Below are positions 1-64,000 of a stretch of DNA of 64,000 bases, one piece after another. Numbering within the stretch: the stretch's first letter is position 1; each line of letters starts with the position of its first letter. This DNA is from Candidatus Kaiserbacteria bacterium (GTDB taxonomy: Bacteria; Patescibacteriota; Minisyncoccia; Phycocordibacterales; UBA2100), in NCBI GenBank assembly GCA_003164215.1, contig PLSR01000017.1, positions 28,656 through 92,655 of the forward strand, read 5' to 3'. The translations under genes were made by a program, and so were the position numbers. The notes under the pieces were generated by a model. It did not search any database and was not told the DNA's origin. It saw only the letters and a list, made by a program, of their open reading frames with translations.

Positions 1-1
1 T

Positions 2-65
2 GAAGCACAGTTGCAGACCCTTCTTGCTGAGATCACCGCGCTCGGCGCGACGACCACACAAACTC
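2..65 (+). CDS. 3' end of an upstream + strand CDS; frame 2 reads ...EAQLQTLLAEITALGATTTQTQ* with TAA at 63..65
   Basis: Open frame running in from the window edge, ending at a stop codon; no function assignable. Confidence 0.3.
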
Positions 66-418
66 AGTAATCCTTTGGATTGTCAGGGACAATATTATTA
101 TTTGATCTTCGTGACGCGGACCTCGTCAGAGCTGATCCTTGCAAGGCATTTTGTATCCCGATACCCGCTAAAATGCCCTGTTGGTAACTCGCTTCGCAAC
201 CCCCTAATACTAAGCTAGGGTCTTGGACGGTACCCGAGTCGGGGGTATCATGTTCCTTACACATCCCATAACGGCCCGAAAGGGTAACGGCCTAAACCTT
301 CAGCAATGAGGGCATGGTCGCGGAATCGCGTTCAACATAGACAACCCGTCATTCAGGGCGTTGAACGCGTTATATGGGGAAACTCATATAGGGCCTTCGG
401 GCCTCCTGGTGGCGGGCT

Positions 419-1123
419 TTGTGTATTCAAAGTCCATTCTCCAAGGAGGCGATTATAAGCTTTGTAATCGCACACAATGATATGTCCAATGACAATCAGT
501 CCTCCGAGGTTAAGACAAAAAATATCACGTTCGGTTTTGTGATCGCATGGATCTTTGCAGTCATCGTCGGTATTCCCGGCATCATGATGCTGTTTGAATC
601 TGGCAATCAAGTTGCCGGTTTGCTCTTTATCCTCGCGGCACTCGTGGCGTTGCCGCCCTTCAATGCGTTCATTAAGAGCAAGAGCAATATTGGTCTCTCT
701 GGCGGCCTCCGCTTCGCCCTCATCGTCGTGCTTTGCATCGTCGCGGGTGTAGTTGCATCAAAAGGACCCGCATCCTCTTCGGATGTTTCCGTTCCGGCCG
801 CATCTGACGCCGCCGCAGGAACGCAACAGGCCGCACCGCAAGTCCTCCTCAATATCAAAGGTAACGGTACCAAGACGACACAGACCTTTATTACCGCCGG
901 AGCATGGGATCTCTCATATACGTACGACTGTTCCAACTTCGGTGCCCAGCAGGGCAACTTCATAGTGTACGTGTATAACAGCGACGGATCGATGTCACTC
1001 AGCAACACCGGCGTGAACCAACTCGGCAAGAGCGGATCTGACGTTAATCATTACCACACCGGCGGCTCCTTCTATCTCACCATCAACTCCGAGTGCGCGT
1101 GGACGGTGACCGTGACGGGGTAG
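419..1123 (+). CDS. hypothetical membrane protein with two N-terminal TM helices and a C-terminal beta-rich, probably extracellular domain
   Basis: ORF with hydrophobic segments (FGFVIAWIFAVIVGIPGIMMLF; LLFILAALVALPPF) followed by a Ser/Thr/Gly-rich region. True start may be the internal M at about 481. Confidence 0.5.
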   Translation: MCIQSPFSKEAIISFVIAHNDMSNDNQSSEVKTKNITFGFVIAWIFAVIVGIPGIMMLFESGNQVAGLLFILAALVALPPFNAFIKSKSNIGLSGGLRFALIVVLCIVAGVVASKGPASSSDVSVPAASDAAAGTQQAAPQVLLNIKGNGTKTTQTFITAGAWDLSYTYDCSNFGAQQGNFIVYVYNSDGSMSLSNTGVNQLGKSGSDVNHYHTGGSFYLTINSECAWTVTVTG

Positions 1124-1133
1124 GCCCCGTACT

Positions 1134-1868
1134 ATGATCAACGAGGCGATCAACTCGAAGATACTCGCGACTTGGAACAAGCACTTTGGCGCGAATGACG
1201 AAGTGCTTGCCCCGATCTTCTACGATGACTTCAAACAAGGAGGCTTGCTATTCGTCGGCATGAACCCATCGTTCAATCCGAAAGGGATGCGTGCGATCTT
1301 GCGCGGAACGGAGTTCGAGAAGCTTGATTTTGAATCTTTTTCCAAATGGAGCACTGCTATGTCGGATCCCACTCACGTCGATACCTCCATACGCATGGGG
1401 CGGCTCGTCAAAGAAAAATACTCTCCCCTCAAGCGCATGCATGAGATCGCGAAGGAGTGCAACACGCATTTCCAGCACATCGACCTCTTCGTATATCGGC
1501 AGACGAATCAAAACGAATTTCTGCCGCTCATTCGTGATACAAAGCGGGTGCTCAACGAATTTGGACGCGACCAGCTTGAGATATTTCTTGAGGCGCTCAA
1601 GGAGATACGACCTGAAGCCATCGTCGTTTCCAATGCCGGTTCCTGCGGAATCATACGGGAGCATTTCAAAGACAAGTTATTCTTCGACGAGCATCGCGGA
1701 TTCCACTGGCTCACATTGGACACCGAGCGCGTACCGGTTTTCTTTTCCTCCATGCTGAGCGGCCAGCGGGCGCTCGATACCGGATCATACGAGCGCCTCA
1801 AGTGGCACGTAGTACAAGCCGCAGGCAAACGACCGCCCGCGCGATTGAGCGTGAAGATTGAAATCTAA
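1134..1868 (+). CDS. divergent uracil-DNA-glycosylase-superfamily-like protein (Mug/TDG-like motifs)
   Basis: N-terminal LLFVGMNPSFNP resembles Mug motif GINPG. C-terminal PVFFSSMLSG resembles Mug LPNPSGLS. Size about 244 aa. Sits beside the phage terminase genes. Confidence 0.4.
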   Translation: MINEAINSKILATWNKHFGANDEVLAPIFYDDFKQGGLLFVGMNPSFNPKGMRAILRGTEFEKLDFESFSKWSTAMSDPTHVDTSIRMGRLVKEKYSPLKRMHEIAKECNTHFQHIDLFVYRQTNQNEFLPLIRDTKRVLNEFGRDQLEIFLEALKEIRPEAIVVSNAGSCGIIREHFKDKLFFDEHRGFHWLTLDTERVPVFFSSMLSGQRALDTGSYERLKWHVVQAAGKRPPARLSVKIEI

Positions 1869-1885
1869 CGCTTTCCCAAGAGGAA

Positions 1886-3382
1886 TTAATAGAGCGGAAT
1901 ATACCTCGGCACGACGGGCGGCTTTTGCACAACACTCAGTACGAGATTCACGAACGCATCGGACAGATCGTCGTGTTTCTCGACGCCGAAGTGAATCATT
2001 TGATTGAGGAGTGCCTCGACCCTGCTTCTTGGAAAAAGGATTCTACCTTCCTTGATCATATTCGCGGTGAGATAGAGCCTCGTGCGCTTGTCTTTAGAGC
2101 CGGGATGAACAGTCTGTACGTTCTTGAACCCCTCAGCCTTCAGTTGTTGGGGGAGGGCCGCTTGATACCCGCCGATCTCGACGATGAACGTCGGCTTCTT
2201 TGACCCCTCGGTATATTTGCGTTCGAGCGCCTTGCAGAGGTCAATTGTCTCAGGGAAGGTGATTCTACGGTTTACGATGTCGGGCAAGATGTACACTTTC
2301 GTATCCTTGCCGTCGCCGAAAAGCAGTCCGGGCACCATAGCGGTGTAGTCGGCCGTGTCTTGTTGCGATATCGCAGGATCGATGCCGATGCGAACGCTGG
2401 CATGCTTGGTATATCCGAACTCATCGCGCTCACTGCGATCGGGCAACTCATCGTAGTACTTGATCCATTCGCGGCGAATGACCTGTTCGTCGCGCGGCAC
2501 GTTCTCCAGGAGATACTCCTGCCGCCATGCCAAGTCGCTCACGACGCTTTGCCGTAGCTCCTCTATTTTCTCCGGCGTGTCGAATTTCTCCGGCCACAGC
2601 GGCTTGCCGTCTTTGATGAGCGGAAACCAACGATACAGTCCCTTCAATTCACCTTTGTCCATTTTGTCCTTCAACCGCATGACAAGCGAATCCTCGTGGA
2701 GAAAGTTGCCAACCATCATGATACGCGTACCGATGTCGCCGAGCGGCGCAATCTCGCGGGTGAACCAGTCGAAGAGCTTGTTGCGACCCTCGATCGTCTT
2801 GACCGAGTTCACGTCCTCAATATCGTCCAAGATCAAGAGGTCGGGACGGTGCTCGTGGTGCCTAATGCCGCGTATCGACTGGTCGATGGACGCGATAGTG
2901 AGTCTCGCGCCGGTGTTTTGGAAGACGAGCGATGAGATCGCCCATTGATCGTTGCTCGTTTCCTCGCGGAAGGGTCCGAGGTCGCTTCGCAAGAGCGTGT
3001 TTTGCTCCAGCTCATACTTGATGTTGGCCATTTGCTGCCTCGCTTGTGACTGGGTCTGGCAGATGATGAGTACAAACTTGCGCTGTTGCGCTCCCAAGAT
3101 TGCCCATAATGAGTAGGAGAATGTTATCAGCGTCGACTTGCCCGAGCCGCGAAACGCGACGATGCACGAAAGCTTGTTCGACATATCCTCGGTGATGCGG
3201 AATATCTCTTTTTGAAACTCCGCTACCGGATACTTGATGTAGTGCGGAAAGTAGGTGTGGAAGAACAGCACGTGGCTCTCGCGCACGACGAACTGCCGCA
3301 CCGTGCGGTCTTTGGCGAGCGCCTCCTGCAGTTCTTTTTCACTCAGATTCATGATGTTCGGTGAATGCCTTCGCCAACGCAA
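1886..3382 (-). CDS. terL: phage terminase large subunit
   Basis: Walker A AFRGSGKST and Walker B LLILDDIED in the ATPase domain. C-terminal RNaseH-like nuclease region (GIDPAIS...DYTAMV). Probable true start MNLSEKELQ at 3352, overlapping the upstream small-terminase-like gene. Confidence 0.88.
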   Translation of the reverse strand: MRWRRHSPNIMNLSEKELQEALAKDRTVRQFVVRESHVLFFHTYFPHYIKYPVAEFQKEIFRITEDMSNKLSCIVAFRGSGKSTLITFSYSLWAILGAQQRKFVLIICQTQSQARQQMANIKYELEQNTLLRSDLGPFREETSNDQWAISSLVFQNTGARLTIASIDQSIRGIRHHEHRPDLLILDDIEDVNSVKTIEGRNKLFDWFTREIAPLGDIGTRIMMVGNFLHEDSLVMRLKDKMDKGELKGLYRWFPLIKDGKPLWPEKFDTPEKIEELRQSVVSDLAWRQEYLLENVPRDEQVIRREWIKYYDELPDRSERDEFGYTKHASVRIGIDPAISQQDTADYTAMVPGLLFGDGKDTKVYILPDIVNRRITFPETIDLCKALERKYTEGSKKPTFIVEIGGYQAALPQQLKAEGFKNVQTVHPGSKDKRTRLYLTANMIKEGRILFPRSRVEALLNQMIHFGVEKHDDLSDAFVNLVLSVVQKPPVVPRYIPLY

Positions 3383-3734
3383 TGAGCGTAGCGGATTTCT
3401 CGACCTGCTCGGGCGTCATCTCCCGCACAGTCTCGAGTGTACCCTCGATCTCCAGTCGGTTGCGATATTCCGCGCGGTAGGTTTTCAGCCACAGTCTGAT
3501 GGAGCGGTAGTCGCTCATCTTTATCATGTTCATGAGCTGTCCCTCGGCGATGTCCGAGATGAAATCGCGCCCGTCGTACACGGCGGCGTCGACCGCCGCC
3601 GCGAATTTCGGATCCTTTTTCTTCCATTCGTAGAACGCGGTCCTGCCGATGCCCGTCTTAGCACAGGCGACCTCGACGACCGGCGTTTTCTTCAGCTCCT
3701 CGATCACTTTCTTTTTTATCACCGCGCTCTTCAT
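3339..3734 (-). CDS. small-terminase-like / phage HTH DNA-binding protein
   Basis: 131 aa, immediately upstream of and overlapping terL. HTH-like segment AKTGIGRTAFYEWKKK. The position is typical of terS. Confidence 0.5.
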   Translation of the reverse strand: MKSAVIKKKVIEELKKTPVVEVACAKTGIGRTAFYEWKKKDPKFAAAVDAAVYDGRDFISDIAEGQLMNMIKMSDYRSIRLWLKTYRAEYRNRLEIEGTLETVREMTPEQVEKSATLIALAKAFTEHHESE

Positions 3735-5080
3735 ATCTTTTCGGCCTTGAGCCCCGTGAGTTTCTCCAGGCGTTTGAGGATTACGGCGGTGTAAACGTTG
3801 CTCTTCTCCATGAGATAGCAGCGGCGCTTCATCTTGAGCGCGGCAGCTGCCGTAGAACCGCTACCACCGTAGGGCTCAAAAATCACATCGCCGCGCTTGC
3901 TAAGGACTTTGAGGTACGGGATGAGTATTTCCACCGGCTTGGTGCCGAAGATAATGCCTTGGCCCGACGACTTCTCATCAGCCGCGATGTGCTCGATGAA
4001 ATCAGTCGGGCAGTACTTCTTGCCCTTCGCGTACGGCTCCCAGTGCGGCTTACCCGAACTGGCGAAGAGCGCCGTTTCGTACTCTTCTTGAAGCAGTGGC
4101 TCCTCCGGCTCGAGGTTAAGGCCAACGTGGCCCGAGGTACCCACGAGCGCGATGTCGTGCTTGTTAAAAAACTTGTACTTCGCGCTAAAGCCCTGGACTC
4201 TGTTAGGTAGGTGCCAGACTATCGTGTTGCGATATCTCCAGTGCACCTCGAGCGCATTCCATATGGTGCGAAGGTTTTTGGGATGCTCGAAGATGATTAT
4301 CGAGAAGTCCGGCTTTTGAACCTTTGTCACATTGGCCATCCAGAGGTCGCTAAAGTTCTCCGGCAGTGTCTCGGTGCCCAGGTAGACGCGGTTTTTCTTC
4401 GCGCCGAACCCGCGCGTGACGCCGTCTTTCTGCTTCGTTTTGCCTTTGAGATAGTCCAAAATATAGGGAGGGTCGGTTAGGCACATGTCGGCTTTCTCGC
4501 CGTCCATGAGCGCGAGTACATCCGCTTCGACGGTGCTATCGCCGTTCATCACGATGGCGTCGCCCACACGAAAGCGATCACCGTGCTTGATATCGACGTT
4601 CGTAATTTCGAGCTTCGCAAGCTCCTTCGCGAGATCAAACACCTCCGGCTGCTCGTCGATTCCGAAGATGTCATCGAGTTCTTCGGAGCTAAACCCGATG
4701 CCCGCGAGAATGGACTCGTCGAACTCGGCGAGCGCCTTGAGATCGAACTCCGCCACGTTTTTATTCAACCGAATGATGAGCTCGGCCTCGCGCGTGGGAT
4801 CGGAGATGGTGATATACACGACCGGCACGGTTTCGTAGTGAAGTTCCTTCAGCACTTCGGCTCTCAGATTTCCTCCCAAAATTATTTTCTCGCGTCCTGG
4901 CGCGTTATTCACTATGAGGGGGTCGACGATGCCGTATCCCTTTATCGACTCCTTGACCTGCGCGATGACCTCCTTCGACCAGACGCGAGGATTTTTCTCG
5001 GGGTGCCGCAGTGACGCGAGTGGCACGTAATCGATCTTTAATGTGGCTGATACTGGCGCACTATGGATTGTTTTGTCCAT
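3731..5080 (-). CDS. ParB-like N-terminal domain fused to an N6-adenine/N4-cytosine DNA methyltransferase (phage-type)
   Basis: ParB-N region (GIVDPLIVNN...ILGGNLRAEVLKEL). Methyltransferase motif IV DPPY (CLTDPPYILDY) and motif I FEPYGGSGSTA. The listed GTG start at 5122 lies inside a terminator hairpin, so ATG at 5080 (MDKTIH) is preferred. Confidence 0.8.
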   Translation of the reverse strand: MDKTIHSAPVSATLKIDYVPLASLRHPEKNPRVWSKEVIAQVKESIKGYGIVDPLIVNNAPGREKIILGGNLRAEVLKELHYETVPVVYITISDPTREAELIIRLNKNVAEFDLKALAEFDESILAGIGFSSEELDDIFGIDEQPEVFDLAKELAKLEITNVDIKHGDRFRVGDAIVMNGDSTVEADVLALMDGEKADMCLTDPPYILDYLKGKTKQKDGVTRGFGAKKNRVYLGTETLPENFSDLWMANVTKVQKPDFSIIIFEHPKNLRTIWNALEVHWRYRNTIVWHLPNRVQGFSAKYKFFNKHDIALVGTSGHVGLNLEPEEPLLQEEYETALFASSGKPHWEPYAKGKKYCPTDFIEHIAADEKSSGQGIIFGTKPVEILIPYLKVLSKRGDVIFEPYGGSGSTAAAALKMKRRCYLMEKSNVYTAVILKRLEKLTGLKAEKI

Positions 5081-5101
5081 GGTATTAATGGTTACGCAAC
5101 G

Positions 5102-5154
5102 AAAAAACGCCCAGACACGCACCCGACCGTAAGGTCAGATATGTGTCTGGGCGT
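5102..5154 (-). terminator. rho-independent terminator on the minus strand, downstream of the zinc-ribbon gene
   Basis: Perfect 12-bp stem ACGCCCAGACAC/GTGTCTGGGCGT (5107..5118 and 5143..5154). A run of six A on the plus strand (5102..5107) gives a U-tract on the minus strand. Confidence 0.6.
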
Positions 5155-5214
5155 TCCAGACGATGCTCTTCTAATTGTGGCTCACAGAACTACCTGCGCC
5201 TATTATAGCATGCC

Positions 5215-5493
5215 CTAGGAAAGCGCACTATTGTCGGCCACTCCAATGGTCTCCGCGACGTGCGCGACGATATGCTCCGTCCCGCAGTCGGGGCAGGTTA
5301 TGGTCACGGTTGAGGGGTTGCCGCCCGGTTTGACGGTCTGGTAGCGCGGGCGTCCTTGTTTGGGGTGCACCATGAACTCAATGGCGTTCGTCGCCAAGTC
5401 CTTCTTATATATGGTCGTCCCGCAGTCGCATCGACCGGTACGGACGACTCTGCTATCCCCTTGGGGGATGAGCTTTATGACATCATTATCCAT
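5215..5493 (-). CDS. small zinc-ribbon protein
   Basis: 92 aa with CDCG...CPDCG Cys pairs, followed by the terminator. Confidence 0.5.
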   Translation of the reverse strand: MDNDVIKLIPQGDSRVVRTGRCDCGTTIYKKDLATNAIEFMVHPKQGRPRYQTVKPGGNPSTVTITCPDCGTEHIVAHVAETIGVADNSALS

Positions 5494-5826
5494 ACCTGCA
5501 TTTTACCACGCAACGGTTTTTATCGAAAAAGCGAACACGCCGTACTGGGCCTTTTCGTGTTCGGTTTGTTCGGTTTTGAAATTAGACCCCGACACACAAT
5601 CCTCAAAATCATCATTCGCGGAATCGCTCAAAAACCCTTACACTGATTGATGACCATGGGTACTTAACCCATGTCGCCGCTTGAAAATCCCAGTACGGTA
5701 TCGCTCCGCCTATTCCGTCGCAAAAATGATAGGGGAATCTCCCGAATCGCTTGGAACCGACCCATACCGGCCCCCATCAGCCGGACATACTATATAGACG
5801 CCAAAAAACCTTGTGATGCTTGACCG

Positions 5827-6555
5827 GTGGGGTACGGTATCGCCACGGGCAACAAATTCGAACTTCTCTATGCTCGGCGTGATAAAATTGCGCTCATGGA
5901 TGTGAACAAAAAAATACGGTTGGCGAGCGTTTTTGGCATCTGTTTTCTTGTTATCACCGTCATTAAACAACTCCTCACTCCTGGATTGCATCAACTGCAG
6001 CCTGCATCGTATGCGGCGTTCTATGCGTACTTTTTCGCGTTCGCGATCCTCATGATATTTTTTTTCGGAACCTACCTCCTCTCGTTCGGCGGTTATCTGC
6101 TTCTTGCACGTAAATACCGCATTCGTGGACTCACGACCGGGGCACTGATCTTGATGGGAGCGACCGCGATCCTCTGCGTCGCAATTCTGGTGAGCTCGTT
6201 GCAAATGGATCTGCAGGGCGATGCGACGATCGCCAACGACATTGCGGCTTTGGCGCTCGGATTCTATATGATCGACCCGTTCGTCATCGGACTTTTGACG
6301 ATGCGTCTGAAAGGGGATCTCGGCGGTATTGCGTACGGCCCCGTAACTGTCGGTGCCGCTATTGCACTGTACGGGATCTATTCCTACGGTTTACCGATGC
6401 TGGGAAGTCAGCCGATAGCGTTCTTGGGGAATTTCGTTTTCATTCCCATTCCTGAGGCGGCATATGTAATCGCGAGCATTCTTCTTTTTCGCAAAGCAGC
6501 CCGTGGAGAAGAAGGAAGGGGAGTCAACAAGCCCCGTGCTATCCTTAACGTATGA
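5827..6555 (+). CDS. polytopic membrane protein, hypothetical
   Basis: At least six hydrophobic helices. Start may be the internal MDVNKK at about 5899. Confidence 0.5.
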   Translation: MGYGIATGNKFELLYARRDKIALMDVNKKIRLASVFGICFLVITVIKQLLTPGLHQLQPASYAAFYAYFFAFAILMIFFFGTYLLSFGGYLLLARKYRIRGLTTGALILMGATAILCVAILVSSLQMDLQGDATIANDIAALALGFYMIDPFVIGLLTMRLKGDLGGIAYGPVTVGAAIALYGIYSYGLPMLGSQPIAFLGNFVFIPIPEAAYVIASILLFRKAARGEEGRGVNKPRAILNV

Positions 6556-7037
6556 ACAAAGCCGAAGACAAATCATTCGCGGTGCTTCGCATCATCTTTG
6601 GCGTCATCTGGCTCATTGATGCGTCGTTCAAATGGAATCCCACGTTCATCAATAACTTCACGGACTACCTGACGGGGGGAGCCGAGGGTCAGCCCGCGCT
6701 CATTCAAGCGTGGATCAATTTGTGGGTAAAAGGTGTAAGTATTGATCCGCATTTTTTTGCAGTTCTCGTGGCTATCTGCGAGACCGCGCTCGCGCTCAGC
6801 CTTATGTTCGGATTTCTAACTGAAATCGGCATCGCGGGCGGCATTGCGCTTACACTCGTTATTTGGACCACTGCCGAGGGATTTGGTGGACCGTACGTCG
6901 CCGGGTCGACCGATATCGGAGGCGCTATTATTTATGTGATCGTTTTCGTTGCCCTGTGGCTCGGTAGATGTTGGCGTCAGTACAGTCTTGATCCGTACAT
7001 ACGGAAAATGTTGCCATTCTTATACTGGCGTTGGTAA
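6552..7037 (+). CDS. DoxX-like membrane protein
   Basis: 161 aa with four TM segments. LRIIFGVIWLIDASFKW is DoxX-like. 4-nt overlap with the previous gene. Confidence 0.5.
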   Translation: MNKAEDKSFAVLRIIFGVIWLIDASFKWNPTFINNFTDYLTGGAEGQPALIQAWINLWVKGVSIDPHFFAVLVAICETALALSLMFGFLTEIGIAGGIALTLVIWTTAEGFGGPYVAGSTDIGGAIIYVIVFVALWLGRCWRQYSLDPYIRKMLPFLYWRW

Positions 7038-7088
7038 TGACCCCGCTATGGTGTCTGACTCCGAAGCAAGTGGCTATATAATTTCCCC

Positions 7089-7712
7089 ATGCGCTCTGCC
7101 AACCGATCTCGGCTCAGGATGCTGAAGCGCTTCAGCTTCTTTATCTCGATCGTGGTGGTCGCTCTTCTGCTCGCACTGATATTCTTCAGTATTCATGACG
7201 AAGCTTCGGTGCTCACTTACGCACGGAAACAGATCCCGTTACCGACCGCCGAGAACCCTAATTTCCTGATGCAGGTCATGGATTGTTTCCTGCCGACCGC
7301 AGCCGTTTATGGATATGATCTGCGCATCACCGCCGGTTTTCGTTCGTTTGCACAACAGCAACAGATATATGATGAGGGGCGCACAGAGGATGGCAACATC
7401 GTCTCAGAAGCGCCGCCGGGGCACAGCTTGCACAACTATGGGTACGCGGTCGACGTCGTCGATCGGCTGCGGGGGTACGATATCGACTGGGCGCAGTTGA
7501 TACGCATCGGTCAGTATTGCTCGCTCGAATCCGGCGGGCCGGGCGACCTGCCGCATTTTGAATATCGCGGCGGCCTCACGACCGATCAATTCGCCGAAGG
7601 AATGCGGCCGCCGCCCTTGACGTTGCCGTGCGCGGTCATGGCGGAGCGCACGGCCTCGAGTTCGCCGCTTACCATGAGCGATCTCAACGCGTGCGGTGCG
7701 CCGAAGTTTTGA
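7089..7712 (+). CDS. peptidase M15 family (D-Ala-D-Ala carboxypeptidase / VanY-like), membrane anchored
   Basis: N-terminal TM. SxHxxGxAxD-type zinc-ligand motif GHSLHNYGYAVDV. A TATAAT lies immediately upstream (7074..7079). Confidence 0.7.
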   Translation: MRSANRSRLRMLKRFSFFISIVVVALLLALIFFSIHDEASVLTYARKQIPLPTAENPNFLMQVMDCFLPTAAVYGYDLRITAGFRSFAQQQQIYDEGRTEDGNIVSEAPPGHSLHNYGYAVDVVDRLRGYDIDWAQLIRIGQYCSLESGGPGDLPHFEYRGGLTTDQFAEGMRPPPLTLPCAVMAERTASSSPLTMSDLNACGAPKF

Positions 7713-7758
7713 ACTCGACCCAACTTCACCTCTCGATGGAGTGTTATATAATGTAGTC

Positions 7759-8223
7759 ATGCAACCGAGCGAAGCATCCGCGAACCGAACATCAAAGATC
7801 TTCAGATGGGTCCAGATCCTATCCTCGATCGGAGTGCTCCTCGCCCTGTATTTGCTCTGGGAACAGCTCTCTCATTCGCCGTTCAAGCCGTGCGATATCA
7901 ATAGTATCGTGAATTGCGATGCGATCATCTCGGGCGCCGTCTCGAAAACGCTCGGCGTTCCGACGCCGCTCTATGGTCTCATCGGATATATCGTTATTTT
8001 TATCTCGGCGACGTTCCAATGGAAACGCGTGCTCTTAGGGATGGCGACGTTCGGGCTCGCTTTTTGCCTGTGGATCGGATCCATAGAGATCTTCCAACTG
8101 CACGTAGTGTGCCCCGTGTGCATCACCTGCCAGCTCGTCATGATCACGGTGTTCGTGCTCGGGATCCTTCTACAACGAAAGTCCGTGCTTGGAACGGGAG
8201 GGGGTGATACACTTTCTGTATGA
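7759..8223 (+). CDS. vitamin K epoxide reductase (VKOR) family thiol-disulfide oxidoreductase
   Basis: Multi-TM protein with CxxC redox motif (CPVCITC) and loop cysteines (PCDINSIVNCD). ATG at 7759 follows a TATAAT; the longer listed ORF starts at 7696. Confidence 0.7.
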   Translation: MQPSEASANRTSKIFRWVQILSSIGVLLALYLLWEQLSHSPFKPCDINSIVNCDAIISGAVSKTLGVPTPLYGLIGYIVIFISATFQWKRVLLGMATFGLAFCLWIGSIEIFQLHVVCPVCITCQLVMITVFVLGILLQRKSVLGTGGGDTLSV

Positions 8224-8459
8224 ATGGATTTGATCCGACATACGGTCTGGTGGGTTTCGTCCAAACGAATGGGCTGCTCTTCGCGGTCTTGACGTTGTGG
8301 AGTCTCTTCTGGAAAGGGCTCGCGCTCTGGCATTCCGGTCGCCGCGGTCAACCGTGGTGGTTCGTGATATTGCTCATCCTCAACACCGTCGGCATTCTCG
8401 AGATCATCTATCTTTTCGCGATCTGCAAACTGAAGTTCTCGCAACTATTTTCGAAATAA
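8220..8459 (+). CDS. small membrane protein
   Basis: 79 aa with two TM helices; overlaps the VKOR stop. Confidence 0.35.
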   Translation: MNGFDPTYGLVGFVQTNGLLFAVLTLWSLFWKGLALWHSGRRGQPWWFVILLILNTVGILEIIYLFAICKLKFSQLFSK

Positions 8460-8717
8460 TCGGCTCGTGATCTCGACGATCTTTTGGCTTGATGTGTGCC
8501 CCGAGATGATGCGGATATCATTTGCGCGAACTCCGAAGTGTTTCGCTAATATTCGGATGATCGCATCGTTGGCCTTTCCGTCGGTCGGTGTCGCTTTGAC
8601 CGAGACTTTGTACGTTGGAATACCGGCTCTTATTGTATCGGTGTTGCCTGAAAGGGGCTTTATTTCCTCAACTTTTTCAACCTTCGCCTGTGGCTTCGCT
8701 TTGATGATTATTCTCAT
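8445..8717 (-). CDS. DUF167/YggU (UPF0235) family protein
   Basis: GKANDAIIRILAKHFGV...IRIISGHTSSQKIVEI matches the DUF167 signature. Confidence 0.65.
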   Translation of the reverse strand: MRIIIKAKPQAKVEKVEEIKPLSGNTDTIRAGIPTYKVSVKATPTDGKANDAIIRILAKHFGVRANDIRIISGHTSSQKIVEITSRLFRK

Positions 8718-8767
8718 ATGAGTTTTGTCACCATGACCGCGTAGCGTGATAGAATTGTGCTATCGCT

Positions 8768-9160
8768 ATGGAGTCTACCACTGCCAATCAGGTTTCCATC
8801 GAGCCGCTCGTTTGTTCGTACTGCCACCAGCCGGTCCTCTCGACCTACTTTTTTTGTCCGAATTGCGGTAATCGGCTTCATACGGCGCCGCTCTCGACTT
8901 CGATCGAAACGCAAGCGTGGATCTATGCTTTTAGCATAATCTTGCCGATGATGTGTTTTATTTTCGTAACGAAGTGGCCCGGGTGGAAATATTACAAATC
9001 GCGCGATCCGAAGGTAAAGACAGTCGGCGTGAATGCGATCGTGCTCATCGTTCTTTCAACGATCGTTACCCTTTGGGTCGGATATATATGGTCACAAGAG
9101 TTTATACAATCACAGGTCAGTAGCATTAATGCCGACCTTAATGCCGATATGGGGCCATGA
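8768..9160 (+). CDS. zinc-ribbon domain membrane protein
   Basis: CSYCHQ...CPNCGNRL zinc ribbon followed by two TM helices. Confidence 0.5.
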   Translation: MESTTANQVSIEPLVCSYCHQPVLSTYFFCPNCGNRLHTAPLSTSIETQAWIYAFSIILPMMCFIFVTKWPGWKYYKSRDPKVKTVGVNAIVLIVLSTIVTLWVGYIWSQEFIQSQVSSINADLNADMGP

Positions 9161-9256
9161 GAAAGATATCCACCATCAAATGGGGAGACGCTTTTTTGTC
9201 GGTATAATGAACGTCAGAAGGGGAAATTAACCGTGTCGTAACAACAACCTATATCT

Positions 9257-9556
9257 ATGTCGAAAAAAGTTATCATTCTGGTGGTGGTCGTTATCGTCCT
9301 CGCGCTTGGCGGTTGGTGGTACATGAATAACGCTTCCGGAAATACGGGCAACACGGCGGCAACGGCGCCCGCGCCATTGCCGACATCCACACAAACGTCA
9401 CAACCGCCCGCGCCCGGACAACCGACGACCGTCACCATTCCGGCGACCGGTTCGACGGATTCTGATCTGAGTCAGGAAGCCGCGGCAGTCGACACGCAGA
9501 TCAACGGTCTTACCACTGACAACGCAAGCGCGGACACGAGTTTGAACAGCCAATAA
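9257..9556 (+). CDS. small secreted or anchored low-complexity protein
   Basis: N-terminal TM or signal segment, then a Thr/Ala/Pro/Gln-rich tail. Confidence 0.4.
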   Translation: MSKKVIILVVVVIVLALGGWWYMNNASGNTGNTAATAPAPLPTSTQTSQPPAPGQPTTVTIPATGSTDSDLSQEAAAVDTQINGLTTDNASADTSLNSQ

Positions 9557-9569
9557 AACGTAAAACAAT

Positions 9570-10352
9570 ATGTCTACATACAAAATAACAATAACGATCG
9601 CAGGCGCCGCGGCAACGGCGATGATGATATTCGGCGCGGTGCCGGCATTGGCACAGACCGCGGCAACGACTACAAAGACCGAGGCTGCTCTCGCCGCACG
9701 ATTGTCGGCTATCGTAACGAAGGCGGATTCCGATATTTCTGCACGTATTACGGCTTTGAATGATCTCAATACACGTGTGCAGAGCTTGAAGAATGTTTCT
9801 ACTGATGAAAAGACCTCGATCGCGTCGCAGGTGCAGACCAATATCACCGGTCTTACGGCTTTGCAAACGACGATCGACGCCGACACGGTCGTCGCGACCG
9901 CGCGTACTGACGCGGCGACAATATTCACGACATTTCGCATCTATGCGCTCGTCGTACCGCAAGGATGGATACTTGCATCGGCTGATCGGGTCACAACGAT
10001 CACCGGACTTATGACGAGTTTGGCAACCAACATTCAGACACGCATCACGGCGGATCAATCCGCAGGAAAGGATGTCTCGGCGCTTACCGCGGCACTTGCG
10101 GATATGCAGGCGAAGATCACCGATGCAAATACTCAGTCGACATCGGCACAGTCCGGAGTGACGTCGCTCGTACCTGATCAAGGCAATAAGACGACGGCCG
10201 CAAGCAACCATGCGGCACTCGTCGCGGCACGTGGCGACATTAAGACCGCGACCGCTGACATTACTGCGGCGCGCAAAGACGTCACGACGCTCTTGCAAGG
10301 ATTGAGGTCGCTTGATGGGAGTGCATCGGCTTCCCCGACAGCCGCGCAATAA
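9570..10352 (+). CDS. secreted Ala/Thr-rich coiled-coil protein, hypothetical
   Basis: Signal peptide ending ...VPALAQT followed by heptad-like repeats. The opposing Cys/Arg-rich ORFs (9398..10364) are compositional artefacts. Confidence 0.55.
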   Translation: MSTYKITITIAGAAATAMMIFGAVPALAQTAATTTKTEAALAARLSAIVTKADSDISARITALNDLNTRVQSLKNVSTDEKTSIASQVQTNITGLTALQTTIDADTVVATARTDAATIFTTFRIYALVVPQGWILASADRVTTITGLMTSLATNIQTRITADQSAGKDVSALTAALADMQAKITDANTQSTSAQSGVTSLVPDQGNKTTAASNHAALVAARGDIKTATADITAARKDVTTLLQGLRSLDGSASASPTAAQ

Positions 10353-10378
10353 AAACTTGCTCAATAGAAGTAAACGAA

Positions 10379-10407
10379 CGCGGGCGCCCCCTGAAGGGGC
10401 GCCCGCG
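10379..10407 (+). terminator. GC-rich perfect hairpin, possible intrinsic terminator without a U-tract
   Basis: CGCGGGCGCCCC / GGGGCGCCCGCG 12-bp stem with a 5-nt loop (c at 10391 plus tgaa at 10392..10395), 27 nt after the 9570..10352 stop. Confidence 0.4.
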
Positions 10408-10441
10408 TGAGTAATATCGAATCTTCAGGCATAATGAACGT

Positions 10442-10903
10442 ATGATCGGAAAGCCGATACCATATCGTAAGCAGGAAACGAGCGTTTATTGCGGTCCTGC
10501 AATAGTTCAGATGATACTCGCCGCATACGGCAAGGAACTGTCACAGGGGTCTATTGCACGGGAAATGGGTACCGACGAACAGGGGACGCCAGTGGCTCGT
10601 ATTGAAGATTTTCTTGGATCACATGGATTTGAAGTTCAACGCAAGAATGGAGCGGATTGGGACGACATTATCAGCGCCCTCGGTGCGGGATCGATCGTCG
10701 TCGTTGGCTATATTGAACCGTCAGACGAAAAGGCGCACTACTCGATTGCAGTCTCGACTACCGACCATGCGGTGTCCCTGCTCGATCCGTGGTTCGGAGA
10801 AGAACATATTTTGTTGCGTGATGAATTCATAAAAAGGTGGAGGGATGATGCAGACGAGGCCTACGGCGAACGCATGATGATGGCAGTTTCGATGCCACAG
10901 TAA
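10442..10903 (+). CDS. C39-like (papain-fold) cysteine peptidase domain protein
   Basis: Catalytic Cys context SVYCGPAIVQMIL near the N-terminus and a downstream His (HYSIAVS), typical of Peptidase_C39_2. Confidence 0.55.
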   Translation: MIGKPIPYRKQETSVYCGPAIVQMILAAYGKELSQGSIAREMGTDEQGTPVARIEDFLGSHGFEVQRKNGADWDDIISALGAGSIVVVGYIEPSDEKAHYSIAVSTTDHAVSLLDPWFGEEHILLRDEFIKRWRDDADEAYGERMMMAVSMPQ

Positions 10904-10946
10904 TCGCGCGCTTTGAGTTTCGCTCGCGATACGGTACGGTAGGACG

Positions 10947-12404
10947 GTGGCGAAGGAAGAAACGATCATCCGATTCGAAGATGTCTCATTCGAATACGGT
11001 CCCACGAAGCAGATCCTCGATGAGGTGAATTTTTCTATTCGTCGTGGAACGAAGACGACGATCATGGGTCAGAATGGGGCGGGGAAGTCGACGATCTTCG
11101 GGCTCATTACGGGTGCGCATGTGCCGGAAGAGGGAACCATCAATATGAGCAATGGACTCACGATAGCGATCGCACGCCAAGTGATACCGCGCGCGGAGCT
11201 CGATCTCACGGTGCGCGAATTCTTTCAGAAATGTTTCCCCAAGAAGGTCTATGATATCGACCCGCGCATCGACGGCGTGCTCGATATCGTCAACCTCAAG
11301 GGTCACGAAAAGATCTACGAACGCATGGTGAAATCATTTTCCGGCGGTCAGCAGGCGCGTCTTTTGCTCGCATCCGCGCTTATACAAGATCCAGACTTGC
11401 TCCTTTTAGACGAGCCGACTAACAATCTCGACTCCGCTGGTATAAAACACCTCACCGAATATCTCGTCGCGTACGACAAGTCTGTCATGGTCATTTCGCA
11501 CGATGCCGAATTTCTGAATTCATTCAGCGACGGCGTCTTGTACCTCGATGTCAGAACGAAGAAAGTCGAGCAATATGCGGGCAATTACAGCGATGTTTTA
11601 CAGGAGATCACAGCGCGCATTGAGCGCGAGAATATGAAGAATGCGCGGCTCGCGAAGAAGATCCTTGCGAACAAAGAGAAGATAAACTTTTTTGCGCACA
11701 AGGGCGGCAAGATGCGCCTCGTCGCCAAGAAGATGAAGGACGAAGTGGAAGAAATGGAGGAGGACAAAGTCGATGTCCGCAAGGAGGACAAGACGATCAA
11801 ACCCTTCACCATTCCCGCGCAACACATGGTCGGCGAACTATTGCACATCAGTTCATACAAGACGATCAAAGATCATCAGCCCGTGAAGCACAAATGCAAC
11901 GTGTCGTTGAAGCGCGGCAAGCACCTATTGCTGAAGGGTCCCAACGGCATCGGCAAATCGACCTTGCTGGAGGCGATCGCGCACAACAAAGCGGAAGGTA
12001 CGACGATCATGGACGGCATCAAGATCGGGTATTACCGGCAGGATTTTTCGACGCTTAACTTCGACGATACCGTCGGCGAGTCGCTCTTGGCAGTGATGCC
12101 CAAAGCGATCGAACAAACGATGCGTGCGACTGCGGCGGCATTTCTCATCGGCGCCGATGCGATCAATACGAAGATCGGCAGTCTTTCAGAAGGCCAGAAA
12201 GGCCTCGTGGCATTCGCGCGACTTGTGCTCGAAGCACCGGGGCTTCTCATTCTTGATGAACCGACCAACCATATCAACTTCCGCCACCTGCCGGTGATCG
12301 CCAAGGCACTTTCAGAGTATCAGGGGGCGATGGTCTTAGTAAGTCACGTTCCTGAATTCGTGTCTCAAATTCGCATAGATGATGTGTTAGATTTGGAGAG
12401 ATGA
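10947..12404 (+). CDS. ABC-F family ATPase (two ABC domains, no transmembrane domain)
   Basis: GTG start. Two sets of Walker A, signature and Walker B motifs: MGQNGAGKST / LSGGQQARL / LLLLDEPTNNLD, and LKGPNGIGKST / LSEGQKGLV / LILDEPTNHI. Confidence 0.85.
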   Translation: MAKEETIIRFEDVSFEYGPTKQILDEVNFSIRRGTKTTIMGQNGAGKSTIFGLITGAHVPEEGTINMSNGLTIAIARQVIPRAELDLTVREFFQKCFPKKVYDIDPRIDGVLDIVNLKGHEKIYERMVKSFSGGQQARLLLASALIQDPDLLLLDEPTNNLDSAGIKHLTEYLVAYDKSVMVISHDAEFLNSFSDGVLYLDVRTKKVEQYAGNYSDVLQEITARIERENMKNARLAKKILANKEKINFFAHKGGKMRLVAKKMKDEVEEMEEDKVDVRKEDKTIKPFTIPAQHMVGELLHISSYKTIKDHQPVKHKCNVSLKRGKHLLLKGPNGIGKSTLLEAIAHNKAEGTTIMDGIKIGYYRQDFSTLNFDDTVGESLLAVMPKAIEQTMRATAAAFLIGADAINTKIGSLSEGQKGLVAFARLVLEAPGLLILDEPTNHINFRHLPVIAKALSEYQGAMVLVSHVPEFVSQIRIDDVLDLER

Positions 12405-12946
12405 GTGAAGAAATTACATACACACTCAAGCGAAGCATTCGCGCGCGGGCATTGCGCATATCCATATTGAATCGCGACCAAGTGATTGTCACCGCGCCAC
12501 GCACGATGAGCGAGCGTGTCATCGAACGATTCGTCACGTCAAAATCTGACTGGATCATTTCAAAACTCGAATACTTGAAGCGTCTGCCGGACCACCTGTT
12601 CCTCAAGAACAGCAAGAAGGATTTTCAGAAGTATAAAGCGGCGGCGCTCGGCGTAGCCGAGCGCCGCATTGCGTTCTTCAACAAGATTTACGGATTCGAT
12701 TTCAAAAAAATCGTTATCCGAGACCAAAAAACGCGATGGGGAAGTTGCTCCAAGACCGGCACGATCAGCTTCAACTATAAGATAGCGCTTTTGCCGCCGC
12801 ATCTCGCTGACTACATCATCGTGCACGAACTCTGCCATTTCGGCGAGATGAATCATTCCCGGAAATTCTGGGCACTCGTCGGGCGAACGCTACCTGATTT
12901 TAAATTACTTCGTCGAGAGCTGAACGGCAAAGGAATGCGGCAATAG
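12401..12946 (+). CDS. YgjP/DUF45 (M48-like) metal-dependent hydrolase
   Basis: TRWGSCS and HELCH motifs. 4-nt overlap with the ABC-F gene. Confidence 0.8.
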   Translation: MSEEITYTLKRSIRARALRISILNRDQVIVTAPRTMSERVIERFVTSKSDWIISKLEYLKRLPDHLFLKNSKKDFQKYKAAALGVAERRIAFFNKIYGFDFKKIVIRDQKTRWGSCSKTGTISFNYKIALLPPHLADYIIVHELCHFGEMNHSRKFWALVGRTLPDFKLLRRELNGKGMRQ

Positions 12947-12970
12947 CATCGTTTGTGCTAGCATGACGGC

Positions 12971-13933
12971 ATGTTAGTCGACGAAATGACGATACGGCTC
13001 ACCGCAGGTAACGGCGGGAAAGGCCGAGCGGCTTTCAATAAGGTGAAGCTTATGCAGGGCCCCAGCGGCGGCGATGGCGGTCACGGCGGCAATATTTACC
13101 TTGAAGGTGTCGTTGATATCGGTGCCTTGGCAATGTACTCGAATAAGAAAGAGATCAAGGCGCATGACGGAAAGAACGGCGGTGCGCAATTCACCGACGG
13201 CCACCGCGGCGAAGATCTATATCTAAAAGTGCCGATCGGCACGGTGGTCACCAATCTCGATACCGGTTACACCGACGAGATCATTAAGGTCGGTCAGAAG
13301 ATCCTCGTTGCCGGCGGCGGGATCGGCGGACGCGGCAATTACAAATTCCGTTCGTCGACCAATACGACGCCGATGGAATTCGAGCCGGGCAAAAAAGGCG
13401 ACAGTGCTTCATACAAGCTCGAGTTGCGACTCATCGCCGACGTCGGATTCATCGGTCTGCCCAATGCGGGGAAGTCGAGTCTTCTTAATGAACTCACACA
13501 AGCGAGGGCCAAGGTCGCGAACTATCCGTTCACGACGCTCGAACCGAACCTTGGTTCGTATTACGGGACGGTCATCGCCGACATCCCGGGCCTTATCGAA
13601 GGAGCATCCGACGGCAAGGGTCTCGGCGTGAAATTTCTCAAGCACATCGAGCGCACTGACACGTTCTTCCACCTTGTCTCGTGCGAGAGCGATGACGTGG
13701 TGCGTGATTACAAAACGGTTCGCAAAGAATTGGAACAATATGATTCCGCGCTTTCGAAGAAACATGAGGTCGTTTTCCTGACCAAGAGCGACATGGTGAC
13801 CCCGGAGGTGATGAAAGAAAAAGTGAAGGCGCTCAAGAAAATAAAAGTTGTCGCGATCCCGTTCTCGATCCTCGAACCGGAGAGTTTGGAGCTTGTGAAG
13901 AAAGCGTTGAATGCGATTCGGGATAAGAAGTGA
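12971..13933 (+). CDS. obg: GTPase Obg
   Basis: Obg fold with Gly-rich N-terminus (GNGGKG, GGDGGHGG) and G-domain motifs GLPNAGKSSLL and DIPGLIEGAS. Confidence 0.9.
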   Translation: MLVDEMTIRLTAGNGGKGRAAFNKVKLMQGPSGGDGGHGGNIYLEGVVDIGALAMYSNKKEIKAHDGKNGGAQFTDGHRGEDLYLKVPIGTVVTNLDTGYTDEIIKVGQKILVAGGGIGGRGNYKFRSSTNTTPMEFEPGKKGDSASYKLELRLIADVGFIGLPNAGKSSLLNELTQARAKVANYPFTTLEPNLGSYYGTVIADIPGLIEGASDGKGLGVKFLKHIERTDTFFHLVSCESDDVVRDYKTVRKELEQYDSALSKKHEVVFLTKSDMVTPEVMKEKVKALKKIKVVAIPFSILEPESLELVKKALNAIRDKK

Positions 13934-14000
13934 TTTTTTCTACTGAGGATATCGGCATTGCACAGCGGTGCCCATATGATTTAATGTCATTGTTGTTATC

Positions 14001-14312
14001 GTGAGGGAGAGTTTGAACATAGTCACACTTTCTATGGCTTTTGAATCCGGACCTAAGTTTGAAAAACCGTCATGCGAGAATGAGGTTCATGAACTAATTT
14101 CTGACCTTGATACGGAATTCGGCTCTGAAACAGTGGATCAGGCGCTCGACCGCATCTTCAAGCCCAGTGGAGAGATTACCAACTTACCACCCGCATCAGA
14201 TGTTTTCATCAAGCATCTTGAGTTGATAGAAAAGAAGTTCGGGCATGAACATACAATGGATGCGTTAGCTGCGGCTTACGAGAAAAGACAATCTTCGCAC
14301 GAGGCTCAATAA
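14001..14312 (+). CDS. hypothetical protein
   Basis: 103-aa ORF with no recognisable motifs. Confidence 0.3.
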   Translation: MRESLNIVTLSMAFESGPKFEKPSCENEVHELISDLDTEFGSETVDQALDRIFKPSGEITNLPPASDVFIKHLELIEKKFGHEHTMDALAAAYEKRQSSHEAQ

Positions 14313-14372
14313 GGAAAGACTTATCCCGTCGGCAATTCTTCGAAAGTCATTTCCATATCGTATAATCATGCG

Positions 14373-15722
14373 ATGCCTTCCGAACATCGTCGCGAACGTG
14401 GATTGATCGAAGCGATCATTGTTATCGTCGTTATCGCGCTCATCGGCGGGTATTTTTGGTATTCGCACTTCTACACGGCAATTCCCGCAACCGCCCCCGC
14501 CTATAAGACCGCTGCAGAAGCATCCAATGTATACGTCCGTTTCGACATGGAAGCGTACGATCTGATCGTTAAGAATTATTGGCAGATGCCGACCGATGCG
14601 GCCATGTCACAGCTCTTTCAATCATCGCTCGTGAAAGCGCTCTCGCTCATGAATATCGATGATGCATCGACGACGCTCGCGACCGACGATCGCACCGGTA
14701 CCGCCGAATTGCTCGCCAATGCATTCACGTATGCGACGACGACCGACGCGAAAAAGAATCTCGCGGTCGGGATCCTGCAAGTTGCGCTCTATAATCTTCC
14801 ACCCAACGGTCGCGATGAACTTCTTTCTCAGACCCAGCAGGTCGCGCTTCAACAGGAAGTGAACAACGTCAATCCATCGACGAATCTGTATGACAATCTG
14901 GGCGTGCCGACCGGCGCCTCGGTTTCCGCGGTCAACGCGGCATATACAAAAGAAGCGGCTGCGCTCGCCGCATCTACGTCACCCGTCGCAAAGGCACAAC
15001 TTGCGCAGGTCACGTACGCGCATCAGGTGCTCTCCGATACGCAGACCAAAGCCCGCTACGATACGTCGCAAGTCGAGCCGACAATTTTCAGTACGATCAT
15101 GGGTTCGACGCTCTACATTAATATCAGCAAGATGTCGCCGACGACGCTTTCTGAATTCCAGGACGCGCTCGATAATGCCTCGTCGACACCCGGACTCACG
15201 AGCATGATCATCGATCTGCGCGGCAACATCGGCGGCTCGCTTGATGACGCCGCGAGCTTCCTCGGATATTTCCTAGGGGCCAACCAATATGCGTTCGACC
15301 TCTATGCACAGAACACCTACAACGTCATTCGCACGACGAGCGATAAGAATCCACTGCTCGCGCGGTATCGCGAGGTTGCGGTCCTCACCGATGACATGAC
15401 GCAATCGACCGCTGAAGTCCTCACGGCGTCCCTGAAGCGCTATCACATCGCATATTCGGTCGGTGCGACCACGCGCGGATGGGGGACCGTCGAGAACACG
15501 TTCCCGCTAGAGACTTCGACCGATGCGAGCACAACGTATGCGTTGCTTCTGGTCCATGCGATCACCCTTCGCGATGATCAACAGCCGATCCAAGGCCGCG
15601 GCGTTGACCCCGATGTTGCTATTTCCGATTCGAATTGGAAAAGCGAACTTTCGAATTACTTCACGTCGCCGAGCATCATCGCCGCACTTGAAAAAGAAGC
15701 CGATCAGCCGCCGATCCAATAA
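14373..15722 (+). CDS. membrane-anchored S41 (C-terminal processing) peptidase carrying a degenerate J-like domain
   Basis: N-terminal TM. S41 signatures IIDLRGNIGGS and VAVLTDDMTQSTAEVL...LKR. Mid-protein YDNLGVPTGASVSAVNAAYTKEAAALAASTSP...YAHQVLSDTQTKARYD aligns to a DnaJ J-domain but has STSP where HPD belongs. Confidence 0.7.
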   Translation: MPSEHRRERGLIEAIIVIVVIALIGGYFWYSHFYTAIPATAPAYKTAAEASNVYVRFDMEAYDLIVKNYWQMPTDAAMSQLFQSSLVKALSLMNIDDASTTLATDDRTGTAELLANAFTYATTTDAKKNLAVGILQVALYNLPPNGRDELLSQTQQVALQQEVNNVNPSTNLYDNLGVPTGASVSAVNAAYTKEAAALAASTSPVAKAQLAQVTYAHQVLSDTQTKARYDTSQVEPTIFSTIMGSTLYINISKMSPTTLSEFQDALDNASSTPGLTSMIIDLRGNIGGSLDDAASFLGYFLGANQYAFDLYAQNTYNVIRTTSDKNPLLARYREVAVLTDDMTQSTAEVLTASLKRYHIAYSVGATTRGWGTVENTFPLETSTDASTTYALLLVHAITLRDDQQPIQGRGVDPDVAISDSNWKSELSNYFTSPSIIAALEKEADQPPIQ

Positions 15723-15733
15723 AACGAGCAAAA

Positions 15734-15789
15734 CTACAAAGCTCTGAGCTTTGTAGTTATCCCCAGAAGTCACCAAGCTCTGAGCTTGG
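15734..15789. repeat. intergenic double-hairpin palindromic repeat, copy 1
   Basis: ctacaaagctctgagctttgtag (15734..15756) plus ccaagctctgagcttgg (15773..15789); same family as 17690, 20169 and 41049. Confidence 0.7.
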
Positions 15790-15906
15790 CGCAATTTTGC
15801 TCAGCCCTTGCGTTCGGAGGCTTTTTGATGCATAAATAAATCATTACTACCTAAACCGAAGCAAAAACACGGTTTTAAGCCATTTAATCAATCATTATCC
15901 AAGCGT

Positions 15907-17679
15907 ATGAAAACATCTATAAAGGCAATTTCGCTCGTCGTTCTCTTTTCGGCGGCCATGGTAACGACTGCTTCGGCGCTCGTGAATTACCCCCAGAGCT
16001 GGTATTCAGGTTCGTGCGTGAATCTTTCCCGCGATCTTTCCCGCAGTATGCGCGGCTCTGACGTCTTGAGTTTACAGACGTTCCTCGTCAGTCAGAATTT
16101 TCCGGGCGGTGGCGCATGGATGGAGACGGGTCTCTACGGCGCGGCAACGCAAGCGGCAGTGAGTGATTTCCAACAGGAGCAGAGCTTGCCGACGACGGGC
16201 ATTGCAGATTATACGACACGTAATGCGATCGAGCGCCTCACCTGCGGCGGAGTTGTAGCGTATACGACACCGACGGCAACGACCTACCCGACCACCATTC
16301 CGTGGAACGGATATAGCTCGAATTACCCCTATGGCTACGGCAACCTCGTGAGTCTCAACCTCACCGCGCTCTCTCAGAACACCGGTGCGGTCGGCACGCA
16401 GGTGACGATCTATGGCACCGGCTTCGATCAGACGAATAACACGGTCAACTTCGGTTCGGTCGCCCTGACCAACGTCCCGAGCAACGGTACTTCGATCAGC
16501 TTTATAGTTCCGGCGTACACGATCTCCGGCAACGTGAACATCACCGTTTCGGATTCCCTCGGCACGAGCAACGCGCTCGTCTTCGCCGTCAGCTCGTATG
16601 GGTACGGTTGCGGAACCAATTACTTCTACTCCCCGTACAGCTCAAATAGCGGTTCGTGCGGTTGCGGGAGCACTTATTCGAGCACGCTATACGGCACCAC
16701 CTATCCGTACGGTTACAACACGTCCGGCAATTGCGGAACGACACTTCCGTCGAGCAATCTTACCGCGCCGACCATCGTGTATCTGAACCCGATCTCCGGC
16801 GGCACCGGCACATCGGTCACTGTGCTCGGTTCCGGCTTCACGTCGACCAACAATGCGGTGCACTTCGGTACGGGGGTCATCGGCAATCTCATATCGTCGG
16901 ACGGCCAATCGGTCTCGTTCACCGTACCGACGCAGCTCGTCGGCTTCGGCAGTCAGAACACCGGGCTCGGCGTCTACAATGTATACGTCACCAACGGCGA
17001 CGGTTACTCGACCAGTATCGTGCCCTTTACGGTGACGTCGCTCGGCACCGGCGGCAGCATCGTCTCGGTCAACGGCATCAGCGGTCCGACCTCGATCGCG
17101 CTCGGCACCGTGGGCACGTGGACCGTCACCTTGAACAATCCGAGCAATAGCCTGGTCACGGTCTCGGCCAACTGGGGCGACAGCTCGACATACCCGTACA
17201 ACAACAATCTTTCCGCGCCGCAAACGACGACCGCGCAGGGGATCACGACGCTCTCATTCACACACGTCTATACCGTGAACGGCACCTATACGATCACCAT
17301 AACCGCGACGAACGGCAACGGCACGCCGTCCACTTCTACGATGACGGTCGTGGTCGGTGGTTCGGGTATCTACAACGGTAATGTGCCCGTGATCTCGTAC
17401 CTCGCACCGAATGCCGGCTATGTCGGCACGCAGGTGACGCTCTACGGATCGAATCTCTCAGGTGTGAATACGATCCTCTTCGGAAACGGCGCGATACAGA
17501 ATGTGTATTCTCAGAATGGTGCGAGCTTGACCTTCGCAGTTCCGTCGTACGTCACGGCGTATTGCGCCTCCGGCGTCGCGTGCCCGCAATATGCGCAACA
17601 GATAACGCCCGGTACGTATAACGTCTCGGTCATCGGTACGAACGGCACCAGCAACGCCATTTCGTTCAACGTTCAATAA
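15907..17679 (+). CDS. secreted surface protein with an N-terminal peptidoglycan-binding domain and multiple IPT/TIG-like plus PKD-like Ig-fold repeats
   Basis: Signal peptide. PG_binding_1-like region (GSDVLSLQTFL...GLYGAATQAAVSDFQ). Five repeated units built on G(A/T)xGTQVT(I/L)YG(T/S)GF. PKD-like WGD...THVYTVNGTYTITITATN. Confidence 0.7.
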   Translation: MKTSIKAISLVVLFSAAMVTTASALVNYPQSWYSGSCVNLSRDLSRSMRGSDVLSLQTFLVSQNFPGGGAWMETGLYGAATQAAVSDFQQEQSLPTTGIADYTTRNAIERLTCGGVVAYTTPTATTYPTTIPWNGYSSNYPYGYGNLVSLNLTALSQNTGAVGTQVTIYGTGFDQTNNTVNFGSVALTNVPSNGTSISFIVPAYTISGNVNITVSDSLGTSNALVFAVSSYGYGCGTNYFYSPYSSNSGSCGCGSTYSSTLYGTTYPYGYNTSGNCGTTLPSSNLTAPTIVYLNPISGGTGTSVTVLGSGFTSTNNAVHFGTGVIGNLISSDGQSVSFTVPTQLVGFGSQNTGLGVYNVYVTNGDGYSTSIVPFTVTSLGTGGSIVSVNGISGPTSIALGTVGTWTVTLNNPSNSLVTVSANWGDSSTYPYNNNLSAPQTTTAQGITTLSFTHVYTVNGTYTITITATNGNGTPSTSTMTVVVGGSGIYNGNVPVISYLAPNAGYVGTQVTLYGSNLSGVNTILFGNGAIQNVYSQNGASLTFAVPSYVTAYCASGVACPQYAQQITPGTYNVSVIGTNGTSNAISFNVQ

Positions 17680-17689
17680 CGGCAATGTC

Positions 17690-17750
17690 TGCAAAGCTCA
17701 GAGCTTTGTAGTAATCCACAGAAACCACCAAGCGCTGAGCTTGGTGGTTT
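17690..17750. repeat. intergenic double-hairpin palindromic repeat, copy 2
   Basis: gcaaagctcagagctttgtag plus ccaccaagcgctgagcttggtgg. Confidence 0.7.
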
Positions 17751-18437
17751 GTGGCTATGGCGGCCAAAGCGATACATAATGAGCACATGTGGTTCGTGCG
17801 CGCATACTATCGTTTTGTGATCATCGCGATACTACTCGTCGCGATCGTTGCGGTATGCGCGCCGATCGAAATGCGATTTGCAATGCGGCCCTTCACCTAT
17901 ACATCCATAGCGGATGTTCCGACGGCCGAGGTGGCGATCGTCCCCGGTGCGTCAGTCTTGAATGGTAAGCCATCGCCGGTCCTCTCGGCGCGCGCCGATA
18001 CGGCGATCGAGCTTTTTGAATCGGGCAAAGTATCGAAGATATTGGTCACCGGCGACAACGGGCAACTGAATTACGACGAAGTAACACCGGTCCGCCGCTA
18101 TCTTACGGAGGCAGGTATCCCTGCGGATGATATTTTTCTCGATCACGCCGGCTTCGATACGTACAGCAGCATGTATCGCGCGATCGCCGTGTTCCATGCC
18201 GAGTCGGCGATCATCGTCACACAAGATTTTCATTTGCCGCGAGCTTTATACATCGCACGCCATCTCGGCATGACCGCGTACGGTGTCGTTGCCGAAGGAG
18301 GCGGGTCGCCGCTCGATTATCTGCGCGAGGTACCGGCTTCCGATAAAGCGCTCTTCGATCTTCTTGCACATCGCATTCCGGAGTTCCTCGGCGCACCCTT
18401 TCCGTTGACTGGCAGCGGCACTTCCACGTGGTACTAG
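17751..18437 (+). CDS. DUF218 / SanA-YdcF family protein
   Basis: N-terminal TM. IVPGASV...SKILVTGDNG...DHAGFDTYSSM is the DUF218 signature. Confidence 0.65.
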   Translation: MAMAAKAIHNEHMWFVRAYYRFVIIAILLVAIVAVCAPIEMRFAMRPFTYTSIADVPTAEVAIVPGASVLNGKPSPVLSARADTAIELFESGKVSKILVTGDNGQLNYDEVTPVRRYLTEAGIPADDIFLDHAGFDTYSSMYRAIAVFHAESAIIVTQDFHLPRALYIARHLGMTAYGVVAEGGGSPLDYLREVPASDKALFDLLAHRIPEFLGAPFPLTGSGTSTWY

Positions 18438-18597
18438 GAGAAAACACAAAACCGGCGCATTTCTTCGTTGTCCTTCAAAAAATATCACTCATCATATGAA
18501 ATATATGTCTCGCGATATTTTTCTTGTACGCCTCGAACTGCCTCCGGTTTTGTGTCTTCTCATTGCCCAAACGCGCGAATTGTAGTACAAATCAGCG

Positions 18598-18891
18598 ATG
18601 CAAGTCTCGATCCCGCACAAATATTCGCAAGTGGAGGCCGTCACGCGCGTTAAGAAGGTCTTGAATGAATCGCGCTCTAAGCTAGCCAGCCATCTCACGG
18701 ATGTCGAAGAGAAATGGGAGGGAAATATGCTCCATTTCGCGTTCACCGCGCAGAAGCAGCACATCTCCGGCACGCTCGATGTGAAGGACAAGGTGTTCGA
18801 TCTCTACGCGAAACTACCGCTCACATTGCGCCTTTTTGAAGGCCGCATCGAGGCGATGATCCAAGAGCAGGCGGGGCAAATGCTCGGGTAA
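18598..18891 (+). CDS. putative polyhydroxyalkanoic-acid-system family protein (TIGR02610-like)
   Basis: 97 aa. The pattern MxVxIPHxYS...KWEGNMLHF...ISGTLDV...LPLTLRLFEGRIEAMIQEQ is recalled as matching TIGR02610. Confidence 0.45.
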   Translation: MQVSIPHKYSQVEAVTRVKKVLNESRSKLASHLTDVEEKWEGNMLHFAFTAQKQHISGTLDVKDKVFDLYAKLPLTLRLFEGRIEAMIQEQAGQMLG

Positions 18892-18954
18892 CATTCCGCT
18901 CATGAAGGCCGTATGAACGGCTTTTCTTTTTATTTACATCATATGTAGTAGGAT

Positions 18955-20166
18955 GTGTTCATGAGAAAGAATTACACCCACGTCATACTCGCAGCACTCA
19001 TTCTTTTCGTCGCACCATTCTCCGCTTCCGCCGCGACGACGTTCGAGGTATCGGGATGGATGCCGTACTGGCGCGCTGCGACGAGCACGAACGATGTGTT
19101 ACCGCACTTGAGCGAGCTCACGGAGATCAACCCGTTCGTGTACTCAATGAGCACGATCGGCACGATCATCGACAACGGCCCGATGACATCGGCAGCATGG
19201 ACCGCTATCGTCGCGGCGGCGAAAGCACAAAAAGTCCGTGTCGTGCCGACCATTATGTGGAGCAATGGAACGGCGATCTACAATGTTTTGAGCAACGCGA
19301 AAACTCGTCAGGCATTGGAAACGAATATCGCAAAGCTTGTAAAGACCAACGGTTACGACGGCATCGACATTGACTTTGAGAACAAGACCGCCGCAACGAA
19401 AGATTATTTCTCACTGTTCCTCAAAGGTCTCTATTCGCGGATGGGCAACAAGTTCGTGACCTGCGACATCGAGGCGCGTACGCCGGTCTCCGCCGAATAC
19501 TACGGCACGGATGTCCCCTCAGGCGCCGGAGAATACGCAAACGACTACGTACAGATCAATAAATACTGCGATCGCGTGCATCTCATGACATACGATCAGC
19601 AGACCGTTGATCAACAGCTGGCCGCCGTTGCCGCTTCTTCGTCCGAGCTCTATGCGCCGGTCGCAGATCCAGCATGGGTGGAGGCAGTCGTTGATCTTGC
19701 AAAACAATCCATCAATCCCAAAAAGATCATTGTCGGCATTCCGACCTATGGATACGAGTATCAAGTGACCGCATATGCGAACAGCCAGTATGTCTATGAC
19801 ATTCTCTGGACCTTCGATCCCGGCTATGCCAAACAGATCGAGATGCAATACGGTGTCACGCCCGTGCGCAATGCCGCCGGAGAAATGACGCTGACCTATG
19901 TGCCGTCTTCATCGCCGGCCGCACCGAGCCCCGCTCTCTCGATCGGTTCGATGGATGGGCTCACTGCAGCGGCCGCCGCGAGCTTGTATGCGACGACCTA
20001 TAATTCACATCTTACGTTCAACCTGCTCGACTGGAGCGATGCACAATCGGTCACCGACAAGGTCGCGCTAGCCAAAGCGCTCGGTGTGCGCGGTGTCGCG
20101 CTCTTCGAATTCGACGGCGGTGAAGATCCCGCGATCTGGAACGCGCTTCAAGGCGTCAAAACCTAG
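18955..20166 (+). CDS. secreted glycoside hydrolase family 18 (chitinase / YaaH-like)
   Basis: Signal peptide. GH18 catalytic motif DGIDIDFE (YDGIDIDFENK). Confidence 0.8.
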   Translation: MFMRKNYTHVILAALILFVAPFSASAATTFEVSGWMPYWRAATSTNDVLPHLSELTEINPFVYSMSTIGTIIDNGPMTSAAWTAIVAAAKAQKVRVVPTIMWSNGTAIYNVLSNAKTRQALETNIAKLVKTNGYDGIDIDFENKTAATKDYFSLFLKGLYSRMGNKFVTCDIEARTPVSAEYYGTDVPSGAGEYANDYVQINKYCDRVHLMTYDQQTVDQQLAAVAASSSELYAPVADPAWVEAVVDLAKQSINPKKIIVGIPTYGYEYQVTAYANSQYVYDILWTFDPGYAKQIEMQYGVTPVRNAAGEMTLTYVPSSSPAAPSPALSIGSMDGLTAAAAASLYATTYNSHLTFNLLDWSDAQSVTDKVALAKALGVRGVALFEFDGGEDPAIWNALQGVKT

Positions 20167-20168
20167 GA

Positions 20169-20224
20169 CCTACAAAGCTCAGAGCTTTGTAGTTATCCAC
20201 AGAAGTTACCAAGCTCTGAGCTTG
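20169..20224. repeat. intergenic double-hairpin palindromic repeat, copy 3
   Basis: ctacaaagctcagagctttgtag plus ccaagctctgagcttgg, starting 3 nt after the GH18 stop. Confidence 0.7.
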
Positions 20225-20234
20225 GGGCCGGGGG

Positions 20235-21137
20235 TTGTTTTTTTCTGACATCGTGTACAATGGGGGAACTATGTCTGAAGACGCAATGAATAGGCACACA
20301 CATTCACATTCGCATCAGGATGCCCCGTCGCCACAGCCGTCAGTTGTGACGGCAGCGACCGAGCCGGAGCAGGTCGCGACACCTGTCGCGGCGCCCACAA
20401 AACGCGACTGGAGCAATTTGTACACACCTATCGCAATCGTCGTTGCCGGTATTTTCGTCGCAGGCGGCCTTATGGTCGGACTTTCACATGGTGGAACCGG
20501 GGCCACGGCGGGTACAGCACCTGCCGGCGCACAGGCCGCCGCACCGTCCGTCAACATCAAGGATGTGAAGACCGACGGTGAGTCGTATATCGGCAACGCC
20601 AATGCGCCGGTCGTCATGGCGTTCTGGTCCGACTATCAGTGCCCGTATTGCCGAGCGTTCGAAGTCGGGGGCATTCCGCAGATCACGACACCTGCTGCGT
20701 TTCCTGACATCGTAAAAAATTACGTAGATACCGGAAAGCTCAAAGTCGTTTTCAAAGACTACCAGTTCCTCGGACAGAATTCGATAGACGATGGCGAGTA
20801 TGCTCGCGCGATTTGGACATTATACCCGCAGCAATATTTTGCATGGCGCGAGGCAATGTACAACCAGCAGCCCGAAGAGAACAGTCTAAGCGAGGCGGCG
20901 AACAAGTCACATGTCGAGAAAGTCACGTCGTCGATAACTGGTATCAACTTACAAGCGGTTGAGGCGAATATTGCGAAGAATAAGGCGACCTATGACGCCG
21001 CGATGCAGGCAGACGAGGCAGAAGGCGCGAGCTTCGGTATCCAGGGCACGCCGGGATTCATCATAGGAACGACTTTGATCGCGGGAGCAGAGCCGCTTGC
21101 CACCTTCACGGCCGCGATCGACGCTCAACTTAAGTAA
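20235..21137 (+). CDS. DsbA-like thioredoxin-fold thiol-disulfide oxidoreductase, membrane anchored
   Basis: TM helix then WSDYQCPYCRAF (CPYC active site). True start is probably MSEDAMNRH at 20271. Confidence 0.7.
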   Translation: MFFSDIVYNGGTMSEDAMNRHTHSHSHQDAPSPQPSVVTAATEPEQVATPVAAPTKRDWSNLYTPIAIVVAGIFVAGGLMVGLSHGGTGATAGTAPAGAQAAAPSVNIKDVKTDGESYIGNANAPVVMAFWSDYQCPYCRAFEVGGIPQITTPAAFPDIVKNYVDTGKLKVVFKDYQFLGQNSIDDGEYARAIWTLYPQQYFAWREAMYNQQPEENSLSEAANKSHVEKVTSSITGINLQAVEANIAKNKATYDAAMQADEAEGASFGIQGTPGFIIGTTLIAGAEPLATFTAAIDAQLK

Positions 21138-21229
21138 TTGGTGCATATTTGACGTCGAGATTAAAATAGTGCACAATGGGTCTACGGATGCCTCGAAGGG
21201 GCATTTTCTTTTGAAGCGAAACAATAATT

Positions 21230-23020
21230 ATGGAAATACGAAATATCGCAATAATCGCACACGTTGACCACGGCAAGACGACGCTGACCGATGCACTGAT
21301 GAAGCAGACCGGTGTCGCCGAGGAGGGCGTCTCGATGGACAGCAACACGCTCGAAAAAGAGCGCGGGATCACTATTTACGCCAAGAATGCAGCCGTTTTC
21401 TATAAGGACACCAAGATCAACATTGTCGACACGCCTGGCCACGCTGATTTCGGAAGCGAAGTGGAGCGCGTGCTTCGCTCGATCGACTCGGTTTTGCTCG
21501 TCGTCGATGCACAGGAAGGCCCGATGCCACAGACGCGTTTTGTCTTGAAGAAGTCCTTGGAGCTCGGTCTCAAGCCGATCGTCATCATCAACAAGATAGA
21601 CAAGCCCGCCGCTGATCCTGCACGCTGTGAAGAGCAAGTACTCGAACTTTTTCTTGAGCTCGGCGCTTCCAATGAACAGTCTGATTTTCCAGTCGTCTAT
21701 TCGATCGGGCGACAGGGGATCGCGAGGCTCAAGCTTACGGATGAGTCGACCGATCTCACACCGCTTCTTGATACGATCCTCAAACATGTTCCGCCGGCGT
21801 CTACCGCCGAAGCAGCGGCGAAGCCGTTGCGCGCGCAACCCTTTAATCTCGGCTATGACAATTTCCTCGGACGACTCGCGATCGCGCGCGTCTACGAGGG
21901 AACGCTCAAGACCGGCTCACAAGTCTTCATAAAACATCCATCGTCTCCGACGAGCTCCGGGAAGATCGTCAAAATGTTCACCTTCAGAGGATTGCAAAAG
22001 ATCGAGGCAACCGAAGTTTCCGCGGGCGATATCGTCATGATCGCCGGCCTTCCCGATATTTACATCGGAGAGACGATCACCGATGACCCGGCGACCGAGC
22101 CCTTGGCCGCAATCTCGATCGACGAACCCACCATCACCTTGAATTTCCTCGTCAATAATTCGCCATTCGCGGGGCGGGAAGGTAAATTTGTCACGTCACG
22201 TCAGATCCGTGACCGTCTCGAACGTGAGCTTGAGGTCAACGTCGGTCTCAAAGTAGATTTCGAGAGCGAGGGTGATACCGGATATCGAGTTTCCGGCCGC
22301 GGCGAATTGCACATCGCGATCTTGCTCGAGAACATGCGCCGCGAAGGTTACGAAATGCAGGTCTCACAGCCACAGGTCATTTTCCACGAAGTGGACGGCG
22401 AGAAGCTCGAACCGTTCGAGGAAGTCATCATCGACACACCACAGACCTACCAGGGCGCGATCATCGAGCGCTTGGGCACACGAAAGTTCGTCATGAAGGA
22501 TCTTAAGATCCACGAGAACCAAGTCCGTCTTACCTTCGAAGGACCGACACGCGGACTTCTCGGCTACCGCAACCAATTCGTTCTCGATACGAAAGGCGAG
22601 GGAATCATGTCGTCGCGCGTCGTCGGATTCAAACCGTATGCAGGCGAGATCAAGCGCAAGCAAGTCGGCTCGATGATCTCGATGACCTCCGGCAAGGCGC
22701 TCGGCTTCGCGTTGTGGAATCTTCAGGAGCGCGGCGTTATCTATATCTCTCCGGCAGTTGAGGTATACGAAGGCATGGTCATCGGCAACACCAGCAAGGG
22801 CGAGGAAATGGAGGTCAATCCGACCAAGGGCAAACAACTCACCAACATGCGCGCATCCGGCAGTGACGAAGCGATCAACCTCATCCCGCCGTACACCCTC
22901 ACCATCGAGCGCGGACTCGAAGTTATGGCCGAAGACGAATATCTCGAGATCACTCCGATATCCGTCCGTTTACGCAAAATGTATTTAACCGATCTTGATC
23001 GAGTACGTGCGAGGCGATAA
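21230..23020 (+). CDS. typA: translational GTPase TypA/BipA
   Basis: N-terminal G-domain [18 protein letters not shown] and NKIDK, with EF-G-like domains and the BipA-type C-terminus. Confidence 0.92.
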
Positions 23021-23039
23021 AGGGGACTTTTTGGTGCTA

Positions 23040-23067
23040 TTGACTATTGTCAATAAAGTAGTATAAT
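23040..23067 (+). promoter_or_regulatory. sigma70-like promoter: TTGACT, 16-nt spacer, TATAAT
   Basis: TTGACT at 23040..23045 and TATAAT at 23062..23067, upstream of the 23123 ORF. Confidence 0.5.
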
Positions 23068-23122
23068 TACCCCAGTACAGTAGCACCATGCTGCTGTCAA
23101 AGATCAGACGGAGGCCACGAAG

Positions 23123-23329
23123 ATGTTGAAACATTTGCAGCCGGTCGGACTCGATGCCTATATGTGCGAGTCAGGATGCTCGCATATTTACAAGGCGGTC
23201 GATGCAACGCGGCGGAACTTCACGTGTCCGGAATGCGGTCACAATCTCGTCGGCAAGTCAGACTCGTCCCTCCTTGCCGCGAGCAAGCCCTTGATCGCTG
23301 ATATGCAGCGTCAACTTGCCGGCATGTAG
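23123..23329 (+). CDS. small zinc-ribbon protein
   Basis: 68 aa with CESGCSH...CPECGH. Confidence 0.45.
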   Translation: MLKHLQPVGLDAYMCESGCSHIYKAVDATRRNFTCPECGHNLVGKSDSSLLAASKPLIADMQRQLAGM

Positions 23330-23409
23330 TGTGAACATCTTCACGCACAAAAAAGGAAAGGCGACCCGTTGGGCCGCCTTTTGCTTTGTCATCATAATCA
23401 CATTGACGA

Positions 23410-23916
23410 ATGCTCAAATCCGTCCTACAATTATATCTGGCACCTTGCGGTTGCGGAAAGGTGCGTTGGCGGGAGGCCATTGTGGATCCAAAAAAGCGAA
23501 AAGCGTATATCGACTGGCTCATCGCAGAGATGCGAGCGAGGGCAAAGCTGGCGCAGCGCGAAGCGTTCGAACTCGAGGAATACATGCGGCATCAGTCGAG
23601 TGGTAGGATACCGGGTACATCGGCGATCAAGGATCTCGTGTGCTTCTTTGGGCAAGCGTTCGGAATGGTGAGCGACTCTCCTGAATTCTTTGGGGGGGAG
23701 GCTCTTCAGCTCGAACACTGGGCATTGATCCTTGGCTGCTTTTTCGGGAGCGTCCCTGACCTCGACGATACGAACATTCATCATCACGTTCGGGGTTTGT
23801 ATGACCTCTTGAGGAGGCCATTCGAGATCACCGCGCGGCGCCCCGGTGATTATGCAGAGATGGTTCGCGCATGTGCTGCGCTGCAGTGCGAAACGTTGGA
23901 TCAAATGGCGGCATAA
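23410..23916 (+). CDS. hypothetical protein
   Basis: 168-aa helical-looking ORF. Several overlapping ORFs on both strands make the locus ambiguous. Confidence 0.3.
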   Translation: MLKSVLQLYLAPCGCGKVRWREAIVDPKKRKAYIDWLIAEMRARAKLAQREAFELEEYMRHQSSGRIPGTSAIKDLVCFFGQAFGMVSDSPEFFGGEALQLEHWALILGCFFGSVPDLDDTNIHHHVRGLYDLLRRPFEITARRPGDYAEMVRACAALQCETLDQMAA

Positions 23917-24354
23917 GAACCGCAACAGAAACAGGAAATGGAGGAAGCAATCAAGCGTCGGGGACCCCGGCGCTTTCGTTTATAAAATTTTGCTATTGAC
24001 TTATTTACGTTGCATAATATGATTTCGCTTAGGTGCACTCGCGGCGGAGTGTGTCACTGTCTTCGGACGGGAGGAAGCGATGCGACTTTTCAATAAAAGA
24101 CGGTCGGCGAAGACGGGGACGGCAATGTTGTTCGACGAGGTGGAAGATCGGCATGAGGCTGATATCTCTCGGCGACAATGGTTCGTGCTCGTATGGGGAG
24201 GTGGTGCGATCGGGGCCGTCATTGTCCTCGTCCCCGTGATCTTGGCGCTGAAGAAATTGATTTCCGGATGAACGATCGAATATGGGCGCGACGGAGAATT
24301 CTCTCCGCCGCGCCCTGAACGTTTGTATGACGAGCGATTTGATATAATGCCTCA

Positions 24355-24750
24355 ATGACTGAAAAACCGATGCCCGAGAATGAAGAAGAGTGGCAGAAAA
24401 TGCTCACACCCGAGCAATATAAGATCTTGCGCGAGAAGGGGACGGAGGCGCCTTTTACTGGTGAATATGTGCACGAAAAAGCCGACGGCACCTACGCATG
24501 CGTTGCGTGCGGCAATCCGCTTTTCTCATCGGATGCGAAGTTCGATTCCGGAACCGGTTGGCCGTCCTTTGACCAGGCCCTGCCGGGCGCGGTTGAGACC
24601 ACTACCGACAATTCGCAAGGCATGTCGCGCACCGAAATAACCTGTGCACGATGCGGCTCGCATTTGGGGCATATATTCGACGACGGCCCGACCGCAACCG
24701 GAAAACGCTACTGTATCAATTCCGTCTGTCTCGACCTGGAAGAGAAATAA
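24355..24750 (+). CDS. msrB: peptide-methionine (R)-S-oxide reductase MsrB
   Basis: Two CxxC zinc sites (CVACGN, CARCGS), GHLGHIFDDGP and RYCINS. Confidence 0.9.
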   Translation: MTEKPMPENEEEWQKMLTPEQYKILREKGTEAPFTGEYVHEKADGTYACVACGNPLFSSDAKFDSGTGWPSFDQALPGAVETTTDNSQGMSRTEITCARCGSHLGHIFDDGPTATGKRYCINSVCLDLEEK

Positions 24751-24772
24751 TAATGTGTAGTATACTGAATCC

Positions 24773-25054
24773 ATGAGCCAATTCCTGGAAATGGACATAT
24801 TTTTCTTGGTGACGACCATCGTCGTCATTGCGATCGGTGTCTTTCTCGTACTCATTCTCATGCGGATCTGGCGGATTCTCGGTCACGTCGAGAATATATC
24901 GAAGGATGTATCGGAGGAGAGCGCACTTCTGCGCGACGACATCGGTGACCTGCGTGAGAAGATTCGCGTCGAAGGTTTCAAGGTTTTCACCCTCGGAGCA
25001 TTTCTCAACAAAGCGTTCAAGCGATTTACCGGCCGATCCGGCAAGCGTCAGTGA
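24773..25054 (+). CDS. DUF948/YtxG-like membrane protein
   Basis: N-terminal TM plus a coiled-coil region; paired with the YtxH-like gene downstream. Confidence 0.45.
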   Translation: MSQFLEMDIFFLVTTIVVIAIGVFLVLILMRIWRILGHVENISKDVSEESALLRDDIGDLREKIRVEGFKVFTLGAFLNKAFKRFTGRSGKRQ

Positions 25055-25105
25055 TCTGGCGAACGAGACGCATGAGCGATTATTTGAATAGCTAATACCA
25101 ATCAT

Positions 25106-25516
25106 ATGGCAAATGGAAAGAATGGGGCAGGGGCATTGAAGGTGGTCGCGGCACTCGCGGGGGCGGCTGCAGCAGGATATTATTTTTACGGGAGCAAGGA
25201 GGCAAAGACACATCGCAAGATCGCGGCGAAGTGGGCGGGTAATATGAAATCAGATGTGCTCAAACAGGCAAAGAAAGTGAAGGATCTCGATCGTAAAACG
25301 CTTGAAGGCATCGTCGTCAACGCGCAAAAGACATATGCCGGCTTGAAGAATATGGATCGCAGAGAAGTCGAGCGCGCCGGGCGCGAGCTCAAGAGTAATT
25401 GGCAGGAGGTGATGAAAGAACTCGGTAAGGGTGCAGCATCGACCAAGAAAACTGCGGCCAAAGCGGTTAAGAAGAGCGTCAAGACGGTCAAGAAAGTTAC
25501 AAAAAAGATCGCATAG
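25106..25516 (+). CDS. YtxH-like protein
   Basis: MANGKNGAGALKVVAALAGAAAAGYYF...KE N-terminus and a Lys-rich helical tail resemble YtxH. Confidence 0.5.
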   Translation: MANGKNGAGALKVVAALAGAAAAGYYFYGSKEAKTHRKIAAKWAGNMKSDVLKQAKKVKDLDRKTLEGIVVNAQKTYAGLKNMDRREVERAGRELKSNWQEVMKELGKGAASTKKTAAKAVKKSVKTVKKVTKKIA

Positions 25517-25527
25517 CTGAATGTCGC

Positions 25528-26514
25528 ATGATCGAGGAAGCGATCATCGAGCGGGCGCAAAAAGCGATCGATGAACGCGTGTTCCCGGGATGCGTTGTCG
25601 GTGCGGTGTATGCGGATGGCGGGCGCATTATAATTCCACTTGGGTCACTAACCTATGAACGCGTTGCCTCCGAAGTGCGCGCCGCGACCGTGTATGATCT
25701 CGCATCTGTTACGAAATCCATACCTGTCGCATCGCTCGCGCTTGCGTTCACTGCGGAAGGGAAGCTCGCGCTCGCCGATCCTGTGGTCAACCATTTGCCA
25801 GAACTTCAGAACGACTTTGGCACCACGATCGAAGATCTCCTGCGATATCGCGTGCATGGCGTCCAGCTTTCGACCTTGCGTCGTATGACATCTGACGAAA
25901 TTCGAAACTATGTTTTCGAGCGCGGATTCGACGCGCCGCCCGGAGATTCGAACTATACGAATCTTCCCGCATTCGTTCTCGGGATGATCATTGAACGGGT
26001 CGGTGGTGCGTCGCTTGAAACACTTGGTCGATCATATTTCTTCGATCGATTCGATATGCCTGCGACAACATTCTTCCCGGATGCTGCAGATTGCGCTCCG
26101 ACGGAGGTCGACGAACGCGGTGAAGTACGCGGATCGCCGCATGATGAGAGCGCGTATCAATTCGCGATCGCACACGCATGCGCGGGACATGCAGGACTTT
26201 TTTCTACCGTTCCCGACCTCTTGAATTTTCTCGAAGCGCTGCTACGCGCAGACGATGGATTTACGAAATCCATCATGGACGCTGCGGAGGCAGGGCTCGG
26301 TTGGCAAATCGAGGGGGATTTTTTAGGTCATTACGCAGACGTTCGTGCGTTCGGCAAAACAGGATTCACCGGCACCAGTGTCTGTATCGATCCAACCAAA
26401 GGTATCGCGTTCGTCATACTTTCCAATTGTACGTATCCCAAGCGACCGGCGGATAATGCGGCAATAAATTCGTTTCGATCGGACATTGCCGACATCATTC
26501 TCGGATCTATTTAA
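25528..26514 (+). CDS. beta-lactamase-family serine hydrolase (class C / PBP4*-like)
   Basis: SxxK motif in LASVTKSIPVASL and the Transpeptidase/beta-lactamase fold (YTNLPAFVLG, HAGLFST, KTGFTGTS). Confidence 0.8.
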   Translation: MIEEAIIERAQKAIDERVFPGCVVGAVYADGGRIIIPLGSLTYERVASEVRAATVYDLASVTKSIPVASLALAFTAEGKLALADPVVNHLPELQNDFGTTIEDLLRYRVHGVQLSTLRRMTSDEIRNYVFERGFDAPPGDSNYTNLPAFVLGMIIERVGGASLETLGRSYFFDRFDMPATTFFPDAADCAPTEVDERGEVRGSPHDESAYQFAIAHACAGHAGLFSTVPDLLNFLEALLRADDGFTKSIMDAAEAGLGWQIEGDFLGHYADVRAFGKTGFTGTSVCIDPTKGIAFVILSNCTYPKRPADNAAINSFRSDIADIILGSI

Positions 26515-28276
26515 CCGTCACGCTTTTGGCGATGTTGCGCGGCTTGTCCACGTTGTGATCAAGTTCGACCGCCATGTAGTAGGCAAGTAATTGCAAGGGG
26601 ATGATGTTGAGGATCGCGCTCGTCTCCTTGGTATCGGGGACTGCCAGAAATTCATCGAAGTTCTCGTCCGTCTGTGGGGCGATGCCGAAAACTGACGCGC
26701 CTCGGGCGCGAACTTCGTGTATCGCGTTCAATACGCTCGCGCGCACTTCGTCGTTGCTGACCGCCGTGATTACCGAGACCCCCGGCGCCATCAACGTTAT
26801 CGCATAATGTTTGAGGTCTCCCGCAGGGATCGCGTGAGCATGTACGTACGAACCCTCGATGATCTTCACCATACCTTCGCGGATGATCTGCAGGTTCTGA
26901 CCTTTACCCAAGAGATAGAGATGTTCTTTGTGCGCTAGACGTGACGCATGGCCCCTCACTTTGGCAATGAATTTGTCATCCGCGAGCAGTTTCTCGGTCT
27001 CGGTCGCCAGCTTTTTGAGATTTCGTTTTCCCTCGGCCAATTTTCCCTCGACTGCCTTCGCGACGAGGTACCCCCACGCGATCTGCGACACGAAGATCTT
27101 CGTCGACATGACACAGATCTCGGGGCCGGCATTCGCCATGAACTTATGATCCGACAGACGCGTCATCATACTGCCCGGCATATTCACGAAGCTCGCGATG
27201 GTAGCCCTGCGAGCATGTACCAGTTCGAGTACTTCGAGCACATCGGCTGTTTCGCCGCTCTGCGACGGCGCGATGAGAACGTCGCCCTTACTGATCAATG
27301 ATTTGTATTCAAACGCTTCGGCTCCGATGAGCTCCTTTGCGTCGATATGTCCATAAAGCCGAAGATAAAATGCCATTTGCGCTGCTGCGGCACCGGCAGT
27401 ACCCGAACCGATCGTATAGACGCGCCGCGCCCGTTTGATCGCTCGCGCGAGCGCGAGATACGTAGCATCCGATTCTTTGATGACCTGCCGAATGACGAAC
27501 GGCGCCTCGTAGATCTCTTTGAGCATGTAGTGATCATAGGCACCTTTTGAAACCACCACATCTTTGAGGAGGTTTTTTTCATAGACCTGCTTGATCTTCT
27601 TACCGGTCGCAATGCTCGACAGCGTAATCGCTCTTTCACGCACGGCAACCATCTCTCCGTTGTCCAACACGAGGATGGACTTCACGTGGGGGGCGCATGA
27701 GAATACGTCAGACGAAAGATAGATTTCCGATGAGGTCCCCAAGCCGAGAACGAGCGGGGAACCATTGCGTGCAGCGATGATCTCGCCACTTTTCGCGAGC
27801 ACAATGATCGTATTGCGTCCTTCGAGATCTTTGAACGACAATCGTACGGCTTCAGAAAGTGTTTTTGCTTTGCGCATGCGCCGCTCGATAAGTCGCACGA
27901 TGACCTCGGTATCTGTTTCCGAAATGAACTTGAACCCGTCTTTTTGAAGTGACGACTTAAGCGCGGGGGCGTTCTCGACGATACCGTTGTGGGCGAGCGC
28001 GAATGACCTGTCGCTCGAATAATGCGGATGCGCGTTCACATCTGTAACTTTGCCGTGCGTCGCCCAACGCGTATGACCGATACCGATGTGACTTCGTGGC
28101 AAACTCCCGGCGTCATAGCCCACGAGCCCGATATGTTTATCAACGCTGATAGATCCATTGCTCACGACGGCGATGCCCCAGCTGTCATATCCGCGGTACT
28201 CGAGTCGCTGTAAACCTTCTAACACTGCTTCGCGCGCATCACGCGCTGCTCCGGCATACCCAAAAATTCCACACAT
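26507..28276 (-). CDS. glmS: glutamine--fructose-6-phosphate aminotransferase
   Basis: N-terminal MCGIFGY (Ntn Cys), two SIS domains and a C-terminal ...VTVK. Confidence 0.93.
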   Translation of the reverse strand: MCGIFGYAGAARDAREAVLEGLQRLEYRGYDSWGIAVVSNGSISVDKHIGLVGYDAGSLPRSHIGIGHTRWATHGKVTDVNAHPHYSSDRSFALAHNGIVENAPALKSSLQKDGFKFISETDTEVIVRLIERRMRKAKTLSEAVRLSFKDLEGRNTIIVLAKSGEIIAARNGSPLVLGLGTSSEIYLSSDVFSCAPHVKSILVLDNGEMVAVRERAITLSSIATGKKIKQVYEKNLLKDVVVSKGAYDHYMLKEIYEAPFVIRQVIKESDATYLALARAIKRARRVYTIGSGTAGAAAAQMAFYLRLYGHIDAKELIGAEAFEYKSLISKGDVLIAPSQSGETADVLEVLELVHARRATIASFVNMPGSMMTRLSDHKFMANAGPEICVMSTKIFVSQIAWGYLVAKAVEGKLAEGKRNLKKLATETEKLLADDKFIAKVRGHASRLAHKEHLYLLGKGQNLQIIREGMVKIIEGSYVHAHAIPAGDLKHYAITLMAPGVSVITAVSNDEVRASVLNAIHEVRARGASVFGIAPQTDENFDEFLAVPDTKETSAILNIIPLQLLAYYMAVELDHNVDKPRNIAKSVTVK

Positions 28277-28617
28277 AGGTGTAAATGGAAGCGCTCCTCA
28301 TCGTCCCTTTGTTTTCGACGTCGCCGTCGGGTTTTTGGGAAGATGTAACGGCCTGGAGTACCGAAGGGTGCCCGCAGATACTACGAAGACGATTGCCTTC
28401 ATGTCCGATCGTCAGTCAAAGTGACTGACCCCTTTCCTCGTATCCCCACGTTCTACGTGGGGCCACACGCTCTCGTTCTTTTTCGCTTCGAAATTATTGC
28501 TTCTAATGCAGGCCGTTCATTCATAACGGCCTTCTTCAACAATAGCGCATATCAAAAAAAACAAAAGCCACCGCACCAAGACAGTACGGTGGCATTCATT
28601 CGTCGTATTCGGGCGAT

Positions 28618-29670
28618 CTAGATCTTCACGATCTCTTCCCATGAGCGACCGGCGACACCGAAGTGGCCGTACGCCGCTGTCTCACGGAATATCGGACGCG
28701 TAAGCCCGAGACGTTCGATGATCGCGCGCGGACGGAAGTCGAAATTCTTGATCACAATGTCGGTGAGGTTATTACCGCTATCGTCGAAGGCTTCGATCAT
28801 GACCGGCTCGATGCGACCGATCGCATACGCGACCGAGACGAGTGCCTTCTTCGCGTGGCCATTCGCCACGAGGTTCTTCGCGGCGAATCGGCACATATAG
28901 GCGGCCGAACGATCGACTTTCGTCGAATCTTTGCCGGAGAAGGCGCCCCCGCCGTGCGGCATAAGCCCCCCATACGTGTCGACCATGATCTTGCGACCGG
29001 TCAAGCCAGCATCGGCCGTGAATCCGCCAAGCACGAATTTGCCCGTCGGATTGACGAGGATCTCGATCTCATCGACCGAGCCAAGAATTGGGGTGAAAAG
29101 ATGTTCAATGAGTCCGGCGCGGATATCTTCCTGCGACACCTCTTCGGCATGCTGTGTCGAGGTGAGTGCGGTAATGACTTTTTTGCCGTCGATCGTGACT
29201 TGGGTCTTACCATCGGGACGAAGCCAGGTGAGTGTCTTGTCGCGACGTAATTTTTCAAGCCGACGAGCGAGCGCGTGCGAGAGCACGACGCCAAGCGGCA
29301 AGAATTCCGGCGTCTCATCCGTGGCGAATCCATACATGATGCCCTGATCGCCGGCGCCGCCGGTGTCCACTCCCTGCGCGATGTCGGGAGATTGCGCCTG
29401 GATCGTGTTAAGGACTTTTAGTTCATCGGCATAACCGATCTCCTTGTAGACCTGCCGCGCGATCGCTTCCGCGTCAATCTTGGCTGCGGTCTTTACTTCA
29501 CCGCCGAGCATAAGAGTGCCGTGGCTGCCGAATGATTCGACCGCGACGCGGCTCTTCGGATCTTGGGTGAGACATGCGTCGAGGATCGCATCGGAGATCT
29601 GATCGCACACTTTGTCGGGGTGACCTGAAGTCACGCTTTCTGTCGTATACCGCTCTAATGAATGGAACAT
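28618..29670 (-). CDS. metK: S-adenosylmethionine synthetase
   Basis: ESVTSGHPDKVCDQISD plus the GGGAFSGKD and DRSAAY motifs. ATG at 29670 (MFHSLERYTTESV) is preferred, because the listed 29703 TTG start lies inside the riboswitch terminator hairpin. Confidence 0.92.
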   Translation of the reverse strand: MFHSLERYTTESVTSGHPDKVCDQISDAILDACLTQDPKSRVAVESFGSHGTLMLGGEVKTAAKIDAEAIARQVYKEIGYADELKVLNTIQAQSPDIAQGVDTGGAGDQGIMYGFATDETPEFLPLGVVLSHALARRLEKLRRDKTLTWLRPDGKTQVTIDGKKVITALTSTQHAEEVSQEDIRAGLIEHLFTPILGSVDEIEILVNPTGKFVLGGFTADAGLTGRKIMVDTYGGLMPHGGGAFSGKDSTKVDRSAAYMCRFAAKNLVANGHAKKALVSVAYAIGRIEPVMIEAFDDSGNNLTDIVIKNFDFRPRAIIERLGLTRPIFRETAAYGHFGVAGRSWEEIVKI

Positions 29671-29714
29671 AATTTTTTGCCTTATAACGAATAATCTCCC
29701 CAAAAGGGAGACTT

Positions 29715-29890
29715 AAACTAATAATATCTTCCCAGTGTGGGTTACCGATTTGTCCGCGCGCAACGCGGTTACAAATAGCAATCCCTTGTGGACTGGAATT
29801 GGCACTTTATTCCTCGATGTACTCGGAACAAGTTGCCGGCGGTTCGACGAGCCAGGACTCTCACCGCACTCTTGATACGATATGGGGCGT
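29715..29890 (-). promoter_or_regulatory. SAM-I (S-box) riboswitch in the metK leader
   Basis: Minus-strand leader reads ...cgtATCAAGAGtGcGGtGAGAGtccTGGCtCGtcGAAcCgcCGGCAACttg...aaaGTGCCAATTCCag..., matching the S-box core (AUCAAGAG..GG.GAG.G...GGC.CG..GAA.C..GGCAAC ... GGUGCCAAUUCC). A terminator hairpin tctccc-tttt-gggaga (29695..29711) and a U-rich tract sit immediately before the metK ATG. Confidence 0.6.
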
Positions 29891-29952
29891 GTGTGTGCAT
29901 CCTAGCAGACGCCGCGGGCGATGTCAGATGTACGCGTGTGGATAACTGTGCT

Positions 29953-31026
29953 TCAGTGCGAGACCTTCTTCGCACCCAAGAGATCGGCGACGATCTCCGC
30001 AAGTTTGGCCGGGTCGTGTCGGACAAGCGAACTTTCGCGGCTTGGCGTACCAATTTTATTGTTCGTATAAAAATGCTTCACGTGCAAATTCGCGCCGATG
30101 AGCGTACGGCCTTTCGGAAGATCGTCCCATGATGTCGGCGTGTCATTGACGCGCGCGTATCGTTTCAAAAGCTCCTCGCTCGGTTTCTTGTTGTTGTAGA
30201 TCACAATATCGACTGGGGAACCAAGATACTTCTCGATCGTCGTCGTGTAATCGGCGACGCTAAAATTGCGGGTGTGCTCGACTTTCGTCATCAAACTGCA
30301 AACGAATATCTTCTTCGCCTTGCTCTTCTTAATCGCTTCGGGGATGCCGCGAACGAGGAGGTTGGGGACGAGGCTCGCGTAAAGGTTTCCCGGACCGATG
30401 ATGATGACGTCGGCTTCATGGATCGCCTTGAGTGCTTTCGGATTCGCGCGTCCGGCAGGTTCGAGCCAGAGGCGTTTCAAGGAACCATTGAGCTTGGTCA
30501 TCTGGATCTTCTCTTCGCCGCGGATCGTGCGCGTGCCGACCTGTGCCATGAGATGCACCTCATCCAAGGTCGCCGGGACGACGCGGCCGTCGAGGCGTAA
30601 GATCTCGCTCGCTTTCTCGACGGCATCGTCGAATGAGCCGGTCACTTTTTCCAACGCAGACAAGAGCAGGTTGCCGAAATTCAATCCCTTCAATCCGCCG
30701 TTCTCAAAGCGATAGCTCATGAGGTCGCGCATCAGTTTGTCTGATCGAGAGAGCGCGACCAGACATTGGCGCACGTCGCCCGGCGGCAGGACGCCGAGCT
30801 CGTCGCGCAGGACGCCGGAGGAGCCGCCGTTATCCGACATGGCAACAATCGCCGTGAGATTAAAGGGATATTTCTTGAGGCCGGTCAGGATCGTGAACGT
30901 GCCGGTCCCGCCGCCCAAAACGACCACGTTTTTCTTCTGTTTTTTCTGCATAGCACAATCCGGGGAATAGTAGCAGAAATCGAGCTTTTTCGCCATTGAC
31001 AGCCCACTTTGCTCGAATGAACGCAT
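29953..31026 (-). CDS. YvcK/CofD-family protein (UPF0052, gluconeogenesis-factor-like)
   Basis: VVVLGGGTGTFTILTGLKKY...AIVAMSDNGGSSGVLRDE is the family signature. Confidence 0.85.
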   Translation of the reverse strand: MRSFEQSGLSMAKKLDFCYYSPDCAMQKKQKKNVVVLGGGTGTFTILTGLKKYPFNLTAIVAMSDNGGSSGVLRDELGVLPPGDVRQCLVALSRSDKLMRDLMSYRFENGGLKGLNFGNLLLSALEKVTGSFDDAVEKASEILRLDGRVVPATLDEVHLMAQVGTRTIRGEEKIQMTKLNGSLKRLWLEPAGRANPKALKAIHEADVIIIGPGNLYASLVPNLLVRGIPEAIKKSKAKKIFVCSLMTKVEHTRNFSVADYTTTIEKYLGSPVDIVIYNNKKPSEELLKRYARVNDTPTSWDDLPKGRTLIGANLHVKHFYTNNKIGTPSRESSLVRHDPAKLAEIVADLLGAKKVSH

Positions 31027-31567
31027 GACGTACTATGGTCGTATCGGCGGGTACGCATTATATATGACTTCGAAAACCATCAAATTTCTCATCGGCCTCA
31101 TCATCCTTCTTTTTCTCGTCATTTGCGCGATGACCGCATATCTCGTGTTCACCCCAGGTCGTCAAAAGACATCATCGAACGTTCCGATGAGCACCACAAC
31201 GCCTTCGATGACAGCGACTCCGGTCGCATCGTCGACGGAACCGCTTTCAGCGAGCGTCACCGTCTCAGCGCCGGTACCCAACTCGACGGTCGGGAAGACT
31301 TTTGCCGTCACGGGCATCGCGCCGAACGGGTGGTACTTCGAAGCGGTCTTTCCGATACAAGTTCGTGATCCAAATGACAACCTGATCGCGACAGGACAAG
31401 GACATGCGCAAAACGACTGGACTGTCGCGGGGCCTGTCGCATTCACTTCCTCGATCACACTTATCGGAGATTATTCCGGTCCTGCCGATCTCATCCTCTT
31501 GCGCGATAATCCATCGGGATTGCCCGAAAATGATGATGAAGTGACTATGCCGATCGTAATCAAATAA
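31025..31567 (+). CDS. secreted protein with a C-terminal Ig-like (Gmad2-like) domain
   Basis: TM or signal segment, a Ser/Thr/Pro linker, then a beta-rich domain (TFAVTGIAPNGWYFEAVFPIQVRD...). Confidence 0.5.
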   Translation: MTYYGRIGGYALYMTSKTIKFLIGLIILLFLVICAMTAYLVFTPGRQKTSSNVPMSTTTPSMTATPVASSTEPLSASVTVSAPVPNSTVGKTFAVTGIAPNGWYFEAVFPIQVRDPNDNLIATGQGHAQNDWTVAGPVAFTSSITLIGDYSGPADLILLRDNPSGLPENDDEVTMPIVIK

Positions 31568-31568
31568 T

Positions 31569-32237
31569 ATGCAGGATCTGAAGGAAAAAGAACGACGCCT
31601 GCGCGCAAAAAAGATCGTCGCGTATCTCAAGCGCGCATATCCCGTGCCGAAGAGCGAGTTGACGTACAAGACGCCGTTCCAATTCGTCGTTGCGGTCATG
31701 ATGTCGGCGCAATGCACCGATAAGGTCGTTAATCGCGTGACGGATACGCTCTTCAATATATATAAGACACCCCTCGACTTTGCTGGGGCTAAACCGCAGG
31801 ACTTCGAACGAGAAATATCGTCGGTGACATTCTTCAGAAATAAAGCGAAGGCGATACGGGCGGCCGCCAAAATCGTCGTAGACGATTTTGGCGGCCGCGT
31901 CCCCAAGACTATTGCCGAGCTCACGACGCTCCCCGGAGTTGCCTATAAGACCGCCAACGTCGTCTTGGGCGAGCTTTACGATATTTGGGAAGGCATTCCG
32001 ACCGACACGCACGTGAAGCGATTCGCGTATCGGTTCGATCTTTCCGATAACTCGGACCTAACGAAAATATCAAAGGATCTCGAACGCCTTATCGCGAAAA
32101 AGGATTGGAAATATGTGAACAACGGACTCGTTCTTTACGGCCGCTATATTTGTCCGGCGCGTCCGCATGACTGTTCGACACATCCGCTTACAAAGTTGTG
32201 GCCACCGAGCGCGAGCCGGTGGCCACAATCTGCCTGA
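31569..32237 (+). CDS. nth: endonuclease III (HhH-GPD DNA glycosylase/AP lyase)
   Basis: HhH-GPD motif LTTLPGVAYKTANVVLG and the catalytic Lys/Asp context. The C-terminus has only CPARPHDC (Cx6C) instead of a full Cx6Cx2Cx5C cluster. Confidence 0.8.
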   Translation: MQDLKEKERRLRAKKIVAYLKRAYPVPKSELTYKTPFQFVVAVMMSAQCTDKVVNRVTDTLFNIYKTPLDFAGAKPQDFEREISSVTFFRNKAKAIRAAAKIVVDDFGGRVPKTIAELTTLPGVAYKTANVVLGELYDIWEGIPTDTHVKRFAYRFDLSDNSDLTKISKDLERLIAKKDWKYVNNGLVLYGRYICPARPHDCSTHPLTKLWPPSASRWPQSA

Positions 32238-32541
32238 ACATTATTTTTGTTTGGCGGCGATCCCGTCCCAATCGCGCGGATCGTGCGCCGGTGTGAATGC
32301 TGCGTCGTTCGGAACATACGGAGGATCGGGTGACCTTTTGGGGAGCCACTCGACCGAGAAAACGGCGCACCGCGCGCAGACGACGCGGCCGTCCGTAAGC
32401 GAAATTGTCGCATTCGATGTGCTGCAATCGGGTGCGATATGTGATTGGCACTCTGTCATTCATTGCCTCCCTGTCGCTTATTTCCAGTCTCGAATATACC
32501 TCTTTTGCTGACATTCGCAAAGGCGGGTTTTGCGGTAGTAT

Positions 32542-33237
32542 GTGGGCATGACAGCAAAACGTCGTGTGGCGGTATTCGATGTCGACGGAACGATATTCCG
32601 ATCATCGTTGCTCGTTCAAGTCGTCGATCAATTGATCCGCGATGGCGTATTCCCGGAAGATGCGCAGGCGACCTACGCGCGGCAGCTCGAGCGGTGGCAG
32701 AATCGCGAAGGGGACTACGAGACGTATATCGACGCCGTCGTCAAAGCATTTACCCAGCACATCGTCGGCGCGCATTATAGTGCCCTCGCGGACGCATCGA
32801 AGCGTGTCGTCGCCGCACAGTGGAAACGCACCTACGTCTATCCGCGCACCCTCATCAAGCAGCTCAAAGATCGCGGTTACTACTTGCTCGCGATCTCGCA
32901 TTCTCCAAAGACCATTCTTGATATGTTCTGCCCGCGACTCGGCTTCGATAAGGTCTACGGACTTTTGTACGAGATCGACGGTGATGAAAAATTCACCGGG
33001 AAGATCATAGAGGAACAGGCGCTCGACAAGGCGTACCTCATTCGTCGCGCGGTAGACAAGGAATCCTTGATGCTCACCAACTCGATCGGTGTCGGTGACA
33101 CAGAGAGCGACATAAAGTTCCTCGAGATCGTCGCGAAGCCGATCTGTTTCAATCCCAACGCCGCGCTCTATGCCCATGCGAAAAAAGAGAAGTGGAAAGT
33201 CGTCGTCGAGCGGAAGGATGTTATTTATCAATTATGA
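32542..33237 (+). CDS. HAD-IB family hydrolase (phosphoserine-phosphatase-like)
   Basis: Motif I VAVFDVDGTI and motif IV GVGDTESD. Confidence 0.8.
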   Translation: MGMTAKRRVAVFDVDGTIFRSSLLVQVVDQLIRDGVFPEDAQATYARQLERWQNREGDYETYIDAVVKAFTQHIVGAHYSALADASKRVVAAQWKRTYVYPRTLIKQLKDRGYYLLAISHSPKTILDMFCPRLGFDKVYGLLYEIDGDEKFTGKIIEEQALDKAYLIRRAVDKESLMLTNSIGVGDTESDIKFLEIVAKPICFNPNAALYAHAKKEKWKVVVERKDVIYQL

Positions 33238-34223
33238 GCCGCACGTTACTGAGGCGCTCGGCATATTCTCCCGCCGAACGCCACCTTCGGCTGACGGGTC
33301 CTGGACGAGCTACGAAGGACTCCGCACCAGGCTCTGCAACGGCAGGCGAGGTTCGTCGGAGAGAACATGCCGAGCGCCCCACCCCACCTTCGGTGCGATC
33401 ATTTCAAAACGAAGTTTGGAACTATTGGAAAAAGAACGGGCGGCACGATCTCCCGTGGCGCAAGACCAAAGACCCGTACAAGATCCTTGTTTCAGAGGTG
33501 ATGCTGCAGCAGACGCAGGTGTCTCGGGTGATCGAGAAATACAAGGAATTTCTGCACGCATTTCCGAATGTAGAAACATTGGCGACGTCAAAGCTTAGCG
33601 ATGTGCTGAAAGTCTGGAGCGGAATGGGGTACAACCGGCGCGGAAAATATCTGCGCGATGCGGCGACCACGATCGTTAAGAAGTACGATGGCAAAGTTCC
33701 ACGCGACGTGGCCTCGCTCCGCGCACTTCCCGGTGTCGGTCCGTACACTGCTTCAGCGGTGTTGATCTTCGCGTTCAATATCCCTGACACGATGATCGAG
33801 ACGAATGTCCGTTCCGCGTATATCCAACATTTTTTTAATGCCCCTGCTGCTCTAAGGTTAAACCTTAGAGCACGGATCGCCGACAAAGAACTACTGCCGT
33901 TCATCGAGGCGGCCGCCGAGGGGCAGGATCCGCGGACGTGGCATTGGGCGCTGATGGATTATGGAAGCTATCTCAAGAAACGGCACAAGAACCCATCGCG
34001 TGCGAGCGCACATTACGTGAGGCAATCGAAATTCGAAGGTTCCTTGCGGCAAGTTCGTGGCGCGATTTTGCGCACACTTCACCTGGGGTCGAGAACCGAC
34101 CGCGCGCTAAGCTCCGAGCTTGGCATACAAAGCTCAGAGCTCGGTAAATTTGAAGCGGCACTTGCCGGGCTTGCGCGGGATGGGATGATCGTGAAGCGGA
34201 AGGGGAGGTGGGGAATGTGTTAG
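33234..34223 (+). CDS. MutY-like HhH-GPD DNA glycosylase lacking a 4Fe-4S cluster
   Basis: WNYWKKNGRHDLPWRKTKDPYKILVSEVMLQQTQV...LPGVGPYTASAV matches the MutY/adenine-glycosylase N-terminal domain. ATG at 33234 overlaps the HAD stop (ATGA). Arg-rich 60-aa N-terminal leader, no Cys cluster. The 3' end of the gene contains a partial copy of the intergenic repeat. Confidence 0.7.
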   Translation: MSRTLLRRSAYSPAERHLRLTGPGRATKDSAPGSATAGEVRRREHAERPTPPSVRSFQNEVWNYWKKNGRHDLPWRKTKDPYKILVSEVMLQQTQVSRVIEKYKEFLHAFPNVETLATSKLSDVLKVWSGMGYNRRGKYLRDAATTIVKKYDGKVPRDVASLRALPGVGPYTASAVLIFAFNIPDTMIETNVRSAYIQHFFNAPAALRLNLRARIADKELLPFIEAAAEGQDPRTWHWALMDYGSYLKKRHKNPSRASAHYVRQSKFEGSLRQVRGAILRTLHLGSRTDRALSSELGIQSSELGKFEAALAGLARDGMIVKRKGRWGMC

Positions 34224-34247
34224 GAAGATGACATAAAGACGTCCCCA

Positions 34248-34769
34248 TTGTTTTCTTTTGTTGGAATGGTAGGGTGCGCTACGGGTCGCGTCCAATCGGA
34301 GGCTCCAATGGACACATTCGACGACATTATACCGGAGTACCAGTCGAGCATCATAAAGCGATATCAGTGGTGGACACTCCTGCTTAATCAGGATCAGCGT
34401 TATCTCGGTCGCGCCGTTCTGTGGCTGAAACGTGAAGGAGAGATGCAGCGTCTTTCAGATCTTACTTTGAGCGAATTCAGAGAAATGAGGACAGCGCTTC
34501 GCGAATATGACCGGGCTATTCGCCAAGAATGGTGTGCGGATCATATGAATGACGCCTGGCTCGGGAATTTTTTTCACGAACACGGCGGACATGGCCATAT
34601 GCACCTCATCCCGCGTTATAAGAATGAACGCATCTTCGCTGGGGTGACGTTCATCGATGGTCGGTGGGGAAAGAACTACACTCCGTATGAACCGTATAAG
34701 CCGGAGGAAGGTGTGTTCCTCACGATCCGAGATGAGTTGCGTAAGCGGATTCGAGGGAGTGTGAGGTGA
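34248..34769 (+). CDS. HIT-superfamily-like protein
   Basis: Histidine-triad-like HGGHGHMHLIPR. Confidence 0.55.
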   Translation: MFSFVGMVGCATGRVQSEAPMDTFDDIIPEYQSSIIKRYQWWTLLLNQDQRYLGRAVLWLKREGEMQRLSDLTLSEFREMRTALREYDRAIRQEWCADHMNDAWLGNFFHEHGGHGHMHLIPRYKNERIFAGVTFIDGRWGKNYTPYEPYKPEEGVFLTIRDELRKRIRGSVR

Positions 34770-34782
34770 CAGAACAACGAAA

Positions 34783-34815
34783 GCGGGCGCCAAAGGCGCC
34801 CGCGTTTCTTTTTTC
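34783..34815 (+). terminator. rho-independent terminator
   Basis: GCGGGCGCC-aaa-GGCGCCCGC 9-bp GC stem followed by TTTCTTTTTTC. Confidence 0.7.
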
Positions 34816-34828
34816 AGAGAAGTGAAAT

Positions 34829-36847
34829 TTAGATCGAAACGATCACCGGGATCACGATCGGTCGCTTCATGGTGCTTTGCAGAAGGAATCGTGAGACAGC
34901 GTCGGCGAGATCTTCACGGGCGATATCGAGATCGGCGCCGCGCGGGTTGCGCAGTGACGTCTCGACGCTCTTTCGAATGATGAGGCGCGTCTGATCCATG
35001 AGGTCCTTGTTGTCGCGCAGATAGACGAAGCCGCGGGAGATGATGTCCGGGGACTTGTGGAGTTTGCCCGTGCGGCGGTCGACGGTCGCGACGACGACGC
35101 AGAATCCTTCCTGACCCAAGGCCTTGCGGTCGCGCATGAGGACCTCGGAGATCTCTGAGATCGTGTGTCCTTCGACGACGCGCAATTCCGCCGGCGCCTT
35201 GAATGGTTGCTTCACGATCTTTTCGCCATTAATGATCTCGATGATGGAGCTGTTATCGGGAACGATGATGTTCTCTTTCTTTACCCCCATCTCTTCGCCG
35301 AGATCAGCGTGGACGCGCAACATGTAGTGGTAGCCGTGGACCGGCACGAAGAACTTCGGCTTGATCTGTCGGTGGATCCACTTTGCTTCTTCAGCATTGC
35401 CGTGACCGGAGGCATGAACGTCGGAGGTGTGATAGGTGATGATCTTCGCCCCTTGACGCGAGAGATTGTCCTTGAGCTTCTGCACGGCGCGTTCGTTGCC
35501 CGGAATGACGGACGACGAGAGCACAATCGTATCGGTCGGTTCGATGTGGATGTACTTATGGGTCTTGTTGCCGATGCGCGCCAATGATGCGAATTCGTCG
35601 CCCTGCGCCCCTGTCGCGAGGATGATGAGATCTTCTTTTTTGTACTGCGCCATGTTCTCGACGGCGACAACGGTATCATCCTTGTATTTGAGGATGCCGA
35701 GCTCGCGTGCGATCTCGAGGTTGGTGCGCATCGAGCGTCCGTCGATGACGACTTTCTTGCCGTATTTCTCGGCGAACATCATCACGCGGATAAGACGTTC
35801 GAGGTGCGAAGCGAACATCGCGATGATGAGACGGCTGTGGGAATTCTTCACGAGCTCTTCGAGCGTACGATAGACGTTCGATTCGGGGATCGACCAACCC
35901 GGTTGCCAGACATTGGTCGAGTCCATCAAGAGCACAAGAACCTTGCGATCTTTGAACATGCCGAACTCGCGTTTCTCTTCGTCCGACGCCTCGCCGTTCT
36001 CGTGGTTGAGCTTAATGTCGCCGGTGAATACGACGTCGCCCCATGGCGTTTCGATGACGATGCCCATGGAATCCGGCACGGTGTGCGAGACGCCGAAGAA
36101 TCGGATCGAGGTGTTGCCGAGCTTGATGACCTCGTCCTTCTCGACTTCGCGAAGATTGATCGCGGGCAGGTGCGGGAATTCCTCTTGGCGCTTTTTGATC
36201 ATCATGCCGGTGAGACGACGCGTGTAGATCGTCGGATTGCCGATGCGATCAATGATATAGGGAATGCCGCCGATGTGATCGAGGTGGCCGTGCGAAACAA
36301 GGAGCCCGCGGATCTTGTCGCGGCGCTCTTCGAGGTAGCCGGTGTTGGGTAAAATATAATCAACGCCCGGCGTGTCATCTTCGGAGAAGGCGAATCCGCA
36401 GTCGAGGATGAAGATGTCGTTGCCGAATTCGACCGCGGTCATGTTGCGGCCGATCTCTTCGACACCGCCCAAGGGAATAATGCGCACGACGCCTTCGGCG
36501 GGCGGCGGGATCTTGGCAGCTGTTGATATGCGACCGAGATCGGTCGGCGTCGCGTGCGTCGGTCTGCCGCCACGCGGCTTCATCGGGCGCGCGGGTCGCT
36601 GTGAGAGCGGTCGTCCACGCCGGAAGGGTTTTGCTCCGGAACCGGAGTGAGGTCCTTGCGGGCCGGCTGAATTACTTGGTCCGCGGTTCGGTCCGCCGGG
36701 TCTTTGGAATGGTCGTTGGTTTTGTGGGCGACGTTGTTGCGGTCGTCCACCGGGAATCGGAGAGCTAGAGCCCCCCGGGGTGTGTGGTGTGTCCATACTA
36801 ATTGCTCTAATGATTCGGATCGAACGATCCGTGTCTGTTAATACCAT
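34829..36847 (-). CDS. rnj: ribonuclease J
   Basis: Metallo-beta-lactamase motif HGHLDHIGG, the beta-CASP and C-terminal domains, plus an unusual ~110-aa Pro/Gly/Arg-rich disordered N-terminal extension. Confidence 0.9.
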   Translation of the reverse strand: MVLTDTDRSIRIIRAISMDTPHTPGGSSSPIPGGRPQQRRPQNQRPFQRPGGPNRGPSNSAGPQGPHSGSGAKPFRRGRPLSQRPARPMKPRGGRPTHATPTDLGRISTAAKIPPPAEGVVRIIPLGGVEEIGRNMTAVEFGNDIFILDCGFAFSEDDTPGVDYILPNTGYLEERRDKIRGLLVSHGHLDHIGGIPYIIDRIGNPTIYTRRLTGMMIKKRQEEFPHLPAINLREVEKDEVIKLGNTSIRFFGVSHTVPDSMGIVIETPWGDVVFTGDIKLNHENGEASDEEKREFGMFKDRKVLVLLMDSTNVWQPGWSIPESNVYRTLEELVKNSHSRLIIAMFASHLERLIRVMMFAEKYGKKVVIDGRSMRTNLEIARELGILKYKDDTVVAVENMAQYKKEDLIILATGAQGDEFASLARIGNKTHKYIHIEPTDTIVLSSSVIPGNERAVQKLKDNLSRQGAKIITYHTSDVHASGHGNAEEAKWIHRQIKPKFFVPVHGYHYMLRVHADLGEEMGVKKENIIVPDNSSIIEIINGEKIVKQPFKAPAELRVVEGHTISEISEVLMRDRKALGQEGFCVVVATVDRRTGKLHKSPDIISRGFVYLRDNKDLMDQTRLIIRKSVETSLRNPRGADLDIAREDLADAVSRFLLQSTMKRPIVIPVIVSI

Positions 36848-36874
36848 CTAATAAATAGCTATAAGGTTGATCGG

Positions 36875-38728
36875 CTACCGTGATGTGCCGCCGGCAAAGA
36901 TCCCCCACACGCTCTGTGTTTGTGTATACCAATCGTCGATGCCGGAAAAACGATCAGCGGGTGTTGTCAGGGCTCCCAAAGTGATGCCCTTGATTGACGG
37001 AGGAACTATATACAAAAAGTCGGGTGCGTACAAGAAGACTGCAGGCTGATCCTTTTCGACATCGGCGGCGAATTGCGTATAGAGCGCATTACGAGCCGTA
37101 ACATCAGTCGTTGCGCGCGCTTGAGAAAGCAGCGTATCCGTCGTCTCGTTCGCATACATGGCGAGGTTCAACCCCGGGTCATTGCGTTGGGACGAGTGCC
37201 AGAACGCATAGAGGTCGAGCTGGGGTCCGACGACTTCGCCGAAGAGAACGGCGTCGTAATTACGCGGGCGTATGACGGACGTATTGAGCTCGGAGATCGG
37301 ATACACCTGCACCGACGCATGGATCCCTGCAGCGCTCCAAAAATTCGCGACGGCATTCGCGGTCGCGACGAGTTCGGGCTCGTCAGCGGTGGCAAGCGTG
37401 AATGACAATTTTTCTTTTCCTTTCTCCCACATAGTGTCGGTGGTGCTGAAACTCCATCCGCCCTTTTGCAAAAGTGTTCGTGCGGCATTCGCGTACGATG
37501 ATTCATCCGGTGTCGACGAGGAACTCGCCGCCGTGTTCTTCAGCGAGAGGAACGGGAGGGGAACGGCCGGTGCGACATCGCCCAAGATGCCTGGCGGGAT
37601 CGGTCCGTCGAGCTTCACGCCATATCCGCCCAAGACCGACGAGATGATCGCTTGTTTGTCGACGGCAGCATTAAGGGCAGCACGTACGCTTGAATCGGCC
37701 AAGACCACGTTGTGGCCCTGATTGAAGAAAACGCCGAAAACACGCGGCAGCGGCGACTTCACAATGTCAGCGTCGGTGCGTGAGAGGATCGGGAGATCGC
37801 TCGGAGAGATCCCCGCCATGCTGTCGATCTCGCCATCGTTGAACGCCTTCTCCATCGTTGCGTCATCGGGGTAGAAGTGGAACGTGAGCTTGTTCAGATA
37901 GGGAACTCCGCGCGTATAGTCGCCGAATGGCACGAGGTCGTAGCGTGTTGCAGAGCCAGTCGAATCAGTGCTGACCGAAGCAACTTTGAACGGACCGCTA
38001 CCGATCGGACGTGTATTCAGCGGGTCGAACGGGAACTCCTCGTCTGAAACATTTTGCCATAAGTGTTTCGGTAAGATGCCGAGCGTGGTGTTGTCAATGA
38101 ACGGAGCATAGGCATGCGGCAAGGTGAAGACGACGGTGTGCGGATCCGGACTTGCGACGGTAACGCCGGTCCAGTTCGCCGCTTGCGGACTCTTGAGATT
38201 GGGATCTTGTGTTGCGGCGACCGTGAAGAGCACGTCGGCGGCGGTGACCGGTGTGCCATCCTGGAACTTCGCATTCGGTCGGATGGTGAACGTGTAGATC
38301 GTTCCATCGGTAGAGACCGTATACCCCAGCGCGAGATCAGGGACGAACGAACCATCGGGCAGTTGGCGCATAAGGCCGGAATAGACGAGCGCCGTAAGAT
38401 CTTCGTCAGGTTGAGAGACCGTAAGGATCGGGTTGATGAAGCGGGCCGGTCCGACCTCACCCTCAGAGAGAGATCCGCCGCGCGCAGGAATATCGACTGA
38501 TACAGCTCGATCGATGTAGGTGACCATGAGAAGCACGCTCCCGGCGAGTAGCGCGGCAAGCATATACAAAAAGAGACGTTCCGCCGGCGAGAACCGACCG
38601 AGGAGATCCTCGAGTACCGAAAGACGCCCGACTCTGCGGGTCTTGGTGAGCGTCGTCAGGAGATCTTCGTGGCGGTCGTTCGTCTGGTCTATGTGATCTG
38701 ATTGGTCGGGGTCCGAATAGGAATCCAT
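36875..38728 (-). CDS. ABC-transporter-type substrate-binding protein (family 5, peptide/nickel type) with an N-terminal membrane anchor
   Basis: SBP_bac_5-like regions (LTALVYSGLMR, GSGPFK..., W..G.K). No permease or ATPase genes are adjacent. Confidence 0.65.
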   Translation of the reverse strand: MDSYSDPDQSDHIDQTNDRHEDLLTTLTKTRRVGRLSVLEDLLGRFSPAERLFLYMLAALLAGSVLLMVTYIDRAVSVDIPARGGSLSEGEVGPARFINPILTVSQPDEDLTALVYSGLMRQLPDGSFVPDLALGYTVSTDGTIYTFTIRPNAKFQDGTPVTAADVLFTVAATQDPNLKSPQAANWTGVTVASPDPHTVVFTLPHAYAPFIDNTTLGILPKHLWQNVSDEEFPFDPLNTRPIGSGPFKVASVSTDSTGSATRYDLVPFGDYTRGVPYLNKLTFHFYPDDATMEKAFNDGEIDSMAGISPSDLPILSRTDADIVKSPLPRVFGVFFNQGHNVVLADSSVRAALNAAVDKQAIISSVLGGYGVKLDGPIPPGILGDVAPAVPLPFLSLKNTAASSSSTPDESSYANAARTLLQKGGWSFSTTDTMWEKGKEKLSFTLATADEPELVATANAVANFWSAAGIHASVQVYPISELNTSVIRPRNYDAVLFGEVVGPQLDLYAFWHSSQRNDPGLNLAMYANETTDTLLSQARATTDVTARNALYTQFAADVEKDQPAVFLYAPDFLYIVPPSIKGITLGALTTPADRFSGIDDWYTQTQSVWGIFAGGTSR

Positions 38729-38781
38729 ACCGCAGGTTGGCCGGCTTCGTGCATTCGTGTATCGAACGACGAAAGGCGGGC

Positions 38782-39033
38782 TTAACTTATAAGAAGACTT
38801 ACCAATGCTGAAATCGCAAACAGTATACCAAGGATTATGGTCGCGTAGAAGAGTGTTTTCTCTAATCCGCGGCGGGTGTGGAAACCCGAGCTGAAATTAT
38901 CGGCACCGAATGCACCGCCCAGCGATGCCCCCGTCCTCTGCATTATGACAGATACAATGATGAGTGCGGAAAGAATTATCTGCACGTAGGGGAGAACGTG
39001 AGCGATCGTGGCCATGTAGAGCCACTGTAGCAC
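38782..39033 (-). CDS. secG: preprotein translocase subunit SecG
   Basis: 83 aa with two TM helices and the central Gly-rich GASLGGAFGADNFSSG. Confidence 0.75.
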   Translation of the reverse strand: MLQWLYMATIAHVLPYVQIILSALIIVSVIMQRTGASLGGAFGADNFSSGFHTRRGLEKTLFYATIILGILFAISALVSLLIS

Positions 39034-39065
39034 ATAACGACCCCGTTCGCAACTTCGTACATGCT

Positions 39066-40229
39066 ATGATTCCTGCTATGAGTTTTGAATTCCCGGGGCG
39101 CATGGAACGAACGCGAGACGAACCAGAGATCGAACGTGCGAAGCGCGTCGCGGCCTGGTATGGACATTTTCAACACATGATCCAGATCGCAGCGCTGGCC
39201 GCTGCGGTCCAAGCACCGGGGATCGCACATGCGGGAGAGATCGATCAGGCGAATATGGCCCAACATACCGATACTGCACCGTTGTTGCATGAGGCGCCAT
39301 CGACAGGCAAATATCAACTCGCGTCCGGTCAGTGGATTCATATCCCAATGGAAGCGGACGGATTCAATAGAGTGACCGTACTTACATCCCCCGATGGAGG
39401 GCCTGTCGTGCGGGCGGTCATCGTCTTTCAACAAAATCATCTTAATGGCCCCGAGAAGTTGCGCGGGCTATCGAACGAACAGAAGTTAGCGGAGCTTGGT
39501 GCGGTCGAACACAGCCATGAGACTGTCTCTGCGGCGCTTAAAAAGCTGGTGAAGGAGGGAAGTATTACGAGTGTGTGCGCAGAGGGAGTTATCGACAGTC
39601 CCGATGGCAATGGTGCCCATGGCGTCAATGAAATGATCGCAGACTTCTCTGATCCGGAGTCATTCAATACCGTCACTGCCCTTATGGCTGCGCCCTACCT
39701 ACCTTCGCTTCAAGGGGCGGCCACACGGTATAACACGATCATTGATCGGAAAGGTGGGCCCGACGCCGCCGGTATCACAGAGATCAGGACGAAGCTCGAT
39801 CCTATATTCAAAGATATGGGCGAACGATACCCGAAAATTCTCAGTTCAGCTGGTGAGCTAGCCGGGCAGGGTGAGATCGATCTCTGTGCGGGGGTAGATC
39901 AAAAGACCCATGATCGAGCTCACGCGTCGGACGTCCAAAAGATACTGGAGCGGCCACAGGAGCAGCGGACGGCAGCCGAGAAAGAACTGGTGAGGAAGGT
40001 GGCATTTCATGATTGGGAAAAATCGGCCCTCGAGCTCGCGCTCAAACAAAAGGGGCCCGCGGTAGGGATCGAGATCGGGGGAGGGCACGACTTCTATGAA
40101 GTAACAGCGGAGTGGAATAAAGAGCATCCATATGAGCAGATCGTAACGGTCGTAGCGAGTGCCTTTCAATTCGTCCCTCTGAAAAAAGATGGCGGCAAAC
40201 TTTTGACCACTGAAGAACTGACTGAATAG
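39066..40229 (+). CDS. hypothetical protein
   Basis: Long ORF. The listed start at 38964 is antisense to secG, so ATG at 39066 (MIPAMSFEF) is preferred. No recognisable domain. Confidence 0.45.
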   Translation: MIPAMSFEFPGRMERTRDEPEIERAKRVAAWYGHFQHMIQIAALAAAVQAPGIAHAGEIDQANMAQHTDTAPLLHEAPSTGKYQLASGQWIHIPMEADGFNRVTVLTSPDGGPVVRAVIVFQQNHLNGPEKLRGLSNEQKLAELGAVEHSHETVSAALKKLVKEGSITSVCAEGVIDSPDGNGAHGVNEMIADFSDPESFNTVTALMAAPYLPSLQGAATRYNTIIDRKGGPDAAGITEIRTKLDPIFKDMGERYPKILSSAGELAGQGEIDLCAGVDQKTHDRAHASDVQKILERPQEQRTAAEKELVRKVAFHDWEKSALELALKQKGPAVGIEIGGGHDFYEVTAEWNKEHPYEQIVTVVASAFQFVPLKKDGGKLLTTEELTE

Positions 40230-40334
40230 ATCTCGTTTTGCGGAACGTTCAAGGGCGGGCCTTGGATGCAACTCACGAAATATATAAAATGTTCAGCCGC
40301 GGGAGCCTCTGGCTCCCGCGGCGTTTCTCCTCGT

Positions 40335-40571
40335 TCAACGTCGGCGTCTCAATTTCCATACGAGACTGGTGACGGCCGTTGCGATGGCTATCCAGCCGAC
40401 GATAAGGACCTTTTGCGAATCGAGCCCATACGATTCAGATACCCGCGTCAGAAAAGTACCCGCTATTGCGGAAACAAGGGAGATAAAGAATACGAGGATC
40501 GCGGCGCGCATGGCTTGGAACTCCTCAAAGAACTGATTCCATATTGATACACTATATTTACAGTGTGTCAA
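40335..40571 (-). CDS. small membrane protein
   Basis: 78 aa with two TM helices and an RRRR tail. Confidence 0.35.
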   Translation of the reverse strand: MTHCKYSVSIWNQFFEEFQAMRAAILVFFISLVSAIAGTFLTRVSESYGLDSQKVLIVGWIAIATAVTSLVWKLRRRR

Positions 40572-40600
40572 GTTGAGTCTTACCGCCCAATCCTCTATAG
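40572..40600 (+). promoter_or_regulatory. sigma70-like promoter for groES-groEL: TTGAGT, 17-nt spacer, TATAGT
   Basis: TTGAGT at 40572..40577 and TATAGT at 40595..40600. No CIRCE inverted repeat was seen. Confidence 0.45.
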
Positions 40601-40663
40601 TGACCCCATCGCCACTCTGGTGGCATTCCAGTTATTAGTTTTTTAAAAGATACGAGCATCGTT

Positions 40664-41032
40664 ATGAAAAAGAAATCAAAAGTTTCTAAGAAGTCGAGCG
40701 CGCGAAAAGTGAGCCGCCCGTCACAGCCGAAGAGTTCTTTTAAAGTCCACCCATTGGCTGATCGTATCGTCGTGAAGCCCGAGGAGGCAATGGATGAACG
40801 ATCACCGTCCGGCATCATTATTCCTGACACCGCCCGCAAAGAGAAGCCGGAACGCGGTGTCGTCGTTGCGGTCGGCGAGGGTAAGCGCAACGAGCGTGGT
40901 GATGTATTGCCGATCCACGTTAAGGTTGGCGACACGGTCATGTTCTCCAAATATGGATTCGATGAGGTGAAGATCGATGATGTGGAGTATTACATTGTTT
41001 CGGAGACGAATATTCTGGCAATTATAAAGTAG
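40664..41032 (+). CDS. groES: co-chaperonin GroES with a Lys/Ser-rich N-terminal extension
   Basis: HPLADRIVVKP...GIIIPDTA...VVAVGEG...GDTVMFSKYG. Confidence 0.9.
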   Translation: MKKKSKVSKKSSARKVSRPSQPKSSFKVHPLADRIVVKPEEAMDERSPSGIIIPDTARKEKPERGVVVAVGEGKRNERGDVLPIHVKVGDTVMFSKYGFDEVKIDDVEYYIVSETNILAIIK

Positions 41033-41048
41033 TAGAAGATTAAACGAA

Positions 41049-41090
41049 CCAAGGTCAGAGCTTGGGATCCCTAAAGCTCTGAGCTTGGTG
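41049..41090. repeat. intergenic double-hairpin palindromic repeat, copy 4 (between groES and groEL, hairpins in swapped order)
   Basis: ccaaggtcagagcttgg plus ctaaagctctgagcttgg. Confidence 0.65.
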
Positions 41091-41101
41091 CAACACCTAA
41101 T

Positions 41102-42748
41102 ATGGCAAAACAAGTGATTTTTGATGCAGAAGTACGATCGGCCCTGAAGCGCGGCGTCGATATCGTCGCCAAGGCGGTCTCGGTCACCATCGGTCCGCGT
41201 GGCCGCAATGTCGCCCTCGACAAGTCGTGGGGAAGTCCGACCATCACCAACGACGGCGTTTCGATCGCGAAGGAAATAACGCTCGCCGACAAGTTCGAGA
41301 ACATGGGTGCTTCGATTGTGAAGGAGGTAGCGACCAAGACCAACGACAAGGCCGGCGACGGTACGACGACCGCCGTCATCCTCGCGCAGGCGATCATTCA
41401 CGAAGGTCTCAAGCGAACCGCCTTGGGCGCCAACAGTATGATGGTTCGCCGCGGTATCGAAGCCGCCGCCAAAGACACCGTCGAAGAATTGAAAAAGATG
41501 GCGAAGCCGGTCAAAGGTACGAGCGACATCAAGCAGGTCGCGACGATCGCGGCGGAGAGCGAGGAGCTCGGCGCCACGATCGCCGACATCGTTGAGAAAG
41601 TCGGTAAGGATGGCGTCGTCACCGTGGAGGAATCGCAATCGTTCGGCATCGAATCGGAATTCGTCGAAGGGATGGAATTCGACAAGGGTTATGTATCTGC
41701 CTACATGATCACCAATAGTGAACGCATGGAGGCCGAAGCGAAGGATGTCCCGATCCTCATCACCGACAAGAAGATCTCGACGGTCAAAGATATTCTGCCG
41801 CTTCTCGAAAAAGTCGCGCAGACCGGCAAGAAGGATCTCGTCATCATCGCTGATGATGTCGATAGCGAAGCGCTTGCCACGTTCGTCGTCAACAAATTGC
41901 GTGGCATCTTCAACGTGCTCGCGATCAAAGCGCCGGGCTACGGTGATCGCAAGAAGGAAATTCTCGCGGACATCGCGATCCTGGTCGGCGGCCAGGTGAT
42001 CTCCGAAGATCTCGGTCTCAAGCTCGAGAATACGGAGCTTGCGCAACTCGGACGTGCCGCACGCATCGTCGCGACGAAGGATTCGACCGTGATCGTCGGC
42101 GGTAAGGGGAAGAAAGATGATATCGGCAAACGCGCGGCATCTCTGCGGTCACAGCTCGAGAATACGACGTCGAAGTTCGACAAGGAAAAGCTTAACGAGC
42201 GCATCGCGAAACTTCTCGGCGGCGTCGCTGTCATCAAAGTCGGTGCTGCGACGGAGACCGAAATGAAATATCTCAAGGACAAGATCGAGGACGCGGTCAA
42301 TGCGACCAAAGCTGCGATCGCCGAAGGCATCGTGCCGGGCGGCGGAGCTGCGCTCGCGAAAGTCGCTCACAAACTCGCAAAAAAAGTCACCGTCGACGCA
42401 CACGATGAATTCTCTGTCGGCTATCGTGTACTTATATCCGCTCTCAGCGCGCCGCTCTTGCAGATCGCGCTGAATGCCGGTCGCGAAGACGGACAGGTGA
42501 TCTTGCGTGATATCACCGCAAAGGGCGGGGCGTTCGGTTATGACGCCTCTAAAGACACTGTCGAGCCGACGATCGTGGATATGTTCGAAGCGGGGATCAT
42601 CGATCCGGTGAAGGTCACGCGCTCGTGCATCGAGAACGCCGCGTCAGCCGCCGCAGTATTGCTCACAACCGAAGCAGCCGTCGCTGATATTCCTGAAGAA
42701 AAGAAAGCCCAGAATGGAGGTATGCCGGGGATGGGGGACATGGATTAA
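41102..42748 (+). CDS. groEL: chaperonin GroEL
   Basis: [26 protein letters not shown]...GPRGRNV...DGTTTA... with a C-terminal [10 protein letters not shown] tail. Confidence 0.95.
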
Positions 42749-42810
42749 AGTGGCGCTGCGTGAGACGATGCCCTTGAGGAACTTTAAAGTTCGAGGTAGT
42801 TTCAGCCACC

Positions 42811-42841
42811 ATCACCACTACTGTATGTCGTGGTGATTTTG
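42811..42841 (+). terminator. rho-independent terminator after groEL
   Basis: ATCACCAC / GTGGTGAT 8-bp stem followed by TTTT. Confidence 0.55.
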
Positions 42842-42849
42842 GTATGCGC

Positions 42850-43000
42850 TGCGCGAGGTTCCTCAAGGACACCCGTCCTACTCCGCTTATTTGGAGTTCT
42901 GTGGCGAGGTTCCGTAACCTATGGGTTTGTTCCGCCTAGTGGGTTTTGAGAGGGGAAGCGAGGTTCTCCAAAGGCGCAGGTTCCCTTCGCTTAGGCGACA
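42850..43000 (+). repeat. degenerate direct repeats of about 50 nt in the leader of the giant gene
   Basis: Core GCGAGGTTCC recurs: gcgcgaggttcctcaagg (42853), gcgaggttccgtaacc (42903), gcgaggttctccaaagg (42957), gcaggttcccttcgc (42977). Confidence 0.5.
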
Positions 43001-43060
43001 CGAGATATCCCAAAAGACCGCACTACTTCGCCTTGTAGCGTTCATTCCTCTGGTATCATT

Positions 43061-46000
43061 ATGCGTATCATGAACCGCAGACGTGGCGTTGCTTTCGGCT
43101 GTTGGGCATTAAGCACACTCATTTTCGTTGTCGGCTGTTTTCCAATTTTGGTTGAAGCACAATCCACGGATGTTGGCAGCTTATTGCCATCATGGCTGAT
43201 GGGGACTCCTCCCGCATCCACCGATACTGCCGATCTGCAATGTAGTAGTGATGGAGTCTACACCTGTGACTATCCAAAAATTGAGAATAATCAGCAGTGC
43301 CTTCGCGGCAAAACCTGCGCCGAGGTAAAAGACGGGTGTGTCATTTCCGGCGTGTGCGATAGGCCGAATCACTGCAACGACACGAGTGCCTGTGGCAAGG
43401 CGCCGGAGAAACCTACGGTACCGGTAATGCCGTCGCCTTCGAACTCCGGTATAACGGATACGCCGCAACAAAGTTCGGTCGGTTATCCCCAAAATCAGTC
43501 TTCAGACGTAACGCCGACGCCCGCACAGTCTGCAAGTGTCCCGACGTATGGATCATTAGATACGACGCAGTCCCAGACACAATCGCAACAATCATCGTTC
43601 AATCTATCTACCGACGGAAGTAACTATTCCGCGCCGACGGGGCAGGGTGTAAGTCCACTCACTGATGGCACACTCCAGGACGTATCGACAGTGCCGATAC
43701 CAGTCGATAGCAGAGTACCGCCCCTTTCAGGAGCGCAAGACACTGGAGGATCATCAGAAGGATCGAACGGTGTGTCAACTTTCCCGGTTGAAAATGGCCC
43801 GACGCCACAGCAGGCGGCACCTGCCTCGAGTTGCGGCTTCATCTGCTCCGCTGAGAATACCGTTTCATCGGCTTACAGTGCTGCTGCGAGTTGGATCTCG
43901 AACGAGATCTCTCCACCAGCGCCGACTGTTCCAAGCGATGCTTCGCTCAATAGCGCTCAGGCCCAGATCGATACTCCTCAATACTACGATCCGAACGCTG
44001 CAACCACCCCTGACGGCACACCTGCGATCACCGATGCGACCAAACAGGAGATGGTTCCGCTCATGCAAAACCAAGCAGACAGCATGACGAATGAGATGGT
44101 GCAGAACAATGCGCAGATACTAGCGCTGCAGGATCCGAACAATGGTATGGATCCGAATAGCGCGCAGAATGCAATCCAGGATCTCAATCAGCGGAACGCT
44201 TATTTGCAGGACCAACTCGATAAGGTGAATTCCGGCATCACCGCGCTCAATACGGGCGGACAGCTTTCGCCTGACGTACAACAGCTTGCGCAGACAGTGC
44301 AGGACGGCCAAGGTGCGCGCTCGGCGGTGCTTGACGCCGCTTCCGGCGGTCTTGCACAGGCGAGTGCATCCAATTTCGAAGCCGCAAAGCTCGCGATAAC
44401 TGATCCGAGTCTTTCGAATATTGCGTCCGCCGGAATGCACGCTTTCGAAAGCGGAGCTGACTACCTCGGTTCAGGAGTTGCGAGCCTTGTGAACACAACG
44501 TGTCAGGGAGTCGGCGTTTGCGGCCAATCGCCTGCTGAAGCAGTGGCCGCCTGGGCTGACCCGACTGCATCAAAAGTGAACACGATCGTGGCGGGAACAC
44601 AGCTGGCGGTCATGGCCGCACCATTTGCTGGCGAAGCAGTCGATGCGATCAGAGCTGCCGGAGCTGTCGACACCGGAGTAACCGCCTTTGTTTCGGACTC
44701 CGCAGTTGCGCGCACAATTGCTGATAGTGCAGGAGGTTGGACCGCATCTCTCGAAGCGCCAACGTTCGAAGCGGCCCAGACTACGGGGGGAGTGTACTCT
44801 ATTTCAGATTCTGCAGGTACCTTTGCGAATACAATTACTGACATACCGTCGGCGGCCGAACCACTTCCTGTGGGGGCATCTGCGGCACCGGCAGACGTCG
44901 CCCCAGCAGCAGCTCCCGTCGAAGAATTGTCAGCTGCCCAATTTTCAGATCAGATTGATCCGGCAATTACAGCTGAACTTGAACAAGCTAACGGTGCGGG
45001 TTCAGCACAGACGACGCAACCGGCACCGGAAGCCGCCCCGTCCGATGCGGCGGCTCCTACAGAAGCGGCGACACAAACCGCCCCTCCCATATCACCAACG
45101 TTTTCAGATGCGATGGATTACGTCTCGGCTCAAGCGCAGGCGCTCAAAGAAACCGTCACGGGCGGGATCAGCTCGATCGAGTCCGATATTAGCGACTACG
45201 TCAATTCACAGTTCGGAAATACAGAACCATCTGCGCTTACAGAGACGCCACTGCTCGCTCCCGTTTCAGAGGGGACCTCAAACGCGATGCAAAACGTCAT
45301 TGATCAAGCGGGGCAGCTCAAACTTTCTGCGACTATTCCTGCAGACGTGCCGGCAGGATCTGTGGCGCCCGAAGGAGCCGCACCTGCAGCTACGGAAGCA
45401 CCAGCACCAGCTGCACCCGAAGTATCGGCTCCTGCCGCCGACACTGAATCGTCGGCTGTACCCGCTGCTCCTGCCGCACAATCTACTCAAACCGTTTCAG
45501 ATGCGATCGCGACCGCCTACAATAATGTTCAGAACGACATAATCAACTTCAGCCAAGATATTGGCCAAAAATTGCAAGCATTCCAGTCCACGCTTTCCGA
45601 CGCATTCGGTTCGTCACCGGTTGAAACTGCACCTGGGGCGACAGTGCCATCAGCAGTAGAACCCGCTCCGGCCGCAGGTACCTCACCATCGACACCGGCT
45701 TTGGGTGACCTTTCAGGCGTCAGTGCGGGATCGAACATATCGCTGGAGACTGCGAACGATAATTATTTGATGAGTAGGGTAGTGGCGGGAGGGGTGGTCG
45801 GAGGCGCAGTCACGTTCGCGGCCATTGATTGGAGTTCCGTTTCTGTGCCTGCAACGTCGCCGGTACAGCCGGGTGATGTCGTCACCGAGATAGATCTTCA
45901 ACCACAAACTGAACCAACGCCCGCACCTACTCCTGCGGCAACCCCAGCCCCTGCTCCGACTCCTTCTCCAACTGTTATCGCAGTAGAGTCTGGGCCTGCT

Positions 46001-48991
46001 GCACCGGTGACACCAGTCGTAGCATCTGCGCTCCCAGCTCCATTGCCAACGCCTACTCCCGTCCCGACACCTTCGACCCTTGCCAATCCCGAAATGGTCG
46101 CATTCCTGAATAGTGATAGTCAGTACACTCCTCCGATCGAACCCATTACATCTGGCGAGAAGAATGTCATGACGGCATACCAAGCACCAATTGAGAACCC
46201 TGCATCTCCAGGTGCCGCACCATCGACGTCATACCCAAGTCCCCAAATGGTCTCATTCCTGACGAGCGAGAGTCAGTACACCCCTCCGATCGAACCCATT
46301 ACAGCAGGCGAGAAGAATGGCATGACGGCGTATCAGAATCCCATTGAGAGTGCTCCTGCCGCACCAAGTGGAGCGTCATCGGACCAAACTCAGGCCAAGA
46401 TCAACGCACCCGAGTACTATGGACCGCCGTATGTCCAACCTTCCGCGCCACCTACGCCCACACCAACCGCTATTGCATCGGCGGTTCCTCCGGAAGCGGA
46501 CATGTCGAACGGTTCCGCTCCAACTCCAACCTCCGCGTCGGCGGCATCTTCTCCAGCCCCAACACCCACACCGAGTGCTGCCGCTCCCGCAAGTACTCCT
46601 CCTGCGTCGACAGAAGGATCTACTCCAGCACCGACTCCTACACCTACTCAGACATCCGCCCCAACAGCTGCGCGGGCACCGGCGCCCACGGCGGGCACAA
46701 CGCCGACGCCAATACCGACGGCAACACCCGCATCTACACCTTCACCTGCGGCGACACCTGCTCCTGCAAAAACTCCTGTACCCAATCCGACACCCGCTCC
46801 AAAACCGGCTCCGACAAAATTTGCCCAGGCAATCCCGAACGAATCCGGGAAACCGTTTCAGACCGCCAGTGGTCAGGCGCTCGCCGACGCCACTGGTGTA
46901 GCCTGTGCGGCGATCGGCTGCGATGCGGCGCTCGTGCAAAAAGCACTCGCCGGTGTTTGTTCGACCGAGTCCGGCTGCAACGCACAAGTGCTGCATGTCG
47001 GTAACGGGTATCAGGGATTGTTCCAGGCCGATTCTGTCTCCACAGGGGCCGCGATGACCGCATTGAAGCAGATAGCACAATCACCGAAGCTCTCGACCGC
47101 TCAAAAGGCCCAGATCACGTCGGTCATCAATACGGCACAAGCCCAAATAAATGCGAAACAGGATCCAAATAAAGACTCTGTGCTTGGGGCGTGGATCGGC
47201 GTCGGCTATCAAACGGCCGCTGGTTCATTATCGAAGATCGGTACGGTCACCAACGACCCGGGACTTGCCGCGGCATACGGTATGCTCGCGCAGATCGCGC
47301 CCGATACGTTCTACAATTTCAGCCCTAATAAGCGGATAAGCACGATCAGCGTACTGCATTTACAAGGTAATAATTACTGGATCCCGTTCGGCGCTACGGC
47401 GGCGGATGCGGCACGAGTAATACTCGCAACGGTCGGACAAAAGATCACTACCGGCATAAACTGGAGCGGACAATTTTCTCCGAGCGTGTCATCGGCACCG
47501 AACCCGGCCGCTGCGCCTCCCGCTCCCGCCGCGACACCGCCCGTCACCCGATCTCTTTCAACTCCTCCCCCCGCGCCGACCAAAGTTGCTTCTGGCCCTG
47601 CTCCGGCCGCTTCTGCGCCCCCGAGTTCCGGTCCGTACACAAAAGATAACGTTACGATTGTCGGCGACAGCATCGGGCAGGGGACGTCAGGCTGTTCATC
47701 GGCGGTCGGCACGGCATGTGCCGGGACCACCTTCAAGGGAAATGCGGTGAGCGGTGCGGCGATGGGAGCAATGCTGAAGCAGATCAATGCGTTACCGAAT
47801 GGATCGAAGATCGCGGTCATTGCGGGAACGAATAATTACGGCGAAACGCCCGCTCAGATAGGGCAGGACGTTAAAGCACTGATCGATGCCGCTAACGCAA
47901 AAAATATTCAGATCGTCGCGTGGGCGGGGGCATCGTTAGATCCGAAAAATCCGACACTTGATGTGCAGTTCGCGGCTGCCGATACTGAGGTCAAGAACGC
48001 GCTGCCATCGAATATCCCCTTCGTCGATCTACGTTCGTCAAGTCTTGATCCCTATCGAGATGGCTATCATTACACTGCCGCAGGATATAAAGCGATCGGC
48101 GACATGATCATCGCTCAAGCGAATACCCCTGCATCTGACTCAGGTGTTGCGGTCGCATCGAGTGTTCGGCCAGCCGCTCCCGCTCCCACTCCGGCGGTGT
48201 CCGCTCCCGATGCGTCGTCCGCCCTTCAAGTACCACCACCGGCCGCAACACCGTCAAGCGCCATCGCGGAGGCCTCTTCGGCGTCGACTGCCGACTTTGC
48301 CGCAACAGAACGAGATGTTGCGAGCGCCAAGATACAACTTGGACAAACAAAACAGACGATAACCGCCGACAAATCCCAGCTCGCATCGCTCCAGACGCAG
48401 GAGGCTGCTACCGTGAAGAAAATAGCTGCGTATCAAAACACTGCGCAAGCAACAACCGATCTCTCGTCTGCAAAAGCGGGACTCGATGTATTGAACACTT
48501 TGGGAAGAAGCAAAACGGAGCCGACTGCTGCCGAACTGCCAATAATGACGAGGGCGGCGGCCGCGACCGTTCAGCTCGCGAAAGAGATCGGGGATCCCGC
48601 GCTTTCCGGTCAAATCAATGAGTATGTTACCGCTCTCGCGAACTTAAAAGCGGAACCGTCCTCCTTTACCAAGCTCACTGATCTTTGGGCTGCAGAATCG
48701 AAGGGGGCGGCGCTTGTCACGGCAATATCAACGGCCTTGGACAACACGAGTAAAAATCTTGCAGCGAGCGGGAGCCTCGCGAGTTTACAGACCACATCGG
48801 CGAAACTCGCGACGAACATCGCCAACCTCAATACGACGATCGCTTCGCTGCAGCAAACGGAAGTACAGCAGGTCGCAGAGGTCACGAATATGACCAATCT
48901 GTTGCATCAAAAAGAAGAACTTGCCGCCAGCGCTCCAACGTTGCCACACATATGGAAACCGCCGACAACTCCGTCTGCCACGACCCCGTAA
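43061..48991 (+). CDS. giant (1976-aa) secreted multidomain protein: Cys-rich N-terminal module, long Pro/Ala/Thr/Ser-rich region, lysozyme-like (SLT/VirB1-type) transglycosylase domain, SGNH/GDSL hydrolase domain, C-terminal coiled coil
   Basis: Signal peptide. Ten Cys at about aa 60-110. Internal ~40-aa duplication (PEMVAFLNSDSQYTPPIEPIT(S/A)GEKN...). CSTESGCNAQVLHVGNGYQGLFQ matches the ES...GLxQ transglycosylase core (nt ~46850-47450). SGNH blocks GDSIGQG, GAAMG, GTNN and DGYHY (nt ~47640-48110). Heptad-rich tail. All antisense ORFs inside are compositional artefacts. Confidence 0.85.
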   Translation: MRIMNRRRGVAFGCWALSTLIFVVGCFPILVEAQSTDVGSLLPSWLMGTPPASTDTADLQCSSDGVYTCDYPKIENNQQCLRGKTCAEVKDGCVISGVCDRPNHCNDTSACGKAPEKPTVPVMPSPSNSGITDTPQQSSVGYPQNQSSDVTPTPAQSASVPTYGSLDTTQSQTQSQQSSFNLSTDGSNYSAPTGQGVSPLTDGTLQDVSTVPIPVDSRVPPLSGAQDTGGSSEGSNGVSTFPVENGPTPQQAAPASSCGFICSAENTVSSAYSAAASWISNEISPPAPTVPSDASLNSAQAQIDTPQYYDPNAATTPDGTPAITDATKQEMVPLMQNQADSMTNEMVQNNAQILALQDPNNGMDPNSAQNAIQDLNQRNAYLQDQLDKVNSGITALNTGGQLSPDVQQLAQTVQDGQGARSAVLDAASGGLAQASASNFEAAKLAITDPSLSNIASAGMHAFESGADYLGSGVASLVNTTCQGVGVCGQSPAEAVAAWADPTASKVNTIVAGTQLAVMAAPFAGEAVDAIRAAGAVDTGVTAFVSDSAVARTIADSAGGWTASLEAPTFEAAQTTGGVYSISDSAGTFANTITDIPSAAEPLPVGASAAPADVAPAAAPVEELSAAQFSDQIDPAITAELEQANGAGSAQTTQPAPEAAPSDAAAPTEAATQTAPPISPTFSDAMDYVSAQAQALKETVTGGISSIESDISDYVNSQFGNTEPSALTETPLLAPVSEGTSNAMQNVIDQAGQLKLSATIPADVPAGSVAPEGAAPAATEAPAPAAPEVSAPAADTESSAVPAAPAAQSTQTVSDAIATAYNNVQNDIINFSQDIGQKLQAFQSTLSDAFGSSPVETAPGATVPSAVEPAPAAGTSPSTPALGDLSGVSAGSNISLETANDNYLMSRVVAGGVVGGAVTFAAIDWSSVSVPATSPVQPGDVVTEIDLQPQTEPTPAPTPAATPAPAPTPSPTVIAVESGPAAPVTPVVASALPAPLPTPTPVPTPSTLANPEMVAFLNSDSQYTPPIEPITSGEKNVMTAYQAPIENPASPGAAPSTSYPSPQMVSFLTSESQYTPPIEPITAGEKNGMTAYQNPIESAPAAPSGASSDQTQAKINAPEYYGPPYVQPSAPPTPTPTAIASAVPPEADMSNGSAPTPTSASAASSPAPTPTPSAAAPASTPPASTEGSTPAPTPTPTQTSAPTAARAPAPTAGTTPTPIPTATPASTPSPAATPAPAKTPVPNPTPAPKPAPTKFAQAIPNESGKPFQTASGQALADATGVACAAIGCDAALVQKALAGVCSTESGCNAQVLHVGNGYQGLFQADSVSTGAAMTALKQIAQSPKLSTAQKAQITSVINTAQAQINAKQDPNKDSVLGAWIGVGYQTAAGSLSKIGTVTNDPGLAAAYGMLAQIAPDTFYNFSPNKRISTISVLHLQGNNYWIPFGATAADAARVILATVGQKITTGINWSGQFSPSVSSAPNPAAAPPAPAATPPVTRSLSTPPPAPTKVASGPAPAASAPPSSGPYTKDNVTIVGDSIGQGTSGCSSAVGTACAGTTFKGNAVSGAAMGAMLKQINALPNGSKIAVIAGTNNYGETPAQIGQDVKALIDAANAKNIQIVAWAGASLDPKNPTLDVQFAAADTEVKNALPSNIPFVDLRSSSLDPYRDGYHYTAAGYKAIGDMIIAQANTPASDSGVAVASSVRPAAPAPTPAVSAPDASSALQVPPPAATPSSAIAEASSASTADFAATERDVASAKIQLGQTKQTITADKSQLASLQTQEAATVKKIAAYQNTAQATTDLSSAKAGLDVLNTLGRSKTEPTAAELPIMTRAAAATVQLAKEIGDPALSGQINEYVTALANLKAEPSSFTKLTDLWAAESKGAALVTAISTALDNTSKNLAASGSLASLQTTSAKLATNIANLNTTIASLQQTEVQQVAEVTNMTNLLHQKEELAASAPTLPHIWKPPTTPSATTP

Positions 48992-49048
48992 GTGTCTCCA
49001 ACGCCTCCTAAGATCGCGCCCATAGCTAGCGGACAATGAAGCGAATGG

Positions 49049-49054
49049 TATAAT
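49049..49054 (+). promoter_or_regulatory. extended -10 element (TGgTATAAT) for lemA
   Basis: aTGgTATAAT lies 8 nt upstream of the LemA ATG. Confidence 0.35.
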
Positions 49055-49062
49055 TTCGGCAT

Positions 49063-49623
49063 ATGATCATTCTCTATATTGTTGTCGCGGTCGTTTTGAT
49101 TATTCTCGTTTGGCTTATGGGTTCGTATAACGGTTTCGTCACGCTTACCAATCGAGTCAAAGAAGCGCTCTCGGACATCGATGTGCAATCGAAACGCCGC
49201 TTCGATCTCATCCCGAATCTCGTCGAGACGGTCAAGGGCTACGCCGCGCATGAATCAGGTACCTTGGAGAAGGTGACCGAAATGCGCACCGCCGCGATGA
49301 GCGCGACGACGCCGGCCGGCAAAGCGCAAGCCGACGATTTGCTGAGCGGCGCCCTCAAATCGCTCTTCGCTGTTTCCGAAAATTACCCCAACCTCAAGGC
49401 GAACGAGAACTTCCTCGAGTTGCAGCGTCAGCTTGAAGACACCGAAAATAAAATGCAGGCCGCGCGCCGTTTCTACAACAGCGTCGTCGTGGATCTCAAC
49501 ACGCGATTGCAATCATTCCCTGGCAACATCGTCGGCAGTACGTTTGGCTTCAAGGCAGGTGATTTCTTCGCGCTCAGTGATGCTGATGCCGCAGCCAAAG
49601 AGCCGGTGAAAGTGCAGTTCTAG
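49063..49623 (+). CDS. lemA: LemA family protein
   Basis: N-terminal TM, then YNGFVTLTNRVKEALSDIDVQSKRRFDLIPNLV...NYPNLKANENF..., typical of LemA. Confidence 0.85.
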   Translation: MIILYIVVAVVLIILVWLMGSYNGFVTLTNRVKEALSDIDVQSKRRFDLIPNLVETVKGYAAHESGTLEKVTEMRTAAMSATTPAGKAQADDLLSGALKSLFAVSENYPNLKANENFLELQRQLEDTENKMQAARRFYNSVVVDLNTRLQSFPGNIVGSTFGFKAGDFFALSDADAAAKEPVKVQF

Positions 49624-49637
49624 ACGACCACGCGAAA

Positions 49638-49683
49638 GCGAAGGCGTCGGAGCGATCCGCCGCCTTCGCCCTTTTCTTTTTTG
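49638..49683 (+). terminator. rho-independent terminator after lemA
   Basis: GCGAAGGCG / CGCCTTCGC 9-bp stem followed by CCTTTTCTTTTTT. Confidence 0.55.
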
Positions 49684-49709
49684 CCGTTCGAGAGTAATCT
49701 TTCTAAGAC

Positions 49710-50603
49710 ATGGTAAGTCTCTATACTCAGCAGTCCAAGAACGTTCTGCGCACATGGCTTCTCATGGGCGTTTTTCTTACGTTCGTGATCGGTGTCGGTT
49801 TTCTCGCGGCGCAATATTTCGGCAATTCGTCCATCCTTTATGTCGCCGTCGCTTTTGCGCTTGTCGTCAACATCTGGTCGTACTGGTTCTCCGCCTCGAT
49901 CGCAATTCGCAGTGTCGGCGCGGTACCGGCCGACCCCGATGAATATAAAGAATTGCATCGCGTCGTTGAAAATCTTGCGATCACCGCCGGGCTCCCGAAG
50001 CCTGCGGTCTATATCATCAACGACCCCGCGCCGAATGCCTTTGCAACGGGTCGAGACAAGAACCACGCCGTCATCGCCGTGACCACGGGTCTCTTGGGTA
50101 TGATGGATGACAACGAGCTCCAAGGCGTGATCGCGCACGAGCTCTCGCACGTCGGCAATAGAGACATTCTTGTCATGACCGTCGCGGTCGTTCTCGTCGG
50201 ATTCATTTCAATACTCGCGAATCTTTTTCTGCGCATTAGTTTCTTCGGCGGTGGCAATCGCGACAGGAACGCCGGGCCCTTGATCGCGATCGCGACGATC
50301 CTCGCGATGATCTTGGCTCCCATCGCGGCACAGCTCATCCAACTCGCGATCTCACGCAAACGCGAATTCCTCGCCGATGCCTCGGGAGCCCTCCTCACGC
50401 GCTATCCGGAAGGACTCGAATCGGCCTTGCGTAAGCTCGGCAGCTATCAAGCGCCGATGATGAACGCGTCGACCACGACCGCGCACATGTTCATCACCAA
50501 CCCATTCGGTGCGCATCCGGCAGGGCAGTGGGTACAGAAATTATTCTCGACGCATCCGCCGATCGAAGATCGTATAGAAGCCCTGGAAGGCCTGAAGGTG
50601 TGA
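49710..50603 (+). CDS. htpX: zinc metalloprotease HtpX (M48)
   Basis: TM helices flanking HELSHVGNRD (HExxH). Partnered with the LemA gene. Confidence 0.9.
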   Translation: MVSLYTQQSKNVLRTWLLMGVFLTFVIGVGFLAAQYFGNSSILYVAVAFALVVNIWSYWFSASIAIRSVGAVPADPDEYKELHRVVENLAITAGLPKPAVYIINDPAPNAFATGRDKNHAVIAVTTGLLGMMDDNELQGVIAHELSHVGNRDILVMTVAVVLVGFISILANLFLRISFFGGGNRDRNAGPLIAIATILAMILAPIAAQLIQLAISRKREFLADASGALLTRYPEGLESALRKLGSYQAPMMNASTTTAHMFITNPFGAHPAGQWVQKLFSTHPPIEDRIEALEGLKV

Positions 50604-50609
50604 TCGTAT

Positions 50610-51113
50610 ATGCCGTTCTTTCGTGGCGGGAAATTCCATCGGACCGACATCTGGCGCGAAGGGAAGTGGCTCGACCTCTGGAGTGTCGTGCACCTGCTCT
50701 CCGGCGTATCGCTCGGTCTTGGTTTTTCTTTTTTCAAATTTGGTGCGCTGAGCTCGGTCGTCATCGTCTTTCTCCTTCTCATTGCGTATGAAATGTGGGA
50801 GGCGATGGTGCAGATCGAAGAGACGCCGCAAAATAGATTCATGGACGTGGTCGTCGGTATGGTGAGCTTCCTGCCGACATTCTTCTTCATCACTCCCGCG
50901 CTCGCAAAAACGGATGTCATCATCTCGTTCGTTCTTATCCTTTTGTGGAATATCACCTTGGCTGCGATCGGCTGGTATGAATCGCGAAAGGCGACCGATC
51001 TCGAGCGCAAACTCCGCGCTGACCTCGAAAAGCGCCGCGCGCGCTTCATCGCCAATAGGGAGCGTCGTCGTCTCAATAAAGAAAAGCGGATGCGTGACAG
51101 CGAAACATCCTAA
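50610..51113 (+). CDS. membrane protein, hypothetical
   Basis: Four TM helices and a basic C-terminal tail. Confidence 0.45.
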   Translation: MPFFRGGKFHRTDIWREGKWLDLWSVVHLLSGVSLGLGFSFFKFGALSSVVIVFLLLIAYEMWEAMVQIEETPQNRFMDVVVGMVSFLPTFFFITPALAKTDVIISFVLILLWNITLAAIGWYESRKATDLERKLRADLEKRRARFIANRERRRLNKEKRMRDSETS

Positions 51114-51146
51114 GGGTAAGATTATCGCCAGCAAGGAGGTAGCGCC

Positions 51147-51401
51147 ATGGGCGAGATATACAGCTGGGAAAAGCACTTGCTCCGTGTACTGGATCATCCC
51201 AGCCCGGAGCTTGAACGGAGCGGTTGGGGCGGACGTATGACGGGATTCAATTCGCCTTCGCACTCGGCAACCGTACTCCCGTTCGTCCGCGAGCCGACAG
51301 ACGCAGCGACGAAGACCGCCCCGCCAGCGTCCACCGACACCTCGCGTACACTGGTGTTGACAGCTGCTGACTACGCGGCGCACAATGACTGGAAGATGTA
51401 A
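51147..51401 (+). CDS. hypothetical small protein
   Basis: 84-aa ORF with no motifs. Confidence 0.25.
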   Translation: MGEIYSWEKHLLRVLDHPSPELERSGWGGRMTGFNSPSHSATVLPFVREPTDAATKTAPPASTDTSRTLVLTAADYAAHNDWKM

Positions 51402-51454
51402 AGAATTTGGCGGCCCTGTACGGCCGCCAAAACTTTTAGATGAGTAGGTATGCG

Positions 51455-52246
51455 TCAGTGAATAAGGGTAATGCAGCCACCTCCGGGAGAAATGAAAGTA
51501 CAACCTATTTGTCCTTGAGAACTTCCATCCCCGGAATTTGTAGATGGCCCACTATTTGAGTTGCCTCCACCACTTCCATCGCCGGAAGACGTTGCTGCTG
51601 GAGGGGCATTGTCCGACGCGGGTGCGCTCGGATCCGATGAGTCCGGTACGGTTAAGGACAACAGTGTGGAATTTTGCTCGTTACCAGCTCCGACAGATGT
51701 CTCCACAAGCTGTACCTGATACGCTCCCGGTTGCGTGTATGTGTGACTCACGGGGGCAAGTTGATCGCACACGTTCCCGTTCGCTGAGGGAGTCTCACAT
51801 TGTAAAGCAACTTGCGTGCCATCCCCCAAATTCAACACGTAACCCTGTTGCTGCTGTGCAAATGCACCGGAGAATGTGAACTGCCAAGAACCCGAAGCGT
51901 CTGGTGTAGCCGTTATCTGACCATTTTGGTTTCGCACCGTGACAGATTGGGACGACGGAGAAGGTAGGTACTGAGTGGAAGCCGAAGTTCTGTTCGATGG
52001 CTCATCAACTCCAGCGGCAGGTTGTATCGGCACGATCTCGTCCGGCACTATCGTCGGCATGAGGTCGACTTCGGCTGGTTGTTGCGGAGTATCTGTGGTT
52101 TGCGGGGCCTGCTCATCCGTCGTAGTCGTAGAAGGAGTCGTCGGCTGTGGTGAACTTCGCGTCGAAAACCAAAAAACCGCACCGGCAATTAGTATGATCA
52201 AAAGTACGATCACCCAAACAACCGCCGCTCCTCTTTGATAGTTCAT
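51455..52246 (-). CDS. membrane-anchored secreted Pro/Thr/Gln-rich protein
   Basis: N-terminal TM (AAVVWVIVLLIILIAGAVFWF), a PT-rich linker and a beta-rich C-terminal domain. Confidence 0.5.
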   Translation of the reverse strand: MNYQRGAAVVWVIVLLIILIAGAVFWFSTRSSPQPTTPSTTTTDEQAPQTTDTPQQPAEVDLMPTIVPDEIVPIQPAAGVDEPSNRTSASTQYLPSPSSQSVTVRNQNGQITATPDASGSWQFTFSGAFAQQQQGYVLNLGDGTQVALQCETPSANGNVCDQLAPVSHTYTQPGAYQVQLVETSVGAGNEQNSTLLSLTVPDSSDPSAPASDNAPPAATSSGDGSGGGNSNSGPSTNSGDGSSQGQIGCTFISPGGGCITLIH

Positions 52247-52460
52247 AGAGATGATCGAACTCTATTATATTCGGACAGTAAGTAAACTCGGTTATCAACT
52301 ACGAGCATCGGCCGCAAAACACCGTGCTCAGTTATAAAGTAAAAAGATGTATTCGACATTACAATATGAAATTATCGGAAATATCGGACGCGTCCCCATT
52401 TTCCCATTTTCTCTGGTTGGAATTCCAAAAGAGTGATAGTGTTCATCCGGTTTCTGAACC

Positions 52461-53204
52461 TTGGAGGATCCAATGAAGCCGAAGACAGGCATCATCTACG
52501 CGTGCGATACGAGCGATCGAGAGCTCGGCGTCCATCTGATTGGCCAAGTCGCCCCTTACATCGACGTGGTCAAGGTAGGACTGGAGGCCATGACCCTTGA
52601 AGACGAGAACGGCGTCACGCTCGCTTCCAGTTTCCGCGCTCGCGCAAAACGGGCGAGCCTCGGATGCTTCTGGGACATCAAGATGCTCGACGTCAAAAAT
52701 ACGATGGCTGCGAGCGCGAAGAATATCGCGGCGTCTGGTGTTGACATGTTCACACTGCATGCGAACGCAAGCGACAGCGCGTTGTCGGCGGTCGCACTGG
52801 CTGCCGAAGAGAGCAATGTGCTTGCGCTCGCCGTGACCGTGTTGACCGACCTCGACGACGACATGTGCCGATCTCGCTTCGGTACGACAGCGAGAAAGGC
52901 CGTGCTCCAATTCGCTCGAATCGCATACGGCTGCGGCATTCGTGGATTCGTTTGTTCGGCACAAGAAGCCGCACTGCTTCGTTCAGATCTGCCTGACAGC
53001 GATAAGATCATTCTGGTCACCCCGGCGATCCGACCGTCTTGGTCGGTTGGCACCGACGAACAGAAGCGGGTCACAACGCCAACCGATGCCGCTCGCGCAA
53101 GCGCCGACTACATCGTCGTCGGCAGACCCATCAGCAACCCTCCGCTGTCTATGGGGCATGCGCAAGCCGCGCGAATGATCAGGGAAGAACTCGACGCGGC
53201 CTGA
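52461..53204 (+). CDS. pyrF: orotidine 5'-phosphate decarboxylase
   Basis: DxKxxDI motif (FWDIKMLDVKNT), the substrate-binding Asp/Lys network and a C-terminal VVGRPI. Confidence 0.75.
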   Translation: MEDPMKPKTGIIYACDTSDRELGVHLIGQVAPYIDVVKVGLEAMTLEDENGVTLASSFRARAKRASLGCFWDIKMLDVKNTMAASAKNIAASGVDMFTLHANASDSALSAVALAAEESNVLALAVTVLTDLDDDMCRSRFGTTARKAVLQFARIAYGCGIRGFVCSAQEAALLRSDLPDSDKIILVTPAIRPSWSVGTDEQKRVTTPTDAARASADYIVVGRPISNPPLSMGHAQAARMIREELDAA

Positions 53205-53217
53205 ACGCGTTGATCAC

Positions 53218-53256
53218 GAGTCGCCCGACCTTCGGTCGGGCGACTCATACTTTTAT
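53218..53256 (+). terminator. rho-independent terminator after pyrF
   Basis: Perfect 13-bp stem GAGTCGCCCGACC-ttc-GGTCGGGCGACTC followed by atacttttata. Confidence 0.6.
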
Positions 53257-53334
53257 ACGGCAAGAACATAGCGTATACTGCGCCCGTTAGGAATAAGGAG
53301 GGTTCGCATAGTGATTTAGTGAAATAATAGTATA

Positions 53335-54330
53335 ATGTTCGTAATGTACCGAGCACATTTCATACGTGGAGGTCAAACGATGTTCTTTGAGAATATACTC
53401 AAAACATCAGGGTTCTCGATGGAGACACTCGCACAGTTATGTAACGTAAGCGTGCGTACCATACGGGACTGGAAGCGAGAAAAGTATCGAGCGGAATATG
53501 ATGCAGTTATTTTTTTAAGTAAAAAATTTCATACTAAAACAGGTACGATCAAAAAAGTTGATATACGTGAGCATCTTCTCTCGGTAGCTTCCTCGGGTGG
53601 GATGGCTCGCTATGAACGATATGGCCCCGTGAGTAGCCAGGAAGATAGAAAAAGAGGCGGCAGAATATCTCAGTCACTGCGTCGTTCTAGCCCGCAGAAG
53701 TATCGTCTACTCGGTTGTAACGTTCGAAAAGATTTCAAAAACCCGAAGTATTCGGAGAAATTTGCCGAAGTTATCGGAATCTTATTGGGTGACGGGGCAC
53801 TCAATGATTATCAGGTGCGCGTCACACTTAGTAAAACGGTGGACAGAGAGTATGCGCACTTTGTCCGCGTACTTATGCGAGATGTATTTGGTGAGAATCC
53901 GTCATGGCGGGAGCGTCATAATGTTATCGAGATCACGCTATCAGGTGCCGCGCTCGTTGAAGTGCTAGAGAATCGGGGATTGAGACGCGGCAACAAAGTG
54001 CGTCATCAAGTGGATATACCAAAGTGGATCTTTACAAATAAGAAGTACCAGCGGGCGTGTCTACGAGGGTTGTTTGATACTGACGGCGGCATCTATCGAC
54101 ATAAGAAAGAAAAACGCACCTACGTCGGGTGGTCTTTCTCGAACCATTCCCGCCCTATCATTAAGGGAGTGATGGATATATTATACGCACACGGCATTGC
54201 AAATTCTCTGCAAAATGAGACAAAAGTGTACATATACTCGTTTGCCGATATAATGAGGTATATGGAGGTTGTGGGTTCACATAATCCGAAAAACATGCAG
54301 AGAATAGTCGGTGCTAGATCAAAGTTTTGA
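53335..54330 (+). CDS. free-standing double-motif LAGLIDADG homing-endonuclease-like protein with an N-terminal HTH
   Basis: Two LAGLIDADG motifs, IGILLGDGAL and LRGLFDTDGGI, about 100 aa apart. N-terminal HTH-like METLAQLCNVSVRTIRDWK. Ends 8 nt before tRNA-Ser. Confidence 0.65.
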   Translation: MFVMYRAHFIRGGQTMFFENILKTSGFSMETLAQLCNVSVRTIRDWKREKYRAEYDAVIFLSKKFHTKTGTIKKVDIREHLLSVASSGGMARYERYGPVSSQEDRKRGGRISQSLRRSSPQKYRLLGCNVRKDFKNPKYSEKFAEVIGILLGDGALNDYQVRVTLSKTVDREYAHFVRVLMRDVFGENPSWRERHNVIEITLSGAALVEVLENRGLRRGNKVRHQVDIPKWIFTNKKYQRACLRGLFDTDGGIYRHKKEKRTYVGWSFSNHSRPIIKGVMDILYAHGIANSLQNETKVYIYSFADIMRYMEVVGSHNPKNMQRIVGARSKF

Positions 54331-54337
54331 ATGCAGA

Positions 54338-54422
54338 GGAGAGATGCCTGAGTGGTCTAAAGGACACGCTTGGAAAGCGTGCGTGGGGCAACCCACCGAG
54401 GGTTCGAATCCCTCTCTCTCCG
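54338..54422 (+). tRNA. tRNA-Ser (anticodon GGA), class II with a long variable arm; CCA is not encoded
   Basis: GGAGAGA acceptor stem pairs with TCTCTCC. Anticodon stem-loop cACGC-TTGGAAA-GCGTg. T-arm GAGGG-TTCGAAT-CCCTC. Discriminator G. Confidence 0.88.
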
Positions 54423-54498
54423 CCCGTAGTAGTTTTTATCGGTGCTATGCTGAGCCCCTCGGCTGTTGTGTACACCATGAAGTAGTCATAGAATCCAG

Positions 54499-55536
54499 TT
54501 GATGGCATCTAGAAAGAAATCCAAGAGGAAATATCTAATATATCTCGATAAGGGTATTCAGGCGCTTCTCTCTGCCATAGACAGGATCAATAGTGTCCAC
54601 GACCCCTACCGGGTCGAGCAATCCTTGATCCTAGCCACTAATGCGTGGGAGCTGTTGGCCAAAAGTATTCTTTTAAGGGACAAGGTGAATATCCAGTATG
54701 CTGATGGTCGCACAATATCTGCCGAAGATGCTCTGACAAAATTGGTCTCCAGCGGATACCTTACCGAGAATCAATCGCAACATATTCAACAGATCATTTC
54801 TTTGCGAAATGCTGCTGTCCACTCGGTGTTGCCACATACGCCCGATGAAATTCTCTTTCATCTTCAATTTTATTCGGTGAAATTCTTTAAAGATCTGGTC
54901 TCCAAAGAATTCCCACCCTACGCGAAAAAGTGTAATGGTAATTTTATTTCGATAAGTTTCGACACGTTTACCACATATGCCGATAAGGTACAAAAGTTAG
55001 TAGCACGAGCAAGAAAACGAGGAACTCCCGAACAAGAACTCATGTGGTTGCTAGAGCGAGGTATTAGATTCAAGGGAGGACAATACATGTCGCAGACAAA
55101 ATTTGAAGACGAACTAAAAAAACTTGGACCAAGACGACGTCTCTATCATCATCTGAAGGTTTCTGATTTTATCAAAGATGCTCACATGGTAGTGGTTGTG
55201 CCAGTCCAAGCTCCGAAGGGCTACACCGCAGATATAAACCTTAGAAAAGGTCAAAATAAGGCTGGATCAGCACTGCCCGTTATGATTAAGAAAACGGATA
55301 TCGAAGAAGACTATCCTTATCTAACATCAGAACTCGGAAGACAAATTGGGAAGGGTACGAACTTTGTGGCTCATTCATTGCAAAAAATGAACGCGAAAGG
55401 AAATCCAACCTATCATCAGGCGGTCAGGTCCTCCAAGTCTGGAATGATTAATAGGTATTCACAAAAGGCATTGGATCTACTGAAGGATGCACTGAGCAAG
55501 GATCCAACTTATACACCCTTTCGGAAGAAGATTTGA
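54499..55536 (+). CDS. HEPN-like N-terminal domain protein with an uncharacterised C-terminal domain; candidate defence effector
   Basis: The N-terminal ~130 aa are helical with an Rx4H motif (LRNAAVHS) at the end of the last helix, as in HEPN. Located between tRNA-Ser and the serine recombinase. Confidence 0.5.
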   Translation: MMASRKKSKRKYLIYLDKGIQALLSAIDRINSVHDPYRVEQSLILATNAWELLAKSILLRDKVNIQYADGRTISAEDALTKLVSSGYLTENQSQHIQQIISLRNAAVHSVLPHTPDEILFHLQFYSVKFFKDLVSKEFPPYAKKCNGNFISISFDTFTTYADKVQKLVARARKRGTPEQELMWLLERGIRFKGGQYMSQTKFEDELKKLGPRRRLYHHLKVSDFIKDAHMVVVVPVQAPKGYTADINLRKGQNKAGSALPVMIKKTDIEEDYPYLTSELGRQIGKGTNFVAHSLQKMNAKGNPTYHQAVRSSKSGMINRYSQKALDLLKDALSKDPTYTPFRKKI

Positions 55537-55623
55537 GAGCGGATCGTCGGTGGTGACTCCATTGGTGACATATCGCACCGGTAGGTGGTGGCGAACCTTT
55601 TTACCAAGGAGTACCATCGAAGC

Positions 55624-56658
55624 ATGCCTCCCTGCATATACTGCAAAACAGAAAACTTTGAAAAATTCAAAGGGGTCGAGCACGTCATCCCACAAGCTTT
55701 TGGTAAGTTCGGAGCCAAGACACCGACGCTTAAATGCGTATGCGACGACTGCAACACCTTCTTTATGAAGGAACTTGATCAAGTTCTGGCACGAGAGACC
55801 CTAGAAGGGGTCACCCGCTATAAGAAAGGAATCTACTCGCGCGAGGCACGTCCGCAAACAAAATTGAAGTTCTCCCTTGCAGAATCTCCGGAAATCGGAG
55901 ACTTTCACGGTGCCATGATAGCTGTTGACGGTACAACTGGGAAATTGATGTCGCCTCCGGCTCAATACAAGATTTTGAACAAGTTGACCGGCAAATACGA
56001 AATCTATCTGGAACACCAGCTCAAGGATTTAAAAGTCACCGATGAAGTGTACGGCAAGCCAGGCGAGCGCGAGATCGGTATCATCGCGCCCTCCAGTGAG
56101 GCGCTCGATACGTTCATAAAAAAACTGAACGAGACTGGAATACCCTACAAGGAAAAGGAACGTTATCAGCCGCCATTCGTGAAGGCAATGGAGAGAATGC
56201 CTGACGATGGCGTTTCAACTCTAGAGGTTACAGTCGACGGCAAGATCGACGATCCGGTAAAGCGCGCGGTTGTAAAAATCCTTTTTAACTTCGCTACCTA
56301 CAACCTCGGTCCCGCTGAAACGTTGAAAAATGAATGGGATGCGGCGCGGAGTTTTATTCGGTTTACCGGAAAGACACTTATGGGGCGCGTCTCACAGAAG
56401 CCGTTTTGGGACGGGCAAGAGACCGAAACGATGCGCTTCTTGGACGACAGTTACAACTTGCGTATTGAGAATCAAAATGGGAATGTCGTCGGTGTTCTCC
56501 AGTTCTACAACCTGTTCACATATGAGTTTATCTTGGTCGAGGGGTATCAGATTCCACCGGAGCATGAAATAGCATATCGCTTCACTCCTGGAAAAGAGCC
56601 GATCATTGGGCGGAAAATGACTAAGTTGGAATATCTAAAGATGCAGCTGCCGGAATAA
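55624..56658 (+). CDS. HNH-endonuclease-domain protein with a ~270-aa uncharacterised C-terminal domain
   Basis: CIYCKTEN...EHVIPQAFG...CVCDDCN gives an HNH core (CxxC ... H ... CxxC). ATG at 55624 is preceded by AAGGAG. Confidence 0.6.
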   Translation: MPPCIYCKTENFEKFKGVEHVIPQAFGKFGAKTPTLKCVCDDCNTFFMKELDQVLARETLEGVTRYKKGIYSREARPQTKLKFSLAESPEIGDFHGAMIAVDGTTGKLMSPPAQYKILNKLTGKYEIYLEHQLKDLKVTDEVYGKPGEREIGIIAPSSEALDTFIKKLNETGIPYKEKERYQPPFVKAMERMPDDGVSTLEVTVDGKIDDPVKRAVVKILFNFATYNLGPAETLKNEWDAARSFIRFTGKTLMGRVSQKPFWDGQETETMRFLDDSYNLRIENQNGNVVGVLQFYNLFTYEFILVEGYQIPPEHEIAYRFTPGKEPIIGRKMTKLEYLKMQLPE

Positions 56659-57990
56659 TTACTCGATCGTCACAGCGCCATTGTTGACTTTGAAGTTCGA
56701 CTTAAAGCACCCCATCAGCTCGCGCTTCTCCTCGTTGGTGCCCTCCTTGAGGATGTACTTTGCATACGTCCTGATATTGATCTCCTCATGCTTTGCATCG
56801 GGATCTGAGAGACCAAGTACGGTGCGCTGGAATTTATTGTGCCGTTTCAATTCGTCCTCGAATTTCATCTGCACGTTGATCTGGTTGATATCGATCTGAT
56901 CGATAATCTTGAGCAGTTGCTCTACGAGTTCCTCCTCACGCAGATACGTATTGCCTTTGCACTGTTTGTCACGCGTACGTCCGCATCCGTAGTAGACGTA
57001 ACGAGCGGTCGTGCCATCCTTGCGCTGCTTGTACTTTTCCTCAGCGCTGATGCACGATCCGCACTTGCCGCACGTCATGAGTTTCGTGAAGGCAAACTCG
57101 TGCGATTCCCGCTGTATGTTGTCTCGCTTGAGCTGTGCCTGCACCTTTTCGAATAATTCCTTGGGCACCAATGGTTCGTGCTTGCCCTGATACCAGTTGC
57201 CGCTATTTCGCGGATACTCAAATATGCCGTGGTAGAAGGGATTGGAGAGAATGCGGTACATATTGCCGAGCGAGAGCGGTTTCTTACCTTGTGTCTGAAA
57301 GATTAGTTCGAATCGGAGCCAGTGATACAATCGCGGCCCTGACCATTTTTCATACCCGACTTTCTCGAACATCTTCCGTATCACCGGCCCGCGATCCGGA
57401 TCGATGATGACCTCGCACTTCCGGTCCATTCGCCGTTCGTTGAGATATCCGGTCAACGTGCTTCCGGGCCGCAGTCCCATCTCGCAGCGCGTTCTAAGTC
57501 CTCGCTTTACGTTTACGCCGCGATTGTCGTTCTCGAGTTTTGCCTGACTCCCCAGAATCATCAGGAGGAACTTCTCGTTCGGGTTATTACGGAACGACTG
57601 GCTATACGTACGGATCTCCATGAGTACTCCCGCGTCCATGAGATCGATGACTTTCCCGAGGTCGCCAGCGTTGCGTGAGATGCGATCCGGTGCCCATGTC
57701 AGTATCGCGTTGAACTTTCCCGTTTTCATTTCATCGACGATCTCGTTGAAGACGGGACGCTGCCCTGCTTCTTTGGCTGAGTGGCTCTCGCGCTTCATCG
57801 CGACGATCTCGAGCCCTTCGCGCTCCGCGAGTTGGAGCATCTCCTTGATCTGGGAATCGATGGAGAGCACCTGCCGCTCCTCGCTCTCGGTGCTCTTGCG
57901 AGCGTAGAGGCAAAACTTGAGCGGCACGATCTTCAATTCCGGTCTCCCGATCTGCCCTCCGGGGAATGGTCTCTCGATGACGTTGTCCAT
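56659..57990 (-). CDS. large serine recombinase (integrase)
   Basis: Catalytic domain YARKSTESEERQVLSIDSQ (Ser nucleophile), recombinase domain and a C-terminal zinc ribbon (CGKCGSCISAE...YYGCG). Confidence 0.85.
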   Translation of the reverse strand: MDNVIERPFPGGQIGRPELKIVPLKFCLYARKSTESEERQVLSIDSQIKEMLQLAEREGLEIVAMKRESHSAKEAGQRPVFNEIVDEMKTGKFNAILTWAPDRISRNAGDLGKVIDLMDAGVLMEIRTYSQSFRNNPNEKFLLMILGSQAKLENDNRGVNVKRGLRTRCEMGLRPGSTLTGYLNERRMDRKCEVIIDPDRGPVIRKMFEKVGYEKWSGPRLYHWLRFELIFQTQGKKPLSLGNMYRILSNPFYHGIFEYPRNSGNWYQGKHEPLVPKELFEKVQAQLKRDNIQRESHEFAFTKLMTCGKCGSCISAEEKYKQRKDGTTARYVYYGCGRTRDKQCKGNTYLREEELVEQLLKIIDQIDINQINVQMKFEDELKRHNKFQRTVLGLSDPDAKHEEINIRTYAKYILKEGTNEEKRELMGCFKSNFKVNNGAVTIE

Positions 57991-58073
57991 ATGCTTGTGG
58001 TATTTAGCTGCTACATCACAAGCAATGCCGCAACCCTCGCCACAAGTCTATTGAATACAAGGAGGTAACTATT

Positions 58074-59546
58074 TCACCATTCAGCCTCGAAAAGGCGAGC
58101 AAATTCGGTCTGGTAGTGCGTCTCGGTTTCTCCGGTACTCGACTCTATATCACTGAGTGAAATCTCTACCGTATCCGTCATGTCGAGTATGAACGTATGA
58201 TTCTCACGTAGCGCGTCTATGTTGTTCTCCACCGCGATCCGGACCTGACTATTGAGCAGTCTGACGCTGTTTTCGAGATCATCGATATATGTATTGATGC
58301 GTCGCCCCACGTCTACTTCATAGATACGCGATAGCCGCGTGAACATGTCTCGGAATGCGAGGAGCGCCGCGTATTCTCGCAAGAAGCTCTGTCGGTGCAG
58401 GAAGACGAGAAACGCTCCGGTCGGACGCAGTGCATCGATCTGCGCCTTGAACTCGTTCACGAACGGAAGATCGCTCGGGCAGTAATAGATGCTCTCGCCG
58501 GTGAGTGTCCGTACAATCTCCGACATTCCCCATATTGAATGAGGTCTGTCTTCAAGCGTAAGGTGGCCTGCTGTGATGAGTTTTTGCATCGCTTCAGTCG
58601 CGTCATTCTTTGCTCGCATCCATGCACTGAAAACTTCCTTGTGAGGATGTTTCGTTGTTGCATCGTTGCAAGTGTTCTTATGCGAACTCATACAGAGGGG
58701 TTCGTATTCATCTACAAAAAGCCCCTCATCAAGCCATCGCAGCACCGTGCGGCGAAGTACTGCCCGTATATCTTCGTGGCGGGTCTTGGTGGATGTGTGG
58801 AATTCTTGTATCAGCGCGTCATCATCGACAGCAGAAATCCCTGCGTACTGCGCCCATTTTTCCAGTATCGCCATGTGCGGCATGCTTGCGAAGTACCCTT
58901 GAAAGTACCATTGGTGACTTTCGAGACCCGCTTTTTCAAACGCGTCAGCATACCTGTTGTGCAGATCGTCGACGATTGCCGTCACAAGTTTCTGCTTCGC
59001 TTCGGTACTCAGTGATGCAGAATTGTCGAATGCGTTCGCGAGCAATTCCTCTTGCGTCAGGTATTCAGTCTCGGTTTCCGCATCGGGATACAGTGCAAGG
59101 ATATCTTGTCGTTCTGATTCGCTGAGATTTTGGAACGCCATCGTATAGACCGTACGGTCATATGGAAGACCGCTCTGTTGCAGCAGGTACTCAAGCGCCT
59201 CATTCTCGTCAATATGGAGTATCTTTTCTTTCGAGCCAGTGCGGATATGGGCGAGGTATCCCATGATTGCGAGTGACCGATACAGCGAAATCTCAGCATT
59301 GAGATACGTCGTCTGCGCGTCGAGTCGCGCGTGTAGCGCCGTATTCCAGCCACTGTTGTACTTGTTGTATTCCTGCGCTTCGTAATTATTGGCAGGTCTC
59401 CATCCTTCGCTGATCGCGTGCTTGTCTGCGGGCGTGAGGATGTCAGCGCCGCCAGTATCTTTCGCGCAATCGTTTTGCACTAAGAGCAGAATGCGCTGCT
59501 TCGGGCGCAAGGCGTTGGTACTCAGTAATTTGGTGAGGTCTTTCAT
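58074..59546 (-). CDS. hypothetical protein of the mobile element, with no P-loop
   Basis: ATG at 59546 (MKDLTKLL) sits 4 nt after the upstream gene's stop. Occupies the position that terL has in the paralogous left-end module but lacks Walker motifs. Confidence 0.5.
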   Translation of the reverse strand: MKDLTKLLSTNALRPKQRILLLVQNDCAKDTGGADILTPADKHAISEGWRPANNYEAQEYNKYNSGWNTALHARLDAQTTYLNAEISLYRSLAIMGYLAHIRTGSKEKILHIDENEALEYLLQQSGLPYDRTVYTMAFQNLSESERQDILALYPDAETETEYLTQEELLANAFDNSASLSTEAKQKLVTAIVDDLHNRYADAFEKAGLESHQWYFQGYFASMPHMAILEKWAQYAGISAVDDDALIQEFHTSTKTRHEDIRAVLRRTVLRWLDEGLFVDEYEPLCMSSHKNTCNDATTKHPHKEVFSAWMRAKNDATEAMQKLITAGHLTLEDRPHSIWGMSEIVRTLTGESIYYCPSDLPFVNEFKAQIDALRPTGAFLVFLHRQSFLREYAALLAFRDMFTRLSRIYEVDVGRRINTYIDDLENSVRLLNSQVRIAVENNIDALRENHTFILDMTDTVEISLSDIESSTGETETHYQTEFARLFEAEW

Positions 59547-59550
59547 AATG

Positions 59551-59760
59551 TTATCGTTTCTTGAGCGTCTGCTCGAGAAGCTCGATGCGTGCCTTGAGTT
59601 CAGCCGTCTCAATGCTTTTTACCAATGCGGTCGCCACGCGGGAAAGAGCAAGCGCTTGCCGCAGGGTAATCTTTCGATTCTTGAGGTCGTGCATGGCCTG
59701 TGAAAGCAGTATTGTCACTTCCGCGGGAGTCAGTGATTTTGTGAGTAATTCGTGTTCCAT
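59551..59760 (-). CDS. small coiled-coil protein
   Basis: 69 aa, tightly packed between neighbouring genes. Confidence 0.4.
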   Translation of the reverse strand: MEHELLTKSLTPAEVTILLSQAMHDLKNRKITLRQALALSRVATALVKSIETAELKARIELLEQTLKKR

Positions 59761-59772
59761 ATTGATGTGCGG

Positions 59773-60156
59773 TTATATGCCTTCTCCGTACTCAAGCCAC
59801 AGCCGTACATCGCTTGAGTGCGGATTTTTAACAATCTTTTTGAGTAATGATCCGAATACGAGCGGGGTCATCGAACGCATCCATGCGCGTGTATCATCAA
59901 GCAGTCCGTCGCGGTCGATCCTCACGTTCCATTCAGTGAGCGTGCTTTCATCAACGCTGTATCGCTCTGCAAATGCCTTTTGCGATTTGATCTCAAGCAG
60001 GTCTTGCATGCTCTCATCAAACCCCATCTTTTCGAGCGACTGGCGCGGCATGTCGCGGTAGCTTGGCGGCAGCGCTCTCCATTTGAGATACGTCTCGAAT
60101 TCACGTGCCTTGTACGCGCCACGTCCTCTGTTTGGTGGTGGTACGGCATCGCTCAT
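59773..60156 (-). CDS. small-terminase-like / phage HTH protein
   Basis: KSQKAFAERYSVDESTLTEW resembles the terminase small-subunit HTH. ATGA overlap with the methyltransferase gene. Confidence 0.4.
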   Translation of the reverse strand: MSDAVPPPNRGRGAYKAREFETYLKWRALPPSYRDMPRQSLEKMGFDESMQDLLEIKSQKAFAERYSVDESTLTEWNVRIDRDGLLDDTRAWMRSMTPLVFGSLLKKIVKNPHSSDVRLWLEYGEGI

Positions 60157-60902
60157 AGTTTTCGCGCGACAAGTCCGGTGAGCTTCTCCATACGCGCTAT
60201 TGCAATTCCCGCGTACGCAGGATCAATTTCTATACCGATACACCTTCGACCGAGGTGCTCGCAGGCGACGGTGGTACTCCCGCTGCCTAAGAAGGGGTCA
60301 TACACGTAGTCTCCGAGGCGCGTCGAGTTTGGTATTAATTTGCGCAGGAGTCCTATGGGTTTCTGTGTCGGATGAAGTTTCGATGCAGCTGGTTTTGGGT
60401 GGAAGAGTATGCTTTTTGCTTTGCTGCGTTCCATCTTGTGCTTACCGCACCAGCCGTATGCGATGAGCTCGTGCATGGGCAAATAGTCCTTCCTGCCGAG
60501 GACGACCGTATTCTTGATCCATATGAGGCCTTGAGAGTAATAGAATCCGGCGTCCTTCATGCCTTGGCGCAGCGCGGGGTACATAAGATCGCTGTTGAAG
60601 ATGTAGCAGGCATTGTACGGCTCTAGGTGCGGCTTTACCGCCTCGAGCCACGCTCCCGTGAAGCGAGCGTATTCCTCGTCGGATTGCAGCTGATCGCCGA
60701 TGATCGCTTTGTCCGTATTCACGCCCAGCTTGTTGAAATCTCGCTTGCCCTCGACGTAGGAGACGGCGTACGGGGGATCAACGAGAATGCATCTGATCTT
60801 TTTGTCTCCAATGACCTTACTCACGAATGTCGCATCGAGCGAATCGCCGCACGCGATGATGTGCTCACCGACGGAGAAGATATCTCCTTGCTCGACGCTC
60901 AT
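60153..60902 (-). CDS. N6-adenine/N4-cytosine DNA methyltransferase (orphan, phage-type)
   Basis: Motif IV DPPY (ILVDPPYAVSY) and motif I FLGSGSTTVA. The C-terminus RMEKLTGLVARKL is near-identical to the left-end methyltransferase tail. Start ATG at 60902 overlaps the upstream stop (ATGA). Confidence 0.8.
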   Translation of the reverse strand: MSVEQGDIFSVGEHIIACGDSLDATFVSKVIGDKKIRCILVDPPYAVSYVEGKRDFNKLGVNTDKAIIGDQLQSDEEYARFTGAWLEAVKPHLEPYNACYIFNSDLMYPALRQGMKDAGFYYSQGLIWIKNTVVLGRKDYLPMHELIAYGWCGKHKMERSKAKSILFHPKPAASKLHPTQKPIGLLRKLIPNSTRLGDYVYDPFLGSGSTTVACEHLGRRCIGIEIDPAYAGIAIARMEKLTGLVARKL

Positions 60903-62188
60903 ATGAGTGTCGCGCGTTGGTTGGTAAAGGACTCCCACCGGTCGATGCAGACGGTGGCGAAGATCGGATCGATCTCGACACCCCGCCACTTGCGATTGAG
61001 CTGTTCGCATGCGATGAGATCGCTTCCACTACCGGCAAAGCCGCTGAGCACGATGTGTCCCGGAGCACTGCAACGCTTCAGTGGCTTCTCGTTGAGCGCG
61101 ACCGGCTTTTGAGTCGGGTGCTGATATGATTGCGCGTTATCCCTACGTGCCAGCCAGAGATTGAATATGTCGAGGATTTCCTCGTGCACCTGATTACCTG
61201 ATCCGATCTCTTTGTTCAGAAGCTCGTTGGTATTGCGCAGTTCGCTATTGAGATACGGCTTACCGAGAATGCCGTACACGCACGGCTCGTATGCCTTGTT
61301 GAACGCGACCTGCGGAGTCATGTTGAAGTTGTTCTTGATCCACAGGCAGACGCGTTTGTTGTCGATGCCATTTTCTCGATACAGCGATTGCAGGAGCCAT
61401 ATGTACTTCTCATCGCACCAGTAGAACAGGTGCGCGTTCGGCTTTGCGACAGCAAGTGCGGCTTTCATGCTTGCATCGAGAAACACGCCGAATGCGGCAT
61501 CTTTTTTGGAATCTTTGGCGCTCGTATAGGTTCCTTCGTATTTGCCACCCGTACTGATCCCTTTTGAGTAATCGAGTCCGATGTTGTAGGGGCTGTCACA
61601 GTACACGACATCCGCCAGATCCGTATCCATCAGTTTCTTGACCTGTTCGGCATCGGTCGAATCGCCGACGAGAAGACGGTGTTTGCCGAGCTGCCACAGT
61701 TCACCCGGTTTTACCCGAGCAACCTTTGTCTCCTTGAGCGCCTTTTCGACGTCGAAATCGTCCTCGATTACGTCAACATCATCGAAGATCGTTTGCAGTT
61801 CCTCATCCCCGAAACCGACGTCGAGAAGTAGATCCATATCCATCGCTTTGAGTAATTCCTCATCCCAGCTGCCCGTATTTTGATTACTGCGCAGCAGATA
61901 TTCCTCGCGCTCAGTTTCGCTGAGGGCTCGATTGGGCACGCGCACGTCGATCTCTTCCTCGCCGCGTCCGGCAAGCTGCATCGCTTTCAATCGTTGATGC
62001 CCAGCCAATATCGTGTTATCAGTATCCACTACAGGTATCTCGACGAGATTGAACCGCGCGATGCTTTCTTGCAGATTCCGCATCTGCGATTCACTCATCT
62101 TGCGCGGGTTCTTCGGGTGACCGATGAGCTGGCTAATGATGCGCTTTTCCGTTTTCCATGTGAGATTCGTTTTTGTTACTTTTTTCAT
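60899..62188 (-). CDS. ParB-like N-terminal domain fused to a DNA methyltransferase (paralog of 3731..5080)
   Basis: ParB-N (ILAGHQRLKAM). Methyltransferase motifs DSPY (VVYCDSPYNIGLDY) and FAGSGSDLIA. Confidence 0.8.
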   Translation of the reverse strand: MKKVTKTNLTWKTEKRIISQLIGHPKNPRKMSESQMRNLQESIARFNLVEIPVVDTDNTILAGHQRLKAMQLAGRGEEEIDVRVPNRALSETEREEYLLRSNQNTGSWDEELLKAMDMDLLLDVGFGDEELQTIFDDVDVIEDDFDVEKALKETKVARVKPGELWQLGKHRLLVGDSTDAEQVKKLMDTDLADVVYCDSPYNIGLDYSKGISTGGKYEGTYTSAKDSKKDAAFGVFLDASMKAALAVAKPNAHLFYWCDEKYIWLLQSLYRENGIDNKRVCLWIKNNFNMTPQVAFNKAYEPCVYGILGKPYLNSELRNTNELLNKEIGSGNQVHEEILDIFNLWLARRDNAQSYQHPTQKPVALNEKPLKRCSAPGHIVLSGFAGSGSDLIACEQLNRKWRGVEIDPIFATVCIDRWESFTNQRATLI

Positions 62189-62381
62189 GCATTGGTCATT
62201 ACGATTCTAATGACCTGTGCTTTGAGGGGGTGGTGACAGCAAAAAAAACCGCCAACGCCCGAGCAAAGCTCAGGCTGTTGACGGTCCTTTCTCTCGACCA
62301 TCGTGGATACCGCGCAGGTATCTATATGTTTATATTATATAAGACAGGGAGAAACCCCGCAAGGGTCGGATCTATGGAATA

Positions 62382-63914
62382 TCAAGGTAACCAGCCCCAA
62401 TCGACCTGTCGCTCAAGGTCCTCGTCACACTTCGGACATTTTGCGCGAATCGTAAGGCTGCCGTACGTAAGCTCTATGATAAAAGGAGCCTTGTTTAGCA
62501 TTCGTCCACTGAGGGTATTGCTATGAACGAACTTGCATATGACCGCATGGCAGTGGGGGCATTTCCATTCAGCGTCCTTCGTATTATCCGGAAGTTCTTT
62601 TTTCTCCCTGACGCACTCATCGCAGATTGTAGGCTGTGATTCGAAACCGTGGCGATTCGAGTCTGTATGCAACTGGATCGGCCGTTTGCGGCAGATCTTA
62701 CAAAACGCGAGTCGTGTTGACGAGACAGCTCCCCAGAATTCGCGCTCTTTTTCCTGACATGCACGCGCGTGAGCGGTAAGCCGCTTCGACTCCTTTTGAA
62801 ACAGTTTCATTCTCTCTTGCTGAGACACAACGGGGTGTTGCGCCCAAAAGGTGTGATTGAAATGCTTTGGCATATCCCATGCCGCAGTGGTGATGTTACG
62901 CAGTTGTGTGCCGACAGTATGGTACACCGTCGACAATGCACGTTGGATCTCATTGATGCGATAGTCGATGACGTCTTCGATTGTCTCCCATTCTTCCGCA
63001 TCTTGGCGTTGCAAACGCCATTGGTCAAAACGTGTCTTTGAGATATCGTCGAGTTGATCGCGCTGTACGCCGTGGTTTTCGCGAATACGGTAGCTGCCGC
63101 CGTAACTGCGGTCGCCGTATCGCTTTTTGAAGTCGTCTAAGTCGGTCACGACCTTGGTGAGGGATGCACGGATTTGTGCAGTATCGTATTTACCGTTACC
63201 TCGAATGCGACTCCATGCTTTAAAGCCGTCAATGCTATGTCGCATCGCCTGAACATCCGTGCCGTGCAAATATTCTGTCCGTGGAGTGAGATATCCGCCT
63301 CCGAGCTCTCCCGCTGCGAGTTCGAGGAGGGGCTTGGATTCTTCGCCTGTCACTCGTTCCCAGACGTCAGTAATCAGGTCGTAGATTTTATAGAGCTTTT
63401 GCGCGACTCGCGCGTCGCCCTTGAGGAAACTCTTCTTTGAATTCGGGTGCCGGTTGATGTAGTAATACCAAAGCTCGAGCGGATCAATAATGGCCGCGGC
63501 CTGAGCGACATGTGTCCTCAAGAAAGTGAGCTTCTTCGCATCAAGCCGGTACTGCTTTAATTCTTCGGGAAGCGAGACGACCGCCGACAGGTCATGATTG
63601 AATGTCGCAACGCTCTCAAACATGTCACTTTCATCAATCGGCATTTTGTACTTGTCTTTCAGTGGCGTTGTGTGGATGAAGCGGAGAAGGGCATCGAAAG
63701 TCGCTGTGAGTAGATACGGATTGAACAGAACATCATCACTCTTTTTACGTGCCGGATCATTAGCATCTCTTACAAGGAATGCCATTCCCGAACCCCATGC
63801 AATGTATCGAGGCCTTTCCTCAATCGGTTTGTCTGGATACGACTCGACACTTCCGGGATCCCACAATCGGCCATTTAGAACGATATTTTTACGCAGCTGA
63901 GTGACTATGAGCAA
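62382..63914 (-). CDS. hypothetical phage-like protein with a C-terminal multi-zinc-ribbon region
   Basis: 510 aa. C-terminus CDECV...CPHCH...CPKCDED. The ORF may extend beyond 63914 toward the window edge. Confidence 0.45.
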   Translation of the reverse strand: MLIVTQLRKNIVLNGRLWDPGSVESYPDKPIEERPRYIAWGSGMAFLVRDANDPARKKSDDVLFNPYLLTATFDALLRFIHTTPLKDKYKMPIDESDMFESVATFNHDLSAVVSLPEELKQYRLDAKKLTFLRTHVAQAAAIIDPLELWYYYINRHPNSKKSFLKGDARVAQKLYKIYDLITDVWERVTGEESKPLLELAAGELGGGYLTPRTEYLHGTDVQAMRHSIDGFKAWSRIRGNGKYDTAQIRASLTKVVTDLDDFKKRYGDRSYGGSYRIRENHGVQRDQLDDISKTRFDQWRLQRQDAEEWETIEDVIDYRINEIQRALSTVYHTVGTQLRNITTAAWDMPKHFNHTFWAQHPVVSQQERMKLFQKESKRLTAHARACQEKEREFWGAVSSTRLAFCKICRKRPIQLHTDSNRHGFESQPTICDECVREKKELPDNTKDAEWKCPHCHAVICKFVHSNTLSGRMLNKAPFIIELTYGSLTIRAKCPKCDEDLERQVDWGWLP

Positions 63915-64000
63915 TTGAAGCGGGCTGTAGTAATCGACGATCCCATTTTGAACACTCCCGTCTAGCTGCCGTACAGGGCCCTCTGCTGAATACAGCGGAG

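Follow-up and report, generated by a model that had tools for sequence, protein, structure and literature searches.

Satellites of the PICI/SaPI type are elements of about 10 kb that carry a site-specific integrase at one end, lack structural and lysis genes, encode their own small-terminase (TerS) homologue, keep accessory or defence genes next to the integrase and possess regulator and primase/helicase modules. The Tycheposons of Prochlorococcus integrate in association with tRNAs, encode a site-specific integrase and carry both replication genes and cargo; the integrase is a large serine recombinase (LSR) in 27 of 937, and terS or a capsid gene is present in a PICI-like subset (bioRxiv 10.1101/2020.12.28.424599). 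The PLE of Vibrio cholerae is a phage satellite without capsid genes that integrates by means of an LSR, which needs a separate directionality factor (PMC9638900). Among LSRs, phiC31, Bxb1 and CcrAB combine Resolvase, Recombinase and Zn ribbon domains and leave no long flanking direct repeats. The locus analysed here, in a 64-kb stretch of DNA (the window), resembles the PICIs in all the features listed, the regulator and primase/helicase modules being found in its relatives; it shares with Tycheposons the tRNA-associated plan, with PLE the LSR integration and the lack of capsid genes, and with the characterized LSRs the domain set and, within the element and ~570 bp beyond the window, the absence of long repeats. 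It is one copy of a widespread, previously unannotated family of integrative elements in Patescibacteria (CPR). The best explanation, to which we give somewhat better than even chances, is an LSR-driven element integrated at tRNA ends with a PICI-like phage-satellite or defence-island lifestyle, in which the satellite behaviour is what we infer from gene content.

The tRNA-Ser(GGA) gene (54338-54424, + strand) is the single tRNA in the window (ARAGORN), and the genes to its right have the identity and order described in an earlier note on this DNA. Two cargo genes come first on the + strand and encode a DUF3644/HEPN-like protein (54499-55536, 344-345 aa) and an HNH_5 nuclease-domain protein (55585-56658, 356-357 aa; PF14279, 6e-8). 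They are followed on the minus strand by the LSR (56659-57990, 443 aa), whose stop codon abuts that of the HNH gene (TAATTA), the hallmark protein p490 (58074-59546), the small helical protein p69 (59551-59760), which is also called in public assemblies, the helix-turn-helix (HTH) protein p127 (59773-60156), a 249-aa methyltransferase with a DPPY motif (N6_N4_Mtase; 60153-60902), a ParB-N::methyltransferase fusion of 429 aa (60899-62188) and the Zn-ribbon protein X600 (62382 to the window end at 64000). The genes assigned by the earlier note to a six-gene minus-strand operon are all present, and the LSR lies downstream of them in the same direction, so that the minus-strand genes are seven in number. 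Two of the reported ATGA stop/start overlaps were found, one between the fusion and the 249-aa methyltransferase and the other between the latter and p127, that is, on both sides of the 249-aa methyltransferase gene. The supposed 510-aa protein resulted from truncation at the window edge; the complete gene starts at about 64184, beyond the window, and encodes the 600 aa of X600. GC content is 54.3% in the host, 50.4% in the element and 42.4% in the DUF3644 gene. No protein of the element matches capsid, portal or large-terminase families; the earlier note had stated this for capsid and large terminase. Relaxase, coupling-protein and type IV secretion families are also missing among the Pfam, NCBIfam and PHROG matches of the element proteins, so that an ICE or integrative mobilisable element is not indicated by any recognisable transfer family, although X600 and p490 may have novel functions.

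Comparison with other genomes bore out the proposal of a mobile element that is integrated next to tRNA-Ser and encodes a serine integrase: near-identical copies occur in more than one genome and in differing contexts, and their junctions lie at tRNA 3' ends. In another Kaiserbacteria MAG (L003) the block from the ParB-N::methyltransferase to the recombinase is 95.7% identical to the window over 5670 bp; this copy adjoins tRNA-Ser(GCT), another gene separates its recombinase from the tRNA, and the match to the window breaks off precisely at the stop codon of the recombinase. A 90% relative (L037) sits at tRNA-Ser(TGA) and carries reverse-transcriptase cargo. A sister element is shared by two diverged genomes (L006 and L007) over 9.8 kb at 99.9% identity; the right flanks of the two copies are 69-78% identical, the left flanks are unrelated, and the identity stops inside the 3' strand of the tRNA acceptor. 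Flanks are non-syntenic among 12 GTDB loci. The core of ParB-N::methyltransferase, methyltransferase, p127, p69 and p490 has the same gene order in 23 GTDB species, which all belong to the Patescibacteria and carry it in non-syntenic contexts, and it occurs in dozens of metagenome contigs as well; the single IMG/VR contig with the cassette (L040) is chromosomal in appearance. The same element thus lies in differing genomic contexts with sharp junctions, both between L006 and L007 and between the window and L003, and on these sequence comparisons it is shown to move between genomes as one unit.

The element spans about 54424 to ~64404 of the window coordinates, or ~9.98 kb (roughly 10 kb). Alignment of the copies shows that the junction falls within the final nucleotides of the tRNA, with a conserved arm of the element behind it, and the 3' acceptor/T-arm end of tRNA-Ser(GGA) appears to supply the bacterial half-site (B arm) for attachment. 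A 62-bp stretch, made of the last 29 nt of the tRNA and the 33 nt that come after it, is 90% conserved with respect to L003 despite the different adjoining cargo, and the arm N7-TTTTTATCGG also follows the tRNA in the independent copies L037, L006/L007 and L054. The left junction (attL, 54422-54457, + strand) would comprise a GC core, placed at 54422-54423 on the basis of three junction pairs, and the element-side arm CCGTAGTAGTTTTTATCGGTGCTATGC. Additionally, the WOOD18-1 assembly is broken at both predicted junctions: scaffold_876 stops at window position 54426, 2 nt past the tRNA, and a separate scaffold (scaffold_39827, 10,023 bp) corresponds to window 54372-64394. The right junction (attR) is placed outside the window at ~64394-64406 from the end of scaffold_39827 and from the likeness of L001:165 (window 64406) to the mapped left end of the L006/L007 element; neither an empty site nor an attP was recovered, and the exact core and the right boundary are estimates by analogy and from an assembly break. 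The earlier note had suggested looking for attR as a repeat of the tRNA 3' end; no such direct repeat occurs within the element or in ~570 bp beyond the window, and the check is unsuited to a serine integrase. The short sites with a proposed 2-bp GC core and no long direct repeats in the sequence covered also showed, on inspection, no clear inverted symmetry between the P and P' arms.

The LSR has the architecture of large serine recombinases, with an N-terminal resolvase catalytic domain (PF00239, 3.1e-19), a recombinase domain (PF07508, 9.2e-13) and a zinc beta-ribbon (Zn_ribbon_recom, PF13408, 9.4e-7) in Pfam. It matches phrog_95 (integrase, 3.5e-58), and its best NCBIfam similarity is to CcrB (3.4e-32), with 112 bits against an equivalog cut-off of 900 and therefore far below it. 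In 21 distinct loci the core has an LSR homologue on its downstream side, and in 16 of these a tRNA 3' end (Ser, Leu, Asn, Gln or His across the family) faces the recombinase; five distant relatives have no recombinase within 10 kb. Judged from its domains and position, the LSR is the integrase of the element. On the tRNA side of it, the DUF3644 protein (PF12358, 1.3e-17; DUF4145, 7e-4; weak HepT match, 1.6e-4) has the motif RNAAVH, which conforms to the Rx4H HEPN motif, and matches PADLOC PDC-S19 (PDLC04951, 1.8e-22, residues 8-137, plus six further PDC-S19 models), which makes it a candidate anti-phage defence protein. The HNH_5 protein gave weak PtuB HNH matches in PADLOC; its gene is paired with the DUF3644 gene and is absent from the 95.7%-identical sister element of L003. 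In sister elements the DUF3644 gene is swapped for other genes, and the same cargo slots are occupied by Type I and Type ISP R-M systems, GmrSD and retroelements.

Both methyltransferases belong to PF01555. The 249-aa protein matches at 5e-30 (phrog_498, 1.1e-60) and the fusion at 4e-21 (phrog_498, 7.3e-89 over the full length), the latter with a ParB-like region at residues 11-152 (phrog_620, 8.2e-23); Pfam ParB_N is recorded on its orthologue in L006. X600 ends in C-terminal CxxC zinc ribbons, and zf-4CXXC_R1 (1.5e-4) was its only match in Pfam, NCBIfam, PADLOC and PDB sequences; its 12 homologues are all in sister elements, and its AF2 model (pLDDT 54) was too poor for a fold search. The slot of X600 is taken by an AAA_25 helicase in one relative (L015) and by an NrS-1-type primase-polymerase in another (L016), and relatives carry HTH_3 and ImmA regulators upstream of the core. 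In the window copy no repressor, primase or helicase is recognisable, and no counterpart of the regulator and pri-rep arrangement of PICIs is apparent. The model of p490 is confident (pLDDT 88) and all-helical, with no fold match in PDB or BFVD, and the protein was not found in BFVD, GenBank phages or the phage contigs L041-L045; the idea that it might be a portal, replication or primase homologue found no backing in any test run. p69, without a family or PDB match, is conserved in all loci, always directly upstream of p490, and aligns with the C-terminal domain of a Zn-finger protein of 124 aa encoded ahead of the p490 homologue on circular mini-elements. There the p69 and p490 pair is found on circular contigs of 7-10 kb, together with a tyrosine integrase, an excisionase-like HTH protein, MerR, a primase and a helicase, which is a PICI-like gene set. 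Circular assemblies were found only for these tyrosine-integrase relatives sharing p69 and p490, and a circular or packaged form of the LSR type was not found.

The earlier description of the 127-aa protein as small-terminase-like gained strong support. p127 is regarded as a small-terminase homologue on account of its homology to a protein whose gene, in five contigs of uncultivated phages, directly precedes that of the large terminase; hhalign gave a probability of 100% and E 6.9e-40 for p127 and the protein of phage L043. In L042-L045 the homologue lies immediately upstream of, or overlaps, the large terminase (Terminase_3, phrog_2), and a portal gene follows. Its assignment as TerS is supported by gene position, and no curated TerS family of Pfam or PHROG matched it (best match HTH_Tnp_1_2, E 0.15), nor did any PHROG "head and packaging" family or PDB profile. 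It is also shorter than the phage homologues by their C-terminal extension of 30-80 aa, and it might just as well act as a DNA-binding regulator or as a recombination directionality factor.

Compared with the features that characterize PICI-type satellites (PMC6092414), namely a size of 10-15 kb with a terminal integrase and a specific att site, a packaging or hijack gene and the absence of structural and lysis genes, the element has the LSR near its tRNA-side end and recurrent tRNA 3' ends, p127 as TerS by position, and no structural or lysis family in Pfam or PHROG searches of all its proteins. It differs from PICIs and SaPIs in the use of an LSR instead of a tyrosine integrase, in lacking a divergent repressor-integrase arrangement and, in the window copy, a recognisable pri-rep or ori, in the two orphan methyltransferases within its core and in its host phylum, Patescibacteria. 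Moreover, p69 and p490 are unrelated to Cpm, Ppi, Sid and TcaP by any test run, and no helper phage, induction or excision junction was observed for the serine-integrase type. Unlike Tycheposons it belongs to another phylum, shares no detected hallmark gene with them, has a core with no counterpart reported in 10.1101/2020.12.28.424599 and combines cargo and a TerS homologue in a single element of a CPR family. PLE targets superintegron repeats, whereas this putative satellite targets a tRNA; the PLE helper (ICP1) and hijack proteins are known, and no similarity in sequence or gene order between the two elements was found. In contrast to phiC31, Bxb1 and CcrAB, which act on protein-coding genes or rlmH, the LSR here targets a tRNA 3' end, and the element is neither a phage, as serine-integrase prophages are, nor an SCC cassette.

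The satellite-like appearance arises because a copy of a phage DNA-packaging protein is present and virus shell genes are absent, and the view that the element is PICI-like rather than a complete phage holds for an element of ~10 kb with a TerS homologue and without structural genes. Neither the element nor the surroundings of 12 relatives yielded genes for a large terminase subunit, portal, capsid or tail, or remnants of such genes; no structural family was detected among neighbours, and 1.1 Mb of family loci contained no TerL or portal of the p127-phage type. A temperate-phage remnant that has lost its structural genes would account for the serine integrase, the ParB-N::methyltransferase (a fusion common in phages), the TerS homologue and a GC content slightly below that of the host, and the earlier note had allowed for such a decayed prophage. 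This origin is nonetheless highly improbable, as an intact five-gene core with the same order and overlapping frames persists in genomes of 23 species and in dozens of metagenomic contigs, is attached to structural genes in no locus and contains no evident pseudogenes, while the 99.9% and 95.7% copies in different genomes indicate recent movement of the small unit itself. Still harder to credit is a non-mobile, vertically inherited cluster that merely adjoins a tRNA: the few distant relatives without a nearby recombinase would suit it, but the non-syntenic neighbourhoods, the near-identical copies in diverged genomes beside different tRNAs, the assembly-graph breaks at both ends and the atypical composition all speak against it.

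A more serious competitor, which we still regard as rather unlikely, is that the element forms an integrative island for defence or cargo, mobilized by the LSR and spread by natural transformation or another route, and is no phage satellite. All of the mobility evidence fits this reading equally, and defence-type genes fill the cargo slots. In such an island p127 would be a phage-borrowed HTH regulator or an excision (directionality) factor, which LSRs require and for which no other candidate was identified; its missing phage-type tail and lack of a TerS family match agree with this, as do the absence of p490 from the phage collections searched and of a packaged or circular LSR-type form from the search results, and the methyltransferases, p69 and p490 would serve self-protection, maintenance or exclusion. 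However, p127 is homologous over its full length to a protein known solely from the position directly before a large-terminase gene, and its place beside p69 and p490 is strictly conserved, whereas variation would be expected if it were a regulator. Additionally, relatives pair the core with ImmA-type, helper-sensing-like regulators and replication genes in the fashion of satellites.

Under the favoured explanation with a satellite lifestyle, the LSR would recombine attP (proposed as ...CTCAAAAC-GC-CCGTAGTAGTTTTTATCGG...) with the end of the tRNA gene at the GC core, an integration that would keep the tRNA intact and create no long repeats. The excised element would replicate by means of the upstream "X" gene, the two orphan methyltransferases would shield its DNA from restriction, and p127, probably together with p69 and p490, would steer that DNA into the capsids of a helper phage as in PICI/SaPI-type satellites, while the cargo genes, as anti-phage defence, would act to the benefit of the host. 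A bolder proposal, which we put forward tentatively as possible though short of probable, is that this is the first recognised phage-satellite family of CPR/Patescibacteria, with a serine integrase retargeted to tRNA 3' ends and with p69 and p490 (the latter a new all-helical fold) as a helper-exploitation module shared with the tyrosine-integrase circles. If this is true, p69 and p490 would serve capsid remodelling or packaging specificity as a previously unrecognised module.

The genes to the right of tRNA-Ser(GGA) (54338–54424, + strand), the sole tRNA of the window, form one member of a conserved family of site-specific integrative elements in CPR bacteria. It joins the chromosome at the tRNA 3′ end and carries swappable cargo and a small-terminase homologue but no structural genes. 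The gene block described here in the earlier note was borne out by ARAGORN, ORF listing, family scans and public gene calls on the same contig, which match its products. On the + strand, a DUF3644 protein (54499–55536; PF12358, 1.3e-17) with an Rx4H motif (RNAAVH), weak similarity to HepT/DUF4145 and a match to the PADLOC candidate family PDC-S19 (1.8e-22) is followed by an HNH_5 protein (55585–56658; ORF listing and family scans). The stop codon of the HNH gene abuts that of a large serine recombinase (LSR; 443 aa; 56659–57990, − strand) with Resolvase, Recombinase and Zn_ribbon_recom domains (phrog_95, 3.5e-58). Upstream of the LSR and on the same strand lie p490 (58074–59546), p69 (59551–59760), p127 (59773–60156) and, from family scans, a 249-aa N6/N4 methyltransferase (60153–60902) and a ParB-N::methyltransferase fusion (60899–62188), with two ATGA stop/start overlaps. 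The last upstream gene (− strand) encodes the zinc-ribbon protein X600, which crosses the window end and starts about 184 bp beyond it; the 510 aa first ascribed to it was a window-edge artefact, the public gene calls giving 600 aa. GC content is 54.3% in the host part, 50.4% in the block and 42–48% in the cargo genes, and promoter and terminator scans gave results not above those of shuffled sequence.

Two genes outside the element deserve mention. Directly 5′ of the tRNA, a free-standing gene (53335–54330, +) encodes a LAGLIDADG_3 homing-endonuclease-like protein that has an N-terminal HTH; the GC content of this gene, 44.9%, is low for the host, and both available assemblies contain it. Additionally, a 1,976-aa ORF (43061–48991, +) has a signal-like N-terminus and contains long low-complexity stretches rich in Pro, Ala, Thr and Ser; it probably encodes a giant surface protein and has no relation to the element.

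Mobility is seen most directly in genome comparisons. ENA contig k141_434040 matches the window exactly and continues for only 570 bp beyond it (source samples of the locus: ERZ27254231; SAMN07125045, WOOD18-1). In the second assembly, of WOOD18-1, one scaffold stops 2 nt past the tRNA and a separate 10,023-bp scaffold corresponds to window 54372–64394, so that each end of the block coincides with a break in the assembly. In a Kaiserbacteria MAG (loci L003/L036), the stretch from the ParB-N fusion to the recombinase is 95.7% identical to the window over 5670 bp, yet it adjoins tRNA-Ser(GCT), not GGA, and a 425-aa gene replaces the DUF3644 and HNH genes. Identity with L003 ends exactly at the recombinase stop codon and returns for 62 bp (90%), comprising 29 nt at the tRNA 3′ end and the next 33 nt. 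A 90% relative (L037) lies beside tRNA-Ser(TGA), with a reverse-transcriptase gene in the cargo slot and a divergent Type I R-M system upstream of its X gene, the counterpart of X600. Two further MAGs (L006 and L007) have in common a 9.8-kb sister element that is 99.9% identical, whereas their right flanks are only 69–78% identical and their left flanks unrelated. Identity between them stops within the acceptor 3′ strand of tRNA-Ser(TGA) and the T-arm differs between the two hosts; the tRNA is therefore the host's, and the junction falls in its last ~10 nt.

Some of these loci show further features. Upstream of the Kaiserbacteria copy, L036 1339–6199 holds a pile-up of related remnants, with a truncated serine recombinase and reverse transcriptase 86% identical to the end of L037 and two additional element-arm copies (4121–4170 and 6163–6199), the second beside a degenerate tRNA 3′ end; these remnants point to integration in tandem or in series. 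The sister element with 95.7% identity also carries, between X593 and the ParB-N fusion, an insert resembling a diversity-generating retroelement (RVT_1 fragment and bAvd; L003 4532–7000, L004 1582–4050, L036 11850–14318), and genes of both types are found repeatedly close to other members of the family. Two contigs considered as excised circles (L002 and L009) were rejected, both being integrated forms without terminal overlap.

In the tRNA orientation, the tRNA is followed by CCGTAGTAGTTTTTATCGGTGCTATGC in the window and by nearly the same sequence in L003 and L037; in L006/L007 it is followed by ACACAACTTTTTATCGG, with variants in the loci L054 and L031. This conserved arm beside unrelated cargo marks the end of the element. 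The two-genome comparison puts the far end of the L006/L007 element at TGCGGGCCATGTGAGTTAAGTACCCAG, and a similar TGCGTTTTGAGATTACTGAACCAG occurs on the contig of the window at L001:165 (window 64406), 12 nt from the stop of the 10-kb scaffold; the right-end regular expression was built from the two sequences that it matches, and its uniqueness is no independent evidence. Both P-side ends close with ...CGCA and the tRNA closes with ...CCGCC, and we therefore propose GC (G73-C74 of the tRNA) as the putative recombination core. Host sequence past the far end starts with AAAAAA in both the window and L007. The predicted empty site would read ...GGTTCGAATCCCTCTCTCTCC-GC-AAAAAAGAGTCAGATCCC... and the predicted circular junction ...GCTGGTTCAGTAATCTCAAAAC-GC-CCGTAGTAGTTTTTATCGGTGC...; neither was recovered for the LSR element, and the core and far end are putative assignments. 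By eye, the two element arms showed no convincing inverted symmetry. The earlier note had proposed to look for attR as a direct repeat of the tRNA 3′ end. Neither the element nor the 570 bp beyond the window contains one; such repeats go with tyrosine integrases and would not be expected of a serine integrase. The element thus delimited would span about 9.98 kb (54424 to ~64404), so that its far boundary, rightly anticipated to lie beyond the window, is placed ~400 bp outside it at the inferred right end.

In L007, the 3′ end of the host tRNA-Ser(TGA) is repeated exactly and in direct orientation over 19 nt at 5770–5788, which is 158 bp beyond the mapped left boundary; the current insertion does not explain this repeat, which may thus be the scar of an earlier event. 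In a tRNA-Asn/Gln-targeting subgroup (L015, recombinase 11610–13343 and tRNA-Asn 13304–13377; also L019, L062, L064 and L131), a longer recombinase ORF (577–608 aa) reaches up to or into the tRNA 3′ end. About 60 nt beyond the tRNA there is a recurrent T-loop-like GGTTCGAA motif, and the att site may therefore fall within the 3′ end of the integrase gene.

Among the core proteins, both methyltransferases are ordinary beta-class N6/N4 enzymes, the first with a ParB-N domain, which occurs on many phage and plasmid orphan methylases. No curated family (Pfam, PHROGs) or PDB entry matched p127. A family search found six IMG/VR contigs, one (L040) with another copy of the cassette and five from phages (IMGVR_UViG_3300028298_000459, _3300028299_000015, _3300031862_000012, _3300022555_000180 and _3300020036_003361), with all genes on a single strand. 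The phage homologues (153–209 aa, 29–36% identity, hhalign E 6.9e-40) have a C-terminal extension absent from p127 and are encoded directly upstream of, or overlapping, the large terminase gene (Terminase_3, phrog_2), which is followed in one of them (L044) by a portal + Mu-F gene. This slot is the canonical place of the small terminase subunit; position and homology therefore support the original description of p127 as small-terminase-like. Neither p127 nor these phage homologues were found in GenBank phages. As for p69, no significant match was obtained in PHROGs, Pfam or PDB. The AlphaFold model of p490 (pLDDT 88.5, pTM 0.75) is almost all helical and had no Foldseek match in PDB or BFVD; by these tests p490 is not a portal, terminase, primase or Rep, and the relationship to phage portal, replication or primase families raised earlier was not found. 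With p69 as its partner, p490 is confidently predicted to have a fold new to these two databases and tied to mobile elements. X600, whose AF2 model (pLDDT 54) was left out of the fold search, has no relatives in PDB or IMG/VR.

The p490 family comprises 47 clusters at 90% identity and 258 at 50% (among 1.84 billion representatives), none with a functional annotation. It was found in 23 loci of GTDB species representatives, nearly all labelled Patescibacteria (Kaiser-, Adler- and Taylorbacteria, Minisyncoccia, Paceibacterota and 'Saccharibacteria'). Every locus of sufficient length keeps the order ParB-N fusion, methyltransferase, p127, p69 and p490, and the genes around this core are not common between genomes. 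The LSR follows the core in most loci, directly or past 2.5–7 kb of cargo, and a tRNA (Ser with four anticodons, Leu, Asn, Gln or His) lies just beyond it, 3′ end toward the recombinase, in 16 of 21 distinct LSR-bearing loci. Upstream of the core there is X600 in close relatives of the window, an AAA_25 helicase in L015, an NrS-1-type primase-polymerase in the locus L016, and HTH_3 and an ImmA/IrrE protease in a distant subgroup. R-M enzymes, AbiEii-type ATPases and diversity-generating retroelements are recurrent neighbours; no capsid, portal, tail or tyrosine-integrase family recurs among them. L040 (IMGVR_UViG_3300000970_000154), a 28-kb contig classed as viral by IMG/VR, holds the whole cassette and two serine recombinase genes, with no structural genes in the 20 kb examined. 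A pattern scan of IMG/VR for p490 was negative yet missed this very cassette, a pattern-limited false negative.

A metagenome scan yielded further contigs that are circular assemblies, as shown by their terminal overlaps of 127 or 55 nt (L061, L077, L110, L119 and L124, 7.3–9.7 kb, others being wrap-around duplicates; L066, L101, L120 and L083 were grouped with them). They have one gene order on one strand: a MerR-type HTH, an HTH_17 excisionase-like protein, a zinc-finger protein of 124 aa, the C-terminal half of which aligns with p69, a p490 homologue (540–594 aa), a 370–410-aa protein of no assigned family, a DnaG-type primase, in some contigs a DnaB-like helicase, a PC4-like ssDNA-binding protein and a tyrosine integrase. 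This is the integrase/AlpA-MerR/pri-rep layout of PICIs (PMC6092414). Methylases and p127 are absent, and the pair p69 and p490 is therefore a hallmark common to two kinds of small integrative element, at least one of which exists as free circles; the circular contigs look like a second, free-circle class of mini-elements with this pair.

We infer that the element of the window leads the life of a PICI-like phage satellite. Insertion and excision would fall to the LSR, replication to X or its analogues and protection to the methylases; p127, with p69 and p490, would divert the packaging machinery of a helper phage, and the DUF3644/HEPN and HNH cargo would serve in defence. The main rival, which we hold to be possible although the less probable account, is the same mobile island without a satellite lifestyle, p127 being a regulator or directionality factor. 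That the block is a decayed prophage seems very unlikely, and that it is a non-mobile cluster scarcely credible, both being contradicted by the conservation of the core, the near-identical copies and their non-syntenic contexts.

The element finds its closest counterparts in PICIs/SaPIs, tycheposons and PLEs. Tycheposons associate with tRNA genes, an LSR is used by a few per cent of them, and terS is present in those that are PICI-like (bioRxiv 10.1101/2020.12.28.424599), whereas PLEs are satellites with an LSR (PMC9638900). The present element differs in joining an LSR with targeting of the tRNA 3′ end, in its core of methylases, p127, p69 and p490, in uniting cargo with a TerS homologue, and in its host phylum. 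Full-text literature searches turned up no account of a satellite or serine-recombinase element from Patescibacteria. Much of bacterial diversity belongs to the CPR, yet to our knowledge almost nothing is known of gene exchange in these bacteria; they are not known to have conjugation systems, and few phages of theirs have been described. The p490 protein, with its partner p69, is a good target for functional work, and the tRNA-targeting serine integrases, with their small, defined sites, are candidate genetic tools for a phylum with almost none. The family provides CPR bacteria with a widespread, compact and clearly mobile vehicle for horizontal transfer and defence-gene turnover, one that carries orphan methyltransferases and exchangeable defence genes besides a homologue of a phage packaging protein, and it draws attention to a group of uncultivated phages that may be its helpers.
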